The notes under the pieces were generated by a model, which made no database searches, was not told where the DNA came from, and saw only the letters and a list, made by a program, of their open reading frames with translations. From the NCBI GenBank assembly GCA_032718475.1, contig JAUCBJ010007130.1, positions 35,686-99,685 on the forward strand: a stretch of 64,000 nt of DNA, in the 5' to 3' direction. How positions within the stretch are numbered: the first letter of the stretch is position 1; the number at the start of each line of letters is the position of its first letter. The position numbers and the translations under genes were made by a program. Positions 1 through 64,000 of this stretch are shown here, in pieces. The stretch is from Nemertoderma westbladi (Eukaryota > Animalia > Xenacoelomorpha).

Positions 1-1007
1 TGTATTATTCGACTGACAGTATTATATAATCTCTGACAATATTATTCACCTTCGGGAATATTAACAGTTCCTTTAGGACGTGGCGCTTTATCTATATAAA
101 CAGAGTTATGACTTAAACTACTCACAACGATATGGCTTAATTATAATTCACATATATGGCGCATTCTTTAGGAATTGCTTCTTTAACAGACTCACTCATA
201 CACAATGCTGCACAATACTGCACACTAATCTGCCAATCTTCACTGATTTTAGTCACATATAAAAGGAACACAGGCTGACTCATGTAGGGTCTATCAAATA
301 ACATTAGATTCACTTCAAACCACTTTAACATAAGTCACAATCGTTATTGGTAACCTTTCTCTCTTACCTTCGGTATATCAAGAATATTGGGTTTCGGGGT
401 TATTTATCGTTATTCCAAATATAATAATTCATCAACCATATTATGAAGAACTGACAGTAAATAGCAGTATAAAACAACAACTGAACACTGATTGTTATGA
501 GTTTGCAATGTTTCAGCAGTCAGGATGTATGATCAGTTATCAAGTAGTCGTTAGCTAAAGGATATATGTCCTTATAATTAAACCTACTAGTGTAAGACTA
601 AAAACTGAAACACGGAGGTGCCAAAAGCCGGTTCTTAGGCTCTGGGCAAAAACATAACACTGCACTACTGAGTTTCTGTATATACCTCCAACACAGAGAC
701 AACAAACGCTCTGATTGGTCAACCTGAACAACGAGAGAACAAAGAAACAAAGAAACGTCGACGTGGCAATATCAGCTGCTAGCCGTCGTCATGGTAGCGA
801 CACTGTTTTCAAGAGTATCGAGCTTTTACGTCACAGAATTACGGATTATGTCCTCTAAAGTACAAATACAGAAGAAATAGCTTTTATGTCCGCTAAAACA
901 CCAGTACAGCAAGGACACGGCCTTTTTATGCCTGGTAAACCAACTACAGAGTATTTTACGGGAAAAATAAGGAAAAATAACCGGACAATTCAGCAAAAGC
1001 TTTTACA
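1..1007 (-). repeat. LTR of a third, diverged subfamily related to elements A/B (truncated by window start; 5' or solo LTR)
   Basis: Reverse complement aligns by eye with LTR 3441-4607 (TGTAAAAGC start at 1007, CCAATCAGAGCG box, GCGCCACGTCCTAAAGGAACTGTTAAT block); no PPT on its right flank. Confidence 0.85.
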
Positions 1008-1239
1008 GTCGACGATCAACAAATACGGCATACAAATTATTCATAGATCAAATTGATGAAACAAACACAGTAGCAAGTTACAAATGGTGCTTAGAGTTTC
1101 ACACTGATGTAGATATCATTTTGTGGAACAATTTTTTCATTTCCTCATTCTTTTCATTTTTTTAAATGGCCAAAACAGACTCACGGGAAGTGAAAATGTG
1201 GTCCTTTCAATTCAAGTTACTGCACCATACAGTGGGTTA

Positions 1240-1660
1240 CCCACAAATATTGTACATTGTTATTTAAAATAGGAATTTCATCATCCAATTTTGTAAAACA
1301 CTCGAGGAAACTTATTTACATCTTTTCTGGGAGTGTGAAACTGTGACAAAATTAATTAATTGATGAATTTAAATTGTGCTGGTTAAAATCACAAAACAGT
1401 CATTCATTCTCACAAAGCTTTCAATGTTGTTTGGGTACCACACAAAAGTGCCGTCAATCGTTAATTGCGTCCTATACAGTTACTAAGATACTATATATTT
1501 ACTGCGAAAAATTCCAACATACTCAGTCTCTACAAATATCTGTTTTTCTACAGTTCTTTCTGCAGTTCAGGAATCAAAACTTTGCATTTTTGAGGAAAAA
1601 TGGATTAATTTTTAAGATAAAATGTGGGATTCCGAGTCCTAATAATAGTGCATTTTAATA
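1240..1660 (+). pseudogene. Degenerate 3' end of a non-LTR (LINE) ORF2, zf-RVT-like region
   Basis: Fragments translate to LFKIG...EETYLHLFWECETVTK...KILYIYC, resembling the C-terminal cysteine-rich motif of L1/Tx1-type ORF2; frameshifted; duplicated at about 55600-56020. Confidence 0.55.
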
Positions 1661-1839
1661 TAATATGGTGATCTACTTTTGTCATTATGTTATCTTACCT
1701 GCGCTACTTAAGCATCTAATACTGTGTAGCTAATAATAACCTATGATGTAGGGGCTTACTATAGGAAACCAGGTTTTTTATCATATCAATAAGGCGCTGC
1801 TGTAGGTTAACTGTATTTAATCACACTACTCTAGTAATA

Positions 1840-2834
1840 CACCATGACCCGTAATATAGTGTCATTTTCTGATGACACGGACATCCCCCCGCCCCCCCCC
1901 CCCCAAATTTTTCTACACATCTTTATCATATTGCTTGAAATTTGAAACACAACTACAGTAGTTCAACTCACTCAACTCACAAACTTCTGGTTGTTACCAT
2001 GAAGCCGGAATTTTCGATTTCGCCTTTAAATTTTTTTATAAGCGTTTTAAAAAAGTGTCTTTTACGAAATTGCACATCTCCTATCAACGCCATTCTTCAC
2101 ATTAAACTCGCTTCATAGATATTATTAAAAACCAAATATGTAACAAGTAACAATATCTGAATTTCGTTGAGAAACAGCTGAGAAATAGGCGTTCAAAGAT
2201 TGCAAAAATTATCGTTCGCTGCAAGACATTTATTCTATTTAATAAGTACACGATGTTCTGGAACAATTTGTTTATGTATGATTAGCTACGCAATATAGAT
2301 ATTGTATAGGCATACGACCATGGCCTACTATATATACGGCCTAACATGTTATCGATTTGTCTTAAAAAAGAGGCCAGTTTTTTTTACACTATTTTAATAT
2401 TTTGATATGGGGAGAGTTCTATAAATTGTCATTTGCTGCAATTTGGTCAACGGACGTAATTGAAGTATCTTCATTAAGCAAGATACTAAGCAAGATACTC
2501 AGCTGTTTCTCAACGAAATTCAGATATTGTTACATATTTGGAATACTAGAACGCAAGCTTTTTAATAATATCTATAAAGCGAGGTTAATATGAAGAATGG
2601 CGATGATAGGTGATGTGCAATTTCGCAAAGACACTTTTTTAAAACGCTTATAAAAAAATGTAAAGGCAAAATCGAAAGTTCCGGCTTCATGTTAACAACC
2701 ACGGTGGGTGGAACTACTGTAGTTGTGTTTCAAATTTCAAGCAATATGATAAAGATGTGTAGAAAAATTTGGGGGGGGGGGGGGGGGGGGTGTCCGCGTC
2801 ATCAGAAAACGACACTATATTACGGGTCATGGTG
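1840..2834. mobile_element. Foldback/MITE DNA transposon with long TIRs and TA TSD, internally deleted copy
   Basis: TA|CACCATGACCCGTAATATAGTGTC ... GACACTATATTACGGGTCATGGTG|TA; arms inverted over about 350 bp; lacks about 740 bp present in the copy at 56199-57932. Confidence 0.85.
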
Positions 2835-3440
2835 TAATTACATTTTTTTTATGGGAGGTTATTATCTAGAATTCTAGAAGGTAAAATATTGAAAAAAGTC
2901 GTACCGGTACAAAAAGACTCGTATATGGTGATAAGATTACGTCACCACGCATAGATACTGTACTAGGCTATCCATTAACTAATTAACTATCTATTTCGTA
3001 TTACTTTTTGTGTAATTGCTTGTTGTGTAAAAGTTATATCTGTCGATGCGAATTTGAATTTAATTGGTGCAGCTCTGATAAATATTTATGGATTGAAAAA
3101 AAAAACTATTTCAAACATATTCACACAGTTTCTATACCGGAAGCAATATTTTTTATCCGATAACAAAGTCTAAGGTGGTCGGTCTCCGCGGGCTTTCAGG
3201 CGACACCGACCAAGATGTCATCTTTATATTCATATGGAGTTAATATTCATATGCGCCACTGCGTATCAAAAAGTGAAAAGGGGATGGGGCAGGGACAGGT
3301 TGATTTTCGTTTAAAGGGTCTAGGGCTAGGCTGGACCAGGGTACATCTCAGCCATGCATCCTTAAATGGTCGCTTTATATGAGTACTTTCTCTTAGAATG
3401 TAGAAGCACGAGGGACGACACTCGAAATAAAGACTCTACT

Positions 3441-4607
3441 TGTAAAAGCTTTTGCGTCATTAACCGGTTATTTTCCCTTAAAGTACTCTGTAGTTGGTTT
3501 GCCAGGCATAAAAAGGCCGTGTCCTTGCTGTACTGGTGTTTTGGAGGACATAAAAATCATTTCTTCTGTATTTGTACTGTATTTGTACTTTAGAGGACAT
3601 AATCCGCAATCTCATGACGCGATAAGCTGGATACTCTTGAAAACAGTGTCGCTACCATGACGACGGCTAACAGCTGATATTGCCACGTCAACGTTTCTTT
3701 GTTTCTTTGTTCTCTCGTTGTTCGGTTGACCAATCAGAGCGTTTTTGTCTCTGTGTTGGAGGTGTATACAGAACTCAGTAGTTCAGTGTTATGTTTTTTG
3801 CCCAGAGCCTAAGAACACCGGCTTTTGGCACCTCCGTGTTTCAGTCTTTAGTCTTACATTAGTAGGCTTAATTATAGAACGTATATCTGTTATCAAACTA
3901 GTTACTGAGTTAGTCACTCACTTAATAATCATTTATACCTTAACTTTACTGCTTTTACTGTCGGTTATTCATTATATTGGTTGATGAAATATTATATCGG
4001 AATACTGATCAATAGTCAGACACCCCAACTTCTTGATATACTAAAGGTTAGAGAGACCGGTTACAGATAAACGATTGCGACCTATGTTAAGTGGTTTGCA
4101 GTGAATCTAATGCTATTTCATATGCCCAACATAAATTGTCTGTTGCTCTCTTTATACGTGACCAAATTTAGTGAAGGTCGGCAGATTAGTGTGCAGTATT
4201 GTGCAGCATTGTGTATGAGTGTAACTGATAACAAAGCATCTCCTAAAGAATGCGCCATATACGTGAATCTATAGCCTTTTCGTTGTGTCTAGTTTAAGTC
4301 ATAATTCTGTTTACATATTTAGAGCGCCACGTCCTAAAGGAACTGTTAATATTTCCCGAAAGTGAATAATATTTGTCAGAGATTATATATTACGATCAGT
4401 CGAATAATACAGTAGGCTTACACCATCAATCATTAAGCTCCGAACTCAGTCTCCCGGGTATATCCAACGGGTGAATGATTGCGCATAGACTGGCTTCGGC
4501 TAATGTAGTGTATCAAATACTCGTCATAGGCTAAAGACTATCTATCATCCAAAAGACATTCTAATTTTGGCAGGTTAAACTGTCAAAGGTCTTCAAAAGC
4601 GCAAACA
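3441..4607 (+). repeat. 5' LTR of element A (1167 bp)
   Basis: TGTAAAAGC...GCGCAAACA; near-identical to 58539-59705 and to the partial copy 54932-55560. Confidence 0.95.
3728..3790 (+). promoter_or_regulatory. Putative LTR promoter: CCAAT box, TATA-like element and TCAGT initiator-like motifs
   Basis: GACCAATCAGAGCG is conserved in all A/B-type LTRs in the window and CCAATCAG is also in the C LTR; GTATACAGAA is followed by TCAGT motifs; the start site is not determinable from sequence. Confidence 0.4.
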
Positions 4608-4618
4608 ATAACAGATAT
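4608..4618 (+). promoter_or_regulatory. Non-tRNA primer-binding site of A, complementary to its own LTR (3883-3893)
   Basis: ATAACAGATAT directly abuts the LTR end and is the exact reverse complement of ATATCTGTTAT at 3883-3893; no TGG; repeated at 4677-4687. Confidence 0.7.
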
Positions 4619-4967
4619 TCGGTTCTGATTGCGGTGTAGGCAATAAATACAGTTTAATATTGTTTTGGTAAAAACAATAACAGATATTGCTTCTGGATTG
4701 CGGTGTAAGCAATCCAGTCTAAAGTACCGGTACCGGTTGAACGGTAACCTGTACTACTGTAGGCCTGTAGGCCCAACTGCCCGAACCGGTACTTACGGTA
4801 CAGGTACAGCAGTATTATTCGATTTGATTATTATATGCCGGTAGGTCTTAATAATTAATCGGGGACGCCTGGTTTTTATTGGGATTTTACTTAGGCCTAT
4901 TTCTGTCAGTTTTATTTATTTGTAGGCCAGTATTGAGCAGAAGGCGTGTAAGCCTGCTCAGATTGTA

Positions 4968-5525
4968 CAGATAATTTGTAGGCTTGACTGTTGGCTGACT
5001 GTTGATTAGGTCTGAACGGATTGCAGTGCATGTAGAGTGTATGTCCGATAAAGAACGGTTAGGAAGTAGGGGCAGCCATCGCTGTAAGGTAAACCCCCAT
5101 CCAAAGAATAAGTCGTACTACTGGGTTAGAACGCATACTACTTAACCATTTCGGAGTCTGCATGTCCTGTGGTTTATTTAGGCTTGATAGTAGTTTGCCA
5201 GCGTTTGGTCTGTACTTTGTTTGTGTAGTCTGTACGGGTAGCGTATAATTTATTTAGATAATTTGTAGGCTGGATAGTTGTCTGGCTGTTGTTGGGTTTG
5301 AGGAAATTTCGGTGTGTGCAAAGCATCTGTCCGATAAAGAACGGTTAGGAAGTAGGGGCAGCCATCGCTGTAAGGTAAACCCCCATCAAAGAATAAGTCG
5401 TACTACTGGGTTAGAACGCATACTACTTAACCATTTCGGAGTCTGCATATACCGTAGTTTGTTTAGGCTTGATAGTAGTCTGTCAGTATTTGGTCTGCAT
5501 TTTGTTTGAATGGTTTGTACGCGTA
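4968..5525 (+). repeat. Two-copy direct repeat (about 288-bp unit) in the 5' leader of A
   Basis: GTCCGATAAAGAACGGTTAGGAAGTAGGGGCAGCC... block at about 5043 and 5329; homologous duplication in B at about 24870-25420. Confidence 0.85.
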
Positions 5526-6489
5526 GCGTAATATTTATTATTCAGAGTTTATGCGATTATTCGCAACATTCATATCCCCAAGTTTATTCCTACAGTAATT
5601 GTGTTTGTTATACATACCGTTATAGTTAAACTAACCCCGGTACTACATCAGGGCTGCTCGGCGTAGGTAAAGACTGGAGATTTTGTGCTTTGGTCACTCC
5701 GGCAGATACCGTGGTTCTTTTAGCTGTTCAAGTATTTTTAACTACTAATTATTTGTTATACAAGTACTTGTACCTAATTTAGGGTTTAGTGTACAGTACT
5801 TTCCGAAGGTGATTAGTGTGTAGGCAGTGTATTTGTGTTGTAAAGTGGTTAATAGGCACGTTGGTTCTGGTAGACCGCGGTAATTAACTTCTAGGTAGGG
5901 ACACTCCGTGATACATAACGTAGTACCTATAGCGATACGGTTATAGGTCGTCAGGCGGTGGTATTTTCCTATCTGGACAACGCAGTATATTTACTACTAC
6001 TTATTATTTTCAAATACCGTAGTAACCTGTCCGTTGTAATAACCAGATATTCTAACCCTTTGTTAGGCTGGTTAGTAGACTTCTTGTAAAATTACCCTAA
6101 AAATTTGTATTTGTGTATTTGTAATTAAATTTTTGTGTTTATTTAGAGATTGTAATCTCAACCCGAATTGTATGTAATTTGTAGTATTAAGTAACTTAGG
6201 TAAATTAGAATTATTTGTTTTAGTGTCTAACAAGTAGCACTCCACTGAGAGCGCACAACTTATGTGTAGTGACTCCCCCAGAAATAATAACATTTATTTC
6301 AAACATTGACAAAACCCATTAAACGGGTATATATATATTATAAATCAACTCAAACGATTTATAAATAGTAGGCCTGCCATATAACAATTAGGTCTCAATA
6401 TCAGTTGGACTACTGCTTAAATAACGGTAATAAAGTAAGTTAAAGTAACCAAGTAACCCTTAAAATTCAGAAATTCAATTATTCTAAAA

Positions 6490-6790
6490 TAATTGACATA
6501 CCGGTATTTACAATAGGCTTATTATATTTATTTCTATAAATTTTAGGTTGAAATCATACCGGTATTCTGTAATTAATTCTAGTTAATAATTATACTTATA
6601 TATACTATAAGTGTAAACTGCATACCGGTATCCACGATAGGCCTATTATATATTTATATATATTTGTGCTAAAATTATATACCGGTTTCTGTGAAAAACC
6701 TAGTCTGTAATAATACTTATATATACCATAAGCATACCGGTATTCTAATATTATATATAGCACGCTACACTGAGTAGCAGTATCGGTAAT
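6490..6790 (+). repeat. Degenerate array (about 60-bp period) of ATACCGGTA palindromes upstream of gag
   Basis: ATACCGGT at about 6498, 6556, 6622, 6680 and 6734; conserved in B at about 23637-23910. Confidence 0.7.
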
Positions 6791-6876
6791 TAATTACTAG
6801 GCTAGCAGTTAATACTGAATTACTGGACTTGTTTAGACTGTAATATAGCAGTAGGCATTCAACTGTGCAAACAAAC

Positions 6877-9800
6877 ATGTCTGATACTAAGCAGAACATG
6901 TCAGACAGTTTATTAGATGTAACTATCTGCGACTCAGATAAGGGTGTAGAACCGTCTACACCTAAGTTCAGTTCACCTCCCACTGTGAGGAAGGTCATCC
7001 CTCCAGTAGTAATAACAGAACCTAGGCTGGTCCAACATCGTAGGTCTATCATAGGCACTCGAGCCCAGGTCAAGCGGGACCAAGAAGCAGCGGAACAGCA
7101 ACAACCCGTGAGCCAAGAACTTATTTCTCAGCGGCCCGACAGCTCCAGTAGTGAAGATACTGTAGAACTGACACCCGAGCGCGGAGCAAGGATGACGGAT
7201 GCGTTTTATTCGGATCCCCTTCTCATCCTTCCTGCAGCCGTACTCACCAGGTTATTGATCGCTGTGGAAGAACACCAGATCGATTGGGCGAGAAGTAAGC
7301 GATCAACTAAAGATAGTTATGAGGGATACACAAGAGAAGAACTGAAGTCTATGGTCGAGTCGCAATGGAACTTCCCCGGACCCGGACTCCCGTTTGATTT
7401 ATCAGAAGCTGCCTGGGAAGACATACACCGGATGGGAGTAGCCAAGGAAACCATCGATCCAGCTGTGTGGAAGAGGTCCGCAGCCGGATACGCACAGGGA
7501 TTCTTCAGCTCTATGGAGCGAGTAGAAAAACAACTGTTACAACAACCTCAAGGACCTCAAGAGCAGGGACAACTGCTTTATCAAGTTAGAGAAATAATTC
7601 TGCGAATCAGGCTAATATTATCAGCCTTTGAAGAGGCTTCTAAAAGAAGACAAGACACGTCGTTGCAAGTTGCCGTAAAGACTTGGTTTCAAAGGGTGAG
7701 TCACCAGGTTCAAGGAACAGTTCAGTGGAAAGCTCAGCTGGAGGAGCGCTCAACCCATGGAGAATCAACAGACGCTACTTTTTCCCAAGTGGAAAGTGAA
7801 GCGACGGCAGAGAAACCGCATAAGAGGGATGCCATTGACATCTATCTGTCAGACTATCAACGTTTTTTGGGAGATGAAGAGTTGAGGAGAAGGCTAGATG
7901 GACTTAGCCCTAATAGTGAAGGAGCACAGCGTGTGCTTGACGCCATCGACGTGGATAGGTTATCGGCTAACCAAGCTAAATTCGATGAACAACTCCGCAT
8001 CGTTAAGGTTCAAGAAGAACAAGTAAAGAAAAAACGTATAGAAGATAGAAAGAAAGCGGCAGAGGCAGCGGCAGAGGCAAAAGCGGCAGCGGCAGAGGCA
8101 AAAGCGGCAGCTGCAGCAGTAGAAGCCGAAAGAAAGGCGGCCGAAGCGGAAATAAAAATAGCAGTAGCAGAAGCAGAACGGAGGGCATCTGAAGAGACAA
8201 CCCAACTAGAGTTGGAAAATCTTCAAGAGAGACAAGACAACTTTAATAAACAGTTAACAGCTAGTAATATGCAGATGATGAATCGATCTACTCCCAAAAG
8301 ACAAGGTTATACATCATCTGAGGAAGGCGATACCACCGATACTGAAGGCAAAGGAAATAGATCTCATCTAAGCAGACGTAAAAGAACATTCCACCGTCAG
8401 AAATTGCCTGATTTGCCTCCAGCTGTTAAAAGGCAACTAAATAACACCAACTTAGGTAGTACAGAACCCACAGACCAAATAATTACAATGGAGAGACTCC
8501 CTACTATAGTAGATGAGCCTGAAATAGTTAGGCCTGTTCCCGAAGCCACCCTTTCGGTCGTAGAGACACCTGTACTCCCTGAACCTACCTCTCAATTCCC
8601 GTTGCACAGCACTAAGCTACCTGTGCCCAGCAGAACAGTCCGTGAGACAGTTCATACCCTGGATTCCGAGCGAAATATTCATGATTTGTCGCCCGTTGTC
8701 CCTCGTCCGCCCGCTACAACGTTGGTGAATCCCGCTTCGGCGGTCGAATGGGTGGATGAGAGACGACGGGGGATGGATCTCTTGCTCGGACAGATGCAGG
8801 ACACTGTTCAACAATTCAAAGGCACAGTAAGGGAAAGTAGGCTAGAGTTGCAAGAAGTGCAGCAAAGTATCGCGCTAGAACGCGATAAATTAGTAAATAC
8901 ACAAAGGGGTATACCACCACCCCCTGTAACAATGTGTCAACCTGTTAGGTCTGAAGTATCTCATGCGCAAGGTGTGGAGCCTACACGCATCTATACTGCT
9001 AGCGAAGTAGAAACTCCTATAGTGAACCCTATTAAGGGTAATTATAGACCTGTTGATAATGATATTCCCTATAGACCGGATCATAATCCGAGAAATTTAT
9101 ATACCGATAACTCGATATTAAATAACACGATGGCCCAAGAAAGTTTTACGCGTCAAATGGCTAGAACCGAAGCCCGGCAAGCGGTAAAGGTGGGAGAGAT
9201 CGTCAAGTTCAATGGAGATGAGATGAAATGGTTACCTTTTAATGAATATTACAAAGATAACATACAGAACTCTGTGCAATCTAATGGAGAGAAACTTAGA
9301 TTCCTCATCGAGTGCTTGGAAGGATCTCCCAAGTTAATGGCGTTAAAGTTTATTGGACATCCAGACGGATTAAGACAAGTTTGGGATACACTAAACATCA
9401 GGTATGGTAATAGGAATAACATAGCTGGTTATTTATATGCAAAGTTGGTAGCGCCCCGAAAGTTTATTAGCAGCGGAATTATAGAGTTTTCCGATGAGAT
9501 TCAGGAGATCTGCAGACAATTAGATTGGCTAGGTAAGTCTCATGAGTATCAGAATACTATGGTTATTAGAGCAGTGGCTTCTACTTTACCGAAGGGTGGA
9601 GTAGGTACACGCTGGGATAAGAAAGTGTTATATATGATGGAACAACAATGACGAGACCCTACCATGGCTGATCTCATGTCATTCCTAGATGGAGAAGTGA
9701 AATTACAGCTCCTGAAACTGTCCAGAGAGAAGACACCGGAAAACAAGGTAAGTGAAAAACCCGTCGCTAGGAGAAAGGTAACACCAGTGTGTTATACAGA

Positions 9801-11100
9801 TGATGGCGAAAGCCAGACTTCTCAAGGAGAAGATAGCGGGAAAGACACTGACCGCGCTTATTACGTAAATAAAATGCCTAAAGATCAGGTAAGTAAATTC
9901 AAGTCTCGAACAAATGACAGGAGAGAACAGGTAAGAAAAACTCCTCCTACGTCTCCCAAGAGAATTCCGGTGAGAAAACCCGAAGAAAGGACAAGCGTAC
10001 ACAATGTTACTCAGAGTAAGGTGAGTAACATCAAACCGAAGTGTGCGCTATGTGATGAATATGTGTGATGAATTTCTAAAGAAATCATTAACTGAGAGAC
10101 GTGAAGTCATGTGGGACAAGCGGTTGTGCTATAATTGCCTCAGACAAGGACACCAACGGCGAACCTGTTACTCTGACACAAGATGTGCCAAGTGCGGTGC
10201 GAAACATCATATCTTGTTGCACACTGAATTCGAGCGAAATAGTCCGAGTCAGGTAAGTGATTCCGAATTACATGTCCAATTCAGTGATGTGAACGACACT
10301 GATCAATCTGAGATGGAAGGATTCTATACAGACGAGTTCTCCGACGAAAACGAATCCTGTTACATGATAAATACCACAGTGTATCGAGCACTCATTTATG
10401 AAAAAGATACAGACATTGACCTCGCTCTAACTACTTCTGATCGACAACCATCTTGGAAAGCGCCAACTTCCAATGTAGGGATTAGAGAATTTCCTGTGGT
10501 ACAGGTAAGGGTCCACGGACCAAACAGGAGTTATGTAGTGAATGCCCTCCTTGACTCCGGTAGTACAGGAACATTCATCGACAAAGAGCTAGCCGAAGAC
10601 ATATTCGCTGGACAACCCAAGTTCCGAACTAAGCTAAACATGTCAGGAATTATGCAAGTTTGGAAATCCACAGTAACCGCGGATTATTATGTAGGTGCGT
10701 TGTCCACCCCCCAGGACGAACTAGGAGAACATAGCATAAAGTCAGTGAAAATGGTGGCTATAAAGAACTTCGCTACTACTCAAGCAGACCTTTATAATTG
10801 GGACGAGGATGAGAGCATCCAACATCTTAAGATACCTCGATTCCAGACAGATTATCCTGGAGTGCAAATACTCATCGGTCAAAATGCGCATGAAGCGCTC
10901 GAGACATTAGAGAAACGACCTACTCAACCGCAACCTCTACAAGTTTATGCGGGAAGAACTAGAGTAGGTTGGTACTTTACTGGCCCTTCCCGTAGAACTC
11001 TAATGGAAAGATTACCTAAAGAGCAGGTATATCAAGCGCGAGAATGGGAAGTTGAGAACAGTGAGTTCGACGATCCAACTGAGGGAACTCCATACTCCTC
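6877..11100 (+). pseudogene. gag: Element A gag-protease (5' part of gag-pol polyprotein), disrupted
   Basis: DUF1759-like KFNGDEMKWLPF, Bel/Pao triple zinc knuckle, aspartic protease ALLDSGSTGTFI; TGA at 9649-9651 where B has Arg; frameshift near 10055; interrupted by B at 11100. Confidence 0.9.
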
Positions 11101-12366
11101 TGTACGCGCTTTTGAAGACCTTTAGCAGTTTAACCTGCCAAAATTTATATGTCTTTTGGTTTATATATAGACTCTAGAAGATGACAATATTTAATACCAA
11201 TAAACACAACATTAGCAGAAGCCAGCCTAGTGCGCGTCCATTCACCCGCTGGATATTCCCGGGAGACTGGATTCTGAGGGCTTAGATTATTATTGCAGTG
11301 AAGCTTACTGTATTATTCGATTGATCGTTAATAAATAATTTCTGACTAATATTATTCACTTTCGGGAAATATTAACAGTTCCTTTAGGACGTGGCGCTCT
11401 ATCTAAGTAAACAGAGATATGACTTATACTAATCACAACGGTAAGTCGATAAGGCTTATGATTCACGTATGAGGTGCATTCTTTAGGAAATGCTTAGTTA
11501 TCAGCCAGAATCATGCACACTACCGGTAACACACAATACTGCTCACTAATTTGCCGACCGTCAATGAATTTTATCATATATAAAGAGAATAGCAACGGAC
11601 CAATGTAGTGCTTATCAAACAGCATTAAATTCAATACACACCACAATAATATAAGTCACAATCGCTATATATATAACCCGCCTCTCTAACCTGTAGTGTA
11701 TCAAGAAAATTGGGAAATTTGGGTTCTTTATAAACGTTCTCCAAATAATCTTCAATCAACTGATATAAAATATGACGACAGTAAAAACATTAAGACGGTA
11801 GGTTAAGATATGATATGAACCGATATGTACAGTGATATGAGTTGAGTGTCCAAATTGTGCCGTGAATTAGACTGATAACAGTCATACGCTCTATAATCTT
11901 AAGCCTACTAATGTTTCTTTCTAGAGCCGTTGTTTCTGGCTTAGACAGCAATAACAACAAAGTATCAGTCCAAAAAACAGTAAGACTGAACACTCCCAGT
12001 ATGATCGGCTCAAAGCTCCACATCGACAGAGAAAATCGCTCTGATTGGCTGAAGCCAAACAAAGAACCATGCGTCCAATGGCTGTTTCCATTTAAGCAAC
12101 CAGCTGTTAGATGTCGTAATCTGAATCATCACGGCTAAGCTGTGTAAAAGTATTTGCCGTATTGCGGGTTTTTTGCCTTACCATGTCCGCTAAAACACGT
12201 ATATAGAAGAATGACTTTTATGTCCGTTAAAAACACCTGTAACGGTACCTTGCGGGCAAGGGGAATATATATACAGTTAGAGAACCCTTTTAGAGTATTC
12301 CAGCGCCTAGAGGGAAACTGGATTGCGAAGCAAAGGGGCCAGTTATATCCCACAGAAGCTTTTACA
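11101..12366 (-). repeat. 3' LTR of element B
   Basis: Matches 25784-27049 with only a handful of substitutions; preceded on the minus strand by PPT-like TCTGGGAGCGG (12367-12377), identical to A's. Confidence 0.95.
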
Positions 12367-12444
12367 CCGCTCCCAGAAAATGGGATTTGAGTCTATTAAT
12401 ATACAAAAATCACAGTTTCTAATATACGTAAATACTCTAAACCG

Positions 12445-13733
12445 TTAGTCTTTCTTGCGCGGACGGCGTTTACGCAATTTTTTAAAGCTAGCCAGAGTCC
12501 TTTTCTCTTTGGGGCGAGCCACTTTACAAGGAGGGCTATAACTCCTGGGTGAAGGGTGCAATATGATTGCATCAGAGGGTGTAGAATTATGGTCGGTGTA
12601 TCCGCCAGTCGAAGTGCCGGGTTGATTGACATCAACGTCGGGGGAGAGGGGTCTAACGGCTTTGAGAGCGCGTTTTAAGACAGCCGCTCTTACGGGTCCT
12701 TTACGAGTGGTCTGAACGAGGGCCGTGGGTGGACTATAGGCAGCTAGAAACCTCCGGGTTTTAATGGTCCTTTCCAACTCGCGTTCGCGGGCTCGGTATT
12801 CGTAAGGCCGTCGATATACTTCCTGTAACTCGATATGCGTGATTTCTGTTCGACAGAAGCGAATAGATAAGGATGGAACGCATAAACTCCTTCGTAAGCG
12901 CGTCCGGAATAATAGCGATGGCGCGAATCACAATGTAAATCAGCGTTCGCTTCCCAAGCTCTGATGTAACGTAGTGTGATCATTTCATCTACGCTTTCCA
13001 AGTCGTGATTAAAAGGGCAATCAAAACTGGCGTGTCCCTTTAGTTGACAGTGGTGACATTGAGTCATAAATTGAGGGCAAACCGCAAAAATATGCAAATT
13101 ATTAAATCTGCAATACGCGCAATAAATTTCCATCGCCGGTTGTTCGTGGAAATAGGAACAGCGGACGTTTGTGTCCATGGGCGTAACATGGTCTCTCGAT
13201 GCGCATAACCGACAACGTTGCCGAGAAACATAGTTGGCATGGCGATAATCGTACGCAGTGAGACACTGTGGACCTTGATACCATTCTAGGATGTAATCGT
13301 TGTCGCTGTTCCGGGCACGCTAGGCTGAATCTCCTCAGATTCTAGGCATATTGTTTCGTCTTCCCAGTCTGTTACGAATATAATTTTCGTGATCTATTCT
13401 CGGTTTATCGTTACGACTCCGCTGGGTATGATATTTAAATAGAACCATTTCCCTTTCGGTGTCTACATCATCCGTATCAGGTAAATCGATAGGATGGCCG
13501 GTAGTTAGGAAGTCCATATCCGTACTATTACGATGCGTATAGCGAGCGGTGAATTTTCGCTAGTCCAATTCACGCGTAAGTTGCTCTTGGGACATCGGCG
13601 GTTCGATATAACGATCATCGTCCTCCGTAATGGTTGGATCGGTTTCACCGCGTATCAAGCTATCCACAAATGCTTGTAAAGGTAGAGTATATCGCTCCCT
13701 AATACCAAGATCATCTTCTATCAACTCCGTCAT
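12445..13733 (-). pseudogene. Deleted remnant of the accessory exonuclease/zinc-knuckle ORF in B
   Basis: Homologous to 50595-54853; keeps the N-terminus, CCHC knuckles and basic C-tail but lacks about 2.8 kb (including the exonuclease) and about 160 bp; internal stop near 13560. Confidence 0.9.
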
Positions 13734-15358
13734 ATCTGCTATCTGAGTTTATTAATATCAAATAAGTTTATATTTAGGCGAGCGGGCGTCGCTGCCTACC
13801 TCTCTTCGCCCCCGGACAGTGGGATTCTCAGCGCCGATACACCGTCGTCGCGGTGTTTACGCCAACATGTAGCAACAGCAAGACAACGATAACCGGCACA
13901 AGTCACTCCACTGTCCGTCCCAAAGGCTTGAATCCACTTTAGGTTCTTTCTATAGGAGAGTTGGGCTACTTTCACAATTGCGACTAGCTACTGTAAACAC
14001 ACCTTAGCAGTAACATTCACCTACAAACACACAAATTCCACACAACTGTCACCAATTGTACACATACAGGCCATTTGTCCGTTAGTCAGTGCCTTCCAGA
14101 ATGTCACGTTATTACTGTGTATCCTTGGATACTAACAGTGTGCTATGTATTCTCTATGCTATGCAATGGGACAAGCTTTCTAATGTTCTTTTAACTTGCT
14201 TCTAATTCTAGCGTGGGTGTTGCTATGGTGACATTATGGAATGCTAGCGGTAGAATTAGGGTAATTCTCATGCATACAGATCTGGGATGCTATTTAATAA
14301 TAATTCTTTAATTGTCAATATCCTCTTTATGCATGATTTTATTAATTTTATCGGCTATTGACTATATGTTGGAGATTCTCGCACTCTAATACACTCAATA
14401 GGATGAATCTCCGCTCCCATGATCTATTAATTAATGGAATTTTGGGAATGTTATAAATTGCACAAAACGACAATTTATGAAATTCATTTAAAATATGAAT
14501 TTAAATTTATTCCCATGAATTTTATTATTTGATGTTAAAATTGACACAATTTGATTCCAGAGAAGGTCTGGGGACATAGGATCCTTAATTCTATGAGATT
14601 GTCTTTTAAGAGTATCGGTAAGTGCTACGATATCTTAATCGACTAGAATTGTTAACGGATCTGAATTTTACAGATTTTACTAAATATTAAATTAATATTT
14701 AAGATGGGCACCGATTTATTCCAGAACTTGTCTGGGGACGTTAACCACTGATTCTAGAATTTGTCTTTCAAGTATATCGGTGGGTGCCGCGATATCTTAA
14801 TCGACTAGAATTACAGATGGTCAAAAGGTTTAACAGATTTATTTGCGTTTTACGCTACTGTTAGGGACATCACGCTACTATATGTATTATTTAATATACG
14901 GTAGAAGAGCAATATCGCACGAAGCAATGTCAGTGTGAAGAGGCAAGTCGTTTCCAAGGTCTACCCAGAGCTTGGTTTAGCCGAGACACGAGGATCTGAA
15001 CTTTGCATTCCTAATACTCTGCCTACCAATAATACTTTAATATAGTAGTGGCTTTATTGTACTTTAAGAAGTATGGATATTTCATCTTACTGTAGTCACG
15101 TATTTATAATATGATACGGTCAGTAAGGAAAGAGAAAAAATAATTATTTCTCACCGTCGCACTAAATATATATTATAAGTAATTACGTACGTAATAAACA
15201 CTAATATATTGCACTAATCTACTAAATAATCACTAAAATAACATTCTACTAAATAAAATTGAATAAAAACGATTATAATAAAGTACATAATAAAGTTCGC
15301 ATATAAAAATACAATAAAATAGATAAAACAATATAGTCATACACCCACTCCAGACGTA

Positions 15359-17119
15359 TTACGTTGGGGAGTCCCTAGATGTTTGAGGTATTAGGGAGGT
15401 GGTCGTGGGAAGAGTGTCTTGCCTTCCATAGTTTTCAGAGAGTTCTCTGTCTCTTTCCAGTAAACATAAACGACCAACTGGGCGATTGAGTTGTTGCGTC
15501 TCAAAGATTATGCCGGGCTTCTTGAAGTTACGCCGCATAACGATGAGTTCTACTGAACGCACTAAACCATCCTCCGAGATATGGGTCTCGATGATACGAC
15601 CTGTCTGCCACCGTTTACGTCGGAGGTCTGGATCTACAATAAGTACCATATCTCCGGCGCTGACGTTTTCTTGCTGCGCAAACCACTTAGTTCGAAGTTG
15701 TAGCGTGGGCAGGTAATGTTTCTCGAAATGGTCAGCGAAACGACGGGATAGCAACTGCATAAGTTGCCAAGTTCGACGGCAGTATTCGTCTCCGTCGGCA
15801 ATCTCCGATCGTGGGAGCATGGCTACCGGTTTCTTCAGTAGAAAATGCGCAGGTGTTAGCGCTTCCAGGGAATCGGGACTCGATGAGACTGGCATAAGCG
15901 GTCTCTCGTTGAGATAGGCAGCTATTTCCTCCATTAACGTCCGCAAAAGTTCGTCGGTGAGATACGCACGGCATGGCACTATAAAGTGAAATGCGGTCTT
16001 AACACTTCTAATTAATCTCTCCCAACTTCCTCCCCACCAAGGGGCGTCGGCAGCGTTGAAGGTCCAGCTAGACGCTGTTATCCTTAGCTGGTCATCCACC
16101 TGTCTTTGGTTCCAGTCCTTTACGTAAGCCTGTATTTCGTTGTTGGCACCAATGAAGTTCGTTCCCTTGTCCGATCTCATGGTATTACTCGTACCGAAGC
16201 GAGCGATCTGTCGTCGTAAACTTAAGACGAAACTGTTGGTAGATAGATCGTTCACCATATCGAGATGGATGGCTCTGCAAGTCATGCACACGAAGATGAC
16301 ACACCATCTCTTGACTATAGTCCTCGCACGATATACTTCAATAGGGCCAAATAAATCTACACCAGTATTAGTAAAAGGTGGTTCATAGAAGCTTACTCGT
16401 TCCCTAGGTAATTCTGCCTCTCGCTGTGTTAAAGGCCTACTGAATGCTTTCCTACAGGGTATGCAGTTCCTAAGAACTTGGTTCAGAGCTCTACGGGGTT
16501 TATCAAAATAATAGCGAGTTCGAATTTCGCTAAGAACTCGTTCTCTTCCAGCATGATAAAGCTTACTGTGAACATCTACAATCATCTTGATTTGTACTTC
16601 AAGATTTCTAATGAGTATGGGGAATTTAGTGTCAAAGGATAAGGGTGCATTGGTGAGCCTTCCTCCAACACGTATTAACCCATCTATCATTGTGCTAGAG
16701 AATCGATCCCTTAAGCGCATCTGCGGATTTCTCAACAACAGGAAATACTTTTCGGAATCCTCATAGCATTGCAGGAGTCTCAGTATCTGTTTATTGGTCT
16801 CTTCATGCTCCTGGTGACTAATTTTCTCCTTTAGAAAACTGTCAGATACCTTATATTTAGGTAAGTTTTTAATAACATGAACTTGTGCAGATGTCAATGG
16901 AGCGTTATCACTAGTGGTCTTCGTCCTGGAGTATTGATGATGAAAGCATCTCTTTAAATATGTGACGGCTTTACAGAGCCGATTCCAGGAACTGTAGTGA
17001 TGCATCGCTCTCTGCAGCAGGGGTGAGATTCCTTGCGAGACGTCTGTTATTCCAGATTTCCAATCTCTATCTCGAATTTCCGCAACAGACTTATTTATAG
17101 CGAGGGATTGTGGATCCAA
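15359..17119 (-). CDS. pol: Element B integrase region (frameshifted from RT/RNase H)
   Basis: HHCC zinc finger, GVDLFGP, SDKGTNF, WERLIRSVK (DDE), DUF5641-like C-terminus; frameshift at a TTTTAGG expansion near 17195-17220. Confidence 0.9.
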   Translation of the reverse strand: MDPQSLAINKSVAEIRDRDWKSGITDVSQGISPLLQRAMHHYSSWNRLCKAVTYLKRCFHHQYSRTKTTSDNAPLTSAQVHVIKNLPKYKVSDSFLKEKISHQEHEETNKQILRLLQCYEDSEKYFLLLRNPQMRLRDRFSSTMIDGLIRVGGRLTNAPLSFDTKFPILIRNLEVQIKMIVDVHSKLYHAGRERVLSEIRTRYYFDKPRRALNQVLRNCIPCRKAFSRPLTQREAELPRERVSFYEPPFTNTGVDLFGPIEVYRARTIVKRWCVIFVCMTCRAIHLDMVNDLSTNSFVLSLRRQIARFGTSNTMRSDKGTNFIGANNEIQAYVKDWNQRQVDDQLRITASSWTFNAADAPWWGGSWERLIRSVKTAFHFIVPCRAYLTDELLRTLMEEIAAYLNERPLMPVSSSPDSLEALTPAHFLLKKPVAMLPRSEIADGDEYCRRTWQLMQLLSRRFADHFEKHYLPTLQLRTKWFAQQENVSAGDMVLIVDPDLRRKRWQTGRIIETHISEDGLVRSVELIVMRRNFKKPGIIFETQQLNRPVGRLCLLERDRELSENYGRQDTLPTTTSLIPQTSRDSPT

Positions 17120-17195
17120 ATCATCGTTTCCGGAAACATGTAATACAGATAGATCGATAGTCGGTTTAAATAACTTCGATTTACTCGCCCGGGTT

Positions 17196-19190
17196 TTAGG
17201 TTTTAGGTTTTAGGTTAGGTTTCTCCGCTCCCTTGGCTTGTCTAATTTCCGCCGTAGTAAGGTGAGGAGGCCATTCGTCCTCTTCCTTGCTCAGGAAGTC
17301 GGGTCCACCCAACCAATCTGGAGTATCTATCAGTTCCTGTGGAGTTGCTCCCCTGGAGGCGATATCGGCTGGATAAATCGTACCAGGGCAATGTCTCCAT
17401 TGATCTATCTTTGTGCGACTAAGAATAATAGCTACCCTGTTAGTAACAAAAACGCTGAACTGACAGACTTCATTGGTTAGATATTCCAACACGAGTAAAG
17501 CGTCGGTCCAATAAACCGTTTTCTCCAGTGGGTAATCGATTTGTTCCGTTACGTTCCGGCTGATGGCTGTAGCGTATAAAGCCGCTTTTAACTCCGCTCG
17601 AGGAACCTTTAACTTGTTGTTAATCAGTGCCTTAGAGGTAACCAAGGCGACTTTGATTCCATCTGGGGTTTCGACTCGGAGATATGCTACTATACCTATT
17701 CCCATGTCGCTGGCGTCTCCAAACACATGGAGTTGATAGGAATACGTAGGAAGAACATGGCCAAAATATGCACGGGAAATTATAAAGTTCTCGATGGCAG
17801 GTAGAGAATCTTCCCATTTCATCCATTTCTTTAACAATTCTCCCTTAAGCGGATCGTCCCATGAGTGGTTTTCAAGCCACATTTGTTGTACTAAACTCCG
17901 AGCAATCAATATAACTGGGCTAATGAATCCCAATGGGTCGAAATAAGTGCTCAGGATACTTAAACAAATCCGTTTGGTCCGAACTGGATTATCTCGCTGT
18001 TTTAACTGAAAAAACAGGATGTCTCTTTCAGTGTCCCACTTCAAGCCAAGCTTCTTGGTTTCAGGAAGATCGTCCTTTATTAAGTCTAGATCTTTCGCTC
18101 CGCGGTCTTCTACCGGTATGGCTTCCAGAAACTCAAGGGAGTTGCTAGTGAATTTCGTTAGTCGAAATCCACCTCTTTTCAAACACTCTACCGTTCCTTT
18201 CGCGACAGCTATGGCTTCTTCTACTGATGGAAGGGACCTTAAATTGTCGTCCATGTATATATTACGCTTTATATTGTCTATCACTTCCTTTGAGAAGGAG
18301 TCTCTGTTGTCATTCGCAGTGGTTCGCACTACGGAGCAGGCGTTGGAAGGGCTAGATATGATCCCAAAAGCCTGGATGGTCATCCAGTACTCTACCGGTT
18401 TCTGGTTGAGGTCTCCTTCAGGCCACCACAGAAATCTCAGGCTGTCTCTATCTCTCTCCAGCGCCTTGACTTGTAAGAACATTCCTTCGATATCGGAAGC
18501 GAATGCGATGGAATATTGTCTTAATCTCAAAAGTATTCCCAACAAAGATTGGAGTAAATTGGGTCCTGGTAACAACTCGGAATTAAGGGATTGGCCCATA
18601 TATAGAGCAGAGCCATCGAATACGACTCGTACTTCATGGGGCTTACCGGGTTTGGGAACGTAATGATGTGTTAAGTAATACGTTCTCTCAGTCACTGGTG
18701 TTCCTTCCGGTACTCGCTCCGCGTATCCCTTTGTTATAAATTTCTTCAGCTGAGTTTGGTACATTTCTTTCGCTGAAGCATTAGCTGTAAGGCGTCGATG
18801 TAATTGAGCGATTCTTTTCTCGGCCAAGGGTCTGTTATTTATAAATCTAGGTTCTCGTTTTCGAAATGGCAGGCCGATTTCATACCTACCTTGGTCTTTT
18901 AAAAAACGTGTAGTTGTTTCCTGGATTTGCTTGGCTCTTTCTTCTTCTATCGATAGAGCCTTATCATACGAATTGGGCTCTACAAGTTCCTGAGTAAAGA
19001 ATCGTACGGCTAGTTCGTCCCGAGTTCTAGCGTTGCAGCGCTCTATCTCATCGTTGAGTTCGTCATTGTAAGCGATGGGTTCCGATGGGTGAATCAGTTG
19101 ACATAGGTTCACCTGATCTTTCCAAGTTTGGTTTTCTGTAAGTAAGTCTATGGTGTTCTCCTCATCGAAGATTTGATTGATAAGTGTCAT
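17196..19190 (-). CDS. pol: Element B reverse transcriptase and RNase H fragment
   Basis: VRVVFDGS, SDIEGMFLQV, YMDD, LHVFGDAS, PRAELKAA, YWTD, PADIASRG. Confidence 0.92.
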   Translation of the reverse strand: MTLINQIFDEENTIDLLTENQTWKDQVNLCQLIHPSEPIAYNDELNDEIERCNARTRDELAVRFFTQELVEPNSYDKALSIEEERAKQIQETTTRFLKDQGRYEIGLPFRKREPRFINNRPLAEKRIAQLHRRLTANASAKEMYQTQLKKFITKGYAERVPEGTPVTERTYYLTHHYVPKPGKPHEVRVVFDGSALYMGQSLNSELLPGPNLLQSLLGILLRLRQYSIAFASDIEGMFLQVKALERDRDSLRFLWWPEGDLNQKPVEYWMTIQAFGIISSPSNACSVVRTTANDNRDSFSKEVIDNIKRNIYMDDNLRSLPSVEEAIAVAKGTVECLKRGGFRLTKFTSNSLEFLEAIPVEDRGAKDLDLIKDDLPETKKLGLKWDTERDILFFQLKQRDNPVRTKRICLSILSTYFDPLGFISPVILIARSLVQQMWLENHSWDDPLKGELLKKWMKWEDSLPAIENFIISRAYFGHVLPTYSYQLHVFGDASDMGIGIVAYLRVETPDGIKVALVTSKALINNKLKVPRAELKAALYATAISRNVTEQIDYPLEKTVYWTDALLVLEYLTNEVCQFSVFVTNRVAIILSRTKIDQWRHCPGTIYPADIASRGATPQELIDTPDWLGGPDFLSKEEDEWPPHLTTAEIRQAKGAEKPNLKPKT

Positions 19191-21090
19191 CGTTATCTGA
19201 GGAGTATGGTGTTCCCTCAGTTAGTTCGTCCACCTCACTGCTCTCCTCGCTCCAATCGCTCACATGATCTACTCGTTCTTGTGGCATTCTCTCTTCGAGA
19301 GTCCTGCGGGAAGGGCCAGTAAAGTACCAACCTACTCTAGTTCTTACCGCATAGGTTTGCAGTGGCTGCGGTTGAGCAGGCCGTTTCTCCAATGTTTCGA
19401 GCGCCTCGTGCGCGTTTTGGCCGATGAGTATTTGCACTCCAGGATAATCTGTCTGGAACCGAGGTATCTTAAGATGTTGGATGCTCTCATCCTCGTCCCA
19501 ATTATAAAGGTCTGCTTGAGTAGTAGCGAAGTTCTTTATAGCCACCATTTTTACCGACCTTATACCTTGTGTTCCTAACTTATCCTGGGGAGTGGACAAC
19601 ACACCTACGTAGTAATCTGCCGTTAGGGTAGATTTCCAAACCTGCATAATTCCTGACATATTCAATTTTGTCCGGAATTTGGGTTGTCCAGCAAAGATGT
19701 CTTCGGCTAATTCTTGATCTATGAATGTTCCTGTGCTGCCGGAATCAAGGAGTGCGTTCACTATGTAACTGTGGTGAGTACCATGAATTCTTACTTGCAC
19801 TACAGGAAATTCTCTGATTCCTACGTTGGAAGTTGGCGTTTTCCAAGATGGTTGTTTGGCAAAAGTAGTTGGGGAAAACTCATTGGTGGTGTCCTTTTCG
19901 TAAGTAAGTGCTCGATACACTGCGGTATTGATTAGATAACAGGATTCGTTAGCGTCGGAGAATTCGTCAGTATAGAATCCTTCCATCTCAGACTCCTGAT
20001 CAGTGTCGTTTACATCACTGAATTGGACATGTAGTTCGGGCTCACTTACCTGACTCTGTTTGTCTCGTTCGAACTCACTGTGTAACAAGATGTGATGTTT
20101 CGCGCCACACTTTGCACACTTTATGTCGGAGTAACAGGTTCGCCGTTGGTGTCCTGGTCTGAGGCAATTATAGCATAACCGCTTGTCCCACACAACTGTA
20201 CGTCTGTCTACAAGGGATTTCTTTAGAAATTCCGCACACGCACTCAAACGGTGGGTCCCGTCGCACAGCGCACAGTTAGGTTTTATGTTACTTACTTTAC
20301 CTTGGGTAACTTGATGCACTCTCGTTCTTTCTTCGGGTTTTCTTCGGTGCATTCTGTTAGGAGACTGAGGAGGGGTCTTAGCAACCTGTTCTCTCCTATC
20401 GTTGTTTCGAGCCTTGTATTTACTTACATCTTTTGAGGTTTTGTCAACGTAGTAAGATCGTTCGGTGTCTTTCCCGCTGTCTTCTTCTTGAGAAGCTTGG
20501 CTTTCGCCGTCGTCTGTGTAACACACCGGTGTTACTCTTCTCCTAGAAGCGGGTTTCTCACTTACCTTATTTTCCGATGTTTTCTCTCTGGACTGCTTGA
20601 TGAGTTGTAGTTTTACCTCACCATCCAAGAAGGACATGAGATCAGCCATGGTAGGACTTCGTCGTTGTTGTTCATTCATGTACAACACTTTGTTGTCCCA
20701 GCGTGTACATACTCCACCCTTTGGTAAAGTAGAGACTACGGCTCCAATAACCATGGAACTCTGATATTCATGAGACTTACCTAACCAGTCCAATTGTCTA
20801 CAGATTTCCTGAATTTCATCAGAAAACTCTATAATCCCGCTACTAAGGAAGTGTCGAGGGGCTACTAATTTTGCATACAAATACTTAGCTATGTTATCCT
20901 TGTTACCATACCTGATGTTTAATGTATCCCAAACTTGTCTTAATCCATCTGGATGTCCAATAAACTTTAACGCCATTAACTTAGGAGGTCCTTCCAAACA
21001 CTTGATGAGGAACCTAAGTTTCTCTCCGTTAGATAGCCCAGAGTTCTGTATGCTGTCTTTGTAATATTCGTTGAAAGGTAACCATTTCAT
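19162..21090 (-). CDS. gag: Element B Gag C-terminal part (zinc knuckles) and aspartic protease fragment
   Basis: CALCDGTHRLSAC, CYNCLRPGHQRRTC, CAKCGAKHHILLH, LLDSGST. Confidence 0.9.
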   Translation of the reverse strand: MKWLPFNEYYKDSIQNSGLSNGEKLRFLIKCLEGPPKLMALKFIGHPDGLRQVWDTLNIRYGNKDNIAKYLYAKLVAPRHFLSSGIIEFSDEIQEICRQLDWLGKSHEYQSSMVIGAVVSTLPKGGVCTRWDNKVLYMNEQQRRSPTMADLMSFLDGEVKLQLIKQSREKTSENKVSEKPASRRRVTPVCYTDDGESQASQEEDSGKDTERSYYVDKTSKDVSKYKARNNDRREQVAKTPPQSPNRMHRRKPEERTRVHQVTQGKVSNIKPNCALCDGTHRLSACAEFLKKSLVDRRTVVWDKRLCYNCLRPGHQRRTCYSDIKCAKCGAKHHILLHSEFERDKQSQVSEPELHVQFSDVNDTDQESEMEGFYTDEFSDANESCYLINTAVYRALTYEKDTTNEFSPTTFAKQPSWKTPTSNVGIREFPVVQVRIHGTHHSYIVNALLDSGSTGTFIDQELAEDIFAGQPKFRTKLNMSGIMQVWKSTLTADYYVGVLSTPQDKLGTQGIRSVKMVAIKNFATTQADLYNWDEDESIQHLKIPRFQTDYPGVQILIGQNAHEALETLEKRPAQPQPLQTYAVRTRVGWYFTGPSRRTLEERMPQERVDHVSDWSEESSEVDELTEGTPYSSDNDDTYQSNLR

Positions 21091-21119
21091 TTCGTCTCCA
21101 TTGAATTTGACGATCTCTC

Positions 21120-23555
21120 CTACTTTAACCGCTTGGTGGCTTCTGTTCTAGCCATCTGACGCGTAAAGCTTTCTTGGGCCATCGTGTTATTTAATATCGA
21201 ATTATCGGTATATAAATTTCTCGGATCATTATCAGGTCTATAGGGAATATCATTAACAACAGGTTTATAATCACCCTTAATAGGGTTGGCTATAGGAGTT
21301 TCTACTTCACTAGCAGTATAGATGCGTGTAGGCTCCACACCTTGCGCATGTAATACTTCAGACCTAACAGGTTGACACAATGTTACAGGGGGTATTGGTA
21401 TGCCCTTTTGTATATTGACTAATTTGTCGCGTTCCAGCGCGATACTTTGCTGCACTTCTTGCAATTCTGCCCTACCTTCCCTTACTGTTTCCTTAAGCTG
21501 GTGGACAGTCTCCTGCATCTGTCCGAGCAGGAGGTTCATCCCCCGCCGTCCCTCATCTACCCACTCAACCGCCGAAGCGGGAGTCGCCAACATTGTAGCG
21601 GGTTGACGTGGGACGACGGGAGACAAATCTTTGATTCCTCTCTCAATGCTCAGGACAGGGGTATTTGCATGGACTGTTCCACCGGGTACAGGCAGTGTAG
21701 TACTGTGTAAAGGGAATTTAGAGTTAAGCTCTGGAAGTACAGGGGTCTCTAGCACAGAAGTGACTTTGGGAACGACAGGCCTAATTATTTCAGGCTCATC
21801 AACTATTGTAGGTAGTCTTTTGACATGAATAGTTTGGTCTGTAGGTTCTATACTACTTAAGTCTGTGTTAGCTAGTTGTCTTCTAACAGCTGGAGGCAAA
21901 TCAGGCAATTTATGACGGTAAGATGTTTTTCTACGCCTGCTTAGACGAGATCTATTTCCTCCGCCTTCAGGATCGGTGGTTTCGCTTTCCTCCGATGAAG
22001 TATAGCCCTGGCGTTTGGGAGTAGATTTTCTCATCATCTGCATGTGACTAGCAGTTAACTGTTTATTTATGTTGTCTTGCGTCTCTTGCAGATTCTCCAA
22101 CTCTAGTTGGGTGGTCTCTTCAGACGCTCTCTGTTCCGCATCTGCCAATGCTATTGCTGCTGCTGCTTTGGCTGCTTCCACTGTCGCTGCAGCATTTGCT
22201 TCTGCTACTGCCTCTGCCGCTTTCGCTGCCGCTGCCGCTTTCGCTGCCGCTGCCGCTTTTGCTTCTGCCTTTTCCACTGCCGCTGCTGCTTTTGCCGCTG
22301 CTACTGCCTTTGCCGCTTCCACTGCCGCTGCCGCTTTTGCCTCTTCTACTGACGCTGCCGCTTTCGCCGCTGCCACTGCCTTTTTGTCCTCTATCCGTTT
22401 TTTCTTTACTAGTTCTTCTTGGACTCTAGTGAGGCGGAGTTTTTCATCAAATTCAGCTTGATTAGCCGCCAACATTTCAGCATCGATTGAGTCTAACACA
22501 CGCTGGGTTCCTTCACTATTGGGGGAAAGTCCAGACAGTCGTCTCCTCAACTCTTCGTCTCCTAGGAATCGCTGATAGTCGGATAGGTAAATGTCGATGG
22601 CGTCTCTCGTTCGTGGTCTCTCTGCGGTCTCTTCGCCTTCCACTCCAGAAAGGGTGGCATCGGTTGGTTCTTCATAAGTTAGTCTCTCAGACAGCTGGGA
22701 TTTCCACTGGTCCGTTTCTTGCACTTTGCGACCTACCCGCTGGAACCAAGTCTTAACAGAAACCTGCAGCGACGTGTCCTGTCTTCTTTTGGAAGTTTCC
22801 TCAAAGGCTGATAGGATTATTCTAATACGTAGGGTTCTTTCGCGTACTTGATAAAGCAGCTCTTCCTGCTCTTGAGGTCCTTGGGGTTGTCGAAACAGTT
22901 GTTCTTCTAATCGCTCTAAGGAGCCGAAGAACCCTTGCACATATCCTGCTGCCGACCTCTTCCAAACAGCTGGATCCATTGTATCTTTAGCCACTCCCAT
23001 CCTGTGTATCTCTTCCCAAGTAGCCTCAGACAGATCTAACGGGAGTCCGGGTCCGGGAAAGTTCCATTGTGACTCGACAATAGACATCAATTCTTCCCTG
23101 GCGTATCCCGCATAATTATCTTGGGTCGCTTTCTTATTCCTCGCCCAATCTGCTTGATGTTCCTCCACCGCAATCAATATAGTGGTTAGCACTGCGGCAG
23201 GAAGGGTGAGAAGAGGGTCCGAGTAGGCTGTAGCCGCCATCTGCAATCCGCGTTCGGGGGTCAGCTCGACAGTATCCGAACTACTGGAGCTATCGGATCG
23301 CTGGGAACAAGTTTCTTGACTAGGCTGTTGCTGCTGTGGGACAGCTGCTTCCTGGTTCCGTTTGACTTGGGCCCGAGTGCCGATGATAGACCTACGGTGT
23401 TGGATTAGCCTAGGGTCTGATACTACTGGAGGGATGACCTTTCTTGCAGTAGGAGGTGAACTGAACTCCTTTCTTAATCGCTCTACACTCCTATCTGTGT
23501 CACAGATGGTTGTATCGATTAGACTGTCTGACAGGTTTTGCTGAGTGTCAGACAT
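21120..23555 (-). CDS. gag: Element B Gag N-terminal part (long, coiled-coil/Ala-rich), frameshifted from the downstream part
   Basis: Colinear homolog of A 6877-9190; Ala/Lys/Glu repeat expanded relative to A. Confidence 0.85.
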   Translation of the reverse strand: MSDTQQNLSDSLIDTTICDTDRSVERLRKEFSSPPTARKVIPPVVSDPRLIQHRRSIIGTRAQVKRNQEAAVPQQQQPSQETCSQRSDSSSSSDTVELTPERGLQMAATAYSDPLLTLPAAVLTTILIAVEEHQADWARNKKATQDNYAGYAREELMSIVESQWNFPGPGLPLDLSEATWEEIHRMGVAKDTMDPAVWKRSAAGYVQGFFGSLERLEEQLFRQPQGPQEQEELLYQVRERTLRIRIILSAFEETSKRRQDTSLQVSVKTWFQRVGRKVQETDQWKSQLSERLTYEEPTDATLSGVEGEETAERPRTRDAIDIYLSDYQRFLGDEELRRRLSGLSPNSEGTQRVLDSIDAEMLAANQAEFDEKLRLTRVQEELVKKKRIEDKKAVAAAKAAASVEEAKAAAAVEAAKAVAAAKAAAAVEKAEAKAAAAAKAAAAAKAAEAVAEANAAATVEAAKAAAAIALADAEQRASEETTQLELENLQETQDNINKQLTASHMQMMRKSTPKRQGYTSSEESETTDPEGGGNRSRLSRRRKTSYRHKLPDLPPAVRRQLANTDLSSIEPTDQTIHVKRLPTIVDEPEIIRPVVPKVTSVLETPVLPELNSKFPLHSTTLPVPGGTVHANTPVLSIERGIKDLSPVVPRQPATMLATPASAVEWVDEGRRGMNLLLGQMQETVHQLKETVREGRAELQEVQQSIALERDKLVNIQKGIPIPPVTLCQPVRSEVLHAQGVEPTRIYTASEVETPIANPIKGDYKPVVNDIPYRPDNDPRNLYTDNSILNNTMAQESFTRQMARTEATKRLK

Positions 23556-25772
23556 GTTTAGCTATACAGTTGAATGCTTACTGCTATAGTTACAGTTAAA
23601 GCAAGTCTAGTAATTCAGTATGGACCGCTGGCCTAGTACCGGTAATTTATTGCAGTATATTAGAATACCGGTATGCACTTATAATATATATAAGTATTGT
23701 AAACTAGGTTTGTCACAGAGTACCGGTATATAAATTTAGCACAGATATATATAAATATATAATAGGCCTATCGTGAATACCGGTATACAGCTTACACTGA
23801 TAGTATATATAAGTATAATTATGAACTAGAATTAATTACAGAGTACCGGTATGATTTCAGCTCAAATTTATAGAAATAAATATAATAAGTCTATGGTAAA
23901 TACCGGTATGTCAATTATTTTAGAATAATTGAATTTCTGAATATTTTAGGGTTACTTGGTTACTTTAACTTACTTTATTACCGTTATTTAAGCAGTAGTC
24001 CAACTGATATTGAGACCTAGTTGTTGTATGACAGGCCTACTATTTATAAATCGTTTGAGTTGATTTATAATATTTATATACCCGTTTAAAATGGGTTTTG
24101 TCAATATTTGAAATAAATGTTATTATTTCTGGGGGTCACTACACAGAAGCTGTGCGCTCTCAGTGAAGTGCTATTTATGGGACACTAAAACTGATAATTC
24201 TAATTTACCTAAGTTACTTAATACTACAAATTACTTACGATATGGGTGAGATTAAATCTCTTATTAAACACAACAAAAATATTACGTACGAGATTTTTAG
24301 GGTAATTTTACAGGAAGTCTACAAACCAGTCTAACAAAGGGTTAGAATTTCTGGTTATTACAACGGACAGGGTACTACGGTATTTGAAAATAATAAGTAG
24401 TAGTAAATATATTGCACTGTCCAGATAAGAAAATACCACCGCCTGACGACCTATAGCCGTATCTCTATAGGTACTACGTTATGTATCACGGAGTGTTCCT
24501 ACCTGGAAGTTAATAGAGCTAACGAATGTGCCTATCAACCACTTTACAACACAAATATACTGCCTACACACTAATTACTCTCGGAAAGCACTGTACACTA
24601 AACCCTAAATTAGGTACAAGTACTGGTACAACAAATAATCAGTAGTTAAATATACTTGAACAGTTAAAAGAACCACGGCATCTGCTGGAGTGACCAGAGC
24701 ACAAAGTCACCAGTCTTGTCCTACGCCAAGCAGCCCGTGTAGTACCGGGGTTAATTTAACTATAACGGTATGTATAACAAGCACAATTACTGTAGGAATA
24801 AACTTGGGGACATGAATGTTGCGAATAATCGCATAAACTCTGAATAATAAATATTACGCTACCCGTACAGAATACTCAAACAAAATACAAACCAAACGCT
24901 GGCAGACTACCACCAAGCCTAAATAAACTACTGTATGTGCAGATTCCAAAATGGTTAGTTAGTATGCGTTCTAACACGGTAGTACGACTTATTCTTTAAG
25001 AGGGGATTGACCTTACAGTTATGACTGCCCCAACTTACTAACTGGCACTTTATCAGACAAACTCTACACAAGCAGCACTCTCTTCAGACCTAATAATAGC
25101 TAGACAACAATCCAGCCTACAAAATATCTGAGTAATAACTATTACGGTATCTGAACAGACCACACAAACAAACACAAGCCAAAACGCTAGCAGAATACTG
25201 TCAAGCCTAAATAAACTACAGTATGTGCAGATTCCAAAATTGTTAGTTAGTATGTGTTCTAACACGGTAGTACGACTTATTCTTTAAGAGGGGATTGACC
25301 TTACAGCATATGGCTGCCCCAACTTACTAACTGGCACTCTATCGGACAAACTCTACACACGCCGTAATCTCTCCAAACCCAACAACAATCTGACAACAGT
25401 CCGGCCTACAATTATCTAAACAATCTGAGCAGACTTACACGTCTTCAGCTCAATATTAACTTACATGTAAATAAAACCGACAGAAATGAGTAAAATCTCA
25501 ATAAAAAACCAGGGCTGCAGTCCCTGATTAAATACTAAGACCTACCAGTATACAATAATCAAAATCGAATAATACTAATGTACTTATACTGGAAGTACCG
25601 GTTAGGACAGTTGGGCCTACAGGCCTACAGAAGTACCGGTTCTGGCAGTTGGACCTACGGACCTACAGCAGTACTGGTTCTGGCAGTTGGGCCTACTGAC
25701 CTACAGAAGTACCGGTTCAGGTTTACCGGTCGGCCGGTACTTTCAACTTTATTGTTTACTGCAATAAAGTCA

Positions 25773-25783
25773 ATGACTGTTAT
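25773..25783 (-). promoter_or_regulatory. Non-tRNA primer-binding site of B, complementary to its own LTR (26558-26568)
   Basis: Sense ATAACAGTCAT abuts the LTR; exact complement ATGACTGTTAT lies at the LTR position homologous to A's 3883-3893. Confidence 0.7.
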
Positions 25784-27049
25784 TGTACGCGCTTTTGAAG
25801 ACCTTTAGCAGTTTAACCTGCCAAAATTTATATGTCTTTTGGTTTATATATAGACTCTAGAAGATGACAATATTTAATACCAATAAACACAACATTAGCA
25901 GAAGCCAGCCTAGTGCGCGTCCATTCACCCGCTGGATATTCCCGGGAGACTGGATTCTGAGGGCTTAGATTATTATTGCAGTGAAGCTTACTGTATTATT
26001 CGATTGATCGTTAATAAATAATTTCTGACTAATATTATTCACTTTCGGGAAATATTAACAGTTCCTTTAGGACGTGGCGCTCTATCTAAGTAAACAGAGA
26101 TATGACTTATACTAATCACAACGGTAAGTCGATAAGGCTTATGATTCACGTATGAGGCGCATTCTTTAGGAAATGCTTAGTTATCAGCCACAATCATGCA
26201 CACTACCGGTAACACACAATACTGCTCACTAATTTGCCGACCGTCAATGAATTTTATCATATATAAAGAGAATAGCAACGGACCAATGTAGTGCTTATCA
26301 AACAGCATTAAATTCAATACACACCACAATAATATAAGTCGCAATCGCTATATATATAACCCGCCTCTCTAACCTGTAGTGTATCAAGAAAATTGGGAAA
26401 TTTGGGTTCTTTATAAACGTTCTCCAAATAATCTTCAATCAACTGATATAAAATATGACAACAGTAAACACATTAAGACGGTAGGTTAAGATATGATATG
26501 AACCGATATGTACAGTGATATGAGTTGAGTGTCCAAATTGTGCCGTGAATTAGACTGATAACAGTCATACGCTCTATAATATTAAGCCTACTAATGTTTC
26601 TTTCTAGAGCCGTTGTTTCTGGCTTAGACAGCAATAACAACAAAGCATCAGTCCAAAAAACAGTAAGACTGAACACTCCCAGTATGATCGGCTCAAAGCT
26701 CCACATCGACAGAGAAAATCGCTCTGATTGGCTGAAGCCAAACAAAGAACCATGCGTCCAATGGCTGTTTCCATTTAAGCAACCAGCTGTTAGATGTCGT
26801 AATCTGAATCATCACGGCTAAGCTGTGTAAAAGTATTTGCCGTATTGCGGGTTTTTTGCCTTACCATGTCCGCTAAAACACGTATATAGAAGAATGACTT
26901 TTATGTCCGTTAAAAACACCTGTAACGGTACCTTGCGGGCAAGGGGAATATATATACAGTTAGAGAACCCTTTTAGAGTATTCCAGCGCCTAGGGGGAAA
27001 CTGGATTGCGAAGCAAAGGGGCCAGTTATATCCCACAGAAGCTTTTACA
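25784..27049 (-). repeat. 5' LTR of element B
   Basis: TG...CA ends, 1266 bp, flanked by TSD CTCCTC. Confidence 0.95.
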
Positions 27050-27055
27050 CTCCTC

Positions 27056-30000
27056 AGACAACGACGATATACATCAACTTTTTGATGAGGAGAATGCCAT
27101 CAATCTCCTTAAGGAAAGCGAGACTTGGCAAAATCAAGTGAACTTATGTCAACTCCTTCACCCATCTGAGCGAGACGACTATAACGACGAGCTTAATGAC
27201 GTCATTGAACGTTATAATGCCAAGACTCGGGATGAACATGCCGTGAGATTCTTTACTCAAGAGGTCGTAGAGCCCAACTCCTACGATAAGGCCCTATCGG
27301 TGGAGGAAGAAAGAGCCAAGCAGATCCAAGCGACAACTACTCGTTTTCTTAAAGATCAAGGTAGGTATGAGATCGGACTTCCTTTCCGAAAGCGAGAACC
27401 AAAGTTTATTAACAACAGACCTTTGGCGGAGAAAAGAATTGCTCAACTACATCGACGCCTTACGGCAAATTCTTCAGCTAAAGAAATGTATAAAACACAG
27501 TTGAAGAAGTTTATTAGCAAGGGATATGCGGAGCTAGTACCGGAAGAAACCCCTATAACTGAGAGAACGTATTACTTAACTCACCATTCCGTTCCCAAAC
27601 CCGGTAAACCCCATGAAGTACGAGTGGTGTTTGACGGTTCCGCCCTTTATATGGGCCAATCTCTTAATTCTGAATTGTTACCCGGACCCAACTTACTTCA
27701 ATCCTTGTTGGGAATACTTTTAAGACTAAGACAATATTCCATTGCTTTCGCCTCAGATATAGAAGGCATGTTCTTACAAGTCAAAGCGCTGGATAGGGAT
27801 CGAGATAGCCTACGATTTTTGTGGTGGCCTGAAGGAGACCTCAATAAGAAACCGGTGGAGTACTGGATGACCATCCAAGCTTTTGGGATAATCTCGAGCC
27901 CTTCAAACGCCTGTTCCGTGGTGCGCACTACTGCAGATGACAACCGAGACGCCTTCTCTAAAGAAGTGATCGACAATATCAAACGAGACATCTACATGGA
28001 CGATAATCTGAAGTCCCTTCCATCAGTCGAAGAAGCCATTGAGGTCGCTAAAGGAACGGTAGAATGCTTAAAGAAAGGTGGATTTCGATTAACTAAATTC
28101 ACCAGCAACTCCCGTGAGTTTCTGGAGTCAATCCCGGTAGAAGATCGAGGAACAAAAGACCTAGATCTAATAAAGGATGATCTCCCAGAAACTAAGACCC
28201 TTGGTTTGAAATGGGACACAGAAAGAGATATCCTGTTTTTCCAACTAAAACAGCGAGATAATCCAGTTCGGACTAAACGGATATGTTTAAGTATCCTGAG
28301 CACTTATTTCGATCCATTGGGATTTATTAGCCCAGTTATATTGATTGCTCGGAGTCTAGTACAACAAATGTGGCTTGAAAACCACTCATGGGACGATCCA
28401 CTTAAGGGAGAATTATTAAAGAAATGGATGAAATGGGAAGATTCTCTACCAGCCATCGAAAACTTCATAATTTCCCGTTCATATTTTGGTCATGTTCTCC
28501 CTACGTATTCATATCAACTCCATGTGTTTGGAGACGCCAGCGATATGGGAATAGGTATAGTAGCCTACCTAAGGGTGGAAACTCCGGACGGAATCAAAGT
28601 TGCCTTGGTTACTTCTAAGGCATTAATAAACAACAAGTTGAAAGTTCCTCGAGCGGAGTTAAAAGCGGCTCTATACGCTACAGCTATCGGCCGGAATGTA
28701 ACAGAACAGATCGACTATCGCCTGGAGAAAACTGTATATTGGACCGACGCTTTACTCGTGTTGGAGTATATAACCAATGAAGTCTGTCAGTTCAGCGTCT
28801 TCGTTACCAACAGAGTAGCTATTATACTCAGTCGCACGACGATGGATCAATGGAGACATTGCCCCGGAACGATTAATCCAGCGGACATCGCTTCCCGGGG
28901 AGCAACCCCACAAGAACTGGTAGATACTCCAGACTGGTTAGGTGGACCCGACTTCCTCTACAAAGAAGAAGAAGAATGGCCTCCTCATCTTACTACAGCA
29001 GAAATTAGACAGGCCAAGGGATCGGAGAAAGTCAAACCTAAAACTCAGGCGAGTAAATCGAAGTTATTCAAACCCACAGTAGATCTGTCTGTACTACATA
29101 CTTCCGGAGACGACGCTTTGGATCAGAAACCCACAGCCACAAATAAACTCGTTGTGGAAATCCGTGATAAGGATTGGAAATCTGGCATACCTGACATCTC
29201 GCAAGGACTCTCACCTCTTCTGCAGAGAGCGATACATCACTACAGTTCTTGGAATCGGCTTTGTAAGGCCGTTACATATTTAAAGAGATGTTTTCACCAT
29301 CACTACTCTAGGATGAAAACAAAGGGTGATACCGCTCCAATCACATCAGTGCAGGTCCATGTTATTAAAGACATTCCCAAATATAAGGTACCCGACAAGT
29401 TTCTGAAGGAGAAGATCAGTTATCAGGAGCATGAAGAAACCAACAAACAGATGCTGAGACTCTTACAATGCTATGAAGATTCCGATAAGTATTTCCTGTT
29501 GTTGAGAAATCCACAGATGCGCTTAAGGGATCGTTTCTCTAGCACAATGATAGATGGGTTGATACGTGTTGGAGGAAGGTTAACGAATGCCCCATTATCC
29601 TTTGATACTAAGTTCCCCATACTCATTAGAAATCTTGAAATACAAGTCAAGATGATTGTAGATGTTCACAGCAAACTTTATCATGCTGGTAGAGAACGAG
29701 TTCTTAGCGAAATTCGAACTCGCTATTATTTTTATAAACCCCGTAGAGCTCTGAACCAAGTTCTTAGGAACTGTATACCCTGTAGGAAAGCATTCAGTAG
29801 GCCTTTAACACAGAGAGAGGCAGAATTACCTAGGGAACGAGTAAGCTTTTATGAACCACCCTTTACTAATACCGGTGTGGATTTATTTGGCCCTATTGAA
29901 GTATATCGTGCTAGGACTATAGTCTAGAGATGGTGTGTAATCTTTGTTTGTATGACTTGTAGAGCCATCCATCTCGATATGGTGAACGATTTATCTACCA

Positions 30001-30878
30001 ACAGCTTTCTATTAAGCTTACGACGACAGATCGCTCGCTTTGGCACTAGTAACACGATGAGATCTGATAAGGGAACCAACTTCATTGGTGCCAACAATGA
30101 AATCAAAGCTTACGTCAAAGATTGGAACCAAAGACAGGTGGATGACCAACTACGAGTAACAGCGTCTAGTTGGACCTTCAACGCCGCCGACGCCCCTTGG
30201 TGGGGAGGAAGTTGGGAGAGATTAATAAGAAGCGTGAAGACAGCATTTCATTTTATAGTGCCTTGCCGCGCTTATCTCACCGACGAACTTTTGCGGACGT
30301 TAATGGAAGAAATCGCCGCCTATCTCAATGAGAGACCGCTTATGCCAGTCTCATCGAGTCCCGATTCCCTGGAAGCGCTAACACCCGTGCACTTCCTACT
30401 GAAGAAACCTGTAGCCATGCTCCCACAATCGGAAATCACAGACGGAGACGAATACTGCCGACAAACTTGGCAACTCATGCAGTTGTTATCCCGTCGTTTC
30501 GCTGACCATTTCGAAAAACATTATCTGCCCACGCTACAACTTCGAACTAAGTGGTTTGCGCAGCAAGAAAACGTTAGCGCTGGAGACATGGTTCTTATTG
30601 TGGATGTAGATCTTCCACGTAAGAGGTGGCAGACAGGTCGTATCATCGAGACCCACATCTCGGATGACGGTTTGGTGCGATCGGTAGAACTCGTCGTCAT
30701 GCGACGTAACTTCAAGAAACCGGGAATTGTCTTCGAGACGCAGCAGCTCAACCGCCCGGTGGGACGTTTATGTTTACTGGAAAGAGACAGAGAACTCTCC
30801 GGAAACTATGGGAGACAAGATACTCTTCCCACGACCACCTCCCTAATCCAACAAACATCTAGGGACTCCACAACTTAA
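27056..30878 (+). pseudogene. pol: Element A pol (RT-RNase H-integrase), duplicate copy 1
   Basis: YMDD RT, RNase H and DDE integrase motifs; AAG>TAG nonsense at 29925-29927 absent from copy 2. Confidence 0.92.
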
Positions 30879-33198
30879 CAACGGCTGGAGTGGGTGTGTG
30901 ACCATATTACTTTATATTTATATTTGTTTTATTTTTATATTTCTGTATGTATTATTGTGTAATTTTATTTTAATCGTTTTATTTAATTTTATTTAGTAAC
31001 ATGTTATTTTAGTGATCATTTAGTAGATTAGTGCAATATATTAGTGTTTATTACGTACGTAATTACTTATAATATATATTTAGTGCGACTTACTTATAAT
31101 ATATATAAGTATTGTAAACTAGGTTTGTCACAGAGTACCGGTATATAAATTTAGCACAGATATATATAAATATATAATAGGCCTATCGTGAATACCGGTA
31201 TACAGCTTACACTGATAGTATATATAAGTATAATTATGAACTAGAATTAATTACAGAGTACCGGTATGATTTCAGCTCAAATTTATAGAAATAAATATAA
31301 TAAGTCTATGGTAAATACCGGTATGTCAATTATTTTAGAATAATTGAATTTCTGAATATTTTAGGGTTACTTGGTTACTTTAACTTACTTTATTACCGTT
31401 ATTTAAGCAGTAGTCCAACTGATATTGAGACCTAGTTGTTGTATGACAGGCCTACTATTTATAAATCGTTTGAGTTGATTTATAATATTTATATACCCGT
31501 TTAAAATGGGTTTTGTCAATATTTGAAATAAATGTTATTATTTCTGGGGGTCACTACACAGAAGCTGTGCGCTCTCAGTGAAGTGCTATTTATGGGACAC
31601 TAAAACTGATAATTCTAATTTACCTAAGTTACTTAATACTACAAATTACTTACGATATGGGTGAGATTAAATCTCTTATTAAACACAACAAAAATATTAC
31701 GTACGAGATTTTTAGGGTAATTTTACAGGAAGTCTACAAACCAGTCTAACAAAGGGTTAGAATTTCTGGTTATTACAACGGACAGGGTACTACGGTATTT
31801 GAAAATAATAAGTAGTAGTAAATATATTGCACTGTCCAGATAAGAAAATACCACCGCCTGACGACCTATAGCCGTATCTCTATAGGTACTACGTTATGTA
31901 TCACGGAGTGTTCCTACCTGGAAGTTAATAGAGCTAACGAATGTGCCTATCAACCACTTTACAACACAAATATACTGCCTACACACTAATTACTCTCGGA
32001 AAGCACTGTACACTAAACCCTAAATTAGGTACAAGTACTGGTACAACAAATAATCAGTAGTTAAATATACTTGAACAGTTAAAAGAACCACGGCATCTGC
32101 TGGAGTGACCAGAGCACAAAGTCACCAGTCTTGTCCTACGCCAAGCAGCCCGTGTAGTACCGGGGTTAATTTAACTATAACGGTATGTATAACAAGCACA
32201 ATTACTGTAGGAATAAACTTGGGGACATGAATGTTGCGAATAATCGCATAAACTCTGAATAATAAATATTACGCTACCCGTACAGAATACTCAAACAAAA
32301 TACAAACCAAACGCTGGCAGACTACCACCAAGCCTAAATAAACTACTGTATGTGCAGATTCCAAAATGGTTAGTTAGTATGCGTTCTAACACGGTAGTAC
32401 GACTTATTCTTTAAGAGGGGATTGACCTTACAGTTATGACTGCCCCAACTTACTAACTGGCACTTTATCAGACAAACTCTACACAAGCAGCACTCTCTTC
32501 AGACCTAATAATAGCTAGACAACAATCCAGCCTACAAAATATCTGAGTAATAACTATTACGGTATCTGAACAGACCACACAAACAAACACAAGCCAAAAC
32601 GCTAGCAGAATACTGTCAAGCCTAAATAAACTACAGTATGTGCAGATTCCAAAATTGTTAGTTAGTATGTGTTCTAACACGGTAGTACGACTTATTCTTT
32701 AAGAGGGGATTGACCTTACAGCATATGGCTGCCCCAACTTACTAACTGGCACTCTATCGGACAAACTCTACACACGCCGTAATCTCTCCAAACCCAACAA
32801 CAATCTGACAACAGTCCGGCCTACAATTATCTAAACAATCTGAGCAGACTTACACGTCTTCAGCTCAATATTAACTTACATGTAAATAAAACCGACAGAA
32901 ATGAGTAAAATCTCAATAAAAAACCAGGGCTGCAGTCCCTGATTAAATACTAAGACCTACCAGTATACAATAATCAAAATCGAATAATACTAATGTACTT
33001 ATACTGGAAGTACCGGTTAGGACAGTTGGGCCTACAGGCCTACAGAAGTACCGGTTCTGGCAGTTGGACCTACGGACCTACAGCAGTACTGGTTCTGGCA
33101 GTTGGGCCTACTGACCTACAGAAGTACCGGTTCAGGTTTACCGGTCGGCCGGTACTTTCAACTTTATTGTTTACTGCAATAAAGTCAATGACTGTTAT

Positions 33199-34464
33199 TG
33201 TACGCGCTTTTGAAGACCTTTAGCAGTTTAACCTGCCAAAATTTATATGTCTTTTGGTTTATATATAGACTCTAGAAGATGACAATATTTAATACCAATA
33301 AACACAACATTAGCAGAAGCCAGCCTAGTGCGCGTCCATTCACCCGCTGGATATTCCCGGGAGACTGGATTCTGAGGGCTTAGATTATTATTGCAGTGAA
33401 GCTTACTGTATTATTCGATTGATCGTTAATAAATAATTTCTGACTAATATTATTCACTTTCGGGAAATATTAACAGTTCCTTTAGGACGTGGCGCTCTAT
33501 CTAAGTAAACAGAGATATGACTTATACTAATCACAACGGTAAGTCGATAAGGCTTATGATTCACGTATGAGGCGCATTCTTTAGGAAATGCTTAGTTATC
33601 AGCCACAATCATGCACACTACCGGTAACACACAATACTGCTCACTAATTTGCCGACCGTCAATGAATTTTATCATATATAAAGAGAATAGCAACGGACCA
33701 ATGTAGTGCTTATCAAACAGCATTAAATTCAATACACACCACAATAATATAAGTCGCAATCGCTATATATATAACCCGCCTCTCTAACCTGTAGTGTATC
33801 AAGAAAATTGGGAAATTTGGGTTCTTTATAAACGTTCTCCAAATAATCTTCAATCAACTGATATAAAATATGACAACAGTAAACACATTAAGACGGTAGG
33901 TTAAGATATGATATGAACCGATATGTACAGTGATATGAGTTGAGTGTCCAAATTGTGCCGTGAATTAGACTGATAACAGTCATACGCTCTATAATATTAA
34001 GCCTACTAATGTTTCTTTCTAGAGCCGTTGTTTCTGGCTTAGACAGCAATAACAACAAAGCATCAGTCCAAAAAACAGTAAGACTGAACACTCCCAGTAT
34101 GATCGGCTCAAAGCTCCACATCGACAGAGAAAATCGCTCTGATTGGCTGAAGCCAAACAAAGAACCATGCGTCCAATGGCTGTTTCCATTTAAGCAACCA
34201 GCTGTTAGATGTCGTAATCTGAATCATCACGGCTAAGCTGTGTAAAAGTATTTGCCGTATTGCGGGTTTTTTGCCTTACCATGTCCGCTAAAACACGTAT
34301 ATAGAAGAATGACTTTTATGTCCGTTAAAAACACCTGTAACGGTACCTTGCGGGCAAGGGGAATATATATACAGTTAGAGAACCCTTTTAGAGTATTCCA
34401 GCGCCTAGGGGGAAACTGGATTGCGAAGCAAAGGGGCCAGTTATATCCCACAGAAGCTTTTACA
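33199..34464 (-). repeat. Duplicated 5' LTR of element B
   Basis: Copy of 25784-27049 at +7415, same PBS and CTCCTC flank. Confidence 0.93.
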
Positions 34465-34470
34465 CTCCTC

Positions 34471-36972
34471 AGACAACGACGATATACATCAACTTTTTGA
34501 TGAGGAGAATGCCATCAATCTCCTTAAGGAAAGCGAGACTTGGCAAAATCAAGTGAACTTATGTCAACTCCTTCACCCATCTGAGCGAGACGACTATAAC
34601 GACGAGCTTAATGACGTCATTGAACGTTGTAATGCCAAGACTCGGGATGAACATGCCGTGAGATTCTTTACTCAAGAGGTCGTAGAGCCCAACTCCTACG
34701 ATAAGGCCCTATCGGTGGAGGAAGAAAGAGCCAAGCAGATCCAAGCGACAACTACTCGTTTTCTTAAAGATCAAGGTAGGTATGAGATCGGACTTCCTTT
34801 CCGAAAGCGAGAACCAAAGTTTATTAACAACAGACCTTTGGCGGAGAAAAGAATTGCTCAACTACATCGACGCCTTACAGCAAATTCTTCAGCTAAAGAA
34901 ATGTATAAAACACAGTTGAAGAAGTTTATTAGCAAGGGATATGCGGAGCTAGTACCGGAAGAAACCCCTATAACTGAGAGAACGTATTACTTAACTCACC
35001 ATTCCGTTCCCAAACCCGGTAAACCCCATGAAGTACGAGTGGTGTTTGACGGTTCCGCCCTTTATATGGGCCAATCTCTTAATTCTGAATTGTTACCCGG
35101 ACCCAACTTACTTCAATCCTTGTTGGGAATACTTTTAAGACTAAGACAATATTCCATTGCTTTCGCCTCAGATATAGAAGGCATGTTCTTACAAGTCAAA
35201 GCGCTGGATAGGGATCGAGATAGCCTACGATTTTTGTGGTGGCCTGAAGGAGACCTCAATAAGAAACCGGTGGAGTACTGGATGACCATCCAAGCTTTTG
35301 GGATAATCTCGAGCCCTTCAAACGCCTGTTCCGTGGTGCGCACTACTGCAGATGACAACCGAGACGCCTTCTCTAAAGAAGTGATCGACAATATCAAACG
35401 AGACATCTACATGGACGATAATCTGAAGTCCCTTCCATCAGTCGAAGAAGCCATTGAGGTCGCTAAAGGAACGGTAGAATGCTTAAAGAAAGGTGGATTT
35501 CGATTAACTAAATTCACCAGCAACTCCCGTGAGTTTCTGGAGTCAATCCCGGTAGAAGATCGAGGAACAAAAGACCTAGATCTAATAAAGGATGATCTCC
35601 CAGAAACTAAGACCCTTGGTTTGAAATGGGACACAGAAAGAGATATCCTGTTTTTCCAACTAAAACAGCGAGATAATCCAGTTCGGACTAAACGGATATG
35701 TTTAAGTATCCTGAGCACTTATTTCGATCCATTGGGATTTATTAGCCCAGTTATATTGATTGCTCGGAGTCTAGTACAACAAATGTGGCTTGAAAACCAC
35801 TCATGGGACGATCCACTTAAGGGAGAATTATTAAAGAAATGGATGAAATGGGAAGATTCTCTACCAGCCATCGAAAACTTCATAATTTCCCGTTCATATT
35901 TTGGTCATGTTCTCCCTACGTATTCATATCAACTCCATGTGTTTGGAGACGCCAGCGATATGGGAATAGGTATAGTAGCCTACCTAAGGGTGGAAACTCC
36001 GGACGGAATCAAAGTTGCCTTGGTTACTTCTAAGGCATTAATAAACAACAAGTTGAAAGTTCCTCGAGCGGAGTTAAAAGCGGCTCTATACGCTACAGCT
36101 ATCGGCCGGAATGTAACAGAACAGATCGACTATCGCCTGGAGAAAACTGTATATTGGACCGACGCTTTACTCGTGTTGGAGTATATAACCAATGAAGTCT
36201 GTCAGTTCAGCGTCTTCGTTACCAACAGAGTAGCTATTATACTCAGTCGCACGACGATGGATCAATGGAGACATTGCCCCGGAACGATTAATCCAGCGGA
36301 CATCGCTTCCCGGGGAGCAACCCCACAAGAACTGGTAGATACTCCAGACTGGTTAGGTGGACCCGACTTCCTCTACAAAGAAGAAGAAGAATGGCCTCCT
36401 CATCTTACTACAGCAGAAATTAGACAGGCCAAGGGAGCGGAGAAAGTCAAACCTAAAACTCAGGCGAGTAAATCGAAGTTATTCAAACCCACAGTAGATC
36501 TGTCTGTACTACATACTTCCGGAGACGACGCTTTGGATCAGAAACCCACAGCCACAAATAAACTCGTTGTGGAAATCCGTGATAAGGATTGGAAATCTGG
36601 CATACCTGACATCTCGCAAGGACTCTCACCTCTTCTGCAGAGAGCGATACATCACTACAGTTCTTGGAATCGGCTTTGTAAGGCCTTTACATATTTAAAG
36701 AGATGTTTTCACCATCACTACTCTAGGATGAAAACAAAGGGTGATACCGCTCCAATCACATCAGTGCAGGTCCATGTTATTAAAGACATTCCCAAATATA
36801 AGGTACCCGACAAGTTTCTGAAGGAGAAGATCAGTTATCAGGAGCATGAAGAAACCAACAAACAGATGCTGAGACTCTTACAATGCTATGAAGATTCCGA
36901 TAAGTATTTCCTGTTGTTGAGAAATCCACAGATGCGCTTAAGGGATCGTTTCTCTAGCACAATGATAGATGG
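34471..36972 (+). pseudogene. pol: Element A pol copy 2, RT-RNase H part, interrupted by element C
   Basis: Near-identical to 27056-29557; frame broken at ...STMIDG by the C LTR. Confidence 0.92.
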
Positions 36973-37509
36973 TGTGACGGGATCCAAGAGGGATCCCGAT
37001 TTATCCGGTTGTGGTAATTTAGTCCACGCGTCCCCGCCGTGTATAAGGATGAAATAAAGTGACTGAGTTCTGAAGTTCGGTGTATAATAGGAAGTTATAA
37101 GATATAGATATTGTGAATGTGTACAAGGCGGGATACGGTAACTAAAGTCCCGTGATCCCCTAACTAAACTAATTGGCTGTACCCTACGCTAGCACTGCTG
37201 CACTTGAGATAACTGAATCACTGATTAATAGGTTATTGGTTATATTGCACGGTGGCCTTACTGCTACTCAATCGATGCCGTTCCCCCCTCTGATTGGTTA
37301 ATACCCTTGTTGGCGCCCCGTGGAGTATTCCCGTTAACTCCACCTGTTCTCCTTGGGTTAGGGGTTTGGCCCCTGACCCTCTATTGTGTGCTTCCTTCCC
37401 ATTCTTATTGGGATGGCGCGAGTTGGTTAATTACCCAATCTCGCGGCTCCCAATATTGCTTATCGGCTAATAACTTTATGGGGTGTTGGCGGGATTGAAT
37501 AAGCTAACA
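36973..37509 (-). repeat. 3' LTR of element C
   Basis: Direct repeat of 47088-47624; adjacent to PPT. Confidence 0.95.
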
Positions 37510-38222
37510 CTCCCCCCCATGCTATCTTCCCGGTAAGAAGATAGCATCAACCAAAAAAAGTGCGCTACAATCCCGCTGGATCCCGATCTAGCATCGGGTG
37601 TGGGGTGGAAATCTTTTCTCTCGGAGTCGGCTTTCCGGGCCGCTCCCTCTGGGTATGATAACGCTACCCTTTACGCCTGGCGTCTCATGTCGGGCCGATC
37701 GCGCTCACCTCTTCACGCGATTTTTGTTTCCCCAACACTTTCGCCCTATCTCACCTTCACTCTCACCCTAACTCTCTCATACCCCCGGACCTCCTCGTCC
37801 CTTACTCAGCCTCTCATTCTCCCCCCCACACTAGGATTGCGTTCGCACTCTCTCCGCACTTCACTCTATCACTCTTATTCCGATTCTCAAGTCCACTTTG
37901 ACTGTTTTTATCTCTCCTGACGAACCTCCCCCCCCTCTCGTGCCGCCGCACTCAAGAAGTGTGAAATTGTCAGTTGTCTCGTCCATAGTGCCATAGTCAT
38001 TGTCCCCCAGTCCCAGTAGCTAGTTGAGAAAGGTTGTATGACTATAGTACTTACTCCAAACGTATATATTTTACTGCTAATCACTACGTACGTACATACG
38101 AATTGCACTTATATAGTTATTTGCATTAATTAAATTTATATTTAATAGTTCGTACGTTACATGCGGCGCCTTCCAGGCGCACCACCTCCCAGTCTCAGTC
38201 TCATTCCCTCGCCTCCGGGAAC

Positions 38223-40757
38223 TCATCTGTACCTCCTCACGTCCTCCTCCCTGGCCCGTTTCTTGGTTATCACTGTTCCTCTGGCATCATCCGCTTTCTG
38301 CTTCCGGACCTTCGCTGCCACTTCCTTGCTGATCCCGGTCGTCGGCTCCTTGGGCGCTGGTGTTATTAAAGCCCGATACCGCTTCGCCGGTGGCCCCTCA
38401 GAATGGCCTGGTTGTTTCCCTCGTGTGGCGTCCCATAGGATCATCTTCATTGCCTTTGGTACGTGTTCCGCCAAGAAATCCCTAAACTCCCTCCGGTTCT
38501 CTGGTGTCCACCTGTCCAGGTACCGTTGCGTGTTCATAACTCCGGCGAACGATGCCGCCGTAGCTACCTCTTGATAGGTAAACGGTAACCTTCGCTTTAT
38601 GATTTCCATGTGGGTCTCCTGGTTTATGAGGAAGAAACCCCACTTGAACTCTTGGGCCTTCATGCGCTGGCGCGTCATGGCCCCGACGTCGGCCCACTCC
38701 TCGAACCTCGTGAACTTCTCCTCGTCGCTCATCCAGTCGCACTCGCGTCCGTAGTGTCCCCGAAAGTGGCACTTTGGACATCGGTTATGCAACCGTGGAC
38801 ACGCCCCCATCCTGTGACTTGGTTCTCTACAATAGAGACAAAAGGTTCCCCGTTGGAACCGGTATAGGCAGCTGCTTTCCTGATGGGTCTGTCTCCCACA
38901 GTAGTCGCAGCCGAGTACCAATGTCTCGCGTCCCACCTCGTCCTTCGTCCCAAGCGATCTCCGCCGTCTATGGAGTCGCTGGTAGGCGAACTTCTCTACG
39001 TTGCTCTCCCTGTTTACGTCTATCTCTCCGCCCCTCTCGGGCATCGTCTCCCCGAATACTATCCGTGGTGCCGTCCCCGGTTGCTCGCCCAACCTGATGG
39101 TGCTCCCCGCGAAATCCATCGCCGGCCCCTCGTGCACCCAGGTCCGCTTGCCGGATCTGTTCCAGAAGGCCCTTGCCCCACTGGCCGTCACCACCCTTCC
39201 GCCAACCCAGTCCGTGTCCGAGTGGCCTATCCTTTCGATGGGCGGTATCTCTCCGAATTCGTCGTCGTCGTCCTCTTCTTCCGGTAGCGTCTCCAATCCC
39301 GGTATCCCGATGGATCCACTATGTCCCTTCCCGCCTTGGCTCTCGCCGGTAGCTCTCCATCCCTCTAGCTCCCTTAACTTCCTTGGCAGTTGGTCGCCCT
39401 CGGCGCCCGCTGGTATGGGCATCGTTTGCAACCCCGACGTCGACTGTTTCGGCGATCCCACCGTCCATCCCAATTCTCGTCCTAGAGACTCCCCCGAACT
39501 CCCTGACGAAGTCCAATGAAGCTCGTCTAGACCCGCCTGTTCCTCGAAGCCATAACTCTGTGTCCTGGCCTCCTCTTCCCTCTCCTCTGCTTCTATCCTC
39601 TCCCGTCTGGCGACTTCTTCCAGTCGCTTTGCTTCCCGTCTATCCATCTCTAGCTGCTCCCACCTCTGATACGGTGTATCTGTCTCCCCATCTACCAGAT
39701 GTCGGCTGTTGTAGTACACCGACTCGCCCTTCAGCCCCGGGTGGTCTACCAGACCGTCAAAGGCCACTTTAAAGGCTCTCCTGTAGCTTAGGGGTGATCC
39801 CGATAACAGAAATGCCCCTGGTTCTCTTTCGATAACTACGGTCATGAATAAGTTAAGTAAACTTATCATCATCCAGTCCTCCTGCAGGATATATCGCTTC
39901 TGATATACCTTTATCGCTCCTCTGCGAAACTGATATACCTCCTGCTTTCCCGGTCTCGCTCCCCACTTCAGCGAGTTCGCTAGTTCTGCTCCGTATTCTT
40001 CCCTAAACTTCCCCCAATCCATTGGTTTGTGGCATACGAGCCCCAATAATTGGCCCATCGCCACCGCCCCGCATTGGCCTGAGTTCTCGACCACCCCCAA
40101 TCCATCCGGTGCCGTCATAGCCATAAAGACTTTCTGCATATCCAGGAGGTTGGTGGCGTCCGGACCGATGATCCTCTCCGCGTCCTCGCGAATCGCCGAT
40201 CCCACTTTCGTCGTCGACTTCTCTCTTACTAAGACCTGTACCGCTTTCGGCAGTCGGTCTAATTTCGGCCCGTCCTTCTTCCCATACGTCCCTAAGTCGA
40301 ATAAGAAGATGTCCCCATTTGGCGCTGCCAAATGCAAGAGTATGGTCCTGGCCGACCCTGCCGTTCCTCGTCTCGAACCCGCTTCGTCTTCCACGGTTCC
40401 CTCGTCATCTAGGATCATATATCCTCCTCTGTTGACGGACTCTATGAATCTTTTCCAGTCCTTCCTCGGCGATTCCCTCGGATACTTCGGAATCCCGAAC
40501 TTCGCCTCGTCTCCTTTCACCACGTAGTGGAAGTGTTGGAAGATCGCGTTGTCCAGCGACGGCGTCCCGTAGGTCCCGACCAACCGCTGTTCGTGCGCCT
40601 CCCGGAAGTGATCCTGCAGCGCTCGTGCCGCGTGACCCCTTTCCAACCTCTCGTAGTATCCTCTCGTCTTCTCCTCCGGGTGTCTTTCGGTGAAATCCAC
40701 CAATATTTCTTTTCCTCCTGACTCCGCCTTTCTCTTCCTGACCAGCTTACTCGCCAT
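38223..40757 (-). CDS. Accessory protein of C: DEDDy (WRN/Mut-7/EXD-like) 3'-5' exonuclease, acidic linker, three CCHC knuckles and basic tail
   Basis: ExoI ILDDEG; LLHLAAPNGDIFLFDL; LPKAVQVLVREKSTTKVGSAIRED (ExoII); LLDMQ; ExoIII-like YQKRYILQED; CDYCGRQTHQESSC, CLYCREPSHRMGAC, CPKCHFRGHYGREC; uninterrupted ORF of about 844 aa from the first ATG. Confidence 0.8.
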   Translation of the reverse strand: MASKLVRKRKAESGGKEILVDFTERHPEEKTRGYYERLERGHAARALQDHFREAHEQRLVGTYGTPSLDNAIFQHFHYVVKGDEAKFGIPKYPRESPRKDWKRFIESVNRGGYMILDDEGTVEDEAGSRRGTAGSARTILLHLAAPNGDIFLFDLGTYGKKDGPKLDRLPKAVQVLVREKSTTKVGSAIREDAERIIGPDATNLLDMQKVFMAMTAPDGLGVVENSGQCGAVAMGQLLGLVCHKPMDWGKFREEYGAELANSLKWGARPGKQEVYQFRRGAIKVYQKRYILQEDWMMISLLNLFMTVVIEREPGAFLLSGSPLSYRRAFKVAFDGLVDHPGLKGESVYYNSRHLVDGETDTPYQRWEQLEMDRREAKRLEEVARRERIEAEEREEEARTQSYGFEEQAGLDELHWTSSGSSGESLGRELGWTVGSPKQSTSGLQTMPIPAGAEGDQLPRKLRELEGWRATGESQGGKGHSGSIGIPGLETLPEEEDDDDEFGEIPPIERIGHSDTDWVGGRVVTASGARAFWNRSGKRTWVHEGPAMDFAGSTIRLGEQPGTAPRIVFGETMPERGGEIDVNRESNVEKFAYQRLHRRRRSLGTKDEVGRETLVLGCDYCGRQTHQESSCLYRFQRGTFCLYCREPSHRMGACPRLHNRCPKCHFRGHYGRECDWMSDEEKFTRFEEWADVGAMTRQRMKAQEFKWGFFLINQETHMEIIKRRLPFTYQEVATAASFAGVMNTQRYLDRWTPENRREFRDFLAEHVPKAMKMILWDATRGKQPGHSEGPPAKRYRALITPAPKEPTTGISKEVAAKVRKQKADDARGTVITKKRAREEDVRRYR

Positions 40758-41259
40758 TCCGAACACTACACTCGCTCACCTGTAGGGTGGTGCCTTACCA
40801 AGGCGCAATACAGATGAGTGATGTATTAAGATGTTTCCTACAGTTCGATAATGGCCTACTTTTCTACTTAACTGCGCCTTTCAAGCTTAATTTAATCTAA
40901 TTAATTTCGGAGCTAGTAAATCAGCCTAATTTACAATTTCCGTCCGTTACTTTTATTATGTTCTAGAACGACTTTCTTTGTGTTACCATTATTTTTCGAT
41001 TTTTTTTAGCCCTATTCTATTTATTTTATTTGATTCTACTGTCCTAGTACTTACTACTGCCTATGGATTTATTCTATTCTCTCTCTGATCCATATTCTGG
41101 CCTACTCAGTGGGCCTATGCAGTACAGCAGTATGCGTCGTGTGGCCACACGATTTATCCAGCTGCACTCATATGCCCCCCTCTCGCTACTAACTCCACTT
41201 ACTGCTAACTAATATCTATATCCTATTTTACCCCTTTTACCTCTTACTCTCTCTCTCTA

Positions 41260-43310
41260 ACTAATGGTACTACGTACCCTCTAACTCTAACTCTAACTAG
41301 GTACTACGTACCTACTAGCTCTAACTCTAACTAGGTACTACGTACCTACTAACTCTAACTCTATCGGTACTACCTACCCTCTAACTCTAACTAGGCATTA
41401 CGTACCCTCTAACTCTAACTAGGTACTACGTACCTTCTAACTCTAACTCTAACTAGGTACTACGTACCTACTAACTCTAACTAGGTACTACGTACCTTCT
41501 AACTCTAACTCTAACTAGGTACTACGTACCTACTAACTAACTAACTCTAACTAGGTACTACGTACCTACTAACTCTAACTCTATCGGTACTACCTACCCT
41601 CTAACTCTAACTCTAACTAGGCATTACGCACCCTCTAACTCTAACTCTAACTCTAACTAGGTACTACGTACCTACTAACCCTCTAACTATCGGTACTACG
41701 TACCCTCTAACTAACTAACTCTAACTAGGTACTACGTACCTACTAACTCTAACTCTCTACTAAGTCTAACTAACTCCTACTAACTTTCTACTTCTACTAA
41801 CTCTACTTGACTCCTCTGAGTCTACCAACTCTGCTAACTAGCTCTACTAACTCTACTCCACTAGCTCTAACTACGTGGCGCTTGCGGTGCCCACAACCCC
41901 TTTACTATATGGCACCCTATGTGCCCTCTCTGCTCTACTCTACTACCTGGCACCCTATGTGCCCTCTCTACTACACTACTACCTCTCTAACTCTACTACC
42001 TGGCACCCTATGTGCCCTCTCTACTCTACTCTACTACCTGGCACCCTGTGTGCCCTCTCTACTACACTACTACCTCTCTAACTTACTACCTGGCACCCTA
42101 TGTGCCCGTCTCTACTCTTCTACTCTCTGGCACCCTATGTGCCCGTCTCTACTCCTCTACATCCCCTTTACGTCTCATCGCCTACACGTGACGCTCTGAG
42201 TGCCGGGAGAGTGGGTACGTTAATTATGTGAACTACTACTGACTCTACTAACTCTCTTCTAACTCTACTAACTCTTTTTGTGCCCGGCACCTCTTGTGCA
42301 CGGCACCTTCTAACTCTACTAACTCTCTACGTGGCGCTAACGGTGCCCACAACCACAACCGGTACTACGTACCCTCTTACTAACTCTACCTCTATCTACG
42401 TGGCGCTAACGGTGCCCACAACCACAACCGGTACTACGTACCCTCTTACTAACCTCTAACTCCCACTAACTCTAATTAACATACCCTGCTCTTACATCAA
42501 ACACATCATCACGCCCGTGCCCCACTAAGTTCAGCGCATTCCCTTCTAACTCTAACTACGTGGCGCTTACGGTGCCCACAACCCTCTACTGCTACTACTA
42601 ACACCCCTAACTAGCGGTACTACGTACCCTCTTACTACTCTAGCTCTCTCTACTAGCTAGCGGTACTACGTACCCTCTTACTCTTACTAACTCTCTAACG
42701 GTACTACGTACCCCTTAACTCCTACTCTCTAACGGTACTGCGTACCCTCTAACTCTTACTCTAACTCCACTAACTAACGGTACTACGTACCCTCTAACTC
42801 TTACTCTCTAATCGGTACTTACGTACCCTCTAACTCCTACTCTCTAACGGTACTACGTACCCTCTAACTCTAACTCTATCTAGGTACCACGTACCTACTG
42901 ACTCTCTAACTAACTCTAGGTACTACGTACCTACTAACTCTAACTCTAACTAGCGGTACTACGTACCCTCTAACTCTCTTCTACTAACGGTACTACACGT
43001 ACCCTCCTACTAACTCTTCTACTAACGGTACTACACGTACCCTCCTACTAACTCTTCTACTAACGGTACTACACGTACCCTCCTACTAACTCTTCTACTA
43101 ACGGTACTACACGTACCCTCCTACTAACTCTTCTACTAACGGTACTACACGTACCCTCCTACTAACTCTTCTACTAACGGTACTACACGTACCCTCCTAC
43201 TAACTCTTCTACTAACGGTACTATACGTACCCTCCTACTAACTCTTCTACTAACGGTACTACACGTACCCTCCTACTAACTAACTAACTAACTAACTACC
43301 TAACTTCTAC
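41260..43310. repeat. About 2-kb strand-biased minisatellite/hairpin array inside C, including eight 38-bp tandem units at 42981-43281
   Basis: CTCTAA/CTAA spacers separating GGTAC-TAC-GTACC and GGCAC-CCTAT-GTGCC mini-palindromes; unit CTACTAACGGTACTACACGTACCCTCCTACTAACTCTT. Confidence 0.92.
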
Positions 43311-43336
43311 CTACTCTATTATTTAATTATTTTTAA

Positions 43337-46300
43337 TTAAATAATTATTTTATATTTTGTGCGTGGGAAGGGCGTCTCGCCCTCATTCCCACCCCCCTCA
43401 GTCCAAAACTTTGGACGACTAAAAACTCTCACGTGCCCCTTCTTCCGGTAGGCACTCTCCTGCTGCCCTCCTATACGTCCTCTAACTCTTCGCCACACTC
43501 TCTTCGGTGCCACCTTTGCTGGCCTCCCCCTTCGTATGTGCGCTGGCATTAAAGCCCTCGACGACCCCCGCTCGTCCCTCGGTATACGCGGTGTCTGCCC
43601 GTGCAATGCCCCCTCGCACTGTGTCCGTCCTGCGTGTGTATGCAACACGCCTCCTTCTACTTTCCCGACTCCCTTATGTTTGCTCATGGGCTTCTCTGCC
43701 CCTGGTCTAGTCCTTTCATATCCTCTCCCTTTCCAACACTCTCCGGATCTGTGTCCTTTTACCACACATCGATGACATAGTCCGTTTGCGTCTGTGTAGG
43801 CTACACGATCTCGTTTGGGCAACGCTTGCCAGTACTTGCAACTCCTGGTCTTATGGGTTCCGTCCCGATGTAATTGACATTGGAATCCTGGATTATAGCG
43901 TTTCCTGTATAGTCCTTCACGTATCGCGCTTAGGTTTATATGTACCGATTTAATGTTTTGGTTGTCTAGACTCGGCCTACTGGGTATATTGGGATTGTGT
44001 TTATTTTTGGTGTTATTTTCTTTCTGTCCCTGCCACGGTGTGGCCCTGCTCCCACCTAACTGTGGACTAGCAGTCCCCTGTACGGCCGCGTGTGGTGGTG
44101 ACTGTCCGCACGACCTGCTCTCGTCCAGGGAGTTCGATGTTCTTGCTCCTATCGGGGTATATTGTCGATATTGTGATGGGGGAATGTCACCCTGTCCCCC
44201 CCCGGCCGGTATGTTTGGTACTGGGGTTGATGTTAATACATTGGGGCCCATACGTCTATCTCCAATAACTCCCCCCTCCCCTGGATATATGTTATGTCCC
44301 TGTGTATTATAGTCATGCTGCTGTACCGATATAGGCCTACCTACCTCTCGCCTACCTACCGGTATGTACTCCGCGACTTCCGGGTTTAATTCCGTCGTTC
44401 GCGCTACCCCATCGCCTACTCTATCTCTCCCAGCATGGCCTATAATAGTATGTGCAGTAAGGCCTACAGTATGTCCTGCAGTCTGCATGTGCCCTTCCGA
44501 ACCGAAGTTTATTCTTCGCGAATCTCGAATCTCCCCGCGACTACCGTACTCTCGATCGGCAGCTATATCCCGTCGGGAAGCTTCTCTTCGATCCCCTCTC
44601 CTGTTCTCGTCTTCGTATCTGGTACGTCCTGTACCCCTCTCTTGGCGTGCGGTGCGTTTCTCCGGGGCGACGGCAATCTCCCGAAGTTCGACCCCACTGA
44701 CTCCCTAACTCCATCTCTACTATCGACGGTCCGTTATCCGTCCTCGCACTCCTATCGTTCGTGGCGACACTTCTTCTACTATCTTCTCTTCTTCTCTTTT
44801 CTGTGTAGTATTCCGGCTCGTGAGGTCTCTCGTCGACCTCCCGGTTAAACTCCACTGTTCTTCTTCCCTCTTCTGGTCGGGCTCGACGCTTCGTCTGCCC
44901 TCTCGCGACGTCAACCTGCCTCTCTCTGCTCGATCGCACGCCGCTGGGGATACTCGCAATCCCCCTATTACTCTCCGTCGCCGGCTGTTGCGGTTTACCT
45001 ATTTCGGCCCTCGCATTATCCGCTGACGGCTGTGGGACACTCTCTGCCCCCCCTCTCTCTCTACTAACTTCTCGCGGTGGGGTGTCCGTAGCCCCCCCCC
45101 ACCCGCCACTTCTAACTTCACTACCTCTTACTACACTTCTACACCCCTCTTGTGGGGCATTCTCTGCCCCCCCTCTCTCGCCACTAATCTTATGTGGTGG
45201 GGCGCCCGTAGCCCCCCCCCACCCGCCACATCTAACTTCACTATCTCTCACTTCGTCTCTACACCCCTCTCTAGTCGACGCACTGTCTCTACTACGGCTG
45301 GGTCTATTCACCCCCGCCTCTCTCTCTACTACTGCGTGGCCCATCAGGCCTACTTCGGGTTGGCTCAACCCCGCTTCCTCCTGCCTACCAACTACGTGGC
45401 CTACCAGGCCGCCGTCGGGTTGGCTCAACCCTGCCACTTCCTGCCTACTAACTACGTGGCCTACCAGGCCCTCGTCTGCTGAGTTATGTACGTCCGACAC
45501 GCTCATATTAATAGCACCATTCCCAATATTATTTGTTAAATCAATTAAATTATTAGAATTTGAAACAGGATTATTATTTAAATTATTTAAATTACTTAGA
45601 TCACTACTATTCTCTAGACTTAAATTATTATCCGAATTATTTTGCGGGTTTGAATTGAAATTATTATTTAGAGTATTTGTATTTAAATTTAAATTACTAC
45701 TACCCGGTAAAATATTATTTCCTGTAATAAAGGGATTAGGGTTATTTACTACGGTACTATTAACATTAACTGTCTCTAACGTACTACTACTACACCCCCC
45801 GCCCGTACGGCTACACCAGTTCTGGTTCTCCCGCCCGGTGCCTGTAAGTGGGGGCTCACTCTCTGATATCTCCAACCGCGCCAGTTCTAGTCGGCGCCGT
45901 TTAAGTTTGGCCCGATATTGCGCAAGCAGCGCCAGTCGGTCAAGCAAAAGATATCGCTCACGCTTTTGCTTTAACTCTCTCTCTCCGCACTCTCGGGACT
46001 CTCTCGCAAGCATCCCAGGCTGCCTCGCCGGCTCGCTCTCTATTCTCCCGGTTATTATCGCGATATGCTCCCGCTCTCTACGCTCCTCGGCCCTCTCTCT
46101 ATCCTCCCTTACCAACTCTAATAATGCGGTTTGCTCTCTCAATTGCCCCTCTAACTGTTTCCGCTCTGCCGCCGCCTTTTCTAATTTATACGCCACGCGT
46201 TCACTCTCTCGCACCCTTCTTTCTTTTGCGGAGGATGTAGCAGACTTATCGGTTGCGACGGACTCCCGTCGCCCCTCCGTCCTACTAACTTTCCCCCGCT

Positions 46301-47007
46301 TCCCGGAACTTCCTCCGACCGACGAGACCGAATCCTCGGAGTTAACCTCGGATTCGCCCTCCCCAGGTCTCTTCCAACCCACTAACCTAAATTCCCTGGC
46401 ATCGACTAAGTATGGCCCTATGTACACTACACCAGGCCCCATACCCCTACGTTCCCATAGTTTAAACAGTTCGAAGGCAACCCCTCTCGCTCTCTCCCTG
46501 GCCAGTTCTCCCTGCCCAGAACGCACTAGGTGATCAAAGTATCTGTTCGACTCACCTAGTCGTCTCCTCAGTCTCACCTCGTCTATCTTCGCCCCTCCTT
46601 TGGCCTCTCTCAGTTGCTCCCGGGTCGCGAGGTAGGCCCGTCGAAGTCGATCAGAAACCCCGACGTCCTCGTCGCCGACCTCTCCTCCATCTCTCCGGGT
46701 CCGACGTCGTACCGACGGCCCCACCGTCGCCGTTCCGGTGGACCGTTCGTCGTCCTCGGCCTGTGGCTGACCGGTGACATCGGTATGTCGACCCTCGCTC
46801 CGCGTCGACTCGTCTTTCTCTTCTCTCCGTCTCGCTCTCTCTCTCTCTTGGCTCGACTTCGGGTTCCAGGCCCTCCTCGTCCTGTGCTTCCGGTTCGCCC
46901 GTTATCGATGGCTCCGGCGTCGTGGGCCTGTATCGTTTGGTCGCGGCCTCGCGGATCGTTAGGTCTTCGTCCGGGGTCCGCGTCGGTGTCTCGCCCGATT
47001 CACTCAT
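43337..47007 (-). pseudogene. Gag-like ORF of C, split into three frames (46651-47007, 44541-46724, 43337-44488)
   Basis: Begins just after the 5' LTR; coiled-coil and low-complexity regions; C-terminal CQLHRDGTHKTRSC...LCHRCVVKGHRSGEC resembles Bel/Pao Gag knuckle spacing; apparent frameshifts near 46750 and 44710. Confidence 0.6.
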
Positions 47008-47087
47008 CTCGTTTGCTCGATGGAGTTCGACTAGCTAGGGTGGAGTTCTTTGAGTTTAACTAGGGGCGGCAGCTCGGTTTTAGTTAC

Positions 47088-47624
47088 TGTGACGGGATCC
47101 AAGAGGGATCCCGATTTATCCGGTTGTGGTAATTTAGTCCACGCGTCCCCGCCGTGTATAAGGATGAAATAAAGTGACTGAGTTCTGAAGTTCGGTGTAT
47201 AATAGGAAGTTATAAGATATAGATATTGTGAATGTGTACAAGGCGGGATACGGTAACTAAAGTCCCGTGATCCCCTAACTAAACTAATTGGCTGTACCCT
47301 ACGCTAGCACTGCTGCACTTGAGATAACTGAATCACTGATTAATAGGTTATTGGTTATATTGCACGGTGGCCTTACTGCTACTCAATCGATGCCGTTCCC
47401 CCCTCTGATTGGTTAATACCCTTGTTGGCGCCCCGTGGAGTATTCCCGTTAACTCCACCTGTTCTCCTTGGGTTAGGGGTTTGGCCCCTGACCCTCTATT
47501 GTGTGCTTCCTTCCCATTCTTATTGGGATGGCGCGAGTTGGTTAATTACCCAATCTCGCGGCTCCCAATATTGCTTATCGGCTAATAACTTTATGGGGTG
47601 TTGGCGGGATTGAATAAGCTAACA
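47088..47624 (-). repeat. 5' LTR of element C
   Basis: 537 bp; followed on the sense strand by GTAACTAAA (47079-47087), complementary to LTR positions 47253-47261. Confidence 0.95.
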
Positions 47625-47629
47625 GATGG

Positions 47630-48950
47630 GTTGATACGTGTTGGAGGAAGGTTAACGAATGCCCCATTATCCTTTGATACTAAGTTCCCCATACTCATTA
47701 GAAATCTTGAAATACAAGTCAAGATGATTGTAGATGTTCACAGCAAACTTTATCATGCTGGTAGAGAACGAGTTCTTAGCGAAATTCGAACTCGCTATTA
47801 TTTTTATAAACCCCGTAGAGCTCTGAACCAAGTTCTTAGGAACTGTATACCCTGTAGGAAAGCATTCAGTAGGCCTTTAACACAGAGAGAGGCAGAATTA
47901 CCTAGGGAACGAGTAAGCTTTTATGAACCACCCTTTACTAATACCGGTGTGGATTTATTTGGCCCTATTGAAGTATATCGTGCTAGGACTATAGTCAAGA
48001 GATGGTGTGTAATCTTTGTTTGTATGACTTGTAGAGCCATCCATCTCGATATGGTGAACGATTTATCTACCAACAGCTTTCTATTAAGCTTACGACGACA
48101 GATCGCTCGCTTTGGCACTAGTAACACGATGAGATCTGATAAGGGAACCAACTTCATTGGTGCCAACAATGAAATCAAAGCTTACGTCAAAGATTGGAAC
48201 CAAAGACAGGTGGATGACCAACTACGAGTAACAGCGTCTAGTTGGACCTTCAACGCCGCCGACGCCCCTTGGTGGGGAGGAAGTTGGGAGAGATTAATAA
48301 GAAGCGTGAAGACAGCATTTCATTTTATAGTGCCTTGCCGCGCTTATCTCACCGACGAACTTTTGCGGACGTTAATGGAAGAAATCGCCGCCTATCTCAA
48401 TGAGAGACCGCTTATGCCAGTCTCATCGAGTCCCGATTCCCTGGAAGCGCTAACACCCGTGCACTTCCTACTGAAGAAACCTGTAGCCATGCTCCCACAA
48501 TCGGAAATCACAGACGGAGACGAATACTGCCGACAAACTTGGCAACTCATGCAGTTGTTATCCCGTCGTTTCGCTGACCATTTCGAAAAACATTATCTGC
48601 CCACGCTACAACTTCGAACTAAGTGGTTTGCGCAGCAAGAAAACGTTAGCGCTGGAGACATGGTTCTTATTGTGGATGTAGATCTTCCACGTAAGAGGTG
48701 GCAGACAGGTCGTATCATCGAGACCCACATCTCGGATGACGGTTTGGTGCGATCGGTAGAACTCGTCGTCATGCGACGTAACTTCAAGAAACCGGGAATT
48801 GTCTTCGAGACGCAGCAGCTCAACCGCCCGGTGGGACGTTTATGTTTACTGGAAAGAGACAGAGAACTCTCCGGAAACTATGGGAGACAAGATACTCTTC
48901 CCACGACCACCTCCCTAATCCAACAAACATCTAGGGACTCCACAACTTAA
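47630..48950 (+). CDS. pol: Element A integrase (remainder of pol copy 2)
   Basis: HHCC, GVDLFGP, SDKGTNF, WERLIRSVK, DUF5641-like tail; resumes exactly after TSD GATGG. Confidence 0.92.
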
Positions 48951-50594
48951 CAACGGCTGGAGTGGGTGTGTGACCATATTACTTTATATTTATATTTGTT
49001 TTATTTTTATATTTCTGTATGTATTATTGTGTAATTTTATTTTAATCGTTTTATTTAATTTTATTTAGTAACATGTTATTTTAGTGATCATTTAGTAGAT
49101 TAGTGCAATATATTAGTGTTTATTACGTACGTAATTACTTATAATATATATTTAGTGCGACGGCGAGAAATAATTATTTTTCTCTTTCCTTACTGTCCGT
49201 ATCATATTATAAATACGTGACTACAGTAAGATGAAATATCCGTACTTATTAAAGTACAATAAAGCCACTACTATATTCAAGTATTATTGGTAGGCAGAGT
49301 ATTAGGAATGCAAAGTTCAGATCCTCGTGTCTCGGCTAAACCAAGCTCTGGGTAGACCTTGGAAACGACTTGCCTCTTCACACTGACATTGCTTCGTGCG
49401 ATATTGCTCTCATACCGTATATTAAATAATACATATAGTAGCGTGATGTCCCTTTAACAGTAGCGTATAACGCAAAATAAATCTGTTAAACCCTTTGACC
49501 ATCTGTAATTCTAGTCGATTAAGATATCGCGGCACCCACCGATATACTTGAAAGACAAAATTCTAGAATCAATGGTTAACGTCCCCAGACAAGTTCTGGA
49601 ATAAACTGGTGCCCATCCTAAATATTAATTATTAATATTTACAAAAATCTGTAAAATTCAGATCCTTTAAAATTCTAGCCGATTAAGATATCGTAGCACT
49701 TACCGATACTCTTAAAAGGACAAAATTCCTAGAATCAAGGATCCCAGTCCCCAGACACGTTCTGGAATAAAATTGTGTCCATTTTAATATTAAATAATAA
49801 AATTTACGGGAATAAATTTAAATTCATATATTTCAATGAATTTAATAAATTGTCATTTTATACAATTTATAACATTCCCAAAATTCCATTAATTAATAGA
49901 TCATGGGAGCAGAGATTCACTCTATTAAGTGTATTTGTGTGCGAGAATCTCCAATGTATAGTCAATAGCCGATAAAATTCATAGAATCATGTATAAAGGG
50001 GATATTGACCATTAAAGAATTACTATTAAATAGCATCCCAGATCTGTATGCATGAGAATTACCCTAATTCTACCGCTAGCTTTCCATAATGTCACCATAG
50101 CAACAACCACGCTAGAATTAGAAGTGAGTTAAAAGAACAATAGAAAGCATACCCCATTGAATAGCATAGGGAATAAATAGCGCACTGCTAGTATCCAAGG
50201 ATACATAATAAATACAGTGACATTCTGGAAGGTACTGACTAACGGACAAATGGCCCGAATGTGTGCAGTTTGTTGCAGTTGTGTTGAATTTGTGCGTTTG
50301 TAGGTGAATGTTACTACTAAAGTGTGTTTACAGTAGCGAGTCGCAATCGTGAAAGTAACCCTAACTCTCCAAGAAGAACCTGCAGTACATCTAAGCCTTT
50401 GGGACGGACAGTGAAGTGACTTGTGCCGGTTATCGTTGTCGTTGTGTAGCTACATCGTTGGCGAAAGCACAGCGACGACGGTACATCGGCGCTGAGGATC
50501 TTACACTGTCCGGGGGCAAAAGAGGGGTAGGCAGCGACGCCCGCTAGCCTAATATATATAGACTCATTATAATATTGATAAACTCATAGCAGAT

Positions 50595-53500
50595 ATGACT
50601 GAGTTGATAGAAGATGATCTTGGCATCAGGGAGCGATATACTCTACCTTTACAAGCGTTTGTCGATAGCTTGATACGCGGCGACGCTGGTCCAACTACTA
50701 CGGAGGATGATGGTCGTTATATCGAACCGTCGATCTCCCCGGAGCAACTTACGCGTGAATTGGACTATAGAAAGTTCACCGCTCGCTATACGCATCGTAA
50801 TGGTACGTATATGGACTTCTTAACTACCGGCCACCCTATCAATTTACACGATACGGACGATGTGGATACCGAAAGGGAAATGGTTTTATTTCAATATCAT
50901 ACCCAACGGAATCGGAACGATAAGCCAAGAATAGAACACGAGAACTCTATTCGAAACCGACTCGAAAGAGAAGACGTTGAAGAACCGGATAAACGCAACG
51001 ACTTCAACGATTATCTGGAATTTTTGAGAGAAACATACCTCAATATCGCCAGTCAACAAAATCTCGAAACTCGATATCCTCAAGGTATACATCATGATCC
51101 TATGATAGAACTCAAACGACTCTATTTCACTATGATGTATCTTACCGCCGATCGACCGCTACCTGTTGTCCCAGATAGCTTCGAACAGATGGAGGAATAT
51201 TGTAAAACTGGAGAACGATCACCCGCGTTTCCTCTGCAGGACATGCGTCTTTGGTATTACTGTGACGAATGCCCTAGACCCAATCAGCAAATGGAAAGAC
51301 ATAAACATCCGCGGAGACGTTGCGCTAAACACAGTTTTACACGATATACTTACGGGAGTTTCGAGCAAAACCTGTTCGACGTGTCCCCTGCGGTCGCTCG
51401 ACTCAAGCGATCCTTGAACAAACCGATGATCAGAGTTCCGGAATACTCGGTCAGACCTCCGCATTCCTCAGTTAGACCTCAAACTCTTGACCCTAATAGT
51501 ATCACGGATCCTCCCGAACTGTACTCACTGTTCAAAGATCTAGTGTTACCCGAACAGTTGATCGGTGGCACTCCGGTAATAGGCTCACAAGACATTCGCC
51601 AACCCTATCTAGCTGGATTGGGACGTGGTCATCTAATATCGCCGTTTAACCCATACAACCGTCCCGGCTTCACCTCTATCCAACCCGTTACGGAAGTCGA
51701 AGAGAGCGTCGTACGAAACGCATTAGACGCTATTTGGCAGAAAATCGGAAAGGGAACGTACGATTGTTTGGAGAAGCGTAAATTGCAGCAACAAGTCCAA
51801 GCTGTGAAGGAATTAGCTTTACCCCAGTTCGATAGAGAAATACAAAATCTCGAGGAGGACATCGAACGTGGACGAACCTACTCTTTACAAGAGTTTCTAG
51901 ATGAGCGTCTACAACAACAAGCGGAGGAGAATCAGCTCGAGGAGAGACATATAGAACTGGATGAGAGAGAAGAAGCGGCTTTAGCTCAACCAGAAGCGCA
52001 AATCCTTATGACGGATCTCTACTCTAAAACCATTCTTCATCCCTCGATGGTTCCCCATTTTGGAGACAAACTTTTTGCGACGGCACAACCCCAACCGGTT
52101 GATATCAACCTAAGATCTCGCGATCTTATCGCCGACGCTCCTCTGTTGCAGCGTCCGCCCATCGAACCCGCTCGTGTCGATGGTATACTCGTTGAACCTC
52201 CGGACAATAGAGCAGATCTTGTCCGTCGCATGGTACACGATGTAAACATACGCGCTAGACCTTTACCGGACTCGTTTTATGGGATCAAAGATCACCCTTA
52301 TTACGTCAATCTAAAACAATATTACATGGTAAAACCGGAAGATCCTACACATAGTCTGAAGTTTCTACCGTTAATAAATCCTCTCGATCTTGTCGAACTC
52401 GAACAACTGCAGAAACATCTGGATCAGTTAGTTAAAGTAAACTCGTTTCGAAAACCATATAATGTTTCCAGAATAGAGAAAGAAACAATACCTCCATATA
52501 ATCTTGATGGATTCATCAAAACTCGTTTAGTGCACTGGAATCTTGATGTGTTATTCGAGGAGGAAAGAATACAACGATATGGAGATGTGGAAACATATAC
52601 CACACAATATTTAAAGTATAAAGACCTGCCTAATGCTAGCGAATGTGCTACCTTATGGCATCCTGTGGGAATGACACTCGAAAACGCCACTAAAGAGTGG
52701 AACGAAACTCTTAACGTTATCGAGATGTATGGAGTTGTCACTTACGATAACGAAGGTAGCGTTCCGGTTGGAGAACTTGGAACTACGCGGATGATACACA
52801 TACGAGGACTCGCTGGTTCTACCCACGTATTTACTCGAGCGTGTTCCGACGTTATTGATTATTCTTTTGAAACTCTTACTGAGATACAAAAGAAACTCCG
52901 ACATGGACAATTTGAACTCGCGCAGCGTTACGTCACCGACACCGAGCGCAAGCCGGCTATGGGTCGATGTTCGATGGATCGATGTTACCCCAACCCGTGC
53001 TCGAGATGCTGTTTAACGAAGGAATCCTTAAAATCGGCTCAGCTGTTTATGGAGACCTACAGAACGACTTTTGGAATATGGAGAACATTCCATACCCCTT
53101 CGTTGATACTCAGCTGATTGCTCCTTGGGCAGAAGGCCGAGGTTTCTTCCGCACTACGTATGCCAATACACCCAGCGGAATTACCAAAGTACAACGAACC
53201 TCCATCGGACATCTTGCCTTTCAAGAATACGGATGGAATTTCAAGGTTGGAAATCCTATAAATTACCAACAAGTATACGGAGATCATTATTCTCGTTTAT
53301 ACTTTGATGGACCATTGACCGCACCTGGCGCCGTGTATAGCTTTATGAGTGTTCCACTTCGTCCCTCCTTAGCTATATACACGATCTTTGAAAACGCAGC
53401 ACTTGCCGGTTGGCTAGCCGATGTGTGCAGTCGTACCATACGCGCCCATCCTTTAATACTTGGAACCAAACTCGCCAAGTTAGATGAACACAATAAATTC

Positions 53501-54853
53501 ATCCGCTTTGAATGTTTCAGGCGCTTTCTGACTCCGTTCCGTAACGTGGATAGTCAGTTCAAGGACCGCGCTCTGACCAAACTCAGCCTGAGAGACTCAG
53601 CGGCGGAGAAGCTAAACAGCGCGGGATTTGCCCTTTTTCAGAACGTTTGTATACAGAACTTGCACTCATCTGTTATACAAAGACCCCGAATACCCGCGGG
53701 TTATTCTGTCGTCGGAGTTCAGACAGTGGGTCCGCTTGCAGAGACAGCCGCACCTAACTCAACTATGCAATTGGAAGACGAACCAATATGCTTAGAAGCT
53801 GAAGCGATTCAGCCTATAGCGCCCCGGAGCAGCGATAACGACTACGTCTTAGAGTGGTATCAAGGTTCACAATGTCTCACCGCATACGATTATCGACACG
53901 CTAGCTATGTTTCTCGAAAACGTTGTCGATTATGCGCATCGAGAGACCATTTCACTCCTATGGACTCAGACGTACCCTGCTCCTATTTCCACGATCAACC
54001 AATGATGGAGATATATTGTGCGTATTGCAGACTTAATAACTCTCATATTTTTGCAGTCTGCCCCCAATTTATGACTCAATGCCACCACTGTCAACTTAAA
54101 GGACATGCCAGTTATAATTGCCCCTTTAATCACGATTTAGAGAGCGTAGATGAAATGATTACCCTGCGCTACATTCGAGCTTGGGAAGCGAACGCGGATT
54201 TACATTGTGAGTCCCGTCATCGATACTACCCTGGACGCTCTTACGAGGGAGTTTACGCGTTCCATCCTTATTTATTAGCGTCTGTGGAACAAAAAACACG
54301 CGTACCGAGTTACGAGCTAATGAAGCGTGTTGGTGAGTGTATTTCCACTAAATTTGTTAGAAGATACCTTAGGAACGTCAATCCTAACGATATTACTTCA
54401 TACCATTTAATCAATTATATCCGTCAAGACCCTGAGTATGGCGATTTATTTATCAACTCGCACCCTGAGTTACAGGAAGTATCTCGACGGCCCTACGAAT
54501 ATCGAGCCCGAGAACGCGAGCTGGAAAGAACTATTAAACCAAGGAAGTTTCTTATCACCCACGGTCCGCCTACCGCCATTGCCCAGACGACCCGTCAAGG
54601 ACCCGTAGGAGCTGCTGTCCTGAGGCGCGCCCTAAAGGCTGTTAGACCTCGCTCCACGGAAGTTGATATCGATCAACCAGGTACCTCGACCGGCGGATAT
54701 ACCGATCGCAATCCGAAACCTTCTGATGCAATTGTATTGCACCCTTCACCCAGGAGTTACAGCCCTCCTAGTAAAGTGGCTCGCCCCAAAGAGAAAAGGA
54801 CTCTTACTAGCCTCAAAAAACTGCGTAAACGCCGTCCGCGTAAGAAAGACTAA
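50595..54853 (+). CDS. Accessory ORF2 of A (about 1419 aa, one frameshift near 52830-52970): unknown N-terminal region, DEDDy 3'-5' exonuclease, triple CCHC knuckle, NLS-like tail
   Basis: ExoI VTYDNEG; LPQPVLEMLFNEGILKIGSAVYGD; FVDTQ; ExoIII-like AIYTIFEN; CRLCASRDH..C, CAYCRLNNSHIFAVC, CHHCQLKGHASYNC; KKLRKRRPRKKD end; lies between integrase and PPT. Confidence 0.8.
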
Positions 54854-54931
54854 CTGTTTAGAGTATTTTTATATTTTAGAAACTGTGATTTGTTATATTT
54901 TATAGACTTAAATCCCATTTTCTGGGAGCGG

Positions 54932-55560
54932 TGTAAAAGCTTTTGCGTCATTAACCGGTTATTTTCCCTTAAAGTACTCTGTAGTTGGTTTGCCAGGCAT
55001 AAAAAGGCCGTCCTTGCTGTACTGGTGTTTTAGAGGACATAAAAGTCATTTCTTCTGTATTTGTACTGTATTTGTACTTTAGAGGACATAATCCGCAATC
55101 TCGTGACGCGATAAGCTGGATACTCTTGAAAACAGTGTCGCTACCATGACGACGGCTAACAGCTGATATTGCCACGTCAACGTTTCTTTGTTTCTTTGTT
55201 CTCTCGTTGTTCAGGTTGACCAATCAGAGCGTTTGTTGTCTCTGTGTTGGAGGTGTATACAGAACTCAGTAGTTCAGTGTTATGTTTTTTGCCCAGAGCC
55301 TAAGAACACCGGCTTTTGGCACCTCCGTGTTTCAGTCTTTAGTCTTACATTAGTAGGCTTAATTATAGAACGTATATCTGTTATCAAACTAGTTACTGAG
55401 TTAGTCACTCACTTAATAATCATTTATACCTTAACTTTACTGCTTTTACTGTCGGTTATTCATTATATTGGTTGATGAAATATTATATCGGAATACTGAT
55501 CAATAGTCAGACACCCCAACTTCTTGATATACTAAAGGTTAGAGAGACCGGTTACAGATA
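54932..55560 (+). repeat. True 3' LTR of A, first 629 bp only
   Basis: Preceded by PPT-like TCTGGGAGCGG; matches 3441-4068; ends in (ACAGATA)x5 junction. Confidence 0.92.
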
Positions 55561-55585
55561 ACAGATAACAGATAACAGATAACAG

Positions 55586-58538
55586 ATACAGTGGGTTACC
55601 CACAAATATTGTACATTGTTATTTAAAATAGGAATTTCATCATCCAATTTTGTAAAACACTCGAGGAAACTTATTTACATCTTTTCTGGGAGTGTGAAAC
55701 TGTGACAAAATTAATTAATTGATGAATTTAAATTGTGCTGGTTAAAATCACAAAACAGTCATTCATTCTCACAAAGCTTTCAATGTTGTTTGGGTACCAC
55801 ACAAAAGTGCCGTCAATCGTTAATTGCGTCCTATACAGTTACTAAGATACTATATATTTACTGCGAAAAATTCCAACATACTCAGTCTCTACAAATATCT
55901 GTTTTTCTACAGTTCTTTCTGCAGTTCAGGAATCAAAACTTTGCATTTTTGAGGAAAAATGGATTAATTTTTAAGATAAAATGTGGGATTCCGAGTCCTA
56001 ATAATAGTGCATTTTAATATAATATGGTGATCTACTTTTGTCATTATGTTATCTTACCTGCGCTACTTAAGCATCTAATACTGTGTAGCTAATAATAACC
56101 TATGATGTAGGGGCTTACTATAGGAAACCAGGTTTTTTATCATATCAATAAGGCGCTGCTGTAGGTTAACTGTATTTAATCACACTACTCTAGTAATACA
56201 CCATGACCCGTAATATAGTGTCATTTTCTGATGACACGGACATCCCCCCGCCCCCCCCCCCCCCAAATTTTTCTACACATCTTTATCATATTGCTTGAAA
56301 TTTGAAACACAACTACAGTAGTTCAACTCACTCAACTCACAAACTTCTGGTTGTTACCATGAAGCCGGAATTTTCGATTTCGCCTTTAAATTTTTTTATA
56401 AGCGTTTTAAAAAAGTGTCTTTTACGAAATTGCACATCTCCTATCAACGCCATTCTTCACATTAAACTCGCTTCATAGATATTATTAAAAACCAAATATG
56501 TAACAAGTAACAATATCTGAATTTCGTTGAGAAACAGCTGAGAAATAGGCGTTCAAAGATTGCAAAAATTATCGTTCGCTGCAAGACATTTATTCTATTT
56601 AATAAGTACACGATGTTCTGGAACAATTTGTTTATGTATGATTAGCTACGCAATATAGATATTGTATAGGCATACGACCATGGCCTACTATATATACGGC
56701 CTAACATGTTATCGATTTGTCTTAAAAAAGAGGCCAGTTTTTTTTACACTATTTTAATATTTTGATATGGGGAGAGTTCTATAAATTGTCATTTGCTGCA
56801 ATTTGGTCAACGGACGTAATTGAAGTATCTTCATTAAGCAAGATACTAAATTGTATGGTAGCTAGTGTTTTAGATAGGTTTAGCTAGTAATTTCAACACT
56901 GGTTCCGACATCCTACTTCCCTCTATAAATTTTTTGTAGTAGCTAGTTCTTGTTACTATTTGTATAGACAATGTTCCAGAACATGTTCGCTATTCATTTT
57001 AAGAACAAATCACGTTCTAGAACGAATCTTTTTTGTTCTAGAACATTTTTTAGAAAAAAATCTAGATTGTATTTAAAACGCATGGAATCGTTCTAAAACG
57101 TGTTTAAAATCAATAAAAAAAAATTTCAAAATTTTTTTTTCAAAAAATTTTATTCACAATATTTTTTTTTTATTTTTTTGAGGATTTTAAACACGTTTTA
57201 GAACGATTCCAAGCGTTTTAAATAGAATCCAGATTTTTTTTAAATGTTCTAGAACGTAGGATGTCGTATGAACTTTCTAGAACGTAGAATGTAGGATGTC
57301 GGAACCAGTGTTGAAATTACTAACTAAACCTATCTAAAACACTAGCTACCATAAAATGTAGTATCTTGCTTAACGAAGAGACTCTCCCCATATCAAAATA
57401 GTGTAAAAAAAACTGGCCTCTTTTATTAAGGCCAAATCGATAACATGTTAGGCCGTATATATAGTAGGCCATGATGCGACTGTTGCCAACCAACTCATAA
57501 AATAAATAACACGTTCTAGAATTTTGTGTATTTATTAGATAGAATAAATGGGATGCAGCGATCAATAATTCTTGCAATCTTTGAACGCCTATTTCTCAGC
57601 TGTTTCTCAACGAAATTCAGATATTGTTACATATTTGGAATACTAGAACGCAAGCTTTTTAATAATATCTATAAAGCGAGGTTAATATGAAGAATGGCGA
57701 TGATAGGTGATGTGCAATTTCGCAAAGACACTTTTTTAAAACGCTTATAAAAAAATGTAAAGGCAAAATCGAAAGTTCCGGCTTCATGTTAACAACCACG
57801 GTGGGTGGAACTACTGTAGTTGTGTTTCAAATTTCAAGCAATATGATAAAGATGTGTAGAAAAATTTGGGGGGGGGGGGGGGGGGGGGTGTCCGCGTCAT
57901 CAGAAAACGACACTATATTACGGGTCATGGTGTAATTACATTTTTTTTATGGGAGGTTATTATCTAGAATTCTAGAAGGTAAAATATTGAAAAAAGTCGT
58001 ACCGGTACAAAAAGACTCGTATATGGTGATAAGATTACGTCACCACGCATAGATACTGTACTAGGCTATCCATTAACTAATTAACTATCTATTTCGTATT
58101 ACTTTTTGTGTAATTGCTTGTTGTGTAAAAGTTATATCTGTCGATGCGAATTTGAATTTAATTGGTGCAGCTCTGATAAATATTTATGGATTGAAAAAAA
58201 AAACTATTTCAAACATATTCACACAGTTTCTATACCGGAAGCAATATTTTTTATCCGATAACAAAGTCTAAGGTGGTCGGTCTCCGCGGGCTTTCAGGCG
58301 ACACCGACCAAGATGTCATCTTTATATTCATATGGAGTTAATATTCATATGCGCCACTGCGTATCAAAAAGTGAAAAGGGGATGGGGCAGGGACAGGTTG
58401 ATTTTCGTTTAAAGGGTCTAGGGCTAGGCTGGACCAGGGTACATCTCAGCCATGCATCCTTAAATGGTCGCTTTATATGAGTACTTTCTCTTAGAATGTA
58501 GAAGCACGAGGGACGACACTCGAAATAAAGACTCTACT
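55586..58538 (+). repeat. Duplicate of A's upstream flank (1227-3440)
   Basis: Same ORFs recur (1374/55733, 3366/58464); includes LINE remnant, foldback element and left CTACT. Confidence 0.93.
56199..57932. mobile_element. Full-length foldback DNA transposon (1.73 kb, nearly fully palindromic, TA TSD; Tc1/mariner-like non-autonomous)
   Basis: Inverted arms extend to a short AT-rich centre near 57110-57185; TA on both sides; no transposase ORF. Confidence 0.85.
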
Positions 58539-59705
58539 TGTAAAAGCTTTTGCGTCATTAACCGGTTATTTTCCCTTAAAGTACTCTGTAGTTGGTTTGC
58601 CAGGCATAAAAAGGCCGTGTCCTTGCTGTACTGGTGTTTTGGAGGACATAAAAATCATTTCTTCTGTATTTGTACTGTATTTGTACTTTAGAGGACATAA
58701 TCCGCAATCTCGTGACGCGATAAGCTGGATACTCTTGAAAACAGTGTCGCTACCATGACGACGGCTAACAGCTGATATTGCCACGTCAACGTTTCTTTGT
58801 TTCTTTGTTCTCTCGTTGTTCGGTTGACCAATCAGAGCGTTTTTGTCTCTGTGTTGGAGGTGTATACAGAACTCAGTAGTTCAGTGTTATGTTTTTTGCC
58901 CAGAGCCTAAGAACACCGGCTTTTGGCACCTCCGTGTTTCAGTCTTTAGTCTTACATTAGTAGGCTTAATTATAGAACGTATATCTGTTATCAAACTAGT
59001 TACTGAGTTAGTCACTCACTTAATAATCATTTATACCTTAACTTTACTGCTTTTACTGTCGGTTATTCATTATATTGGTTGATGAAATATTATATCGGAA
59101 TACTGATCAATAGTCAGACACCCCAACTTCTTGATATACTAAAGGTTAGAGAGACCGGTTACAGATAAACGATTGCGACCTATGTTAAGTGGTTTGCAGT
59201 GAATCTAATGCTATTTCATATGCCCAACATAAATTGTCTGTTGCTCTCTTTATACGTGACCAAATTTAGTGAAGGTCGGCAGATTAGTGTGCAGTATTGT
59301 GCAGCATTGTGTATGAGTGTAACTGATAACAAAGCATCTCCTAAAGAATGCGCCATATACGTGAATCTATAGCCTTTTCGTTGTGTCTAGTTTAAGTCAT
59401 AATTCTGTTTACATATTTAGAGCGCCACGTCCTAAAGGAACTGTTAATATTTCCCGAAAGTGAATAATATTTGTCAGAGATTATATATTACGATCAGTCG
59501 AATAATACAGTAGGCTTACACCATCAATCATTAAGCTCCGAACTCAGTCTCCCGGGTATATCCAACGGGTGAATGATTGCGCATAGACTGGCTTCGGCTA
59601 ATGTAGTGTATCAAATACTCGTCATAGGCTAAAGACTATCTATCATCCAAAAGACATTCTAAGTTTGGCAGGTTAAACTGTCAAAGGTCTTCAAAAGCGC
59701 AAACA
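58539..59705 (+). repeat. Complete A-type LTR flanked on both sides by CTACT
   Basis: 1167 bp, about two differences from 3441-4607. Confidence 0.95.
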
Positions 59706-60542
59706 CTACTTTACCACTACTATTTACTTAGGCTATTATAGTAAAGGGTTTTTTAAATATCTTCAATTTAATCGATTTTTACTCAGCTTTCTTGTTTTTA
59801 CTCTAATTTTGACTCAATTTTATTTTTTAAATGCTAATTAAATATAATTAAACAAAAGTTTTAAAATTATAAATATATTATCTCATTTGTCACAACATCA
59901 ATTTTACTTAAAGTTCAAGTTTGTCATACTGTATAAAGTTTCATTTTAAGATATCTTTTAAGCTTCAATCTAATTAGTTATATTTTAATTACTGTTCTGT
60001 AAATAATTTTCAGTGGTTTTACGATTTATTTTATGCTACATACACATTACATTTAAGTGGGTATGTAGTAATAGTATTTACCTAGGCCTACTGTATATAT
60101 AAGCCTCTACTTACTTACATGATATCATCATTAATTAAGAGTTTGGTAGTAGGTAATAGGTACTTCTGTTTGGGAATTTAAACTTTCAGTTCAATTGTTT
60201 TAGCGGTTATTTTACTATATATATCCTGTTTCTAATGAGCATAATCGTCTAATAATATACTGGTATTTTTATGTAGGCCTATATTGTTATTGTTTATACT
60301 TGTTACCTAGGCTACGTCAGCTGGTGGTGGGACAATGTTTGTTTTTATATATTATATATATTGATATTAAAATGTTTCTAATGAGCGCTGTTGTATAGAT
60401 AGTAGGCCTACTTACAGACTCACTTACAGTTTAAATATTTTAACGATTATAGATCCTTTTTGTACGGGCACGGTACCGGTACAATATTGGTTCTACTTTC
60501 TTTATCCTAATATTAAGCATTAAACGGATTACCCGGTACCGG

Positions 60543-61480
60543 TGTAACAGGAAAATATGCCCCCCCGGGAAATGTGCCCGGGGGGCATATTTTCCTAGGA
60601 AAAAATGCCCCCCCGGGCAAATTTCCCTAGGAAAAAATGCCCCCCCTTAGGAAATTATGCCCCCCCCTGAATTATACAATAAACAAAACTTATTACTACT
60701 AAAACTTACAAAAATTATACAAAACAATAAACAGTCACTTTACCAAATGAAGGAAAGGTGAAAGGAGCAGGTTACAGAGGCAGGCCTTTCTAACCAAAAC
60801 AATAAACGATCATTTAACTAATTGAGGGAAAGGAGCAGGCTGGCAGGTTACAGAGGCGGGATTTTCTAACCAAAACAATAAACAGTCACTTTAGCAAATC
60901 AGGGAAGGAGTAGGTTACAGAGACGGGATTTTCTAACCAAAACAATAAACAATAACATTACCAATTGAGAGAAAGGAGCAGGTTACAGAGGCGGGATTTT
61001 CTAACCAAAACAATAAACAATCACTTTACCAAATCAGGGAAAGGAGCAGGTTACAGACTTAAAAAAGCTTGGAGCTGCTCGGCGCCCACACAACACCACA
61101 CACTCGCACTGCTGTTATACCAGTACTTACTACAGTAGCCTACTGACTTAGATACTTCAGTATGCTGTTCTACATCCCTTACTGCCTTACCTGCTTACCT
61201 ACCGGCAGACCGGTACCGTCTGACCGTACTATCAGACTATTCTTGCAACTATTACAAGTTCTGCAGTTGGTAGATTAAAAGTGGCTACCAGCAGACCGGT
61301 ATCGTACCAGTTTTCAGACTTTTGAGGGGGGCAAATTTTCCTGAGGGGAGGCATTATTTCCTAAGGAGAAAATGCCCCCCGGGCTAAATTTCCTAGGAAA
61401 AATTGCCCGGGGGGACATAATATCCTAGGAAATAATGCCCCGGGGGGCATATTCTAGGGGGGGCTGATTTCCTTGTGACA
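60543..61480. mobile_element. Ginger1-like MITE
   Basis: TGT...ACA termini with imperfect TIRs (TGTAACAGGAAAATATGCCCCCCC / GGGGGGGCTGATTTCCTTGTGACA); CCGG on both sides, the known Ginger1 target preference; subterminal GCCCCCCGGG/CCTAGG repeats; internal array of about 62-bp units at 60720-61057. Confidence 0.7.
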
Positions 61481-61768
61481 CCGGTCTGCCGGTAGCGGTA
61501 CTTCTCCATGGCATGAGTCAGCAAGTTGATGATTCCGGTTGAATAGGCCTGTTCTGTTTTTGTCGACTTCTGTTGAGATGCAGAGCTGAGCTATCAGCTA
61601 TAGCAACATAGGCCCACTGTAGCCATAAACTGCCATAGCAGCATAGGCCTATCAGCATTATAACTAAAACGTATCGCCAATCTGCCTTTCAATTCAACCA
61701 TCCATCTACAGATCTACATTTGTATTTCGGTAGGCCTATGGAATATGGCAGTAAGGTAGTACAGTAAT

Positions 61769-62239
61769 ATGGGCGATTCAATTGAGACTGAAAGCTTAAC
61801 GGTACCGGAACCGGCAGGGATAGCGACACCGGTAGGACTAACTGAAACAGCGAAACTCCGACGGGAAAGACTCAAGGCTCTACGTCAAAAACGTCAGGGA
61901 ATACAAGGCGATGAAAGTCCAGCGGATGGTTCACCCGAACCCAAAGTAGCGAAATTTAGGAGTTACACTCCACGAGACGAAGGGTTGGCGGGATCGTTGA
62001 AAGATAAAGCAGCACCCGAGACAGTGGAAGATCACATTAATATGCAGCTCCAATCAGCCGACCCCACCGCTATAGTCGAGGAAGTCGACCTGTCTAATTT
62101 GGCGCCGAGAAAACCCGATTGGGACTTAAAACGCGACATTTCCAAGCGGTTGGCGAAGTTGGAGAGGCGAACGCAACGCGCAATATCGGAACTAATACGC
62201 GAAAGGTTATTGGTCGAGGAGAATTCTAGCAACCCATGA
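61769..62239 (+). CDS. CCDC12: Coiled-coil domain-containing protein 12 (spliceosomal Cwf18 homolog), intronless CDS
   Basis: RRERLKALR, KFRSYTP and VDLSNLAPRKPDWDLKRD..KLERRTQRAISELIRERL family signature; AATAAA downstream near 62476 and 62553. Confidence 0.9.
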   Translation: MGDSIETESLTVPEPAGIATPVGLTETAKLRRERLKALRQKRQGIQGDESPADGSPEPKVAKFRSYTPRDEGLAGSLKDKAAPETVEDHINMQLQSADPTAIVEEVDLSNLAPRKPDWDLKRDISKRLAKLERRTQRAISELIRERLLVEENSSNP

Positions 62240-63679
62240 AGATGCATTATCTGATTATTGTGACCGAGTCACAGAGTTAGTGCCACAGGATCCTGACCCT
62301 AGACCCGCCAGGGTTGGGTTGACCATGCAGACATCATCGTCTGGGCCGGGCTATACATTAATTGTTAGCTGCAATACGCAGATACGGCGTGTATGGAATA
62401 TAATGGATCCTCATCAGAGAACTCATGCAAAACGTTTTCAAGCCAACATTTTTTTTACTAAAAAATTAAAATTTTAATAAAATTTAAAATTTATTTTACT
62501 GATTGTTCCGACCTTTAAGTACCGGAACCGGATCGGTATTCATTCAGGTATTAATAAATTATACATTTTATTCTCAAATCTCCTCATTTAAATGAGTTGA
62601 GTATCAACATGTGATAATAAAAAACTGTGATACTAATGTTTCATTGTATAAATAACGGATATTCTATCTACGAAATTAAATAATTTTTTCATTTTTTAAA
62701 TAAATCGATGGAATTCATTATTGGCATGTTTTTATTCTCACAGAGCCTGCAGAGTATATAAATGGTCAACTTTGCAGAGGAGAGGGGACGAGGGGAGGGG
62801 GGGGGGGGGGTGTGGGGGTTTATAAAACCTACTATGTCTGTCTGTCGGTTTTTCTGTTTGTCCAGCGATCTGTCCGTCAAAGTAATAAGAAGACATACCA
62901 ACTAGTTAACAATTTTGTTATTGGGGTTTTCAAGGGTGCTGATTTCATTTCCGATGTCAGTTTTAATATCTGACGATCGATCCACTTTGTCTGTTCAGCT
63001 ATAGGTTATATTTTGACGGACAGACAGACGGCAATTCAGACAGACATGACACAGTTAAATGAGAAAACTGACTTTAGAAACGAAAAGACCGACCCAGAAA
63101 CCCCAGACTTGAATTAAATTACCCTTACTGCTGCACTGTAAACTTTAAATTAATTTTCTGAAGAATGCAAATATTAAATTTCTAAATACAAAGGCTTTTC
63201 TAAAACTGAACGAATTCGTGCAAAATTTGGCACGAATGATGACTCGGTGATGCTTAACAACCCTATCTATTTTCTTTGTTGTAGCTGAAATTTGTCAATT
63301 TTTGTTCAAAAAAAGAAAAATCTATCAAAAATATTGCAAAAAATCAGTTTTTTAAAATAATTTTTGAACATGTGCATTTATCCTAATTCTGGTCATAGGG
63401 TCGATTTAGCATGTCATTCTGCCTGCACAAATGATGAAATTTTGAGCACTTGATGACCTTCTAAGAGCCATTGCATTTTAAATTTTATTTCCATAAATTA
63501 AGTTAATTTTATGTAGGTGAAAAATTAAAAATTTAGAAATTTTTTTGAAAATTTTTTAATCACCTATTGTAAACAAGTGTACCGGTACCAAAATAAATCT
63601 CCTAAATAAGGGAGCGAAAATTTTTAGTTAATTAGTCAACCTTTAAGGTATTATTAGTTGTGAATAGATTAATGATTGT

Positions 63680-63745
63680 AACCATGACCCGTAATATAGT
63701 GTCATTTTCTGATGACACGGACCCCCCCCCCCAGATTTTTCTACA
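63680..63745. mobile_element. Terminal repeat of another member of the CCATGACCCGTAATATAGTG foldback/MITE family
   Basis: ACCATGACCCGTAATATAGTGTCATTTTCTGATGACACGGAC plus poly-C matches the 1840 TIR and then diverges; other end not in window. Confidence 0.65.
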
Positions 63746-64000
63746 ATTTGACGCAAATTCTTTATCGGCGAATTAATATCTCACCTCAATGTTAAATTAT
63801 CGATTAAAGGAAATTAGAAGTTTACAGTGGCATATGTTATTATAACCAAAACAATAAACTAAATTCAATACTGTAGAACAGATTACAGTTTTATTTTTGG
63901 GAGAATCAGCTGTTATTGCGTCAATTTTCTCCTGGAGAGGGATGGATTTTGATTGCGTCATAGACCCCCCCCCCCAGTTAGTATGTCTAAATGGCATTGG

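Follow-up and report, generated by a model that had tools for sequence, protein, structure and literature searches.

The 64-kb stretch of DNA analysed here (the window) is filled by a nest of young LTR elements. Element A, on the plus strand, begins with a 5' LTR at 3441–4607 (1167 nt, TG..CA), which has 2 mismatches to a complete downstream copy on the same strand at 58539–59705 and shares a 5-bp target duplication with it; a truncated LTR copy of A, with a polypurine tract, is found at 54932–55561. Element B sits inside A on the minus strand, from 27049 to 11101 (about 15.9 kb, 6-bp target duplication), and its 5' LTR (27049–25784, 1266 nt) has 8 mismatches to the 3' LTR (12366–11101), ahead of which lies a polypurine tract. 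The LTR boundaries of A and B were set by comparing the 5' and 3' copies. The LTR of a third subfamily, C, occupies positions 1–1007 of the minus strand, where it is cut by the window edge, and the primer-binding site (PBS) of C lies beyond the window. Element D (47624 to 36973) is inserted into a duplicated part of the pol gene of A, with a 5-bp target duplication; its 5' LTR (47088–47624, minus strand, 537 nt) is identical to the copy at 36973–37509. The window also contains large near-identical duplications at 23677–36972 and 55554–59708 (5.9 kb at 99.9%); the upstream flank and LTR are duplicated behind the truncated 3' LTR of A, with a 7-mer present five times at the junction. These duplications represent either a recent rearrangement or an assembly artefact.

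A and B are Bel/Pao elements, and this membership rests on their proteins. The gag-pol region of B (15359–23561, minus strand) comprises four reading-frame pieces with the domain order typical of Bel/Pao, namely DUF1759, the Pao domain Peptidase_A17 (9e-37), Integrase_H2C2 and DUF5641; the coding regions of both A and B are broken into several pieces. The closest database proteins are of the Pao type (33–43% identical), those named coming from echinoderms, cnidarians, molluscs, barnacles, fish and other aquatic animals, and all homologues listed except one carry PF05380. The TG..CA LTRs, the polypurine tract and the short target duplication also agree with Bel/Pao; a PBS complementary to the 3' end of a host tRNA, which is part of the ICTV profile of Belpaoviridae, is absent from A, B and D. 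Pol of A and B is Pao-type and not of the Ty3/gypsy chromovirus lineage, which puts both elements outside the Tf1/sushi group. In an RT tree (FastTree, 74 rows) A and B lie on a long branch without firm placement, and their weakly supported neighbourhood (86) takes in a family with a tRNA-type PBS. Viral contigs yielded no relatives, either by protein or by LTR-end motif.

The 5' LTR of A ends with CA at 4606–4607 and is followed immediately by its PBS, ATAACAGATAT (4608–4618, plus strand), which lacks TGG and whose exact reverse complement, the candidate self-primer, is located inside the LTR at 3883–3893 (plus strand). An earlier note on this DNA had drawn attention to this 11-nt match and to its counterpart in B, and re-reading of the sequence bore out both: on the minus strand, the PBS of B, ATAACAGTCAT (25783–25773), adjoins the LTR end and is the exact complement of the LTR segment at 26568–26558. 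The alignment also agrees with the note in that the LTR segments of A and B are homologous and the two bases changed between them are compensated. A short tandem duplication of the leader provides A with a second PBS copy (4677–4687, plus strand), and the PBS of B has a duplicate at 33188–33198; the earlier note mentions neither the duplicated PBS nor element D nor the second partner of the primer within the LTR, discussed below. The register of the match is precise: 11 nt pair perfectly when pairing is counted from the base that follows the LTR, and starting points 1–4 nt inside the LTR give 4–8 nt. Dinucleotide shuffles of the LTR contained the 11-mer in 26 of 20000 cases for A and in 13 of 20000 for B; in the internal region of A, 11 nt are reached at 3 of 6392 positions, two of which are the PBS and its duplicate at 4677. 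In A, B and D alike, the 20 nt next to the LTR end contain no TGG. The duplex, at -10.5/-12.4 kcal/mol with the proper partners, falls to about -6 kcal/mol when those of A and B are exchanged.

Element D, whose LTR is unrelated to that of A, represents a third case in the window. Its PBS (47079–47087, minus strand) adjoins the LTR, and the candidate self-primer at 47261–47253 (minus strand) matches it perfectly over 9 nt at offset 0. The match alone is modest (8 of 200 shuffles were as good); the predicted pairing of primer and PBS is 0.82, and a second helix, located upstream, joins about 47272–47285 with 47054–47067. Just inside the LTR end of D there is a 7-bp G+C-rich hairpin (47101–47119, minus strand) that recalls a U5 stem. 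Along with its identical LTRs, D has gag-like ORFs and a 2-kb array of 34–38 nt repeats at about 41230–43350, and it lacks RT (no RT ORF of at least 200 aa was found). A zinc-knuckle stretch in D is 30% like the gag of B (E 0.004), and D has a weak link to the extra ORF of A described below. D is probably non-autonomous.

A profile scan of metagenome contigs identified at least 79 loci in at least 60 families (best 80 of 555 confirmed). Sixty families could be sorted into 14 with both LTR ends, 7 with the LTR start only and 39 that fell outside the test. A self-complementary PBS of 10–15 nt is present in 13 of the 14 fully delimited families, with letters that differ from family to family. In 10 of the 14 the perfect complement (10–15 nt, spacer 0–5 nt) exists only across the junction of a GT..AG intron, and 0–3 of 200 shuffles were equal; the primer then consists of the bases ahead of the GT donor (GTAAGT in six families) joined to those after a pyrimidine-rich AG acceptor. 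Two families possess a contiguous 10-nt complement (5–6 of 200 shuffles equal), and one a 12-nt complement at a 9-nt spacer, which was found after the offsets had been widened. The remaining family has a TGG/tRNA-type PBS and a self-match no longer than 4 nt. Matches of 10–11 nt across an intron were also seen in 6 of the 7 families with the LTR start only, a count in which the LTR end was picked by the scan and to which no null is attached. When each LTR was paired with its own PBS (offsets 0–5), at least 10 nt were reached in 14 of 17 cases, compared with 15 of 272 cross pairs, 6 of which fall among three related families. Of 16 leaders in spliced form, 12 have a predicted pairing of 0.5 or more, and none of the 16 exceeds 0.37 when unspliced; the unspliced RNA of the intron-split relatives carries the primer as halves of 3–7 nt only. 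The loop between primer and PBS measures 60–203 nt in the relatives and 165 nt in D. Among L059, L036/L021, L056 and L050, the families with short LTRs (174–200 nt) have a contiguous primer; the sister family of one of them, L059, has a primer split by an intron, and this points to loss or gain of an intron within that clade. A primer spanning a splice junction was likewise considered for A, B and D and rejected, as junction matches there peak at 6–7 nt, below the contiguous match.

The earlier note had proposed that this lineage primes reverse transcription from its own LTR-derived RNA. This proposal has gained support, as the covariation extends to D and to 13 of the 14 delimited relatives; on inclusion of more families it grew rather than vanished, each family having letters of its own.

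The primer segment of A, B and C has a second candidate partner, an "anti-primer" within the LTR itself. In A it spans 4226–4264 (plus strand): 4226–4233 can pair with 3888–3895 and 4257–4264 with 3879–3886, with a hairpin (4236–4253) between them, which together form a three-way junction. The anti-primer of B (26148–26186, minus strand) exhibits the same two compensating changes as the PBS of B, i.e. the two primer changes of B are compensated twice, and that of C (150–188, minus strand) compensates the changes in the C homologue of the primer (555–565, minus strand), which differs from A at 3 of 11 bases. In the unspliced leader of A or B the helix between primer and PBS has a predicted probability of about 0, and the primer region is folded instead onto 4226–4233 and 4257–4264 (0.6–1.0 per pair). 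Both helices reappear in a consensus fold of A, B and C, whose 16 primer/anti-primer pairs, out of 139 in all, hold 6 of the 10 double-sided changes, and among the controls 0 of 500 shuffles reached 6 double-sided pairs, with slid partners giving 0–1. Out of 36 eight-pair helices compatible with all three LTRs, just two have at least 2 double-sided changes (3 each), and both lie over the primer; this support comes from three related sequences and a structure derived from the same three. We predict that the co-varying anti-primer hides the primer in A, B and C, and this form of masking within the LTR is new here. An Rfam search of 3400–4800 gave 0 matches at E up to 1. A ribozyme reading of the three-way junction was dropped, as the junction lacks the hammerhead core.

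The anti-primer of A and B lies within a candidate GT..AG intron, predicted only, which spans 4047–4573 (plus strand) in A and 26373–25818 (minus strand, 556 nt) in B; the donor is aligned in A, B and C and the acceptor in A and B. The loop between primer and PBS, 714 nt (A) or 774 nt (B) in unspliced RNA, would shrink to 187 or 218 nt without this intron, near the range of the relatives. Removal of the intron restores the predicted pairing of primer and PBS in most, not all, folded windows: values for intron-less A range over 0.15–1.0, with the duplicate PBS taking 0.8 where they are low, those for B over 0.58–0.81, and those for further windows (acceptor one base off) over 0.0–0.99. The candidate intron is 79–85% conserved compared with 56–69% for its flanks, which is odd for a plain intron, and its donor in A and B is non-consensus at +3. 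Run X1 (contigs whose status as RNA is a guess, sharing 0.17 of words with the window) returned, for 1–12400 (28 of 30 bins, many variants), 9 joints, none of which corresponds to 4047–4573, and it gave no start sites. The candidate intron also contains a 120-nt block (4290–4411) that is 89–92% identical among A, B and C and has neither an Rfam match nor a long ORF; it is possibly a packaging or structural element.

The earlier note had named a location of the complementary segment in untranscribed U3 as a danger to its proposal. The available signs, indirect as they are, favour R. A poly(A) signal follows the primer at 7–98 nt in 16 of 18 relatives, which places the primer in R, and half of the primer segment in the relatives lies ahead of a splice donor. 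Moreover, C is a mosaic, being 92–95% like A upstream of about 3859 and 69–85% downstream (B is 53–58% like both A and C upstream of this point), and the breakpoint, about 24 nt upstream of the primer segment, may mark the U3/R border. An initiator-like motif at 3859–3863 (plus strand), the putative U3/R border, is found 33, 35, 34 and 33 nt ahead of the primer 3' end in A, B, C and D, respectively; it is absent at such a distance in most relatives. The main contrary sign on the start site is a TATA-like word only about 10 nt ahead of the primer in A, B and C, which, if used as a TATA box, would put the primer in U3. The LTRs of A, C and D contain no AATAAA; the leaders of A and B do have this hexamer a short way past the PBS, at 4643 and 25753. 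Since the poly(A) signal of 16 of 18 relatives comes after the primer, priming from the 3' end of the genome RNA itself was rejected as a general rule. The reading of the earlier note is amended here in two points: unlike in Tf1, the primer is probably not formed by the first 11 nt of the RNA, as the indirect signs suggest a start about 22 nt further upstream, and the primer appears to be gated.

On these sequence comparisons we consider it quite probable that the elements prime reverse transcription independently of tRNA, with LTR-derived RNA of the R region, and that this priming is likely gated by splicing. Transcription would start about 33–35 nt ahead of the primer 3' end, and the primer would be part of R. 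As long as the RNA of A, B and C is unspliced, the primer would be hidden by the three-way junction that it forms with the anti-primer, as would its copy in the 3' LTR if R reaches there; removal of the intron would allow the primer to anneal to the PBS over a loop of about 190–220 nt. By analogy to the RNase H cut of Tf1, a cut or trimming at the duplex end could then generate a 3'-OH from which RT would extend into U5. The PBS would be rewritten, and the pair kept in step, when the primer is copied during plus-strand synthesis. The gate would differ between families, with splicing building the primer in most relatives and unmasking it in A, B and C. That primer and template are one molecule, i.e. 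that priming occurs in cis, has in our view nearly even chances; priming in trans, in which a spliced LTR transcript supplies the primer for an unspliced genome RNA as template, is somewhat less likely. The latter is the easier fit for A, B and C: with a spliced template, the new LTR would come out without the intron. A chimera from the first jump that breaks at the start site, upstream of the primer, would also imply an intact template 5' end and fit priming in trans better than a cut in cis, a pattern that survival bias could mimic. On a larger scale one may envisage a widespread branch of marine-invertebrate Bel/Pao elements in which the tRNA primer was replaced by the element's own RNA and which depends on splicing in two ways: most families would use a primer built at the junction, and the lineage in the window a whole primer locked by a co-varying three-way junction with intronic strands, where spliced transcripts arm unspliced genome RNA, possibly in trans. 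This extended picture is conjectural, and the balance lies somewhat against its holding in every part.

The alternative that survives best regards the pairing as a regulatory RNA switch (for packaging, dimerisation, translation or splicing control) and seeks the true primer elsewhere. As expected of a switch, the primer can pair with either of two partners, which exclude each other and are about equally strong by prediction (in A -13.9 versus -13.0 kcal/mol, in B -14.1 versus -15.4). The surroundings of the anti-primer are also highly conserved, but the helix with the PBS ends beside the LTR edge (spacer 0–5 nt in relatives, one at 9) and is nearly always perfect Watson-Crick over 9–15 nt. Besides, no tRNA-type PBS exists nearby, and the sole family that has a TGG-PBS is without the helix, which makes a switch improbable in our estimate. 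Priming by a tRNA half or another small host RNA, with the LTR match being secondary, is very unlikely: about 20 families differ in the letters of their PBS and each PBS fits its own LTR, whereas a host primer would fix the PBS and fail to account for the compensated bases of A, B and C. The likeness that can be cited for a host RNA is that of the 3' part of the A/B primer to a tRNA-Asn anticodon loop; no tRNA genes were found in the window or in the 30 of the 79 relative loci that were scanned. Half-tRNA priming as such occurs in plant Copia (PMC6317226). Finally, an accidental match, or a functionless relic of template switching in untranscribed U3, could draw on the low rate of 11-nt matches elsewhere in internal regions and on the TATA-like word ahead of the segment, but it is largely refuted by the relatives, considering the exact position and the compensation, the recurrence in the unrelated LTR of D and in 13 of 14 relatives, and the junction-spanning matches that are present only in spliced RNA, and we give it hardly any credence.

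Additional 3' ORFs with cysteine/histidine clusters occur in A (50562–54853, plus strand) and D (38223–40775, minus strand), and a homologous stretch is present in B at about 12500–13750 (minus strand). According to language-model features, the tested parts of the A and D ORFs resemble 3'-5' exonucleases of the DNA_pol_A_exo1 kind (0.90 and 0.94); they gave no Pfam match, a single-sequence structure model with a pLDDT of 32, and one uninformative match among representatives. No copy was detected in the 79 relative loci examined (tblastn, E 1e-3), and because of this absence the idea that the ORF could encode a primer-trimming enzyme is speculative.

Bel/Pao is one of three large superfamilies of animal LTR elements, with a replication that is poorly understood and described as tRNA-primed (PMC8742986). 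If our reading is true, self-priming has a further independent occurrence, which bears on whether tRNA priming or self-priming is ancestral (a question raised in PMC3601003), and the elements would no longer depend on tRNA supply and would escape defence by tRNA fragments. If the primer is made or unmasked by splicing, reverse transcription would need the host spliceosome to begin, and such a gate would explain why the copy in the 3' LTR does not prime. Annotation software that expects a tRNA PBS would miss such elements or set wrong bounds for them. The earlier note knew of no self-priming reported for Bel/Pao, and our search of the literature (most subscription journals, Repbase and GyDB being outside its scope) likewise found no report of this or of splice-made primers. 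Older papers on the Cer elements of C. elegans and on BEL of Fugu reportedly discuss unusual primer sites. In the main text of the Bel/Pao surveys PMC3118150, PMC554778, PMC6238403 and PMC8556966 the terms PBS, primer and tRNA are absent.

Among known systems, the elements share with Belpaoviridae (Semotivirus) the LTR-gag-pol arrangement, an integrase located after RT and RNase H, the Pao Pfam domains, the polypurine tract and the 5–6 bp duplications. They depart from the ICTV profile of this family (an 18-nt PBS complementary to host tRNA-Arg or -Gly, a genome of 4.2–10 kb; PMC8742986) in having no tRNA PBS, in the length of B (about 15.9 kb) and in the extra 3' ORFs. The exonuclease-like ORF brings to mind ORF3 of the bdelloid elements Juno and Vesta, which encodes a DEDDy exonuclease (PMC5408684), but those elements belong to other lineages, and the resemblance here is one of language-model features with no Pfam match. 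For Tf1, self-priming is an established mechanism, and it has been predicted for Tf1/sushi, Tcn1 and plant TAR elements (PMC6317226, PMC4600332, PMC5341516, PMC6934838, PMC5445492). The TAR lineage of plant Ty1/copia (Houba, Osr-1) is thus a case predicted outside Tf1/sushi, like the present one; it belongs to plant Copia, and the portions of PMC6317226 that describe it mention neither a splicing gate nor masking. The closest parallel is offered by Tf1/Tf2 of Schizosaccharomyces pombe, Tj1, Tf1/sushi and Tcn1 (Ty3/gypsy), which also lack a tRNA PBS and whose PBS is instead matched by about 11 complementary nt of the LTR; the Tf1 primer arises through an RNase H cut between bases 11 and 12 (PMC7175516, PMC4600332 and PMC6317226). 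Unlike in the Tf1 group, the superfamily here is Bel/Pao, the segment appears to lie about 22 nt into the RNA instead of at its first base, and the primer is masked by a predicted co-varying helix (A, B and C) or split by an intron (relatives), neither of which figures in the accessible descriptions of Tf1. By analogy, then, the feature would work like the self-priming of Tf1 in elements that are not members of Tf1/sushi.

Follow-up and report, generated by a model that had tools for sequence, protein, structure and literature searches.

A pol-less LTR retrotransposon of Nemertoderma westbladi that keeps a gene for a predicted DEDDy exonuclease with CCHC knuckles

Exonuclease open reading frames (ORFs) in LTR elements, described in rotifers, and pol-less elements with an extra ORF are both already known. 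The bdelloid rotifer elements Juno, Vesta, and the Terminons, which are rotifer-specific, gypsy-like lineages with pol, carry between pol and the 3' LTR an RNase D-like ORF3 of the DEDDy type whose catalytic residues are kept with an Asp-to-Glu variant (PMC5408684). Among non-autonomous LTR families without pol, TelKA2n of rotifers keeps env (PMC5408684), and RLG_Sabrina and RLG_WHAM of wheat keep gag-protease or novel short ORFs (PMC9744471). Non-autonomous elements of Culex that are bounded by LTRs and lack pol have internal tandem arrays, tRNA-type primer binding sites (PBSs), and no coding potential, and no master copy was found for them (PMC3286476). The DEDDy fold is found in the products of the cellular genes for Trypanosoma brucei RNase D (TbRND), EXD2, Nibbler/Mut-7, Egalitarian, and the WRN exonuclease, and TbRND also has a C-terminal CCHC zinc finger domain (PMC7797062). 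Self-priming is established for the Tf1/sushi chromoviruses, which have no tRNA-type PBS: the bases that directly follow their 5' LTR can pair with a stretch of the LTR itself. In Tf1, the RNA supplies its own 5' end as the primer and folds into three duplexes (PMC4600332; bioRxiv 2022.12.06.519325).

Element C lies in a 64,000-nt stretch of contig JAUCBJ010007130.1 (assembly GCA_032718475.1), here called the window, together with two BEL/Pao elements, A and B. Like the rotifer elements it contains a DEDDy-type ORF with the Asp-to-Glu variant; unlike them it belongs to BEL/Pao and keeps this gene without pol, and in its protein three CCHC knuckles are followed by a motif that is conserved near the C terminus. 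It differs from TelKA2n and the wheat elements in that the kept gene is for a predicted enzyme of RNA metabolism, gag is decayed, and no element with LTR ends like its own turned up as a partner. The Culex elements resemble it in being bounded by LTRs, in having tandem arrays and no pol, and in that no master copy was found, but do not have its coding capacity, and the DEDDy proteins named above share its fold but are encoded by cellular genes. In searches of an open-access library, neither an exonuclease-knuckle ORF nor self-priming was found described for BEL/Pao. The Caenorhabditis elegans BEL-clade Cer elements are said to have an extra exonuclease domain and Cer7, of the same clade, reportedly uses a self-encoded primer; these reports, if right, lower the novelty of both features.

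Structure of element C and the parts it lacks

36973-47624, minus strand: element C, an LTR retrotransposon
47088..47624, minus strand: 5' LTR, 537 bp, TG...CA
36973..37509, minus strand: 3' LTR, 537/537 identical to the 5' LTR
47625..47629 and 36968..36972, no strand: target site duplication (TSD), GATGG
37510..37535, minus strand: polypurine tract (PPT), the purine-rich tract adjoining the 3' LTR
43337..47007, minus strand: gag-like region in three frames (47034-46654, 46901-44544, and 44704-43340)
43733..43882, minus strand: two BEL/Pao-type gag zinc knuckles, best tblastn E 4.6e-5
41230..43305, no strand: nested tandem repeats, about 2.1 kb, at the expected place of pol

Element C, an LTR element, inserted recently into the pol of A. 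Its paired LTRs run from TG to CA on the minus strand, a PPT adjoins the 3' LTR, and the element is flanked by a short TSD; as a sequence-only reading had held, they are identical (0 differences over 537 bp) and GATGG stands on both sides. The 5' LTR contains a CCAATCAGAG box at LTR position 213 and TCAGT initiator-like motifs at positions 286 and 294. TSD lengths (5 bp in A, 6 bp in B, and 5 bp in C) do not separate the families. The lack of visible DNA similarity to A was borne out in that C matched the rest of the window in a single 22-bp stretch (E 0.16).

The absence of reverse transcriptase, RNase H, and integrase, also claimed earlier, was confirmed by tblastn and by a pol profile, and the protease is absent as well. 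The 126 BEL/Pao gag-pol proteins gave 11 matches at E<0.05 to the interior of C, none of them to pol or capsid: the gag knuckles accounted for 10, and the knuckles of the exonuclease ORF for the remaining one. A stretch of B used as a positive control gave 213 matches, from 126/126 queries. The pol profile reached a best E of 3.4 on C and 6.5e-207 on B. Thus, C lacks the Pao-type PR-RT-RH-IN pol of an autonomous BEL/Pao element (Belpaoviridae), which is present in A and B. The DUF1759 capsid domain was not found in C by a Pfam search, and of the triple Cys-His box that accompanies it in BEL/Pao Gag, C has two knuckles only, the first with a Cys-to-His change. The assignment of these knuckles to BEL/Pao rests on 10/126 BEL/Pao queries in a comparison limited to BEL/Pao gags. 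The gag-like region is mostly low-complexity and contains neither DUF1759 nor protease; it is frameshifted, as had been stated, by two frame changes instead of the one proposed. The gag remnant, the accessory gene in common with A, and the 5-bp TSD are those of a BEL/Pao-derived non-autonomous element.

The repeats at the expected place of pol consist of 28-38-bp GGTACTACGTACC-type units and include one fresh 38-bp x 9.3 array, and no protease or pol remnant was found at either edge. Since the non-coding parts of A and B also contain tandem repeats, the arrays of C need not mark an old loss of pol.

The exonuclease-knuckle gene and its homologues

38223..40757, minus strand: intact accessory ORF, 844 aa
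39825..40475, minus strand: DEDDy 3'-5' exonuclease domain, about aa 95-311
38631..38909, minus strand: three knuckles, aa 617-673, with the downstream conserved motif, aa 685-709
50562..54853, plus strand: the homologous accessory gene of A, split over two frames

The uninterrupted ORF of about 844 aa noticed in the sequence-only reading is indeed there, from an ATG at 40757 to a stop at 38223. It comprises a DEDDy exonuclease domain, a charged helix with a disordered linker, three CCHC knuckles, all of the form CX2CX4HX4C, and, on the C-terminal side, a conserved segment, FE..A..G..T.R.R...WGF. All five catalytic positions are filled (D117, E119, D192, Y289, and E293), giving four acidic residues plus Tyr, with the last acidic residue, the Asp of ExoIII, replaced by Glu; the same swap is seen in 11/41 homologues. 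The exonuclease of C itself had no direct Pfam match. A profile of the family matches EXD2 (E 1.9e-12), as well as Egalitarian and WRN, and matches TbRND in both parts (exonuclease, 6.1e-8; knuckles, 2e-10). An AlphaFold model built on a 43-sequence alignment has pLDDT values of mostly 80-95 across the exonuclease and knuckle parts; a single-sequence fold (pLDDT 35) was unusable. The best Foldseek matches in the PDB were TbRND, Rrp6, Nibbler, and Egalitarian (E 2.7e-5 to 2e-4), which share about 12-16% identity with the exonuclease of C. No solved structure matched the long linker and the FE..A..G..T.R.R...WGF segment, and Atlas gave leads for the knuckle part, all under 0.9. The ORF is therefore predicted to encode a DEDDy 3'-5' exonuclease with an RNase H-like fold and the motifs ExoI, ExoII, and ExoIII, and the predicted enzyme is presumably active.

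HMMER retrieved 76 homologues, none of them named, and the names in 19 homologue clusters were uninformative. Word-based searches with the ORF or the alignment as the query returned nothing, which in view of the 76 HMMER matches reflects a limit of sensitivity and not absence. The catalytic columns of 41 homologues hold D in 22, E in 23, D in 22, Y in 30, and D/E in 28; the ExoI acidic residues are lost in a subgroup (e.g., P0013, P0030, P0039, P0047, P0060, P0066, P0067, and P0069). No genomic context was found for the homologues by comparing the protein of C and the homologue P0059 with metagenome contigs or the pol of A with viral contigs. Eight homologues (P0004, P0008, P0013, P0036, P0052, P0059, P0061, and P0072) come from records 9-30 kb long.

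The motifs reported as shared between A and C are present (KVGSAIRED/KIGSAVYGD and an FE..AD...R.R...WGFF-type motif), whereas the reported match in knuckle spacing holds only partly: in A the second knuckle is one residue longer and the first has a longer H-to-C stretch. Nor is the second ORF of A the whole homologue, as had been supposed. The upstream ORF (50562-53117) has ExoI in its last part, and ExoII, ExoIII, and the knuckles lie in the ORF at 52916-54853, with the frame change between about 52830 and 52980. Pairwise BLASTP between A and C detects the knuckles only (E 5e-7); homology of the exonuclease domains is seen by profile (E 1.3e-17). The alignment of the two proteins that had been called for gives 17% identity across 262 profile columns, lower than that of C to most foreign homologues (median, 22.5%), in keeping with the proposal that the gene is old. 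The proteins of A and C are not sisters in a tree of 34 sequences that is poorly resolved at depth and leaves out 9/41 longer matches (under 570 aa) and all short matches. The description of B as an exonuclease-deleted element also held: about 2.8 kb of the accessory region of A is gone from it, exonuclease included.

Complementarity between the leader and the LTR

47079..47087, minus strand: PBS position of C, 9 nt without TGG, all complementary to LTR positions 364-372
47253..47261, minus strand: LTR site of C that can pair with these 9 nt, a putative self-primer (in the 3' LTR, 37138-37146)
4608..4618, plus strand: 11 nt after the 5' LTR of A (3441-4607); exact complement of LTR 443-453 (3883-3893)
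25773..25783, minus strand: 11 nt after the 5' LTR of B (25784-27049); exact complement of 26558-26568

In A, B, and C alike, the 10 nt next to the LTR contain no TGG of a tRNA-type PBS. In all three, pairing with the element's own LTR starts at the first base after the LTR (11, 11, and 9 nt), and the own LTR is the best match for each leader; for C, 9 nt match its own LTR and 5 nt match when set against A or B. The background frequency of such self-complementarity is 4/15893, 7/13291, and 26/9473 positions. The post-LTR bases of A and B differ at two positions, each compensated in the LTR. Exact pairing with the own LTR, the lack of a tRNA-type PBS, and the two compensatory changes suggest that A, B, and C likely prime reverse transcription on their own RNA, in the manner of Tf1, and not on a tRNA. 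Because Rfam gave no match in C at E<=1 and the window contains no tRNA genes, no self-encoded tRNA primer was found. In predicted folding ensembles, the primer pairing has a probability of 0.64-0.9 in C, of mostly 0.8-1.0 in B, mainly or only provided that the RNA begins at the partner site, and of 0 in A. The LTR match of C is only 9 nt long and is preceded, at a distance of about 75 nt, by initiator-like motifs, whereas in Tf1, which belongs to another superfamily, the primer is the RNA 5' end (PMC4600332; bioRxiv 2022.12.06.519325).

Persistence of element C and the possible role of its protein

Since capsid, protease, reverse transcriptase, RNase H, and integrase are all missing from C, an unseen autonomous BEL/Pao relative likely copies it in trans, and part of the RNA of C itself likely serves as the primer for reverse transcription. 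It keeps one intact gene, whose product would be a knuckle-guided 3'-5' exoribonuclease. We consider this whole account of a recent pol-less element, copied in trans, self-priming, and keeping a predicted exoribonuclease gene, to be probable; the frame-split homologue of A and the deleted one of B count against it. The two frame changes and missing capsid of gag, set beside LTRs with 0 differences, indicate that gag decayed before the last jump. The pol-less form would thus be a lineage and not one accident, and the helper would be an element closely related to C in its LTRs, as A and B are not.

Public contigs from two independent data sets contain many copies related to C. Six X6 contigs run from the LTR end into differing flanks, and one X3 piece within the ORF has 0 differences at a depth of 3650, the low-depth joints of that run lying near 16-17. 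A further set, X5, which may be RNA, has 25 pieces. Among the 40 best supported of 681 variants, which are not independent, 23 fall in the ORF, and 17/23 are synonymous (expected share, 0.23-0.32; binomial P <= 4e-5). None creates a stop, and 0/12 listed indels, of 111, lie inside the ORF. Selection had been proposed to retain the gene in a non-autonomous element; purifying selection among related copies is supported, and it may have acted in autonomous relatives, since only one full copy of C was seen and the contigs (130-750 bp) cannot be assigned to pol-less or pol-bearing elements. Of the 15 listed joints (26 in all), 10 touch the ORF, one being a 544-bp loss of its 3' part (depth, 386 in X1 and 421 in X3). 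Some joints thus delete part of the ORF, and ORF-broken variants exist, some of them multiplied.

On a rival reading, C arose recently by deletion from a BEL/Pao family with pol; its ORF would then be intact only on account of its youth, and the synonymous bias would stem from the autonomous parent. The unphased contigs, the ORF-deleted variants, and the tandem repeats in A and B agree with this, as does the neutral-looking intragenomic variation of extra env-like and GDSL ORFs in rotifers (PMC5408684). A single deletion does not fit the contrast between a gag without capsid and with two frame changes and an adjoining 2.5-kb ORF with none, between identical LTRs, nor were protease or pol remnants seen at the repeat edges; we hold this explanation to be somewhat unlikely.

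The sharing of one exonuclease class by LTR and Penelope-like elements of rotifers is consistent with a role independent of LTR priming (PMC5408684). The protein may trim or degrade small RNAs by which the element is silenced (piRNA/siRNA or the tails of these), a candidate role favored over the two below and given slightly less than an even chance; its benefit in trans would be exploitable by deleted copies. Alternatively, the protein could mature the self-primer, the RNA being cut downstream of the LTR site and the exonuclease trimming the 3' end to the duplex for reverse transcriptase: RNase D-type enzymes trim 3' ends of structured RNA, and pairing ends exactly at the first post-LTR base in all three elements. 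TbRND, which joins the same two domain types, trims guide RNAs (PMC7797062). However, the exonuclease part is missing from B although its self-complementary site is present and its LTRs are 99.4% identical, Tf1 self-primes without such a gene (PMC4600332, bioRxiv 2022.12.06.519325), and the Penelope-like elements have no LTR priming step (PMC5408684), which makes this role unlikely. A pseudo-nuclease that binds element RNA for routing or packaging, like Egalitarian or EXD1, would explain retention by a benefit in cis; both proteins are among the profile and fold matches, ExoI acidic residues are lost in the homologue subgroup, and Glu replaces the ExoIII Asp in C. This is likewise improbable, as C has acidic residues at all four positions plus Tyr and about half of the homologues also keep them despite 20-30% identity.

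A two-part system in which B-type elements give Gag-Pol and C gives the exonuclease, suggested by their reciprocal losses, by the accessory gene family, CCAATCAGAG box, and self-complementary PBS positions common to A, B, and C, and by the cooperative sets of semi-autonomous elements proposed in wheat (PMC9744471), is very improbable: C and B have no DNA similarity, each leader matches its own LTR only, the exonuclease proteins of A and C have 17% identity and do not group as sisters in the tree, the pol of B is itself split over two frames, and B needs no C because its own A-type relatives carry the gene. Partners in wheat are identical in their termini and PBS, and the marks of partnership used there are LTR termini, PBS, and promoter motifs held in common (PMC9744471); of these, C and B share only TGT...ACA at the LTR ends and a CCAAT box.

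Returning to the account of C as a trans-copied, self-priming element, one tentative and rather doubtful extension is a self-priming BEL/Pao lineage with an ancient exonuclease-knuckle gene, in which C would be a many-copy satellite family without gag-pol, a dedicated supplier of an enzyme that, to the benefit of C and its helper alike, disarms host silencing by small RNAs or matures the self-primer. If self-complementary PBSs do covary with the LTR in BEL/Pao elements, priming without a tRNA would have arisen a second time, outside the superfamily of the Tf1/sushi chromoviruses, and it would be clear why annotation that relies on a PBS overlooks such elements. For the role of the retroelement exonuclease ORFs described in rotifers, C isolates the gene as a clean test case, with one intact protein, a predictable active site, natural deletion variants, and 76 unnamed homologues.

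Element C and its BEL/Pao neighbors

The window is animal DNA with nested BEL/Pao LTR retrotransposons, of which two (A and B) carry pol and a third (C) does not.

From 3441, plus strand: element A, with DUF1759 gag, protease, Pao-type reverse transcriptase (RT)/RNase H (RH) and integrase domains
11101-27049, minus strand: element B, with DUF1759 gag, protease, Pao-type RT/RH and integrase domains
36973-47624, minus strand: element C, LTR pair with target site duplication (TSD)
40757-38223, minus strand: accessory open reading frame (ORF) of C, 844 aa

Inserted head-to-head in A, B has a TSD of 6 bp (CTCCTC) and LTRs that are 99.4% identical; its pol runs in two frames, with the switch near 17200, a deletion has removed about 2.8 kb of its accessory region, and the named relatives of its pol, in marine invertebrates and fish, share about 35-42% identity. 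C lies in the pol of A, within the second copy of a tandem duplication of ~7.4 kb (23677-31091 versus 31092-36972 plus 47625-49161; 5 mismatches). Because the first copy holds no insert, the insertion is either very recent or polymorphic; the repeat itself may be a true duplication into which C then inserted, or it may represent two haplotypes assembled in tandem. In the surrounding sequence, 57595-59708 and 55586-56849 duplicate the 5' flank and LTR of A, 58539-59705 looks like a solo-LTR allele (CTACT on either side), the 3' LTR of A ends at 55561 within an ACAGATA repeat, and the splicing factor Cwf18 is encoded by a host gene at 61760-62239 (Pfam PF08315; E, 4.6e-36).

The sequence-only reading had described C as a young element with a frameshifted gag-like ORF, an uninterrupted ORF of about 844 aa, and no RT, RH or integrase, and these points largely held, except that gag changes frame twice. 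Its 537-bp LTRs show 0 differences and GATGG is duplicated at both ends; the interior contains a gag-like region spread over three frames, 2.1 kb of tandem repeats, the accessory ORF, and a purine tract. In tblastn, 126 BEL/Pao proteins gave 11 matches to C, all to knuckles (best E, 4.6e-5), versus 213 on a control stretch of B, and a pol profile reached a best E of 3.4 on C versus 6.5e-207 on B; C therefore lacks capsid, protease, RT, RH and integrase. Since the LTRs do not differ, the loss of the gag capsid and the two frame changes predate insertion. This contrast within C itself, of a decayed gag and an adjoining 2.5-kb ORF that is still open, speaks most strongly for a pol-less lineage, and C likely represents a pol-less family. 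Its gag knuckles, compared with BEL/Pao gags only, and the gene in common with A appear to tie it to BEL/Pao. By eye, the gag knuckle stretch seems to be followed by a second, decayed copy of itself at 43560-43640 (minus). The GC content of C is 0.49-0.59 at 37001-41300 and 44000-47000 (about 0.41-0.47 in A and B), and over the same intervals its sense strand is strongly purine skewed relative to A and B, another sign of a separate lineage.

The retained exonuclease-knuckle protein

The 844-aa protein had no domain match in Pfam. A HMMER search of 1.84 billion representatives recovered 76 homologs at E ≤ 0.001 (4 at ≤ 1e-10), 41 of them 440-1100 aa long; in most of these 41, the exonuclease is followed by a linker, three knuckles, and FE..A..G..T.R.R...WGF. 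None of the 19 homolog clusters checked had an informative name. The family profile matches EXD2 (E, 1.9e-12), Egalitarian, and WRN, and its match to trypanosome RNase D covers both domains. In the Atlas, 3'-5' exonuclease clusters were returned at 0.94, which is no more than a lead, since PF01612 is found on just 34% of cluster members. An alignment-based structure model, confident over both domains, matches Trypanosoma brucei RNase D (TbRND), Rrp6, Nibbler, Egalitarian, and giant-virus exonucleases; the RMSDs are high (mostly 6-12 Å), so that the model gives a firm fold class but a nearest relative that is tentative at best. The catalytic positions in C are D117, E119, D192, Y289, and E293, the last being Glu in 11 and Asp in 17 of the 41 homologs. 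Two well-supported subgroups (P0013/P0030/P0039/P0066 and P0047/P0060/P0067/P0069) have lost the ExoI acidic residues, retain the knuckles and C-terminal motif, and are probably pseudo-nucleases.

A profile built without C detected ORF2 of A (E, 2.6e-24; exonuclease, 1.3e-17; knuckles, 1.2e-10), so the proposed sharing of domains stands; the same profile gave a weak ExoI match (E, 0.4) in the last part of the upstream ORF of A, so that the gene of A is split over two frames rather than contained in ORF2. At 50562-53117, this gene has an N-terminal extension of ~700 aa that has no Pfam match and is absent from the C protein. Aligned, the C and A proteins are 17% identical over 262 columns, below the 22.5% median between C and foreign homologs, and they do not group as sisters in a tree of poor resolution. 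The gene is an old one, as had been suggested, and C is no derivative of A or B. As stated earlier for A, and likewise for B, no DNA similarity to C was found. Semi-autonomous partners in wheat have identical LTR termini and primer binding sites (PBS) (PMC9744471), an identity not seen between C and B; by this standard B is not the helper of C, and the complementation proposed between them is unsupported.

Copies of C and selection on the ORF

Part of the ORF region occurs in six public runs from four studies, none recorded as RNA; contigs from four of seven listed runs were compared with 36700-41240. Two runs (X1 and X3) covered all 30 bins. One X3 contig within the ORF was identical at a depth of 3650, low-depth joints of that run being near 16, which suggests perhaps a hundred near-identical copies, or more, a rough figure since depth is not copy number; in a third run, six contigs extend from the LTR end into differing flanks. 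The ORF holds 23 of the best 40 of 681 variants, and of these 17 are synonymous, 6 nonsynonymous, and none a stop, against an expected synonymous share of 0.23-0.32 (P ≤ 4e-5). None of the best 12 of 111 indels lies in the ORF, which makes up 56% of the compared stretch. Pointing the other way, 10 of the best 15 of 26 joints touch it. A deletion variant lacking the 3' part of the ORF (38200-38745) occurs in two independent data sets, X1 and X3, at a depth of about 400 in each. Across the family, with copies pooled regardless of pol state, the ORF is under constraint, and for some copies it is dispensable in cis.

Priming and a possible role in trans

No TGG follows the 5' LTR in A, B, or C, and neither a tRNA gene in the window nor an Rfam match in C was found. 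The 11 nt at the PBS position of A (4608-4618) are the exact complement of 3883-3893 in its own LTR (shuffle P, 0.001), those of B (25773-25783) of 26558-26568 (P, 0.003), and the first 9 bases after the 5' LTR of C of a site in its LTR (P, 0.0035). Such complementarity occurs at 4/15893, 7/13291, and 26/9473 positions inside A, B, and C, respectively, and the best match of each leader is its own LTR. The LTRs of A and B are 70% identical and differ at 2/11 PBS positions and at exactly both pairing LTR positions; because A and B are kin, the evidence amounts to two lineages and one covariation, not three independent cases. If gaps and G-U pairs are allowed, both 11-nt pairings lengthen to about 20 nt. 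A fourth related LTR (1-1007, minus; 81% to that of A), whose leader falls beyond the window, departs from A precisely where the putative self-primer lies. The chromovirus Tf1 self-primes with the same geometry (PMC4600332; bioRxiv 2022.12.06.519325), and on this sequence evidence we consider it fairly probable that A, B, and C self-prime reverse transcription. RNA folding gave pairing of 0.64-0.9 in C, supported it in B if the RNA starts at the site, and did not support it in A. The pairing could instead be a structural stem, or the primer could be an internal tRNA fragment. Cer elements of Caenorhabditis elegans reportedly contain an exonuclease domain and encode their own primer. Fungal GalEa copia elements have no PBS, yet no LTR complement (PMC5445492). 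In the open-access literature, no report of a BEL/Pao exonuclease or self-priming was found, including in passages from PMC9094657, PMC554778, PMC13524379, PMC3601003, and bioRxiv 2025.09.22.674508.

DEDDy ORFs are known in LTR elements (PMC5408684; reviewed in PMC6431247), as are pol-less families that are coding (PMC9744471) or noncoding with tandem repeats (PMC3286476). Like C, the rotifer family TelKA2n is pol-less and retains a coding region, in its case env (PMC5408684). C would depend on an unseen relative for the packaging, reverse transcription, and integration of its RNA, and the accessory protein may bind RNA through its knuckles and trim 3' ends with its exonuclease, by analogy with TbRND, which trims guide RNAs at their 3' ends (PMC7797062). 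Rotifer LTR and Penelope-like elements have this exonuclease class in common (PMC5408684), and the exonuclease is missing from B and from some variants of C. On these grounds, our ranked guess is that a trans-acting aid, such as counter-silencing, would fit the role of the protein better than an essential priming step.

Follow-up and report, generated by a model that had tools for sequence, protein, structure and literature searches.

Described BEL elements are primed by tRNA, and a self-encoded primer has reportedly been proposed for Cer7, a nematode BEL element. In Tf1, the RNA's first 11 bases pair with the primer-binding site (PBS) and the cut made by RNase H follows base 11 (PMC7175516), and the leader has been described as a three-duplex 'pretzel' (10.1101/2022.12.06.519325). 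Self-priming has also been predicted for the Tcn1 chromoviruses and for the TAR lineage (Houba, Osr-1) of copia elements (PMC6317226), and the accessible part of that paper mentions neither BEL/Pao nor an intron-built primer. In the literature covered, part of it in partial text, self-priming is placed in the gypsy elements of the Tf1/sushi group and in a small number of plant lineages. The terms primer, PBS and tRNA do not occur in the accessible text of the BEL/Pao review PMC3118150 (term search), and no title or abstract opening on BEL/Pao self-priming was found in a search that was thin on subscription papers and excluded supplements.

The window (the whole stretch of 64,000 nt that was analysed) is a nest of young LTR elements, with A on the minus strand, B on the plus strand and C on the minus strand. 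A and B are BEL/Pao elements with Pfam matches to Peptidase_A17, DUF1759, DUF5641 and the integrase zinc finger; database proteins match their pol at no more than about 46% identity, and no close relative of B pol was found in viral contigs or metagenome contigs. A is nested in B, with a 6-bp duplication. B pol is interrupted by C, as the pol ORF 34409-37057 enters the C LTR and continues from 47625 onwards. C lies on the minus strand in a duplicated copy of B pol. The tandem duplication of 7415 bp (23677-36972 and 47625-49161, 99.9%) comprises the A leader and LTR plus B pol, and the insertion of C postdates it, having landed in the second copy. The architecture of C is as follows.

47088-47624, minus strand: 5′ LTR of C, 537 bp, 100% identical to 36973-37509
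36973-37509, minus strand: 3′ LTR of C, 537 bp, paired with the 5′ LTR
47625-47629 and 36968-36972: 5-bp target-site duplication (TSD) GATGG flanking C
37510-37518, minus strand: polypurine tract (PPT) abutting the 3′ LTR
44541-46901, minus strand: long ORF at the gag position, no family match
43337-44704, minus strand: Gag-remnant ORF with a BEL/Pao-type double zinc knuckle (profile E 3.4e-8; BLASTP against A Gag E 6e-4)
41255-43305: tandem-repeat arrays at the usual place of pol
38223-40775, minus strand: last ORF, with three Cys/His knuckles and a possible 3′-5′ exonuclease-like region

With its paired TG...CA LTRs, its TSD and its PPT, C is a recently inserted LTR element. Pol, the mark of an autonomous BEL/Pao element, is present in A and B but absent from C: a Pfam search of four C ORFs found no PR-RT-RH-IN domains, including Peptidase_A17 and DUF5641.

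The sites on which priming of C would depend lie in and just past the 5′ LTR.

47079-47087, minus strand: PBS position, GTAACTAAA, without TGG; its first base directly follows the 5′ LTR
47253-47261, minus strand: candidate self-primer 3′ end, TTTAGTTAC, at LTR positions 364-372 of 537, with a second copy at 37138-37146 in the 3′ LTR
47326-47360, minus strand: TATA-like ATATAA (47360) and TCAGT initiator-like motifs (47339, 47331), of putative function

The initial annotation had described a PBS without TGG whose complement lies inside the LTR, and both points held. The PBS is exactly complementary to 47261-47253, in register with the LTR end, and TGG, expected of a tRNA-type PBS, is absent from the first 200 nt past the 5′ LTR. 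The 9-mer is found three times in the window, at the PBS and once in each LTR. An anchored complement of at least 9 nt arose in 24 of 5000 dinucleotide shuffles of the C LTR (p about 0.005), and for 28 of the 9570 9-mers inside C a complement exists in the LTR; across the whole window the 9-mer count is unremarkable (13 of 100 shuffles). The annotation's caution that nine nucleotides in an AT-rich context are weak evidence alone was apt, as 7 of 374 non-cognate pairs reach 9 nt and the 60 offsets scanned hold one other 9-nt match, at offset 40. The primer:PBS duplex has a predicted energy of -7.3 kcal/mol and, with 9 bases, is shorter than those of all 21 positive distant relatives described below and of A and B. 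A splice-built primer was sought as a junction-spanning match of at least 9 nt across a GT-AG intron in the LTR, and none was found in C, A or B. The window contains no tRNA gene, and an Rfam search returned a single, sub-threshold miRNA match.

The complement had been placed 70-80 nt downstream of the TATA and TCAGT-like motifs, which is right for the two TCAGT motifs (78 and 70 nt) but not for ATATAA (99 nt). A spacing of about 31 nt between TATA box and initiator is typical of the general promoter consensus. ATATAA precedes the A of the second TCAGT motif by 31 nt, and this spacing suggests that transcription of C starts near 47329. The complement thus seems to lie about 68-70 nt inside the transcript, unlike that of Tf1, as both the promoter motifs and the predicted helices 2 and 3 (below) suggest. 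The motif CCAATCAGAG at 47412-47403 is common to the C, A and B LTRs, where it precedes the primer start by 151, 163 and 153 nt, and is not significant by E-value.

A and B each carry a self-complement of 11 nt, the length found in Tf1. For the two copies of A, it was equalled in 2 and 4 of 5000 shuffles; in B it goes with the LTR end at 4607. When A (27049-25773, minus strand) is compared with B (3441-4618, plus strand), the complements differ by two double-sided changes, and they lie 714-774 nt before the LTR end. TTATAG stands five bases upstream of the primer in both. In the folding model, the A duplex forms only when the RNA starts at the primer and the B duplex does not form, and in modelled full-length RNAs both duplexes are mostly absent. 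A search of genome contigs with a 23-nt pattern of LTR end and PBS found no close relative. The annotation had regarded the C PBS as completely different from that of A and B, which proved too strong: it agrees with A at 4 and with B at 5 of 9 positions, TAAC at +2 to +5 among them.

Distant loci were the best 80 of 507 confirmed BEL/Pao stretches from an alignment search. Direct repeats were present in 32 of the 80, and 28 of these were tested (L013, L042, L062 and L066 were left out) with a complement search that permitted a GT-AG intron within the LTR. A self-complement of 10-15 nt was found in 21 of the 28 loci, in about 15 distinct groups, spliced in 18 and contiguous in 3. Where the LTR end was given by the repeat (17 loci), 11 have a 10-15-nt complement 0-3 nt from the end; where the end was picked from 6-17 scanned candidates per locus (10 loci, runner-up 5-9), 8 passed; permitting a larger offset brought in L051 and L050. 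For most groups the register departs from the LTR end by 0-4 nt. The complement ends 3′ in AC or AT at 21 of 21 loci, compared with TAC in C and TAT in A and B. As a control, non-cognate pairs in a 20 x 20 matrix, which left scanned-end loci outside, were searched as permissively and reached 9 nt in 7, 10 nt in 3 and 11 nt in 0 of 374 cases; the row and column of C reach 8.

In 18 of the 28 loci, as predicted from DNA, the complement is completed only across a GT...AG intron of the LTR (L003, L004, L005, L007, L015, L020, L021, L023, L024, L025, L031, L038, L043, L052, L065, L067, L068 and L074). Seven of the 28 had no such self-complement, and in three of these the LTR end itself is doubtful (L049, L059, L079). 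Three of the seven have a TGG starting close after the LTR end (L040 at +2, L059 at +1, L077 at +7), and because they combine this with the lack of a self-complement they may be tRNA-primed. In an RT tree of the 80 loci with A and B (rooted at the midpoint without an outgroup, and with weak support for deep nodes), the self-type loci are scattered and A and B form one clade.

At the level of sequence, then, a complement in register and a missing TGG recur in the same arrangement in C, A, B and the distant loci; the nine bases of C are modest alone, yet they fit a superfamily-wide pattern found on separate loci. Since C and 21 of 28 relatives carry a complement of the PBS in their own LTR, it is likely that RNA of the elements themselves starts DNA copying in this group. 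We therefore consider it likely, with a probability of roughly 0.7, that C, a pol-less element of likely BEL/Pao descent, primes reverse transcription with its own RNA and not with a tRNA.

RNA folding, which the initial annotation had proposed as a check, agreed with this reading in the model. Central primer:PBS pairs had probabilities of 0.81-0.83 for five starts (LTR 265 to 330); over 27 combinations of start and end the value was mostly about 0.8, with 0.23-0.5 for some near-primer starts and 0.01 in one. The primer:PBS pairing is predicted to be held by two longer helices, and the predicted elements of the fold are the following.

47272-47285, minus strand: predicted clamp helix 2, 5′ strand, 14 bp with two G-U, pair probability 0.87-1.0, -16.0 kcal/mol
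47053-47066, minus strand: predicted helix 2, 3′ strand, downstream of the PBS
47296-47308, minus strand: predicted clamp helix 3, 5′ strand, 12 bp with one bulge
47030-47041, minus strand: predicted helix 3, 3′ strand, downstream of the PBS
47144-47252, minus strand: predicted helix 4 (47252-47237 with 47158-47144), immediately 3′ of the primer and enclosing a variable loop
47093-47113, minus strand: predicted U5 hairpin of 8 bp, whose end lies 5 nt before the PBS

Helices 2 and 3 would connect the LTR upstream of the primer to sequence past the PBS. When primer and PBS were removed, the flanking 60-mers alone still gave -38.9 kcal/mol, a value equalled by 5 of 500 shuffles and by none of 377 internal windows. 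The same test gave 314 of 500 for A and 212 of 500 for B, and 7 of 8 distant loci exceeded 20 of 500, with only L058 (11 of 500) coming near the result for C; the upstream clamp of C is not general among A, B and the distant loci. The whole leader with 60 nt downstream folded better than 195 of 200 shuffles, and the 286-nt leader with about 38 nt downstream gave a modest fold (z -1.43, 14 of 200 shuffles as good).

C resembles Tf1/Tf2 and the Tf1/sushi group (Ty3/gypsy chromoviruses) in having no tRNA site, a PBS complementary to its own LTR RNA and a multi-duplex leader (PMC7175516; 10.1101/2022.12.06.519325). In Tf1, however, the primer is the first 11 bases at the RNA 5′ end, whereas the C complement has 9 nt and apparently begins about 68 nt past the putative start. 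The extra duplexes of Tf1 use the LTR downstream of the primer, whereas the two strongest predicted for C use the LTR upstream, so that only the U5 hairpin fits a pretzel and the strand past the PBS pairs upstream of the primer. C also has no RT/RNase H of its own and no Ty3/gypsy chromovirus pol. Because it belongs to another superfamily, has different extra duplexes and has an apparently internal primer, C is not a member of the Tf1/sushi group. TAR and Tcn1 are plant copia or gypsy lineages, unlike C, and in the accessible text self-priming outside Tf1 is predicted from sequence (PMC6317226).

Variation in the C family was read from contigs, in which starts and ends cannot be seen; they came from five DNA runs on three samples. 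There were 30 substitutions at 28 places in 47040-47300, 17 of the 28 at 47163-47240 and none listed at 47241-47300. Positions predicted to be paired varied less often (4 of 109) than unpaired ones (24 of 152; Fisher p=0.002), a count that includes linked changes more than once. This lower variation fits the helices and could have other causes of conservation. Two substitutions fall in the PBS, at 47083 (about 10% of depth in X1 and X3) and at 47081 (about 6.5%), and both retain pairing as G-U, which is weak evidence because 6 of 9 possible transitions would do so. Variants 47102 and 47105 lie in the loop of the predicted U5 hairpin. In helix 3, among the rows listed, the common variant 47030 converts G-U to G-C, and the rarer variant 47039 would disrupt a pair with no change at its partner. 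No compensatory double-sided change was seen in the C-family contigs, which are too short to tie a diverged PBS to its own LTR. One X4 contig covers both the PBS and the primer site; it carries 9 substitutions and 32 gaps, none of the listed X4 changes falling at either site. An X4 contig departs at 47086, keeping the C LTR end with different letters at the PBS position, and is possibly from a C subfamily with another primer. The self-complementary PBS logic that the annotation had seen in C is thus backed by the predicted fold, by conservation in the C family and by the distant BEL/Pao loci.

The same annotation had called the C LTR unrelated to that of A and B and had counted C as independent support. 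There is indeed no significant LTR DNA similarity (best E 0.65), but C probably belongs to the same superfamily, and its independence is probably wrong, given the BEL-type Gag knuckle and the TAAC shared in the PBS. The Gag knuckle of C matches a profile of 47 distinct BEL knuckles (E 3.4e-8), its linker has 20 residues as in 47 of 47 BEL sequences, and when 389 window segments were ranked by the profile only the A and B Gag stood above the C ORF. The third knuckle is absent, and the other knuckle ORFs of C and B do not match the BEL knuckle profile; the knuckles of the last C ORF resemble those of the B third ORF at 52916-54853 (E 5e-7). In common with BEL/Pao (Belpaoviridae), C has TG...CA LTRs, a 5-bp TSD, a PPT and the Gag knuckle spacing, but it lacks pol. 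Because C is pol-less and carries both a BEL-type Gag knuckle and a B-like knuckle ORF, it is probably a divergent, non-autonomous derivative of BEL/Pao. It follows that C probably backs self-priming of A and B as a case of deep covariation and not as a second origin. Because its LTRs are identical, a TSD is present and pol is absent, we infer that C was mobilised in trans by a BEL/Pao RT and integrase.

A third ORF region with knuckles follows pol in B (50562-54853, plus strand), with a remnant in A (about 12350-13740, minus strand), and we take it to hold an exonuclease-like motif. It has no Pfam match and no counterpart among the best 80 BEL loci. For the last ORF of C, an Atlas look-alike in the PF01612 cluster (score 0.93) is a lead only: searches of Pfam and PDB gave no match, one repeat match was uninformative, a single-sequence structure model had a pLDDT of 33, and 0 of 7990 candidates in the protein database were close relatives. 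A DEDDy 3′-5′ exonuclease-like ORF3 occurs in the bdelloid LTR elements Vesta and Juno, which belong to other lineages (PMC5408684).

If C is self-primed, transcription would begin near 47329 and the leader would fold back, so that 47261-47253 pairs with the PBS and is clamped by helices 2 and 3. A helper BEL/Pao RT-RNase H acting in trans would then cut after ...TAC, leaving a 3′-OH opposite PBS +1 on a primer strand about 77 nt long; RT would extend the minus strand through U5 and R back to the cut.

An alternative is that the fold is a real leader structure serving packaging, dimerisation or translation control, and that the primer is a host RNA, for instance a half-tRNA or some other small RNA. 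It would suit this view that helices 2-4 exceed the primer duplex in stability and equal it in conservation, and half-tRNA PBSs without TGG do exist in copia elements; in the accessible part of the source, however, those cases are copia only (PMC6317226). About 15 groups have differing PBSs, for each of which the group's own LTR supplies the complement, with a shared AC/AT end; one host RNA could not fit all of them, which leaves this alternative unlikely.

We also consider improbable a self-derived primer acting in trans, in which a separate short LTR transcript (from solo LTRs, for example) is cut or trimmed to ...TAC and anneals through the 9+14+12-bp helices. Such long clamp helices would stabilise an intermolecular duplex, the summed depth of contigs over the LTR far exceeds that just inside it (a depth that is not a copy number), the primers of relatives require splicing yet their LTR retains the intron, and the possible 3′-5′ exonuclease-like ORF in C and B offers a lead towards trimming. 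Against this, a cis fold is available and favourable, no ORF3-like match exists among the best 80 BEL loci, many of which have a primer site, and the exonuclease call lacks Pfam or PDB support. Chance in AT-rich sequence is less probable still: the match is short and weak, with a near-copy TTTAGTTAG 22 nt upstream besides the matches already noted at offset 40 and among non-cognate pairs, but its anchored p is low, its register and AC end are those of the relatives, and its duplex is nested between conserved predicted helices at a site with no listed substitutions in four runs.

Returning to self-priming by C's own RNA, we tentatively extend it to a wider picture, which we hold to be possible rather than probable. 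Much of BEL/Pao would self-prime with an AC/AT end, in most of the lineages sampled from an intron-spliced primer, and C would be an intron-free variant with a 9-nt internal primer and a 9+14+12 bp clamp, released by an internal cut or by 3′-5′ trimming with its own nuclease and processed in trans by a helper with a different primer sequence. If self-priming holds for animal BEL/Pao, tRNA-free priming would occur in all three LTR superfamilies, which bears on which mode of priming came first; whether self-priming preceded tRNA priming is asked in PMC3601003, here in its accessible part. It would also account for the PBS calls that BEL annotation lacks and link priming with host splicing, and BEL/Pao would be predicted to be insensitive to tRNA-fragment silencing. 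C would then be a passenger element in which the priming logic persists with other letters and with a primer that is apparently internal, and it offers a testable case.

Elsewhere in the window, a solo LTR of B with a 5-bp TSD lies at 58539-59708, and a partial LTR at 1-1007 is 81% similar and differs in the primer-position letters, with its PBS beyond the window. The 3′ LTR of B is truncated at 55553-55589 in a brief stretch of tandem 7-mers that match the beginning of the B PBS, and the repeat adjoining the cut LTR, 55586-56849, equals 1227-2489. A short, intronless, host-like reading frame at about 61770-62220 (plus strand) presumably resembles CCDC12/Cwf18.

Follow-up and report, generated by a model that had tools for sequence, protein, structure and literature searches.

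Elements at the locus

The window, that is, the whole 64,000-nucleotide stretch of Nemertoderma westbladi DNA analysed here, holds an element, X, in which two others, Y and Z, are nested (Table 1). X is a BEL/Pao LTR retrotransposon, as the first-pass annotation had proposed. Pfam detects Peptidase_A17 (E 1.6e-36), Integrase_H2C2 and DUF5641 in X and DUF1759 in its sister Y, the domains follow the PR-RT-RH-IN order of Pao-type gag-pol, and the nearest relatives of the X RT-RH region, 39-45% identical to it, all carry PF05380. TG..CA LTRs, a polypurine tract (PPT) and a 5-bp target duplication complete the element; the sequence CTACT lies directly before the 5' LTR and also borders a solo LTR in the duplicated flank.

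Y retains a remnant of the third gene (ORF3) at 12445-13745 from which the whole nuclease region is missing, and the deletion joint is also present in contigs of two other runs. Z contains BEL-like gag knuckles, about 2 kb of tandem repeats and an ORF3, and no pol remnant was found in it. Its gag knuckles match Y gag with an E value of 0.005 and its target duplication is 5 bp long; Z is likely a non-autonomous BEL/Pao element.

Table 1. Coordinates of features in the window (position 1 is its first nucleotide)
Feature	Position	Strand	Remarks
5' LTR of X (TG..CA)	3441..4607	+	Bases 443-453 (3883-3893) complementary to primer-site position
Primer-site position of X	4608..4618	+	No TGG start; 11-base complement to own LTR
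gag and protease region of X	6844..11100	+	Interrupted by Y
Element Y, sister subfamily nested in X	11101..27049	-	TSD CTCCT; LTRs 1258/1266 identical
Primer site of Y	25773-25783	-	Pairs with LTR bases 482-492
pol of X (RT, RNase H, integrase)	27050..48950	+	Contains 7.4-kb duplication and Z insertion
Element Z, nested in X pol	36973..47624	-	537-bp identical LTRs; TSD GATGG
Intact Z ORF3, 844 aa	38223..40757	-	Distant homologue of X ORF3
Three canonical CCHC knuckles of Z ORF3	38739-38909	-	
Z exonuclease-like domain (predicted)	39822-40484	-	Motif alignment, Z model
Primer site of Z	47079-47087	-	Pairs with LTR bases 364-372
Spacer, non-coding	48951..50594	+	X vs Y identity 91.6%, far above synonymous sites
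ORF3 of X, ~1,418 codons in two frames	50595..54853	+	ORF frames, one break near 52965-52970
N-terminal ~680 aa of X ORF3	50595..52631	+	dN/dS 0.13 over first 122 codons
ExoI-like YDNEG (D and E) of X	52743..52757	+	Aligned with Z LDDEG and bacterial D-x-E column
ExoII-like KIGSAVYGD segment and RNase D-type DTQ of X	52985..53113	+	hhalign E 3.3e-4, 0/60 shuffles; Atlas
ExoIII-like YTIFEN of X	53378..53395	+	Opposite Z YILQED; Glu in place of DEDDy Asp
Three Cys/His zinc knuckles of X, first atypical	53924..54121	+	dN/dS 0.11
Basic C-terminal tail of X	54704..54850	+	17 K/R among last 49 aa
Short polypurine tract of X	54920..54931	+	
3' LTR of X, truncated	54932..55561	+	625/628 aligned bases same as 5' LTR

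Layout of ORF3 and selection on it

ORF3 of X lies on the forward strand after the integrase stop (48950) and before the PPT and the 3' LTR (54932). The first-pass annotation had described a sense ORF of about 1400 aa between integrase and PPT, and its position and length hold but a single open frame does not. The gene is split over two overlapping frames, 50562-53117 and 52916-54853; counted from the ATG at 50595, about 790 codons precede the single break and about 627 follow it. The earlier length was therefore that of a read-through, as the mention of a frame-corrected protein in the same annotation implied. The break looks private to the window copy of X because the contigs that span it, few in number (4, 2, 4 and 1 in four runs), nearly all differ there in length from the window copy (93-100% of depth). 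A programmed frameshift was judged unlikely in view of the same length differences. No single contig of the runs compared covers the entire gene.

Pfam and sequence searches assigned no family to the N-terminal ~680 aa of X ORF3. Residues ~400-460 are rich in Glu and Gln and likely form a coiled coil, a Cys/His cluster is found near residue 234 of the frame, and the basic tail, which had already been noticed, is possibly a nuclear signal or an RNA-binding tail. A candidate splice acceptor lies near 50300, in the spacer upstream of the gene.

The env-bearing BEL/Pao elements Tas and Cer7 likewise carry an additional gene downstream of integrase and ahead of the PPT, where it encodes an envelope protein (PMC554778, PMC3118150), whereas X ORF3 has no membrane segment: the highest 19-residue hydropathy is at most 1.19, in agreement with the earlier remark that envelope features are missing. 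The corresponding value for Z ORF3 is 1.3, again with no membrane segment. An envelope function was rejected because ORF3 lacks such a segment, and the combination of signal peptide and membrane anchor was not found in it.

X ORF3 is under purifying selection. A comparison of X with Y gives dN/dS values of 0.13, 0.11 and 0.15 for three parts of the gene (122, 178 and 127 codons); the corresponding values are 0.16 in gag and 0.05 in pol. Of 179 variable sites in the nuclease region, the 40 with the best support include 31 synonymous ones when 12 would be expected, and the excess holds on either side of the break (19/23 and 12/17). The first-pass annotation had tied its reading to selection of this kind and to the presence of the gene in other copies of the family; both are borne out, as contig searches recovered ORF3 from many copies.

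A predicted exonuclease domain followed by zinc knuckles

Two motifs given in the first-pass annotation, YDNEG and YTIFEN, are present at 52743 and 53378. The ExoII region reads LPQPVLEML at 52985 and KIGSAVYGD at 53030, and it is followed at 53105 by a DTQ motif of the RNase D type that had been overlooked; YDNEG lies upstream of the break, and LPQPVLEML, KIGSAVYGD, DTQ and YTIFEN lie downstream. Both X and Z have the ExoI D-x-E and the ExoII Asp with a subsequent DTQ-type motif that characterize DEDDy enzymes, and the KxG..xxD context at ExoII resembles that of the WRN-like subgroup. In place of the canonical ExoIII Y-x3-D, both carry a variant, Y-x3-E. The Glu at this position, flagged earlier as atypical, is therefore confirmed, and since the distant element Z has the same residue it looks like a family trait rather than decay. 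MAFFT aligned the Z motif YILQED to the reference YAAxD column but did not set X YTIFEN on it, because X carries a longer insertion. An unguided alignment of X with Z matches up all three Exo motifs (53/240 identical, ~22%; 2/1000 shuffles equal the score) and keeps D, E, D, the ExoIII Tyr and an acidic residue in the fourth position.

Three CCHC knuckles had been claimed for X. Two of them are indeed near-canonical (x2-x5-x4 and x2-x4-x4), but the first is atypical (x2-x4-x9), and the Pfam zf-CCHC_3 match to the X knuckles is below cut-off. Z ORF3 additionally has a coiled-coil-like and acidic linker and a basic tail.

Pfam searches with whole frames and pieces of ORF3 gave no PF01612 match, the score being under the cut-off. 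No exonuclease relative was found in PDB sequence searches with ORF3, in word-based homologue searches (Z, and the X post-break half among longer proteins only), or in plasmid tblastn, metagenome and viral contig scans. Nor did one emerge when HMMER was run with the Z domain against the full set of 1.84 billion proteins; the sole match was a spurious one to a tandem-repeat protein over 19 residues. For the X post-break half, ESM Atlas returned PF01612 (score 0.91, 26/30 matches), and it did so for Z too (0.94, 25/30), scores of at least 0.9 arising in 4-10% of shuffled queries. Against a 50-sequence bacterial PF01612 profile, X gave hhalign E values of 3.3e-4 to 6.2e-4 (0/60 shuffles), and neither the X ExoI half alone (4/60 shuffles) nor Z alone (2/60) was clearly above shuffles. 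When 251 window segments were compared with this profile, X and Z ranked as the top two at the predicted motifs, with E values (0.12 and 0.3) that are not significant; an 8-sequence WRN-like profile was uninformative, with X and Z outside its top ten.

The fold of the domain, a further point raised earlier, is answered in part: the Atlas assignment agrees, but a single-sequence model was unusable (pLDDT 33), and the Z domain model (pLDDT 72; Z-score 12.9, rmsd 3.1, 160 aligned) was derived from an alignment of bacterial exonucleases, which makes its fold matches partly circular. With that circularity, the Foldseek list is headed by TbRND, EXD2 and Egalitarian, tied matches (Z 11-13) include polymerase exonucleases and WRN, and Egalitarian-BicD complexes (one with I-factor RNA) and Exd1 are also among the matches.

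Because no significant Pfam, PDB or HMMER match was obtained, the call is based on the motifs, the two Atlas searches and a weak profile match, which together predict an RNase D/WRN-type DEDDy exonuclease; to that extent the domain named in the first-pass annotation stands. ORF3 resembles the PF01612 proteins WRN, EXD2, Mut-7 (Nibbler), Exd1 and Egalitarian in motif order, ExoII context, Atlas family and tied fold matches, and it differs from PF01612 domains in falling below every Pfam cut-off, in a long ExoII-ExoIII insertion and in the ExoIII Glu.

Primer sites complementary to the elements' own LTRs

X, Y and Z, the three elements whose primer site is readable, represent two families and all lack a tRNA-type site, as judged from the missing TGG start and from covariation with the LTR. 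Directly at the LTR end, each instead carries bases complementary to its own LTR, 11 in X, 11 in Y and 9 in Z. Dinucleotide shuffles did as well in 1/1000, 1/1000 and 5/1000 cases, respectively, and internal positions in 2/6343, 5/6734 and 7/3638. Two matched positions differ between X and Y and are changed on both sides, so that the changes are compensatory and the cross-match falls to 7 bases. In the predicted RNA ensemble the own-LTR pairing forms for Y and Z but did not form for X.

These features suggest that X, Y and Z likely start reverse transcription from their own RNA. Self-priming of the Tf1/sushi type, which shares the missing tRNA site and an 11-base match to the element's own LTR, is known from chromoviruses of the Ty3/gypsy group and has been suggested for certain plant copia elements (PMC7175516, PMC6317226); here, in contrast, the signature is in BEL/Pao. 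A mechanism of the Tf1 type would need the matching bases to come first in the transcript, with RNase H cutting behind them. Literature searches, with Repbase and subscription papers outside their scope, found no published precedent for self-priming in BEL/Pao. Neither this signature nor the intact Z homologue figured in the first-pass annotation.

Possible functions of ORF3

The Juno and Vesta clades are assigned to Ty3/gypsy. A DEDDy ORF3 has been published for the bdelloid rotifer LTR elements Juno, Vesta and Athena/Terminons (Rodriguez et al. 2017, PMC5408684), and the lack of precedent implied in the first-pass annotation is therefore not supported. The rotifer proteins are similarly RNase D-like DEDDy domains in the env position with no membrane segment and one Asp-to-Glu change. 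They belong, however, to retrovirus-like Juno/Vesta clades and have a DEED motif, whereas ORF3 here is in BEL/Pao, reads D-E-D-E, is 844-1,418 aa long and has, besides three CCHC knuckles, a basic tail; it is also set apart by clear purifying selection, by being kept in a pol-less element and by the self-priming signature. No exonuclease third gene in BEL/Pao was found in literature searches with Repbase, subscription papers and the Terminon paper outside their scope. The present elements thus extend nuclease third genes from rotifer elements to BEL/Pao, with a new architecture, and the evidence for selection goes beyond what the rotifer study could show. With a naturally intact gene in Z, the question of activity and substrate left open in 2017 becomes directly testable.

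The closest architectural likeness is to Trypanosoma brucei RNase D (TbRND; PDB 7c42-7c4c), one of the top fold matches, in which a DEDD exonuclease domain is followed by tandem CCHC fingers. Its four fingers bind RNA and are required for full cleavage (PMC7797062). TbRND differs in being a cellular guide-RNA trimmer whose fingers, four in number, lie near the Exo domain and whose fourth acidic residue is the canonical Asp, and the likeness is one of architecture and predicted fold.

We favor, with a probability of roughly 0.4, the reading that ORF3 is a conserved accessory gene of the BEL/Pao lineage found here, whose predicted exonuclease and knuckles would trim or destroy silencing small RNAs in trans. 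ORF3 would be made from a separate, probably spliced, message. By analogy with TbRND, the CCHC knuckles would grip single-stranded RNA and pass its 3' end to a two-metal site (D, E, D, E plus the ExoIII Tyr), where small RNAs or precursors that would otherwise silence the element would be trimmed or destroyed, this target being the least supported step. The product would be a shared benefit acting in trans, and nuclease-deleted copies could therefore still spread; in line with ORF3 not being needed in cis, Y was able to insert, with LTRs 99.4% alike, although its nuclease domain is absent, and other contigs share its deletion joint. The recurrence of nuclease third genes in rotifer gypsy elements points to a general benefit. 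Nibbler and Mut-7 have roles in small-RNA trimming, and viral exonucleases in immune evasion. Against a counter-silencing role, mature piRNA ends are methylated and protein-bound. No clear link of the DEDDy gene to copy number was seen in rotifers (Rodriguez et al., PMC5408684), and Z, without pol yet with ORF3 intact, fits a role in cis better. If this reading is true, the element would encode a small-RNA trimmer, a rare kind of counter-silencing enzyme.

A role in primer maturation, which we consider rather unlikely, would have the nuclease trim an unpaired 3' overhang of element RNA back to the 9-11-base duplex next to the 5' LTR for extension by RT, the overhang being left by a cut or, should R end with the matching bases, consisting of the poly(A) end. 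The own-LTR matches at the LTR end in all three tRNA-site-less elements, the compensatory X/Y changes, the pairing predicted for Y and Z, the nucleocapsid-like knuckles and basic tail and the intact ORF3 of gag-only Z are in keeping with it. The lack of pairing in the predicted X ensemble, a comparison of two families only, and Tf1, whose self-primer is made by its own RNase H with no extra gene (PMC7175516), weigh on the other side. It is doubtful that a self-priming BEL/Pao lineage encodes a primer-maturing exoribonuclease (D-E-D-E plus three knuckles) kept even by a pol-less element, which if true would add a new step to the replication of retroelements.

It is also unlikely that ORF3 is a weak or dead nuclease working as an RNA-binding adaptor, comparable to Egalitarian, Exd1 and Maelstrom, that would bring the element's RNA into the germ-line nucleus or protect it and so replace an envelope role. 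Glu instead of Asp in ExoIII, the long coiled-coil-like stretches and basic tail, the partly circular fold matches to Egalitarian-BicD and Exd1, and the inactive DEDD derivatives known from piRNA pathways (Rodriguez et al., PMC5408684) would suit such a protein, but the catalytic-type residues are conserved between X and Z at ~22% identity and rotifer ORF3s with the D-to-E change (DEED) were judged possibly active (PMC5408684).

Action on DNA is improbable; the enzyme would in that case resemble the WRN and Pol I exonucleases, proofreading or trimming the ends of cDNA ahead of integration, or removing aberrant cDNA. The CCHC knuckles and DTQ motif point to RNA, and ORF3 is separate from pol and retained by pol-less Z. 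Integrase, moreover, processes ends unaided. In its favor are the WRN-like ExoII context, the polymerase exonucleases and WRN among the tied fold matches, and the DEDDy domains of Dada DNA transposons, for which 3' end processing is proposed (PMC3706591). Chance motif resemblance or a neutral passenger, with an unrelated fold or no role, is very improbable: the lack of a significant family, PDB or database match and the Atlas scores of shuffled queries would allow it, but purifying selection on X ORF3, the same family from two separate Atlas queries and three motifs in order within two distant elements argue against it.

The self-priming signature, with its compensatory changes, is a result separate from the function of ORF3.

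Nested elements of the window

Self-alignment revealed that the window is made up of nested LTR elements: X, which carries the third gene studied here (ORF3); its sister subfamily Y; and the distinct, gag-only element Z. Pfam places X and Y in BEL/Pao. The nearest RT-RH relatives, judged from the best 120 matches listed, show 39-45% identity; those with a named source belong to cnidarians, echinoderms, a mollusc, a nemertean, a tunicate and fishes. Element Z, whose LTRs are identical, is very young; it has gag and an intact 844-aa exonuclease-knuckle gene in the same position as ORF3 of X, and ~2 kb of tandem repeats occupy the expected pol position. Two near-identical duplications are either recent or assembly artefacts.

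Features of the window, by position
Feature	Position	Strand	Remarks
Element X	1,167-bp LTR at 3441 to truncated 3' LTR at 54932	+	
Element Y	11101-27049	-	within X gag-pol
Element Z	36973-47624	-	within X pol
ORF3 of X	50595-54853	+	frame break near 52965-52970
Spacer before ORF3	48951-50594		166-bp tandem pair, candidate splice acceptor
2.8-kb deletion	50963/53773; 13359 in Y		takes out nuclease region
Primer sites	X 4608-4618; Y 25773-25783; Z 47079-47087		adjoin 5' LTR
First duplication	23677-29557 and 31092-36972		5.9 kb at 99.9%, 7,415 bp apart
Second duplication	1227-4610 and 55586-59708		X flank with solo LTR
Fourth LTR	1-1007	-	related, 81% like X LTR
~286-bp tandem pairs	X 4968-5546; Y 24839-25411		one pair in each 5' leader
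Y gag repeat	22128-22385	-	expanded Ala/Lys/Glu low complexity

ORF3 is under purifying selection

ORF3 lies where the first-pass annotation had placed it and, as claimed there, lacks envelope features, no membrane segment being present; it is not, however, a single open frame, being split over two frames by one break. Across four public runs, each of the 30 bins of ORF3 has contig coverage, and no single contig reaches from end to end of the gene. At the break, nearly all of the few contigs that cross it are longer or shorter than the window copy, which suggests that the break is peculiar to that copy.

Between X and Y, dN/dS is 0.11-0.15 over three shared ORF3 pieces, indicating purifying selection (for comparison, gag 0.16 and pol 0.05). 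Because Y is without the nuclease region, selection there was judged from variable sites in the sequencing reads, with a silent-site expectation derived from the same mutation types as the observed variants. In this region 31 of 40 variable sites (the best 40 of 179) were silent, against 12 expected; over the whole gene the count was 23 of 39 (the best 40 of 981, less one that lay beyond the ORF), again with 12 expected. None of the same 40 of 179 nuclease-region sites alters a proposed catalytic residue, and the ExoIII Glu is therefore probably common to the whole family, although the remaining sites may differ. ORF3 is real and under selection, and its product is probably an exonuclease.

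The 2.8-kb deletion is common to Y and to contigs of two other runs, one with a different organism code, and several other large internal ORF3 deletions occur among contigs. X and Y share 91.6% identity in the spacer that precedes ORF3, synonymous sites being far more diverged.

A predicted DEDDy-type exonuclease domain

Standard searches (Pfam, PDB sequence, word-based homologue, and HMMER with the Z domain) returned no exonuclease relative for the X or Z gene, and Pfam and PDB sequence searches matched no family to the N-terminal 680 aa of X ORF3. Four weaker lines agree, and we consider a DEDDy-type fold very likely. First, an unguided X-Z alignment pairs YDNEG with LDDEG, KIGSAVYGD with KVGSAIRED and YTIFEN with YILQED; blastp aligns the knuckle regions as well (E 6e-8). 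Second, PF01612 came back from two separate ESM Atlas queries, one with Z and one with the half of X that follows the break; shared-feature counts were 173 for Z, at the level of true family members, and 153 for X, below it. Third, X gave E 3e-4 to 6e-4 (0 of 60 shuffles as good) with a profile built from 50 bacterial PF01612 domains, Z alone and the ExoI half of X being marginal; in an alignment with 35 of the 50, D, E, K, D, the DTQ motif and the Z ExoIII Tyr fall on reference columns. Fourth, AlphaFold modelled the Z domain on that alignment with pLDDT 72. Foldseek matched this model to EXD2, Trypanosoma brucei RNase D (TbRND), Egalitarian and RICE1, and it also matches a tied group of DEDDy enzymes (Z-scores 11-13), matches that are partly circular given the bacterial exonuclease domains in its alignment. 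An unbiased, single-sequence model gave no usable fold. The acidic position of ExoIII is indeed atypical: Glu is the fourth acidic residue in both families, which makes them a D-E-D-E variant that departs from the strict ExoIII motif.

DEDDy-type third genes are already a known kind. Rodriguez et al. 2017 (PMC5408684) describe them, with the motif DEED rather than D-E-D-E, in rotifer Juno/Vesta and Terminons; that paper leaves their activity untested and shows no departure from neutrality for the ORF3s it sequenced (env and GDSL). Related cases are Terminons (PMC6431247) and Dada transposons (PMC3706591). For BEL/Pao, no exonuclease gene turned up in the literature searched (Repbase and subscription journals lay outside it); excerpts of PMC3118150 and PMC554778 mention env alone as a third gene, and those of PMC8220671, PMC5443660 and PMC3601003 hold nothing specific. 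New here are the superfamily, the architecture, the intact testable homologue in Z and the co-occurring self-priming signature.

Possible function of ORF3

Nibbler and Mut-7 have roles in small RNA, and viral exonucleases offer analogies for counter-silencing. Of solved architectures, the closest (exonuclease plus CCHC) is that of TbRND, where CCHC fingers keep RNA in place for the exonuclease site (PMC7797062). By analogy, the ORF3 product would be an RNA 3'-end trimming enzyme that, acting on small RNAs or their precursors, would counter host silencing, a tentative reading to which we give a probability of roughly 0.4. The nuclease domain is absent from Y and other deletion derivatives, which do without it, so it is not needed in cis; this, together with the recurrence of nuclease third genes in another LTR lineage, the rotifer elements (PMC5408684), is why we prefer counter-silencing. 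Z, however, keeps the gene without pol, which points to a cis role and against that preference. Maturation of the element's primer is ranked behind counter-silencing and is unlikely, as, to the same degree, is a dead RNA adaptor; processing of cDNA is less probable again. Chance motifs or a passenger gene are the least credible.

A self-priming signature

A TGG-type primer site is missing from all of X, Y and Z. Flush with the 5' LTR lie 11 bases in X, 11 in Y and 9 in Z that exactly complement a stretch inside the LTR, a self-complement that shuffles and other positions seldom yield. The stretches of X and Y are homologous, with two compensatory changes matched on both sides; in folding predictions the pairing forms for Y and Z and not for X. 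All three carry the sequence signature of Tf1-type self-priming, Tf1 likewise having a primer site complementary to its own LTR (PMC7175516, PMC6317226). Our literature search, beyond whose reach lay Repbase and subscription journals, gave no report of BEL/Pao self-priming. In the fourth LTR the sequence at the self-primer position differs, and its primer site falls beyond the window. The Y 5' leader has further 38-bp repeats, and the X counterpart of the Y gag repeat is much shorter.
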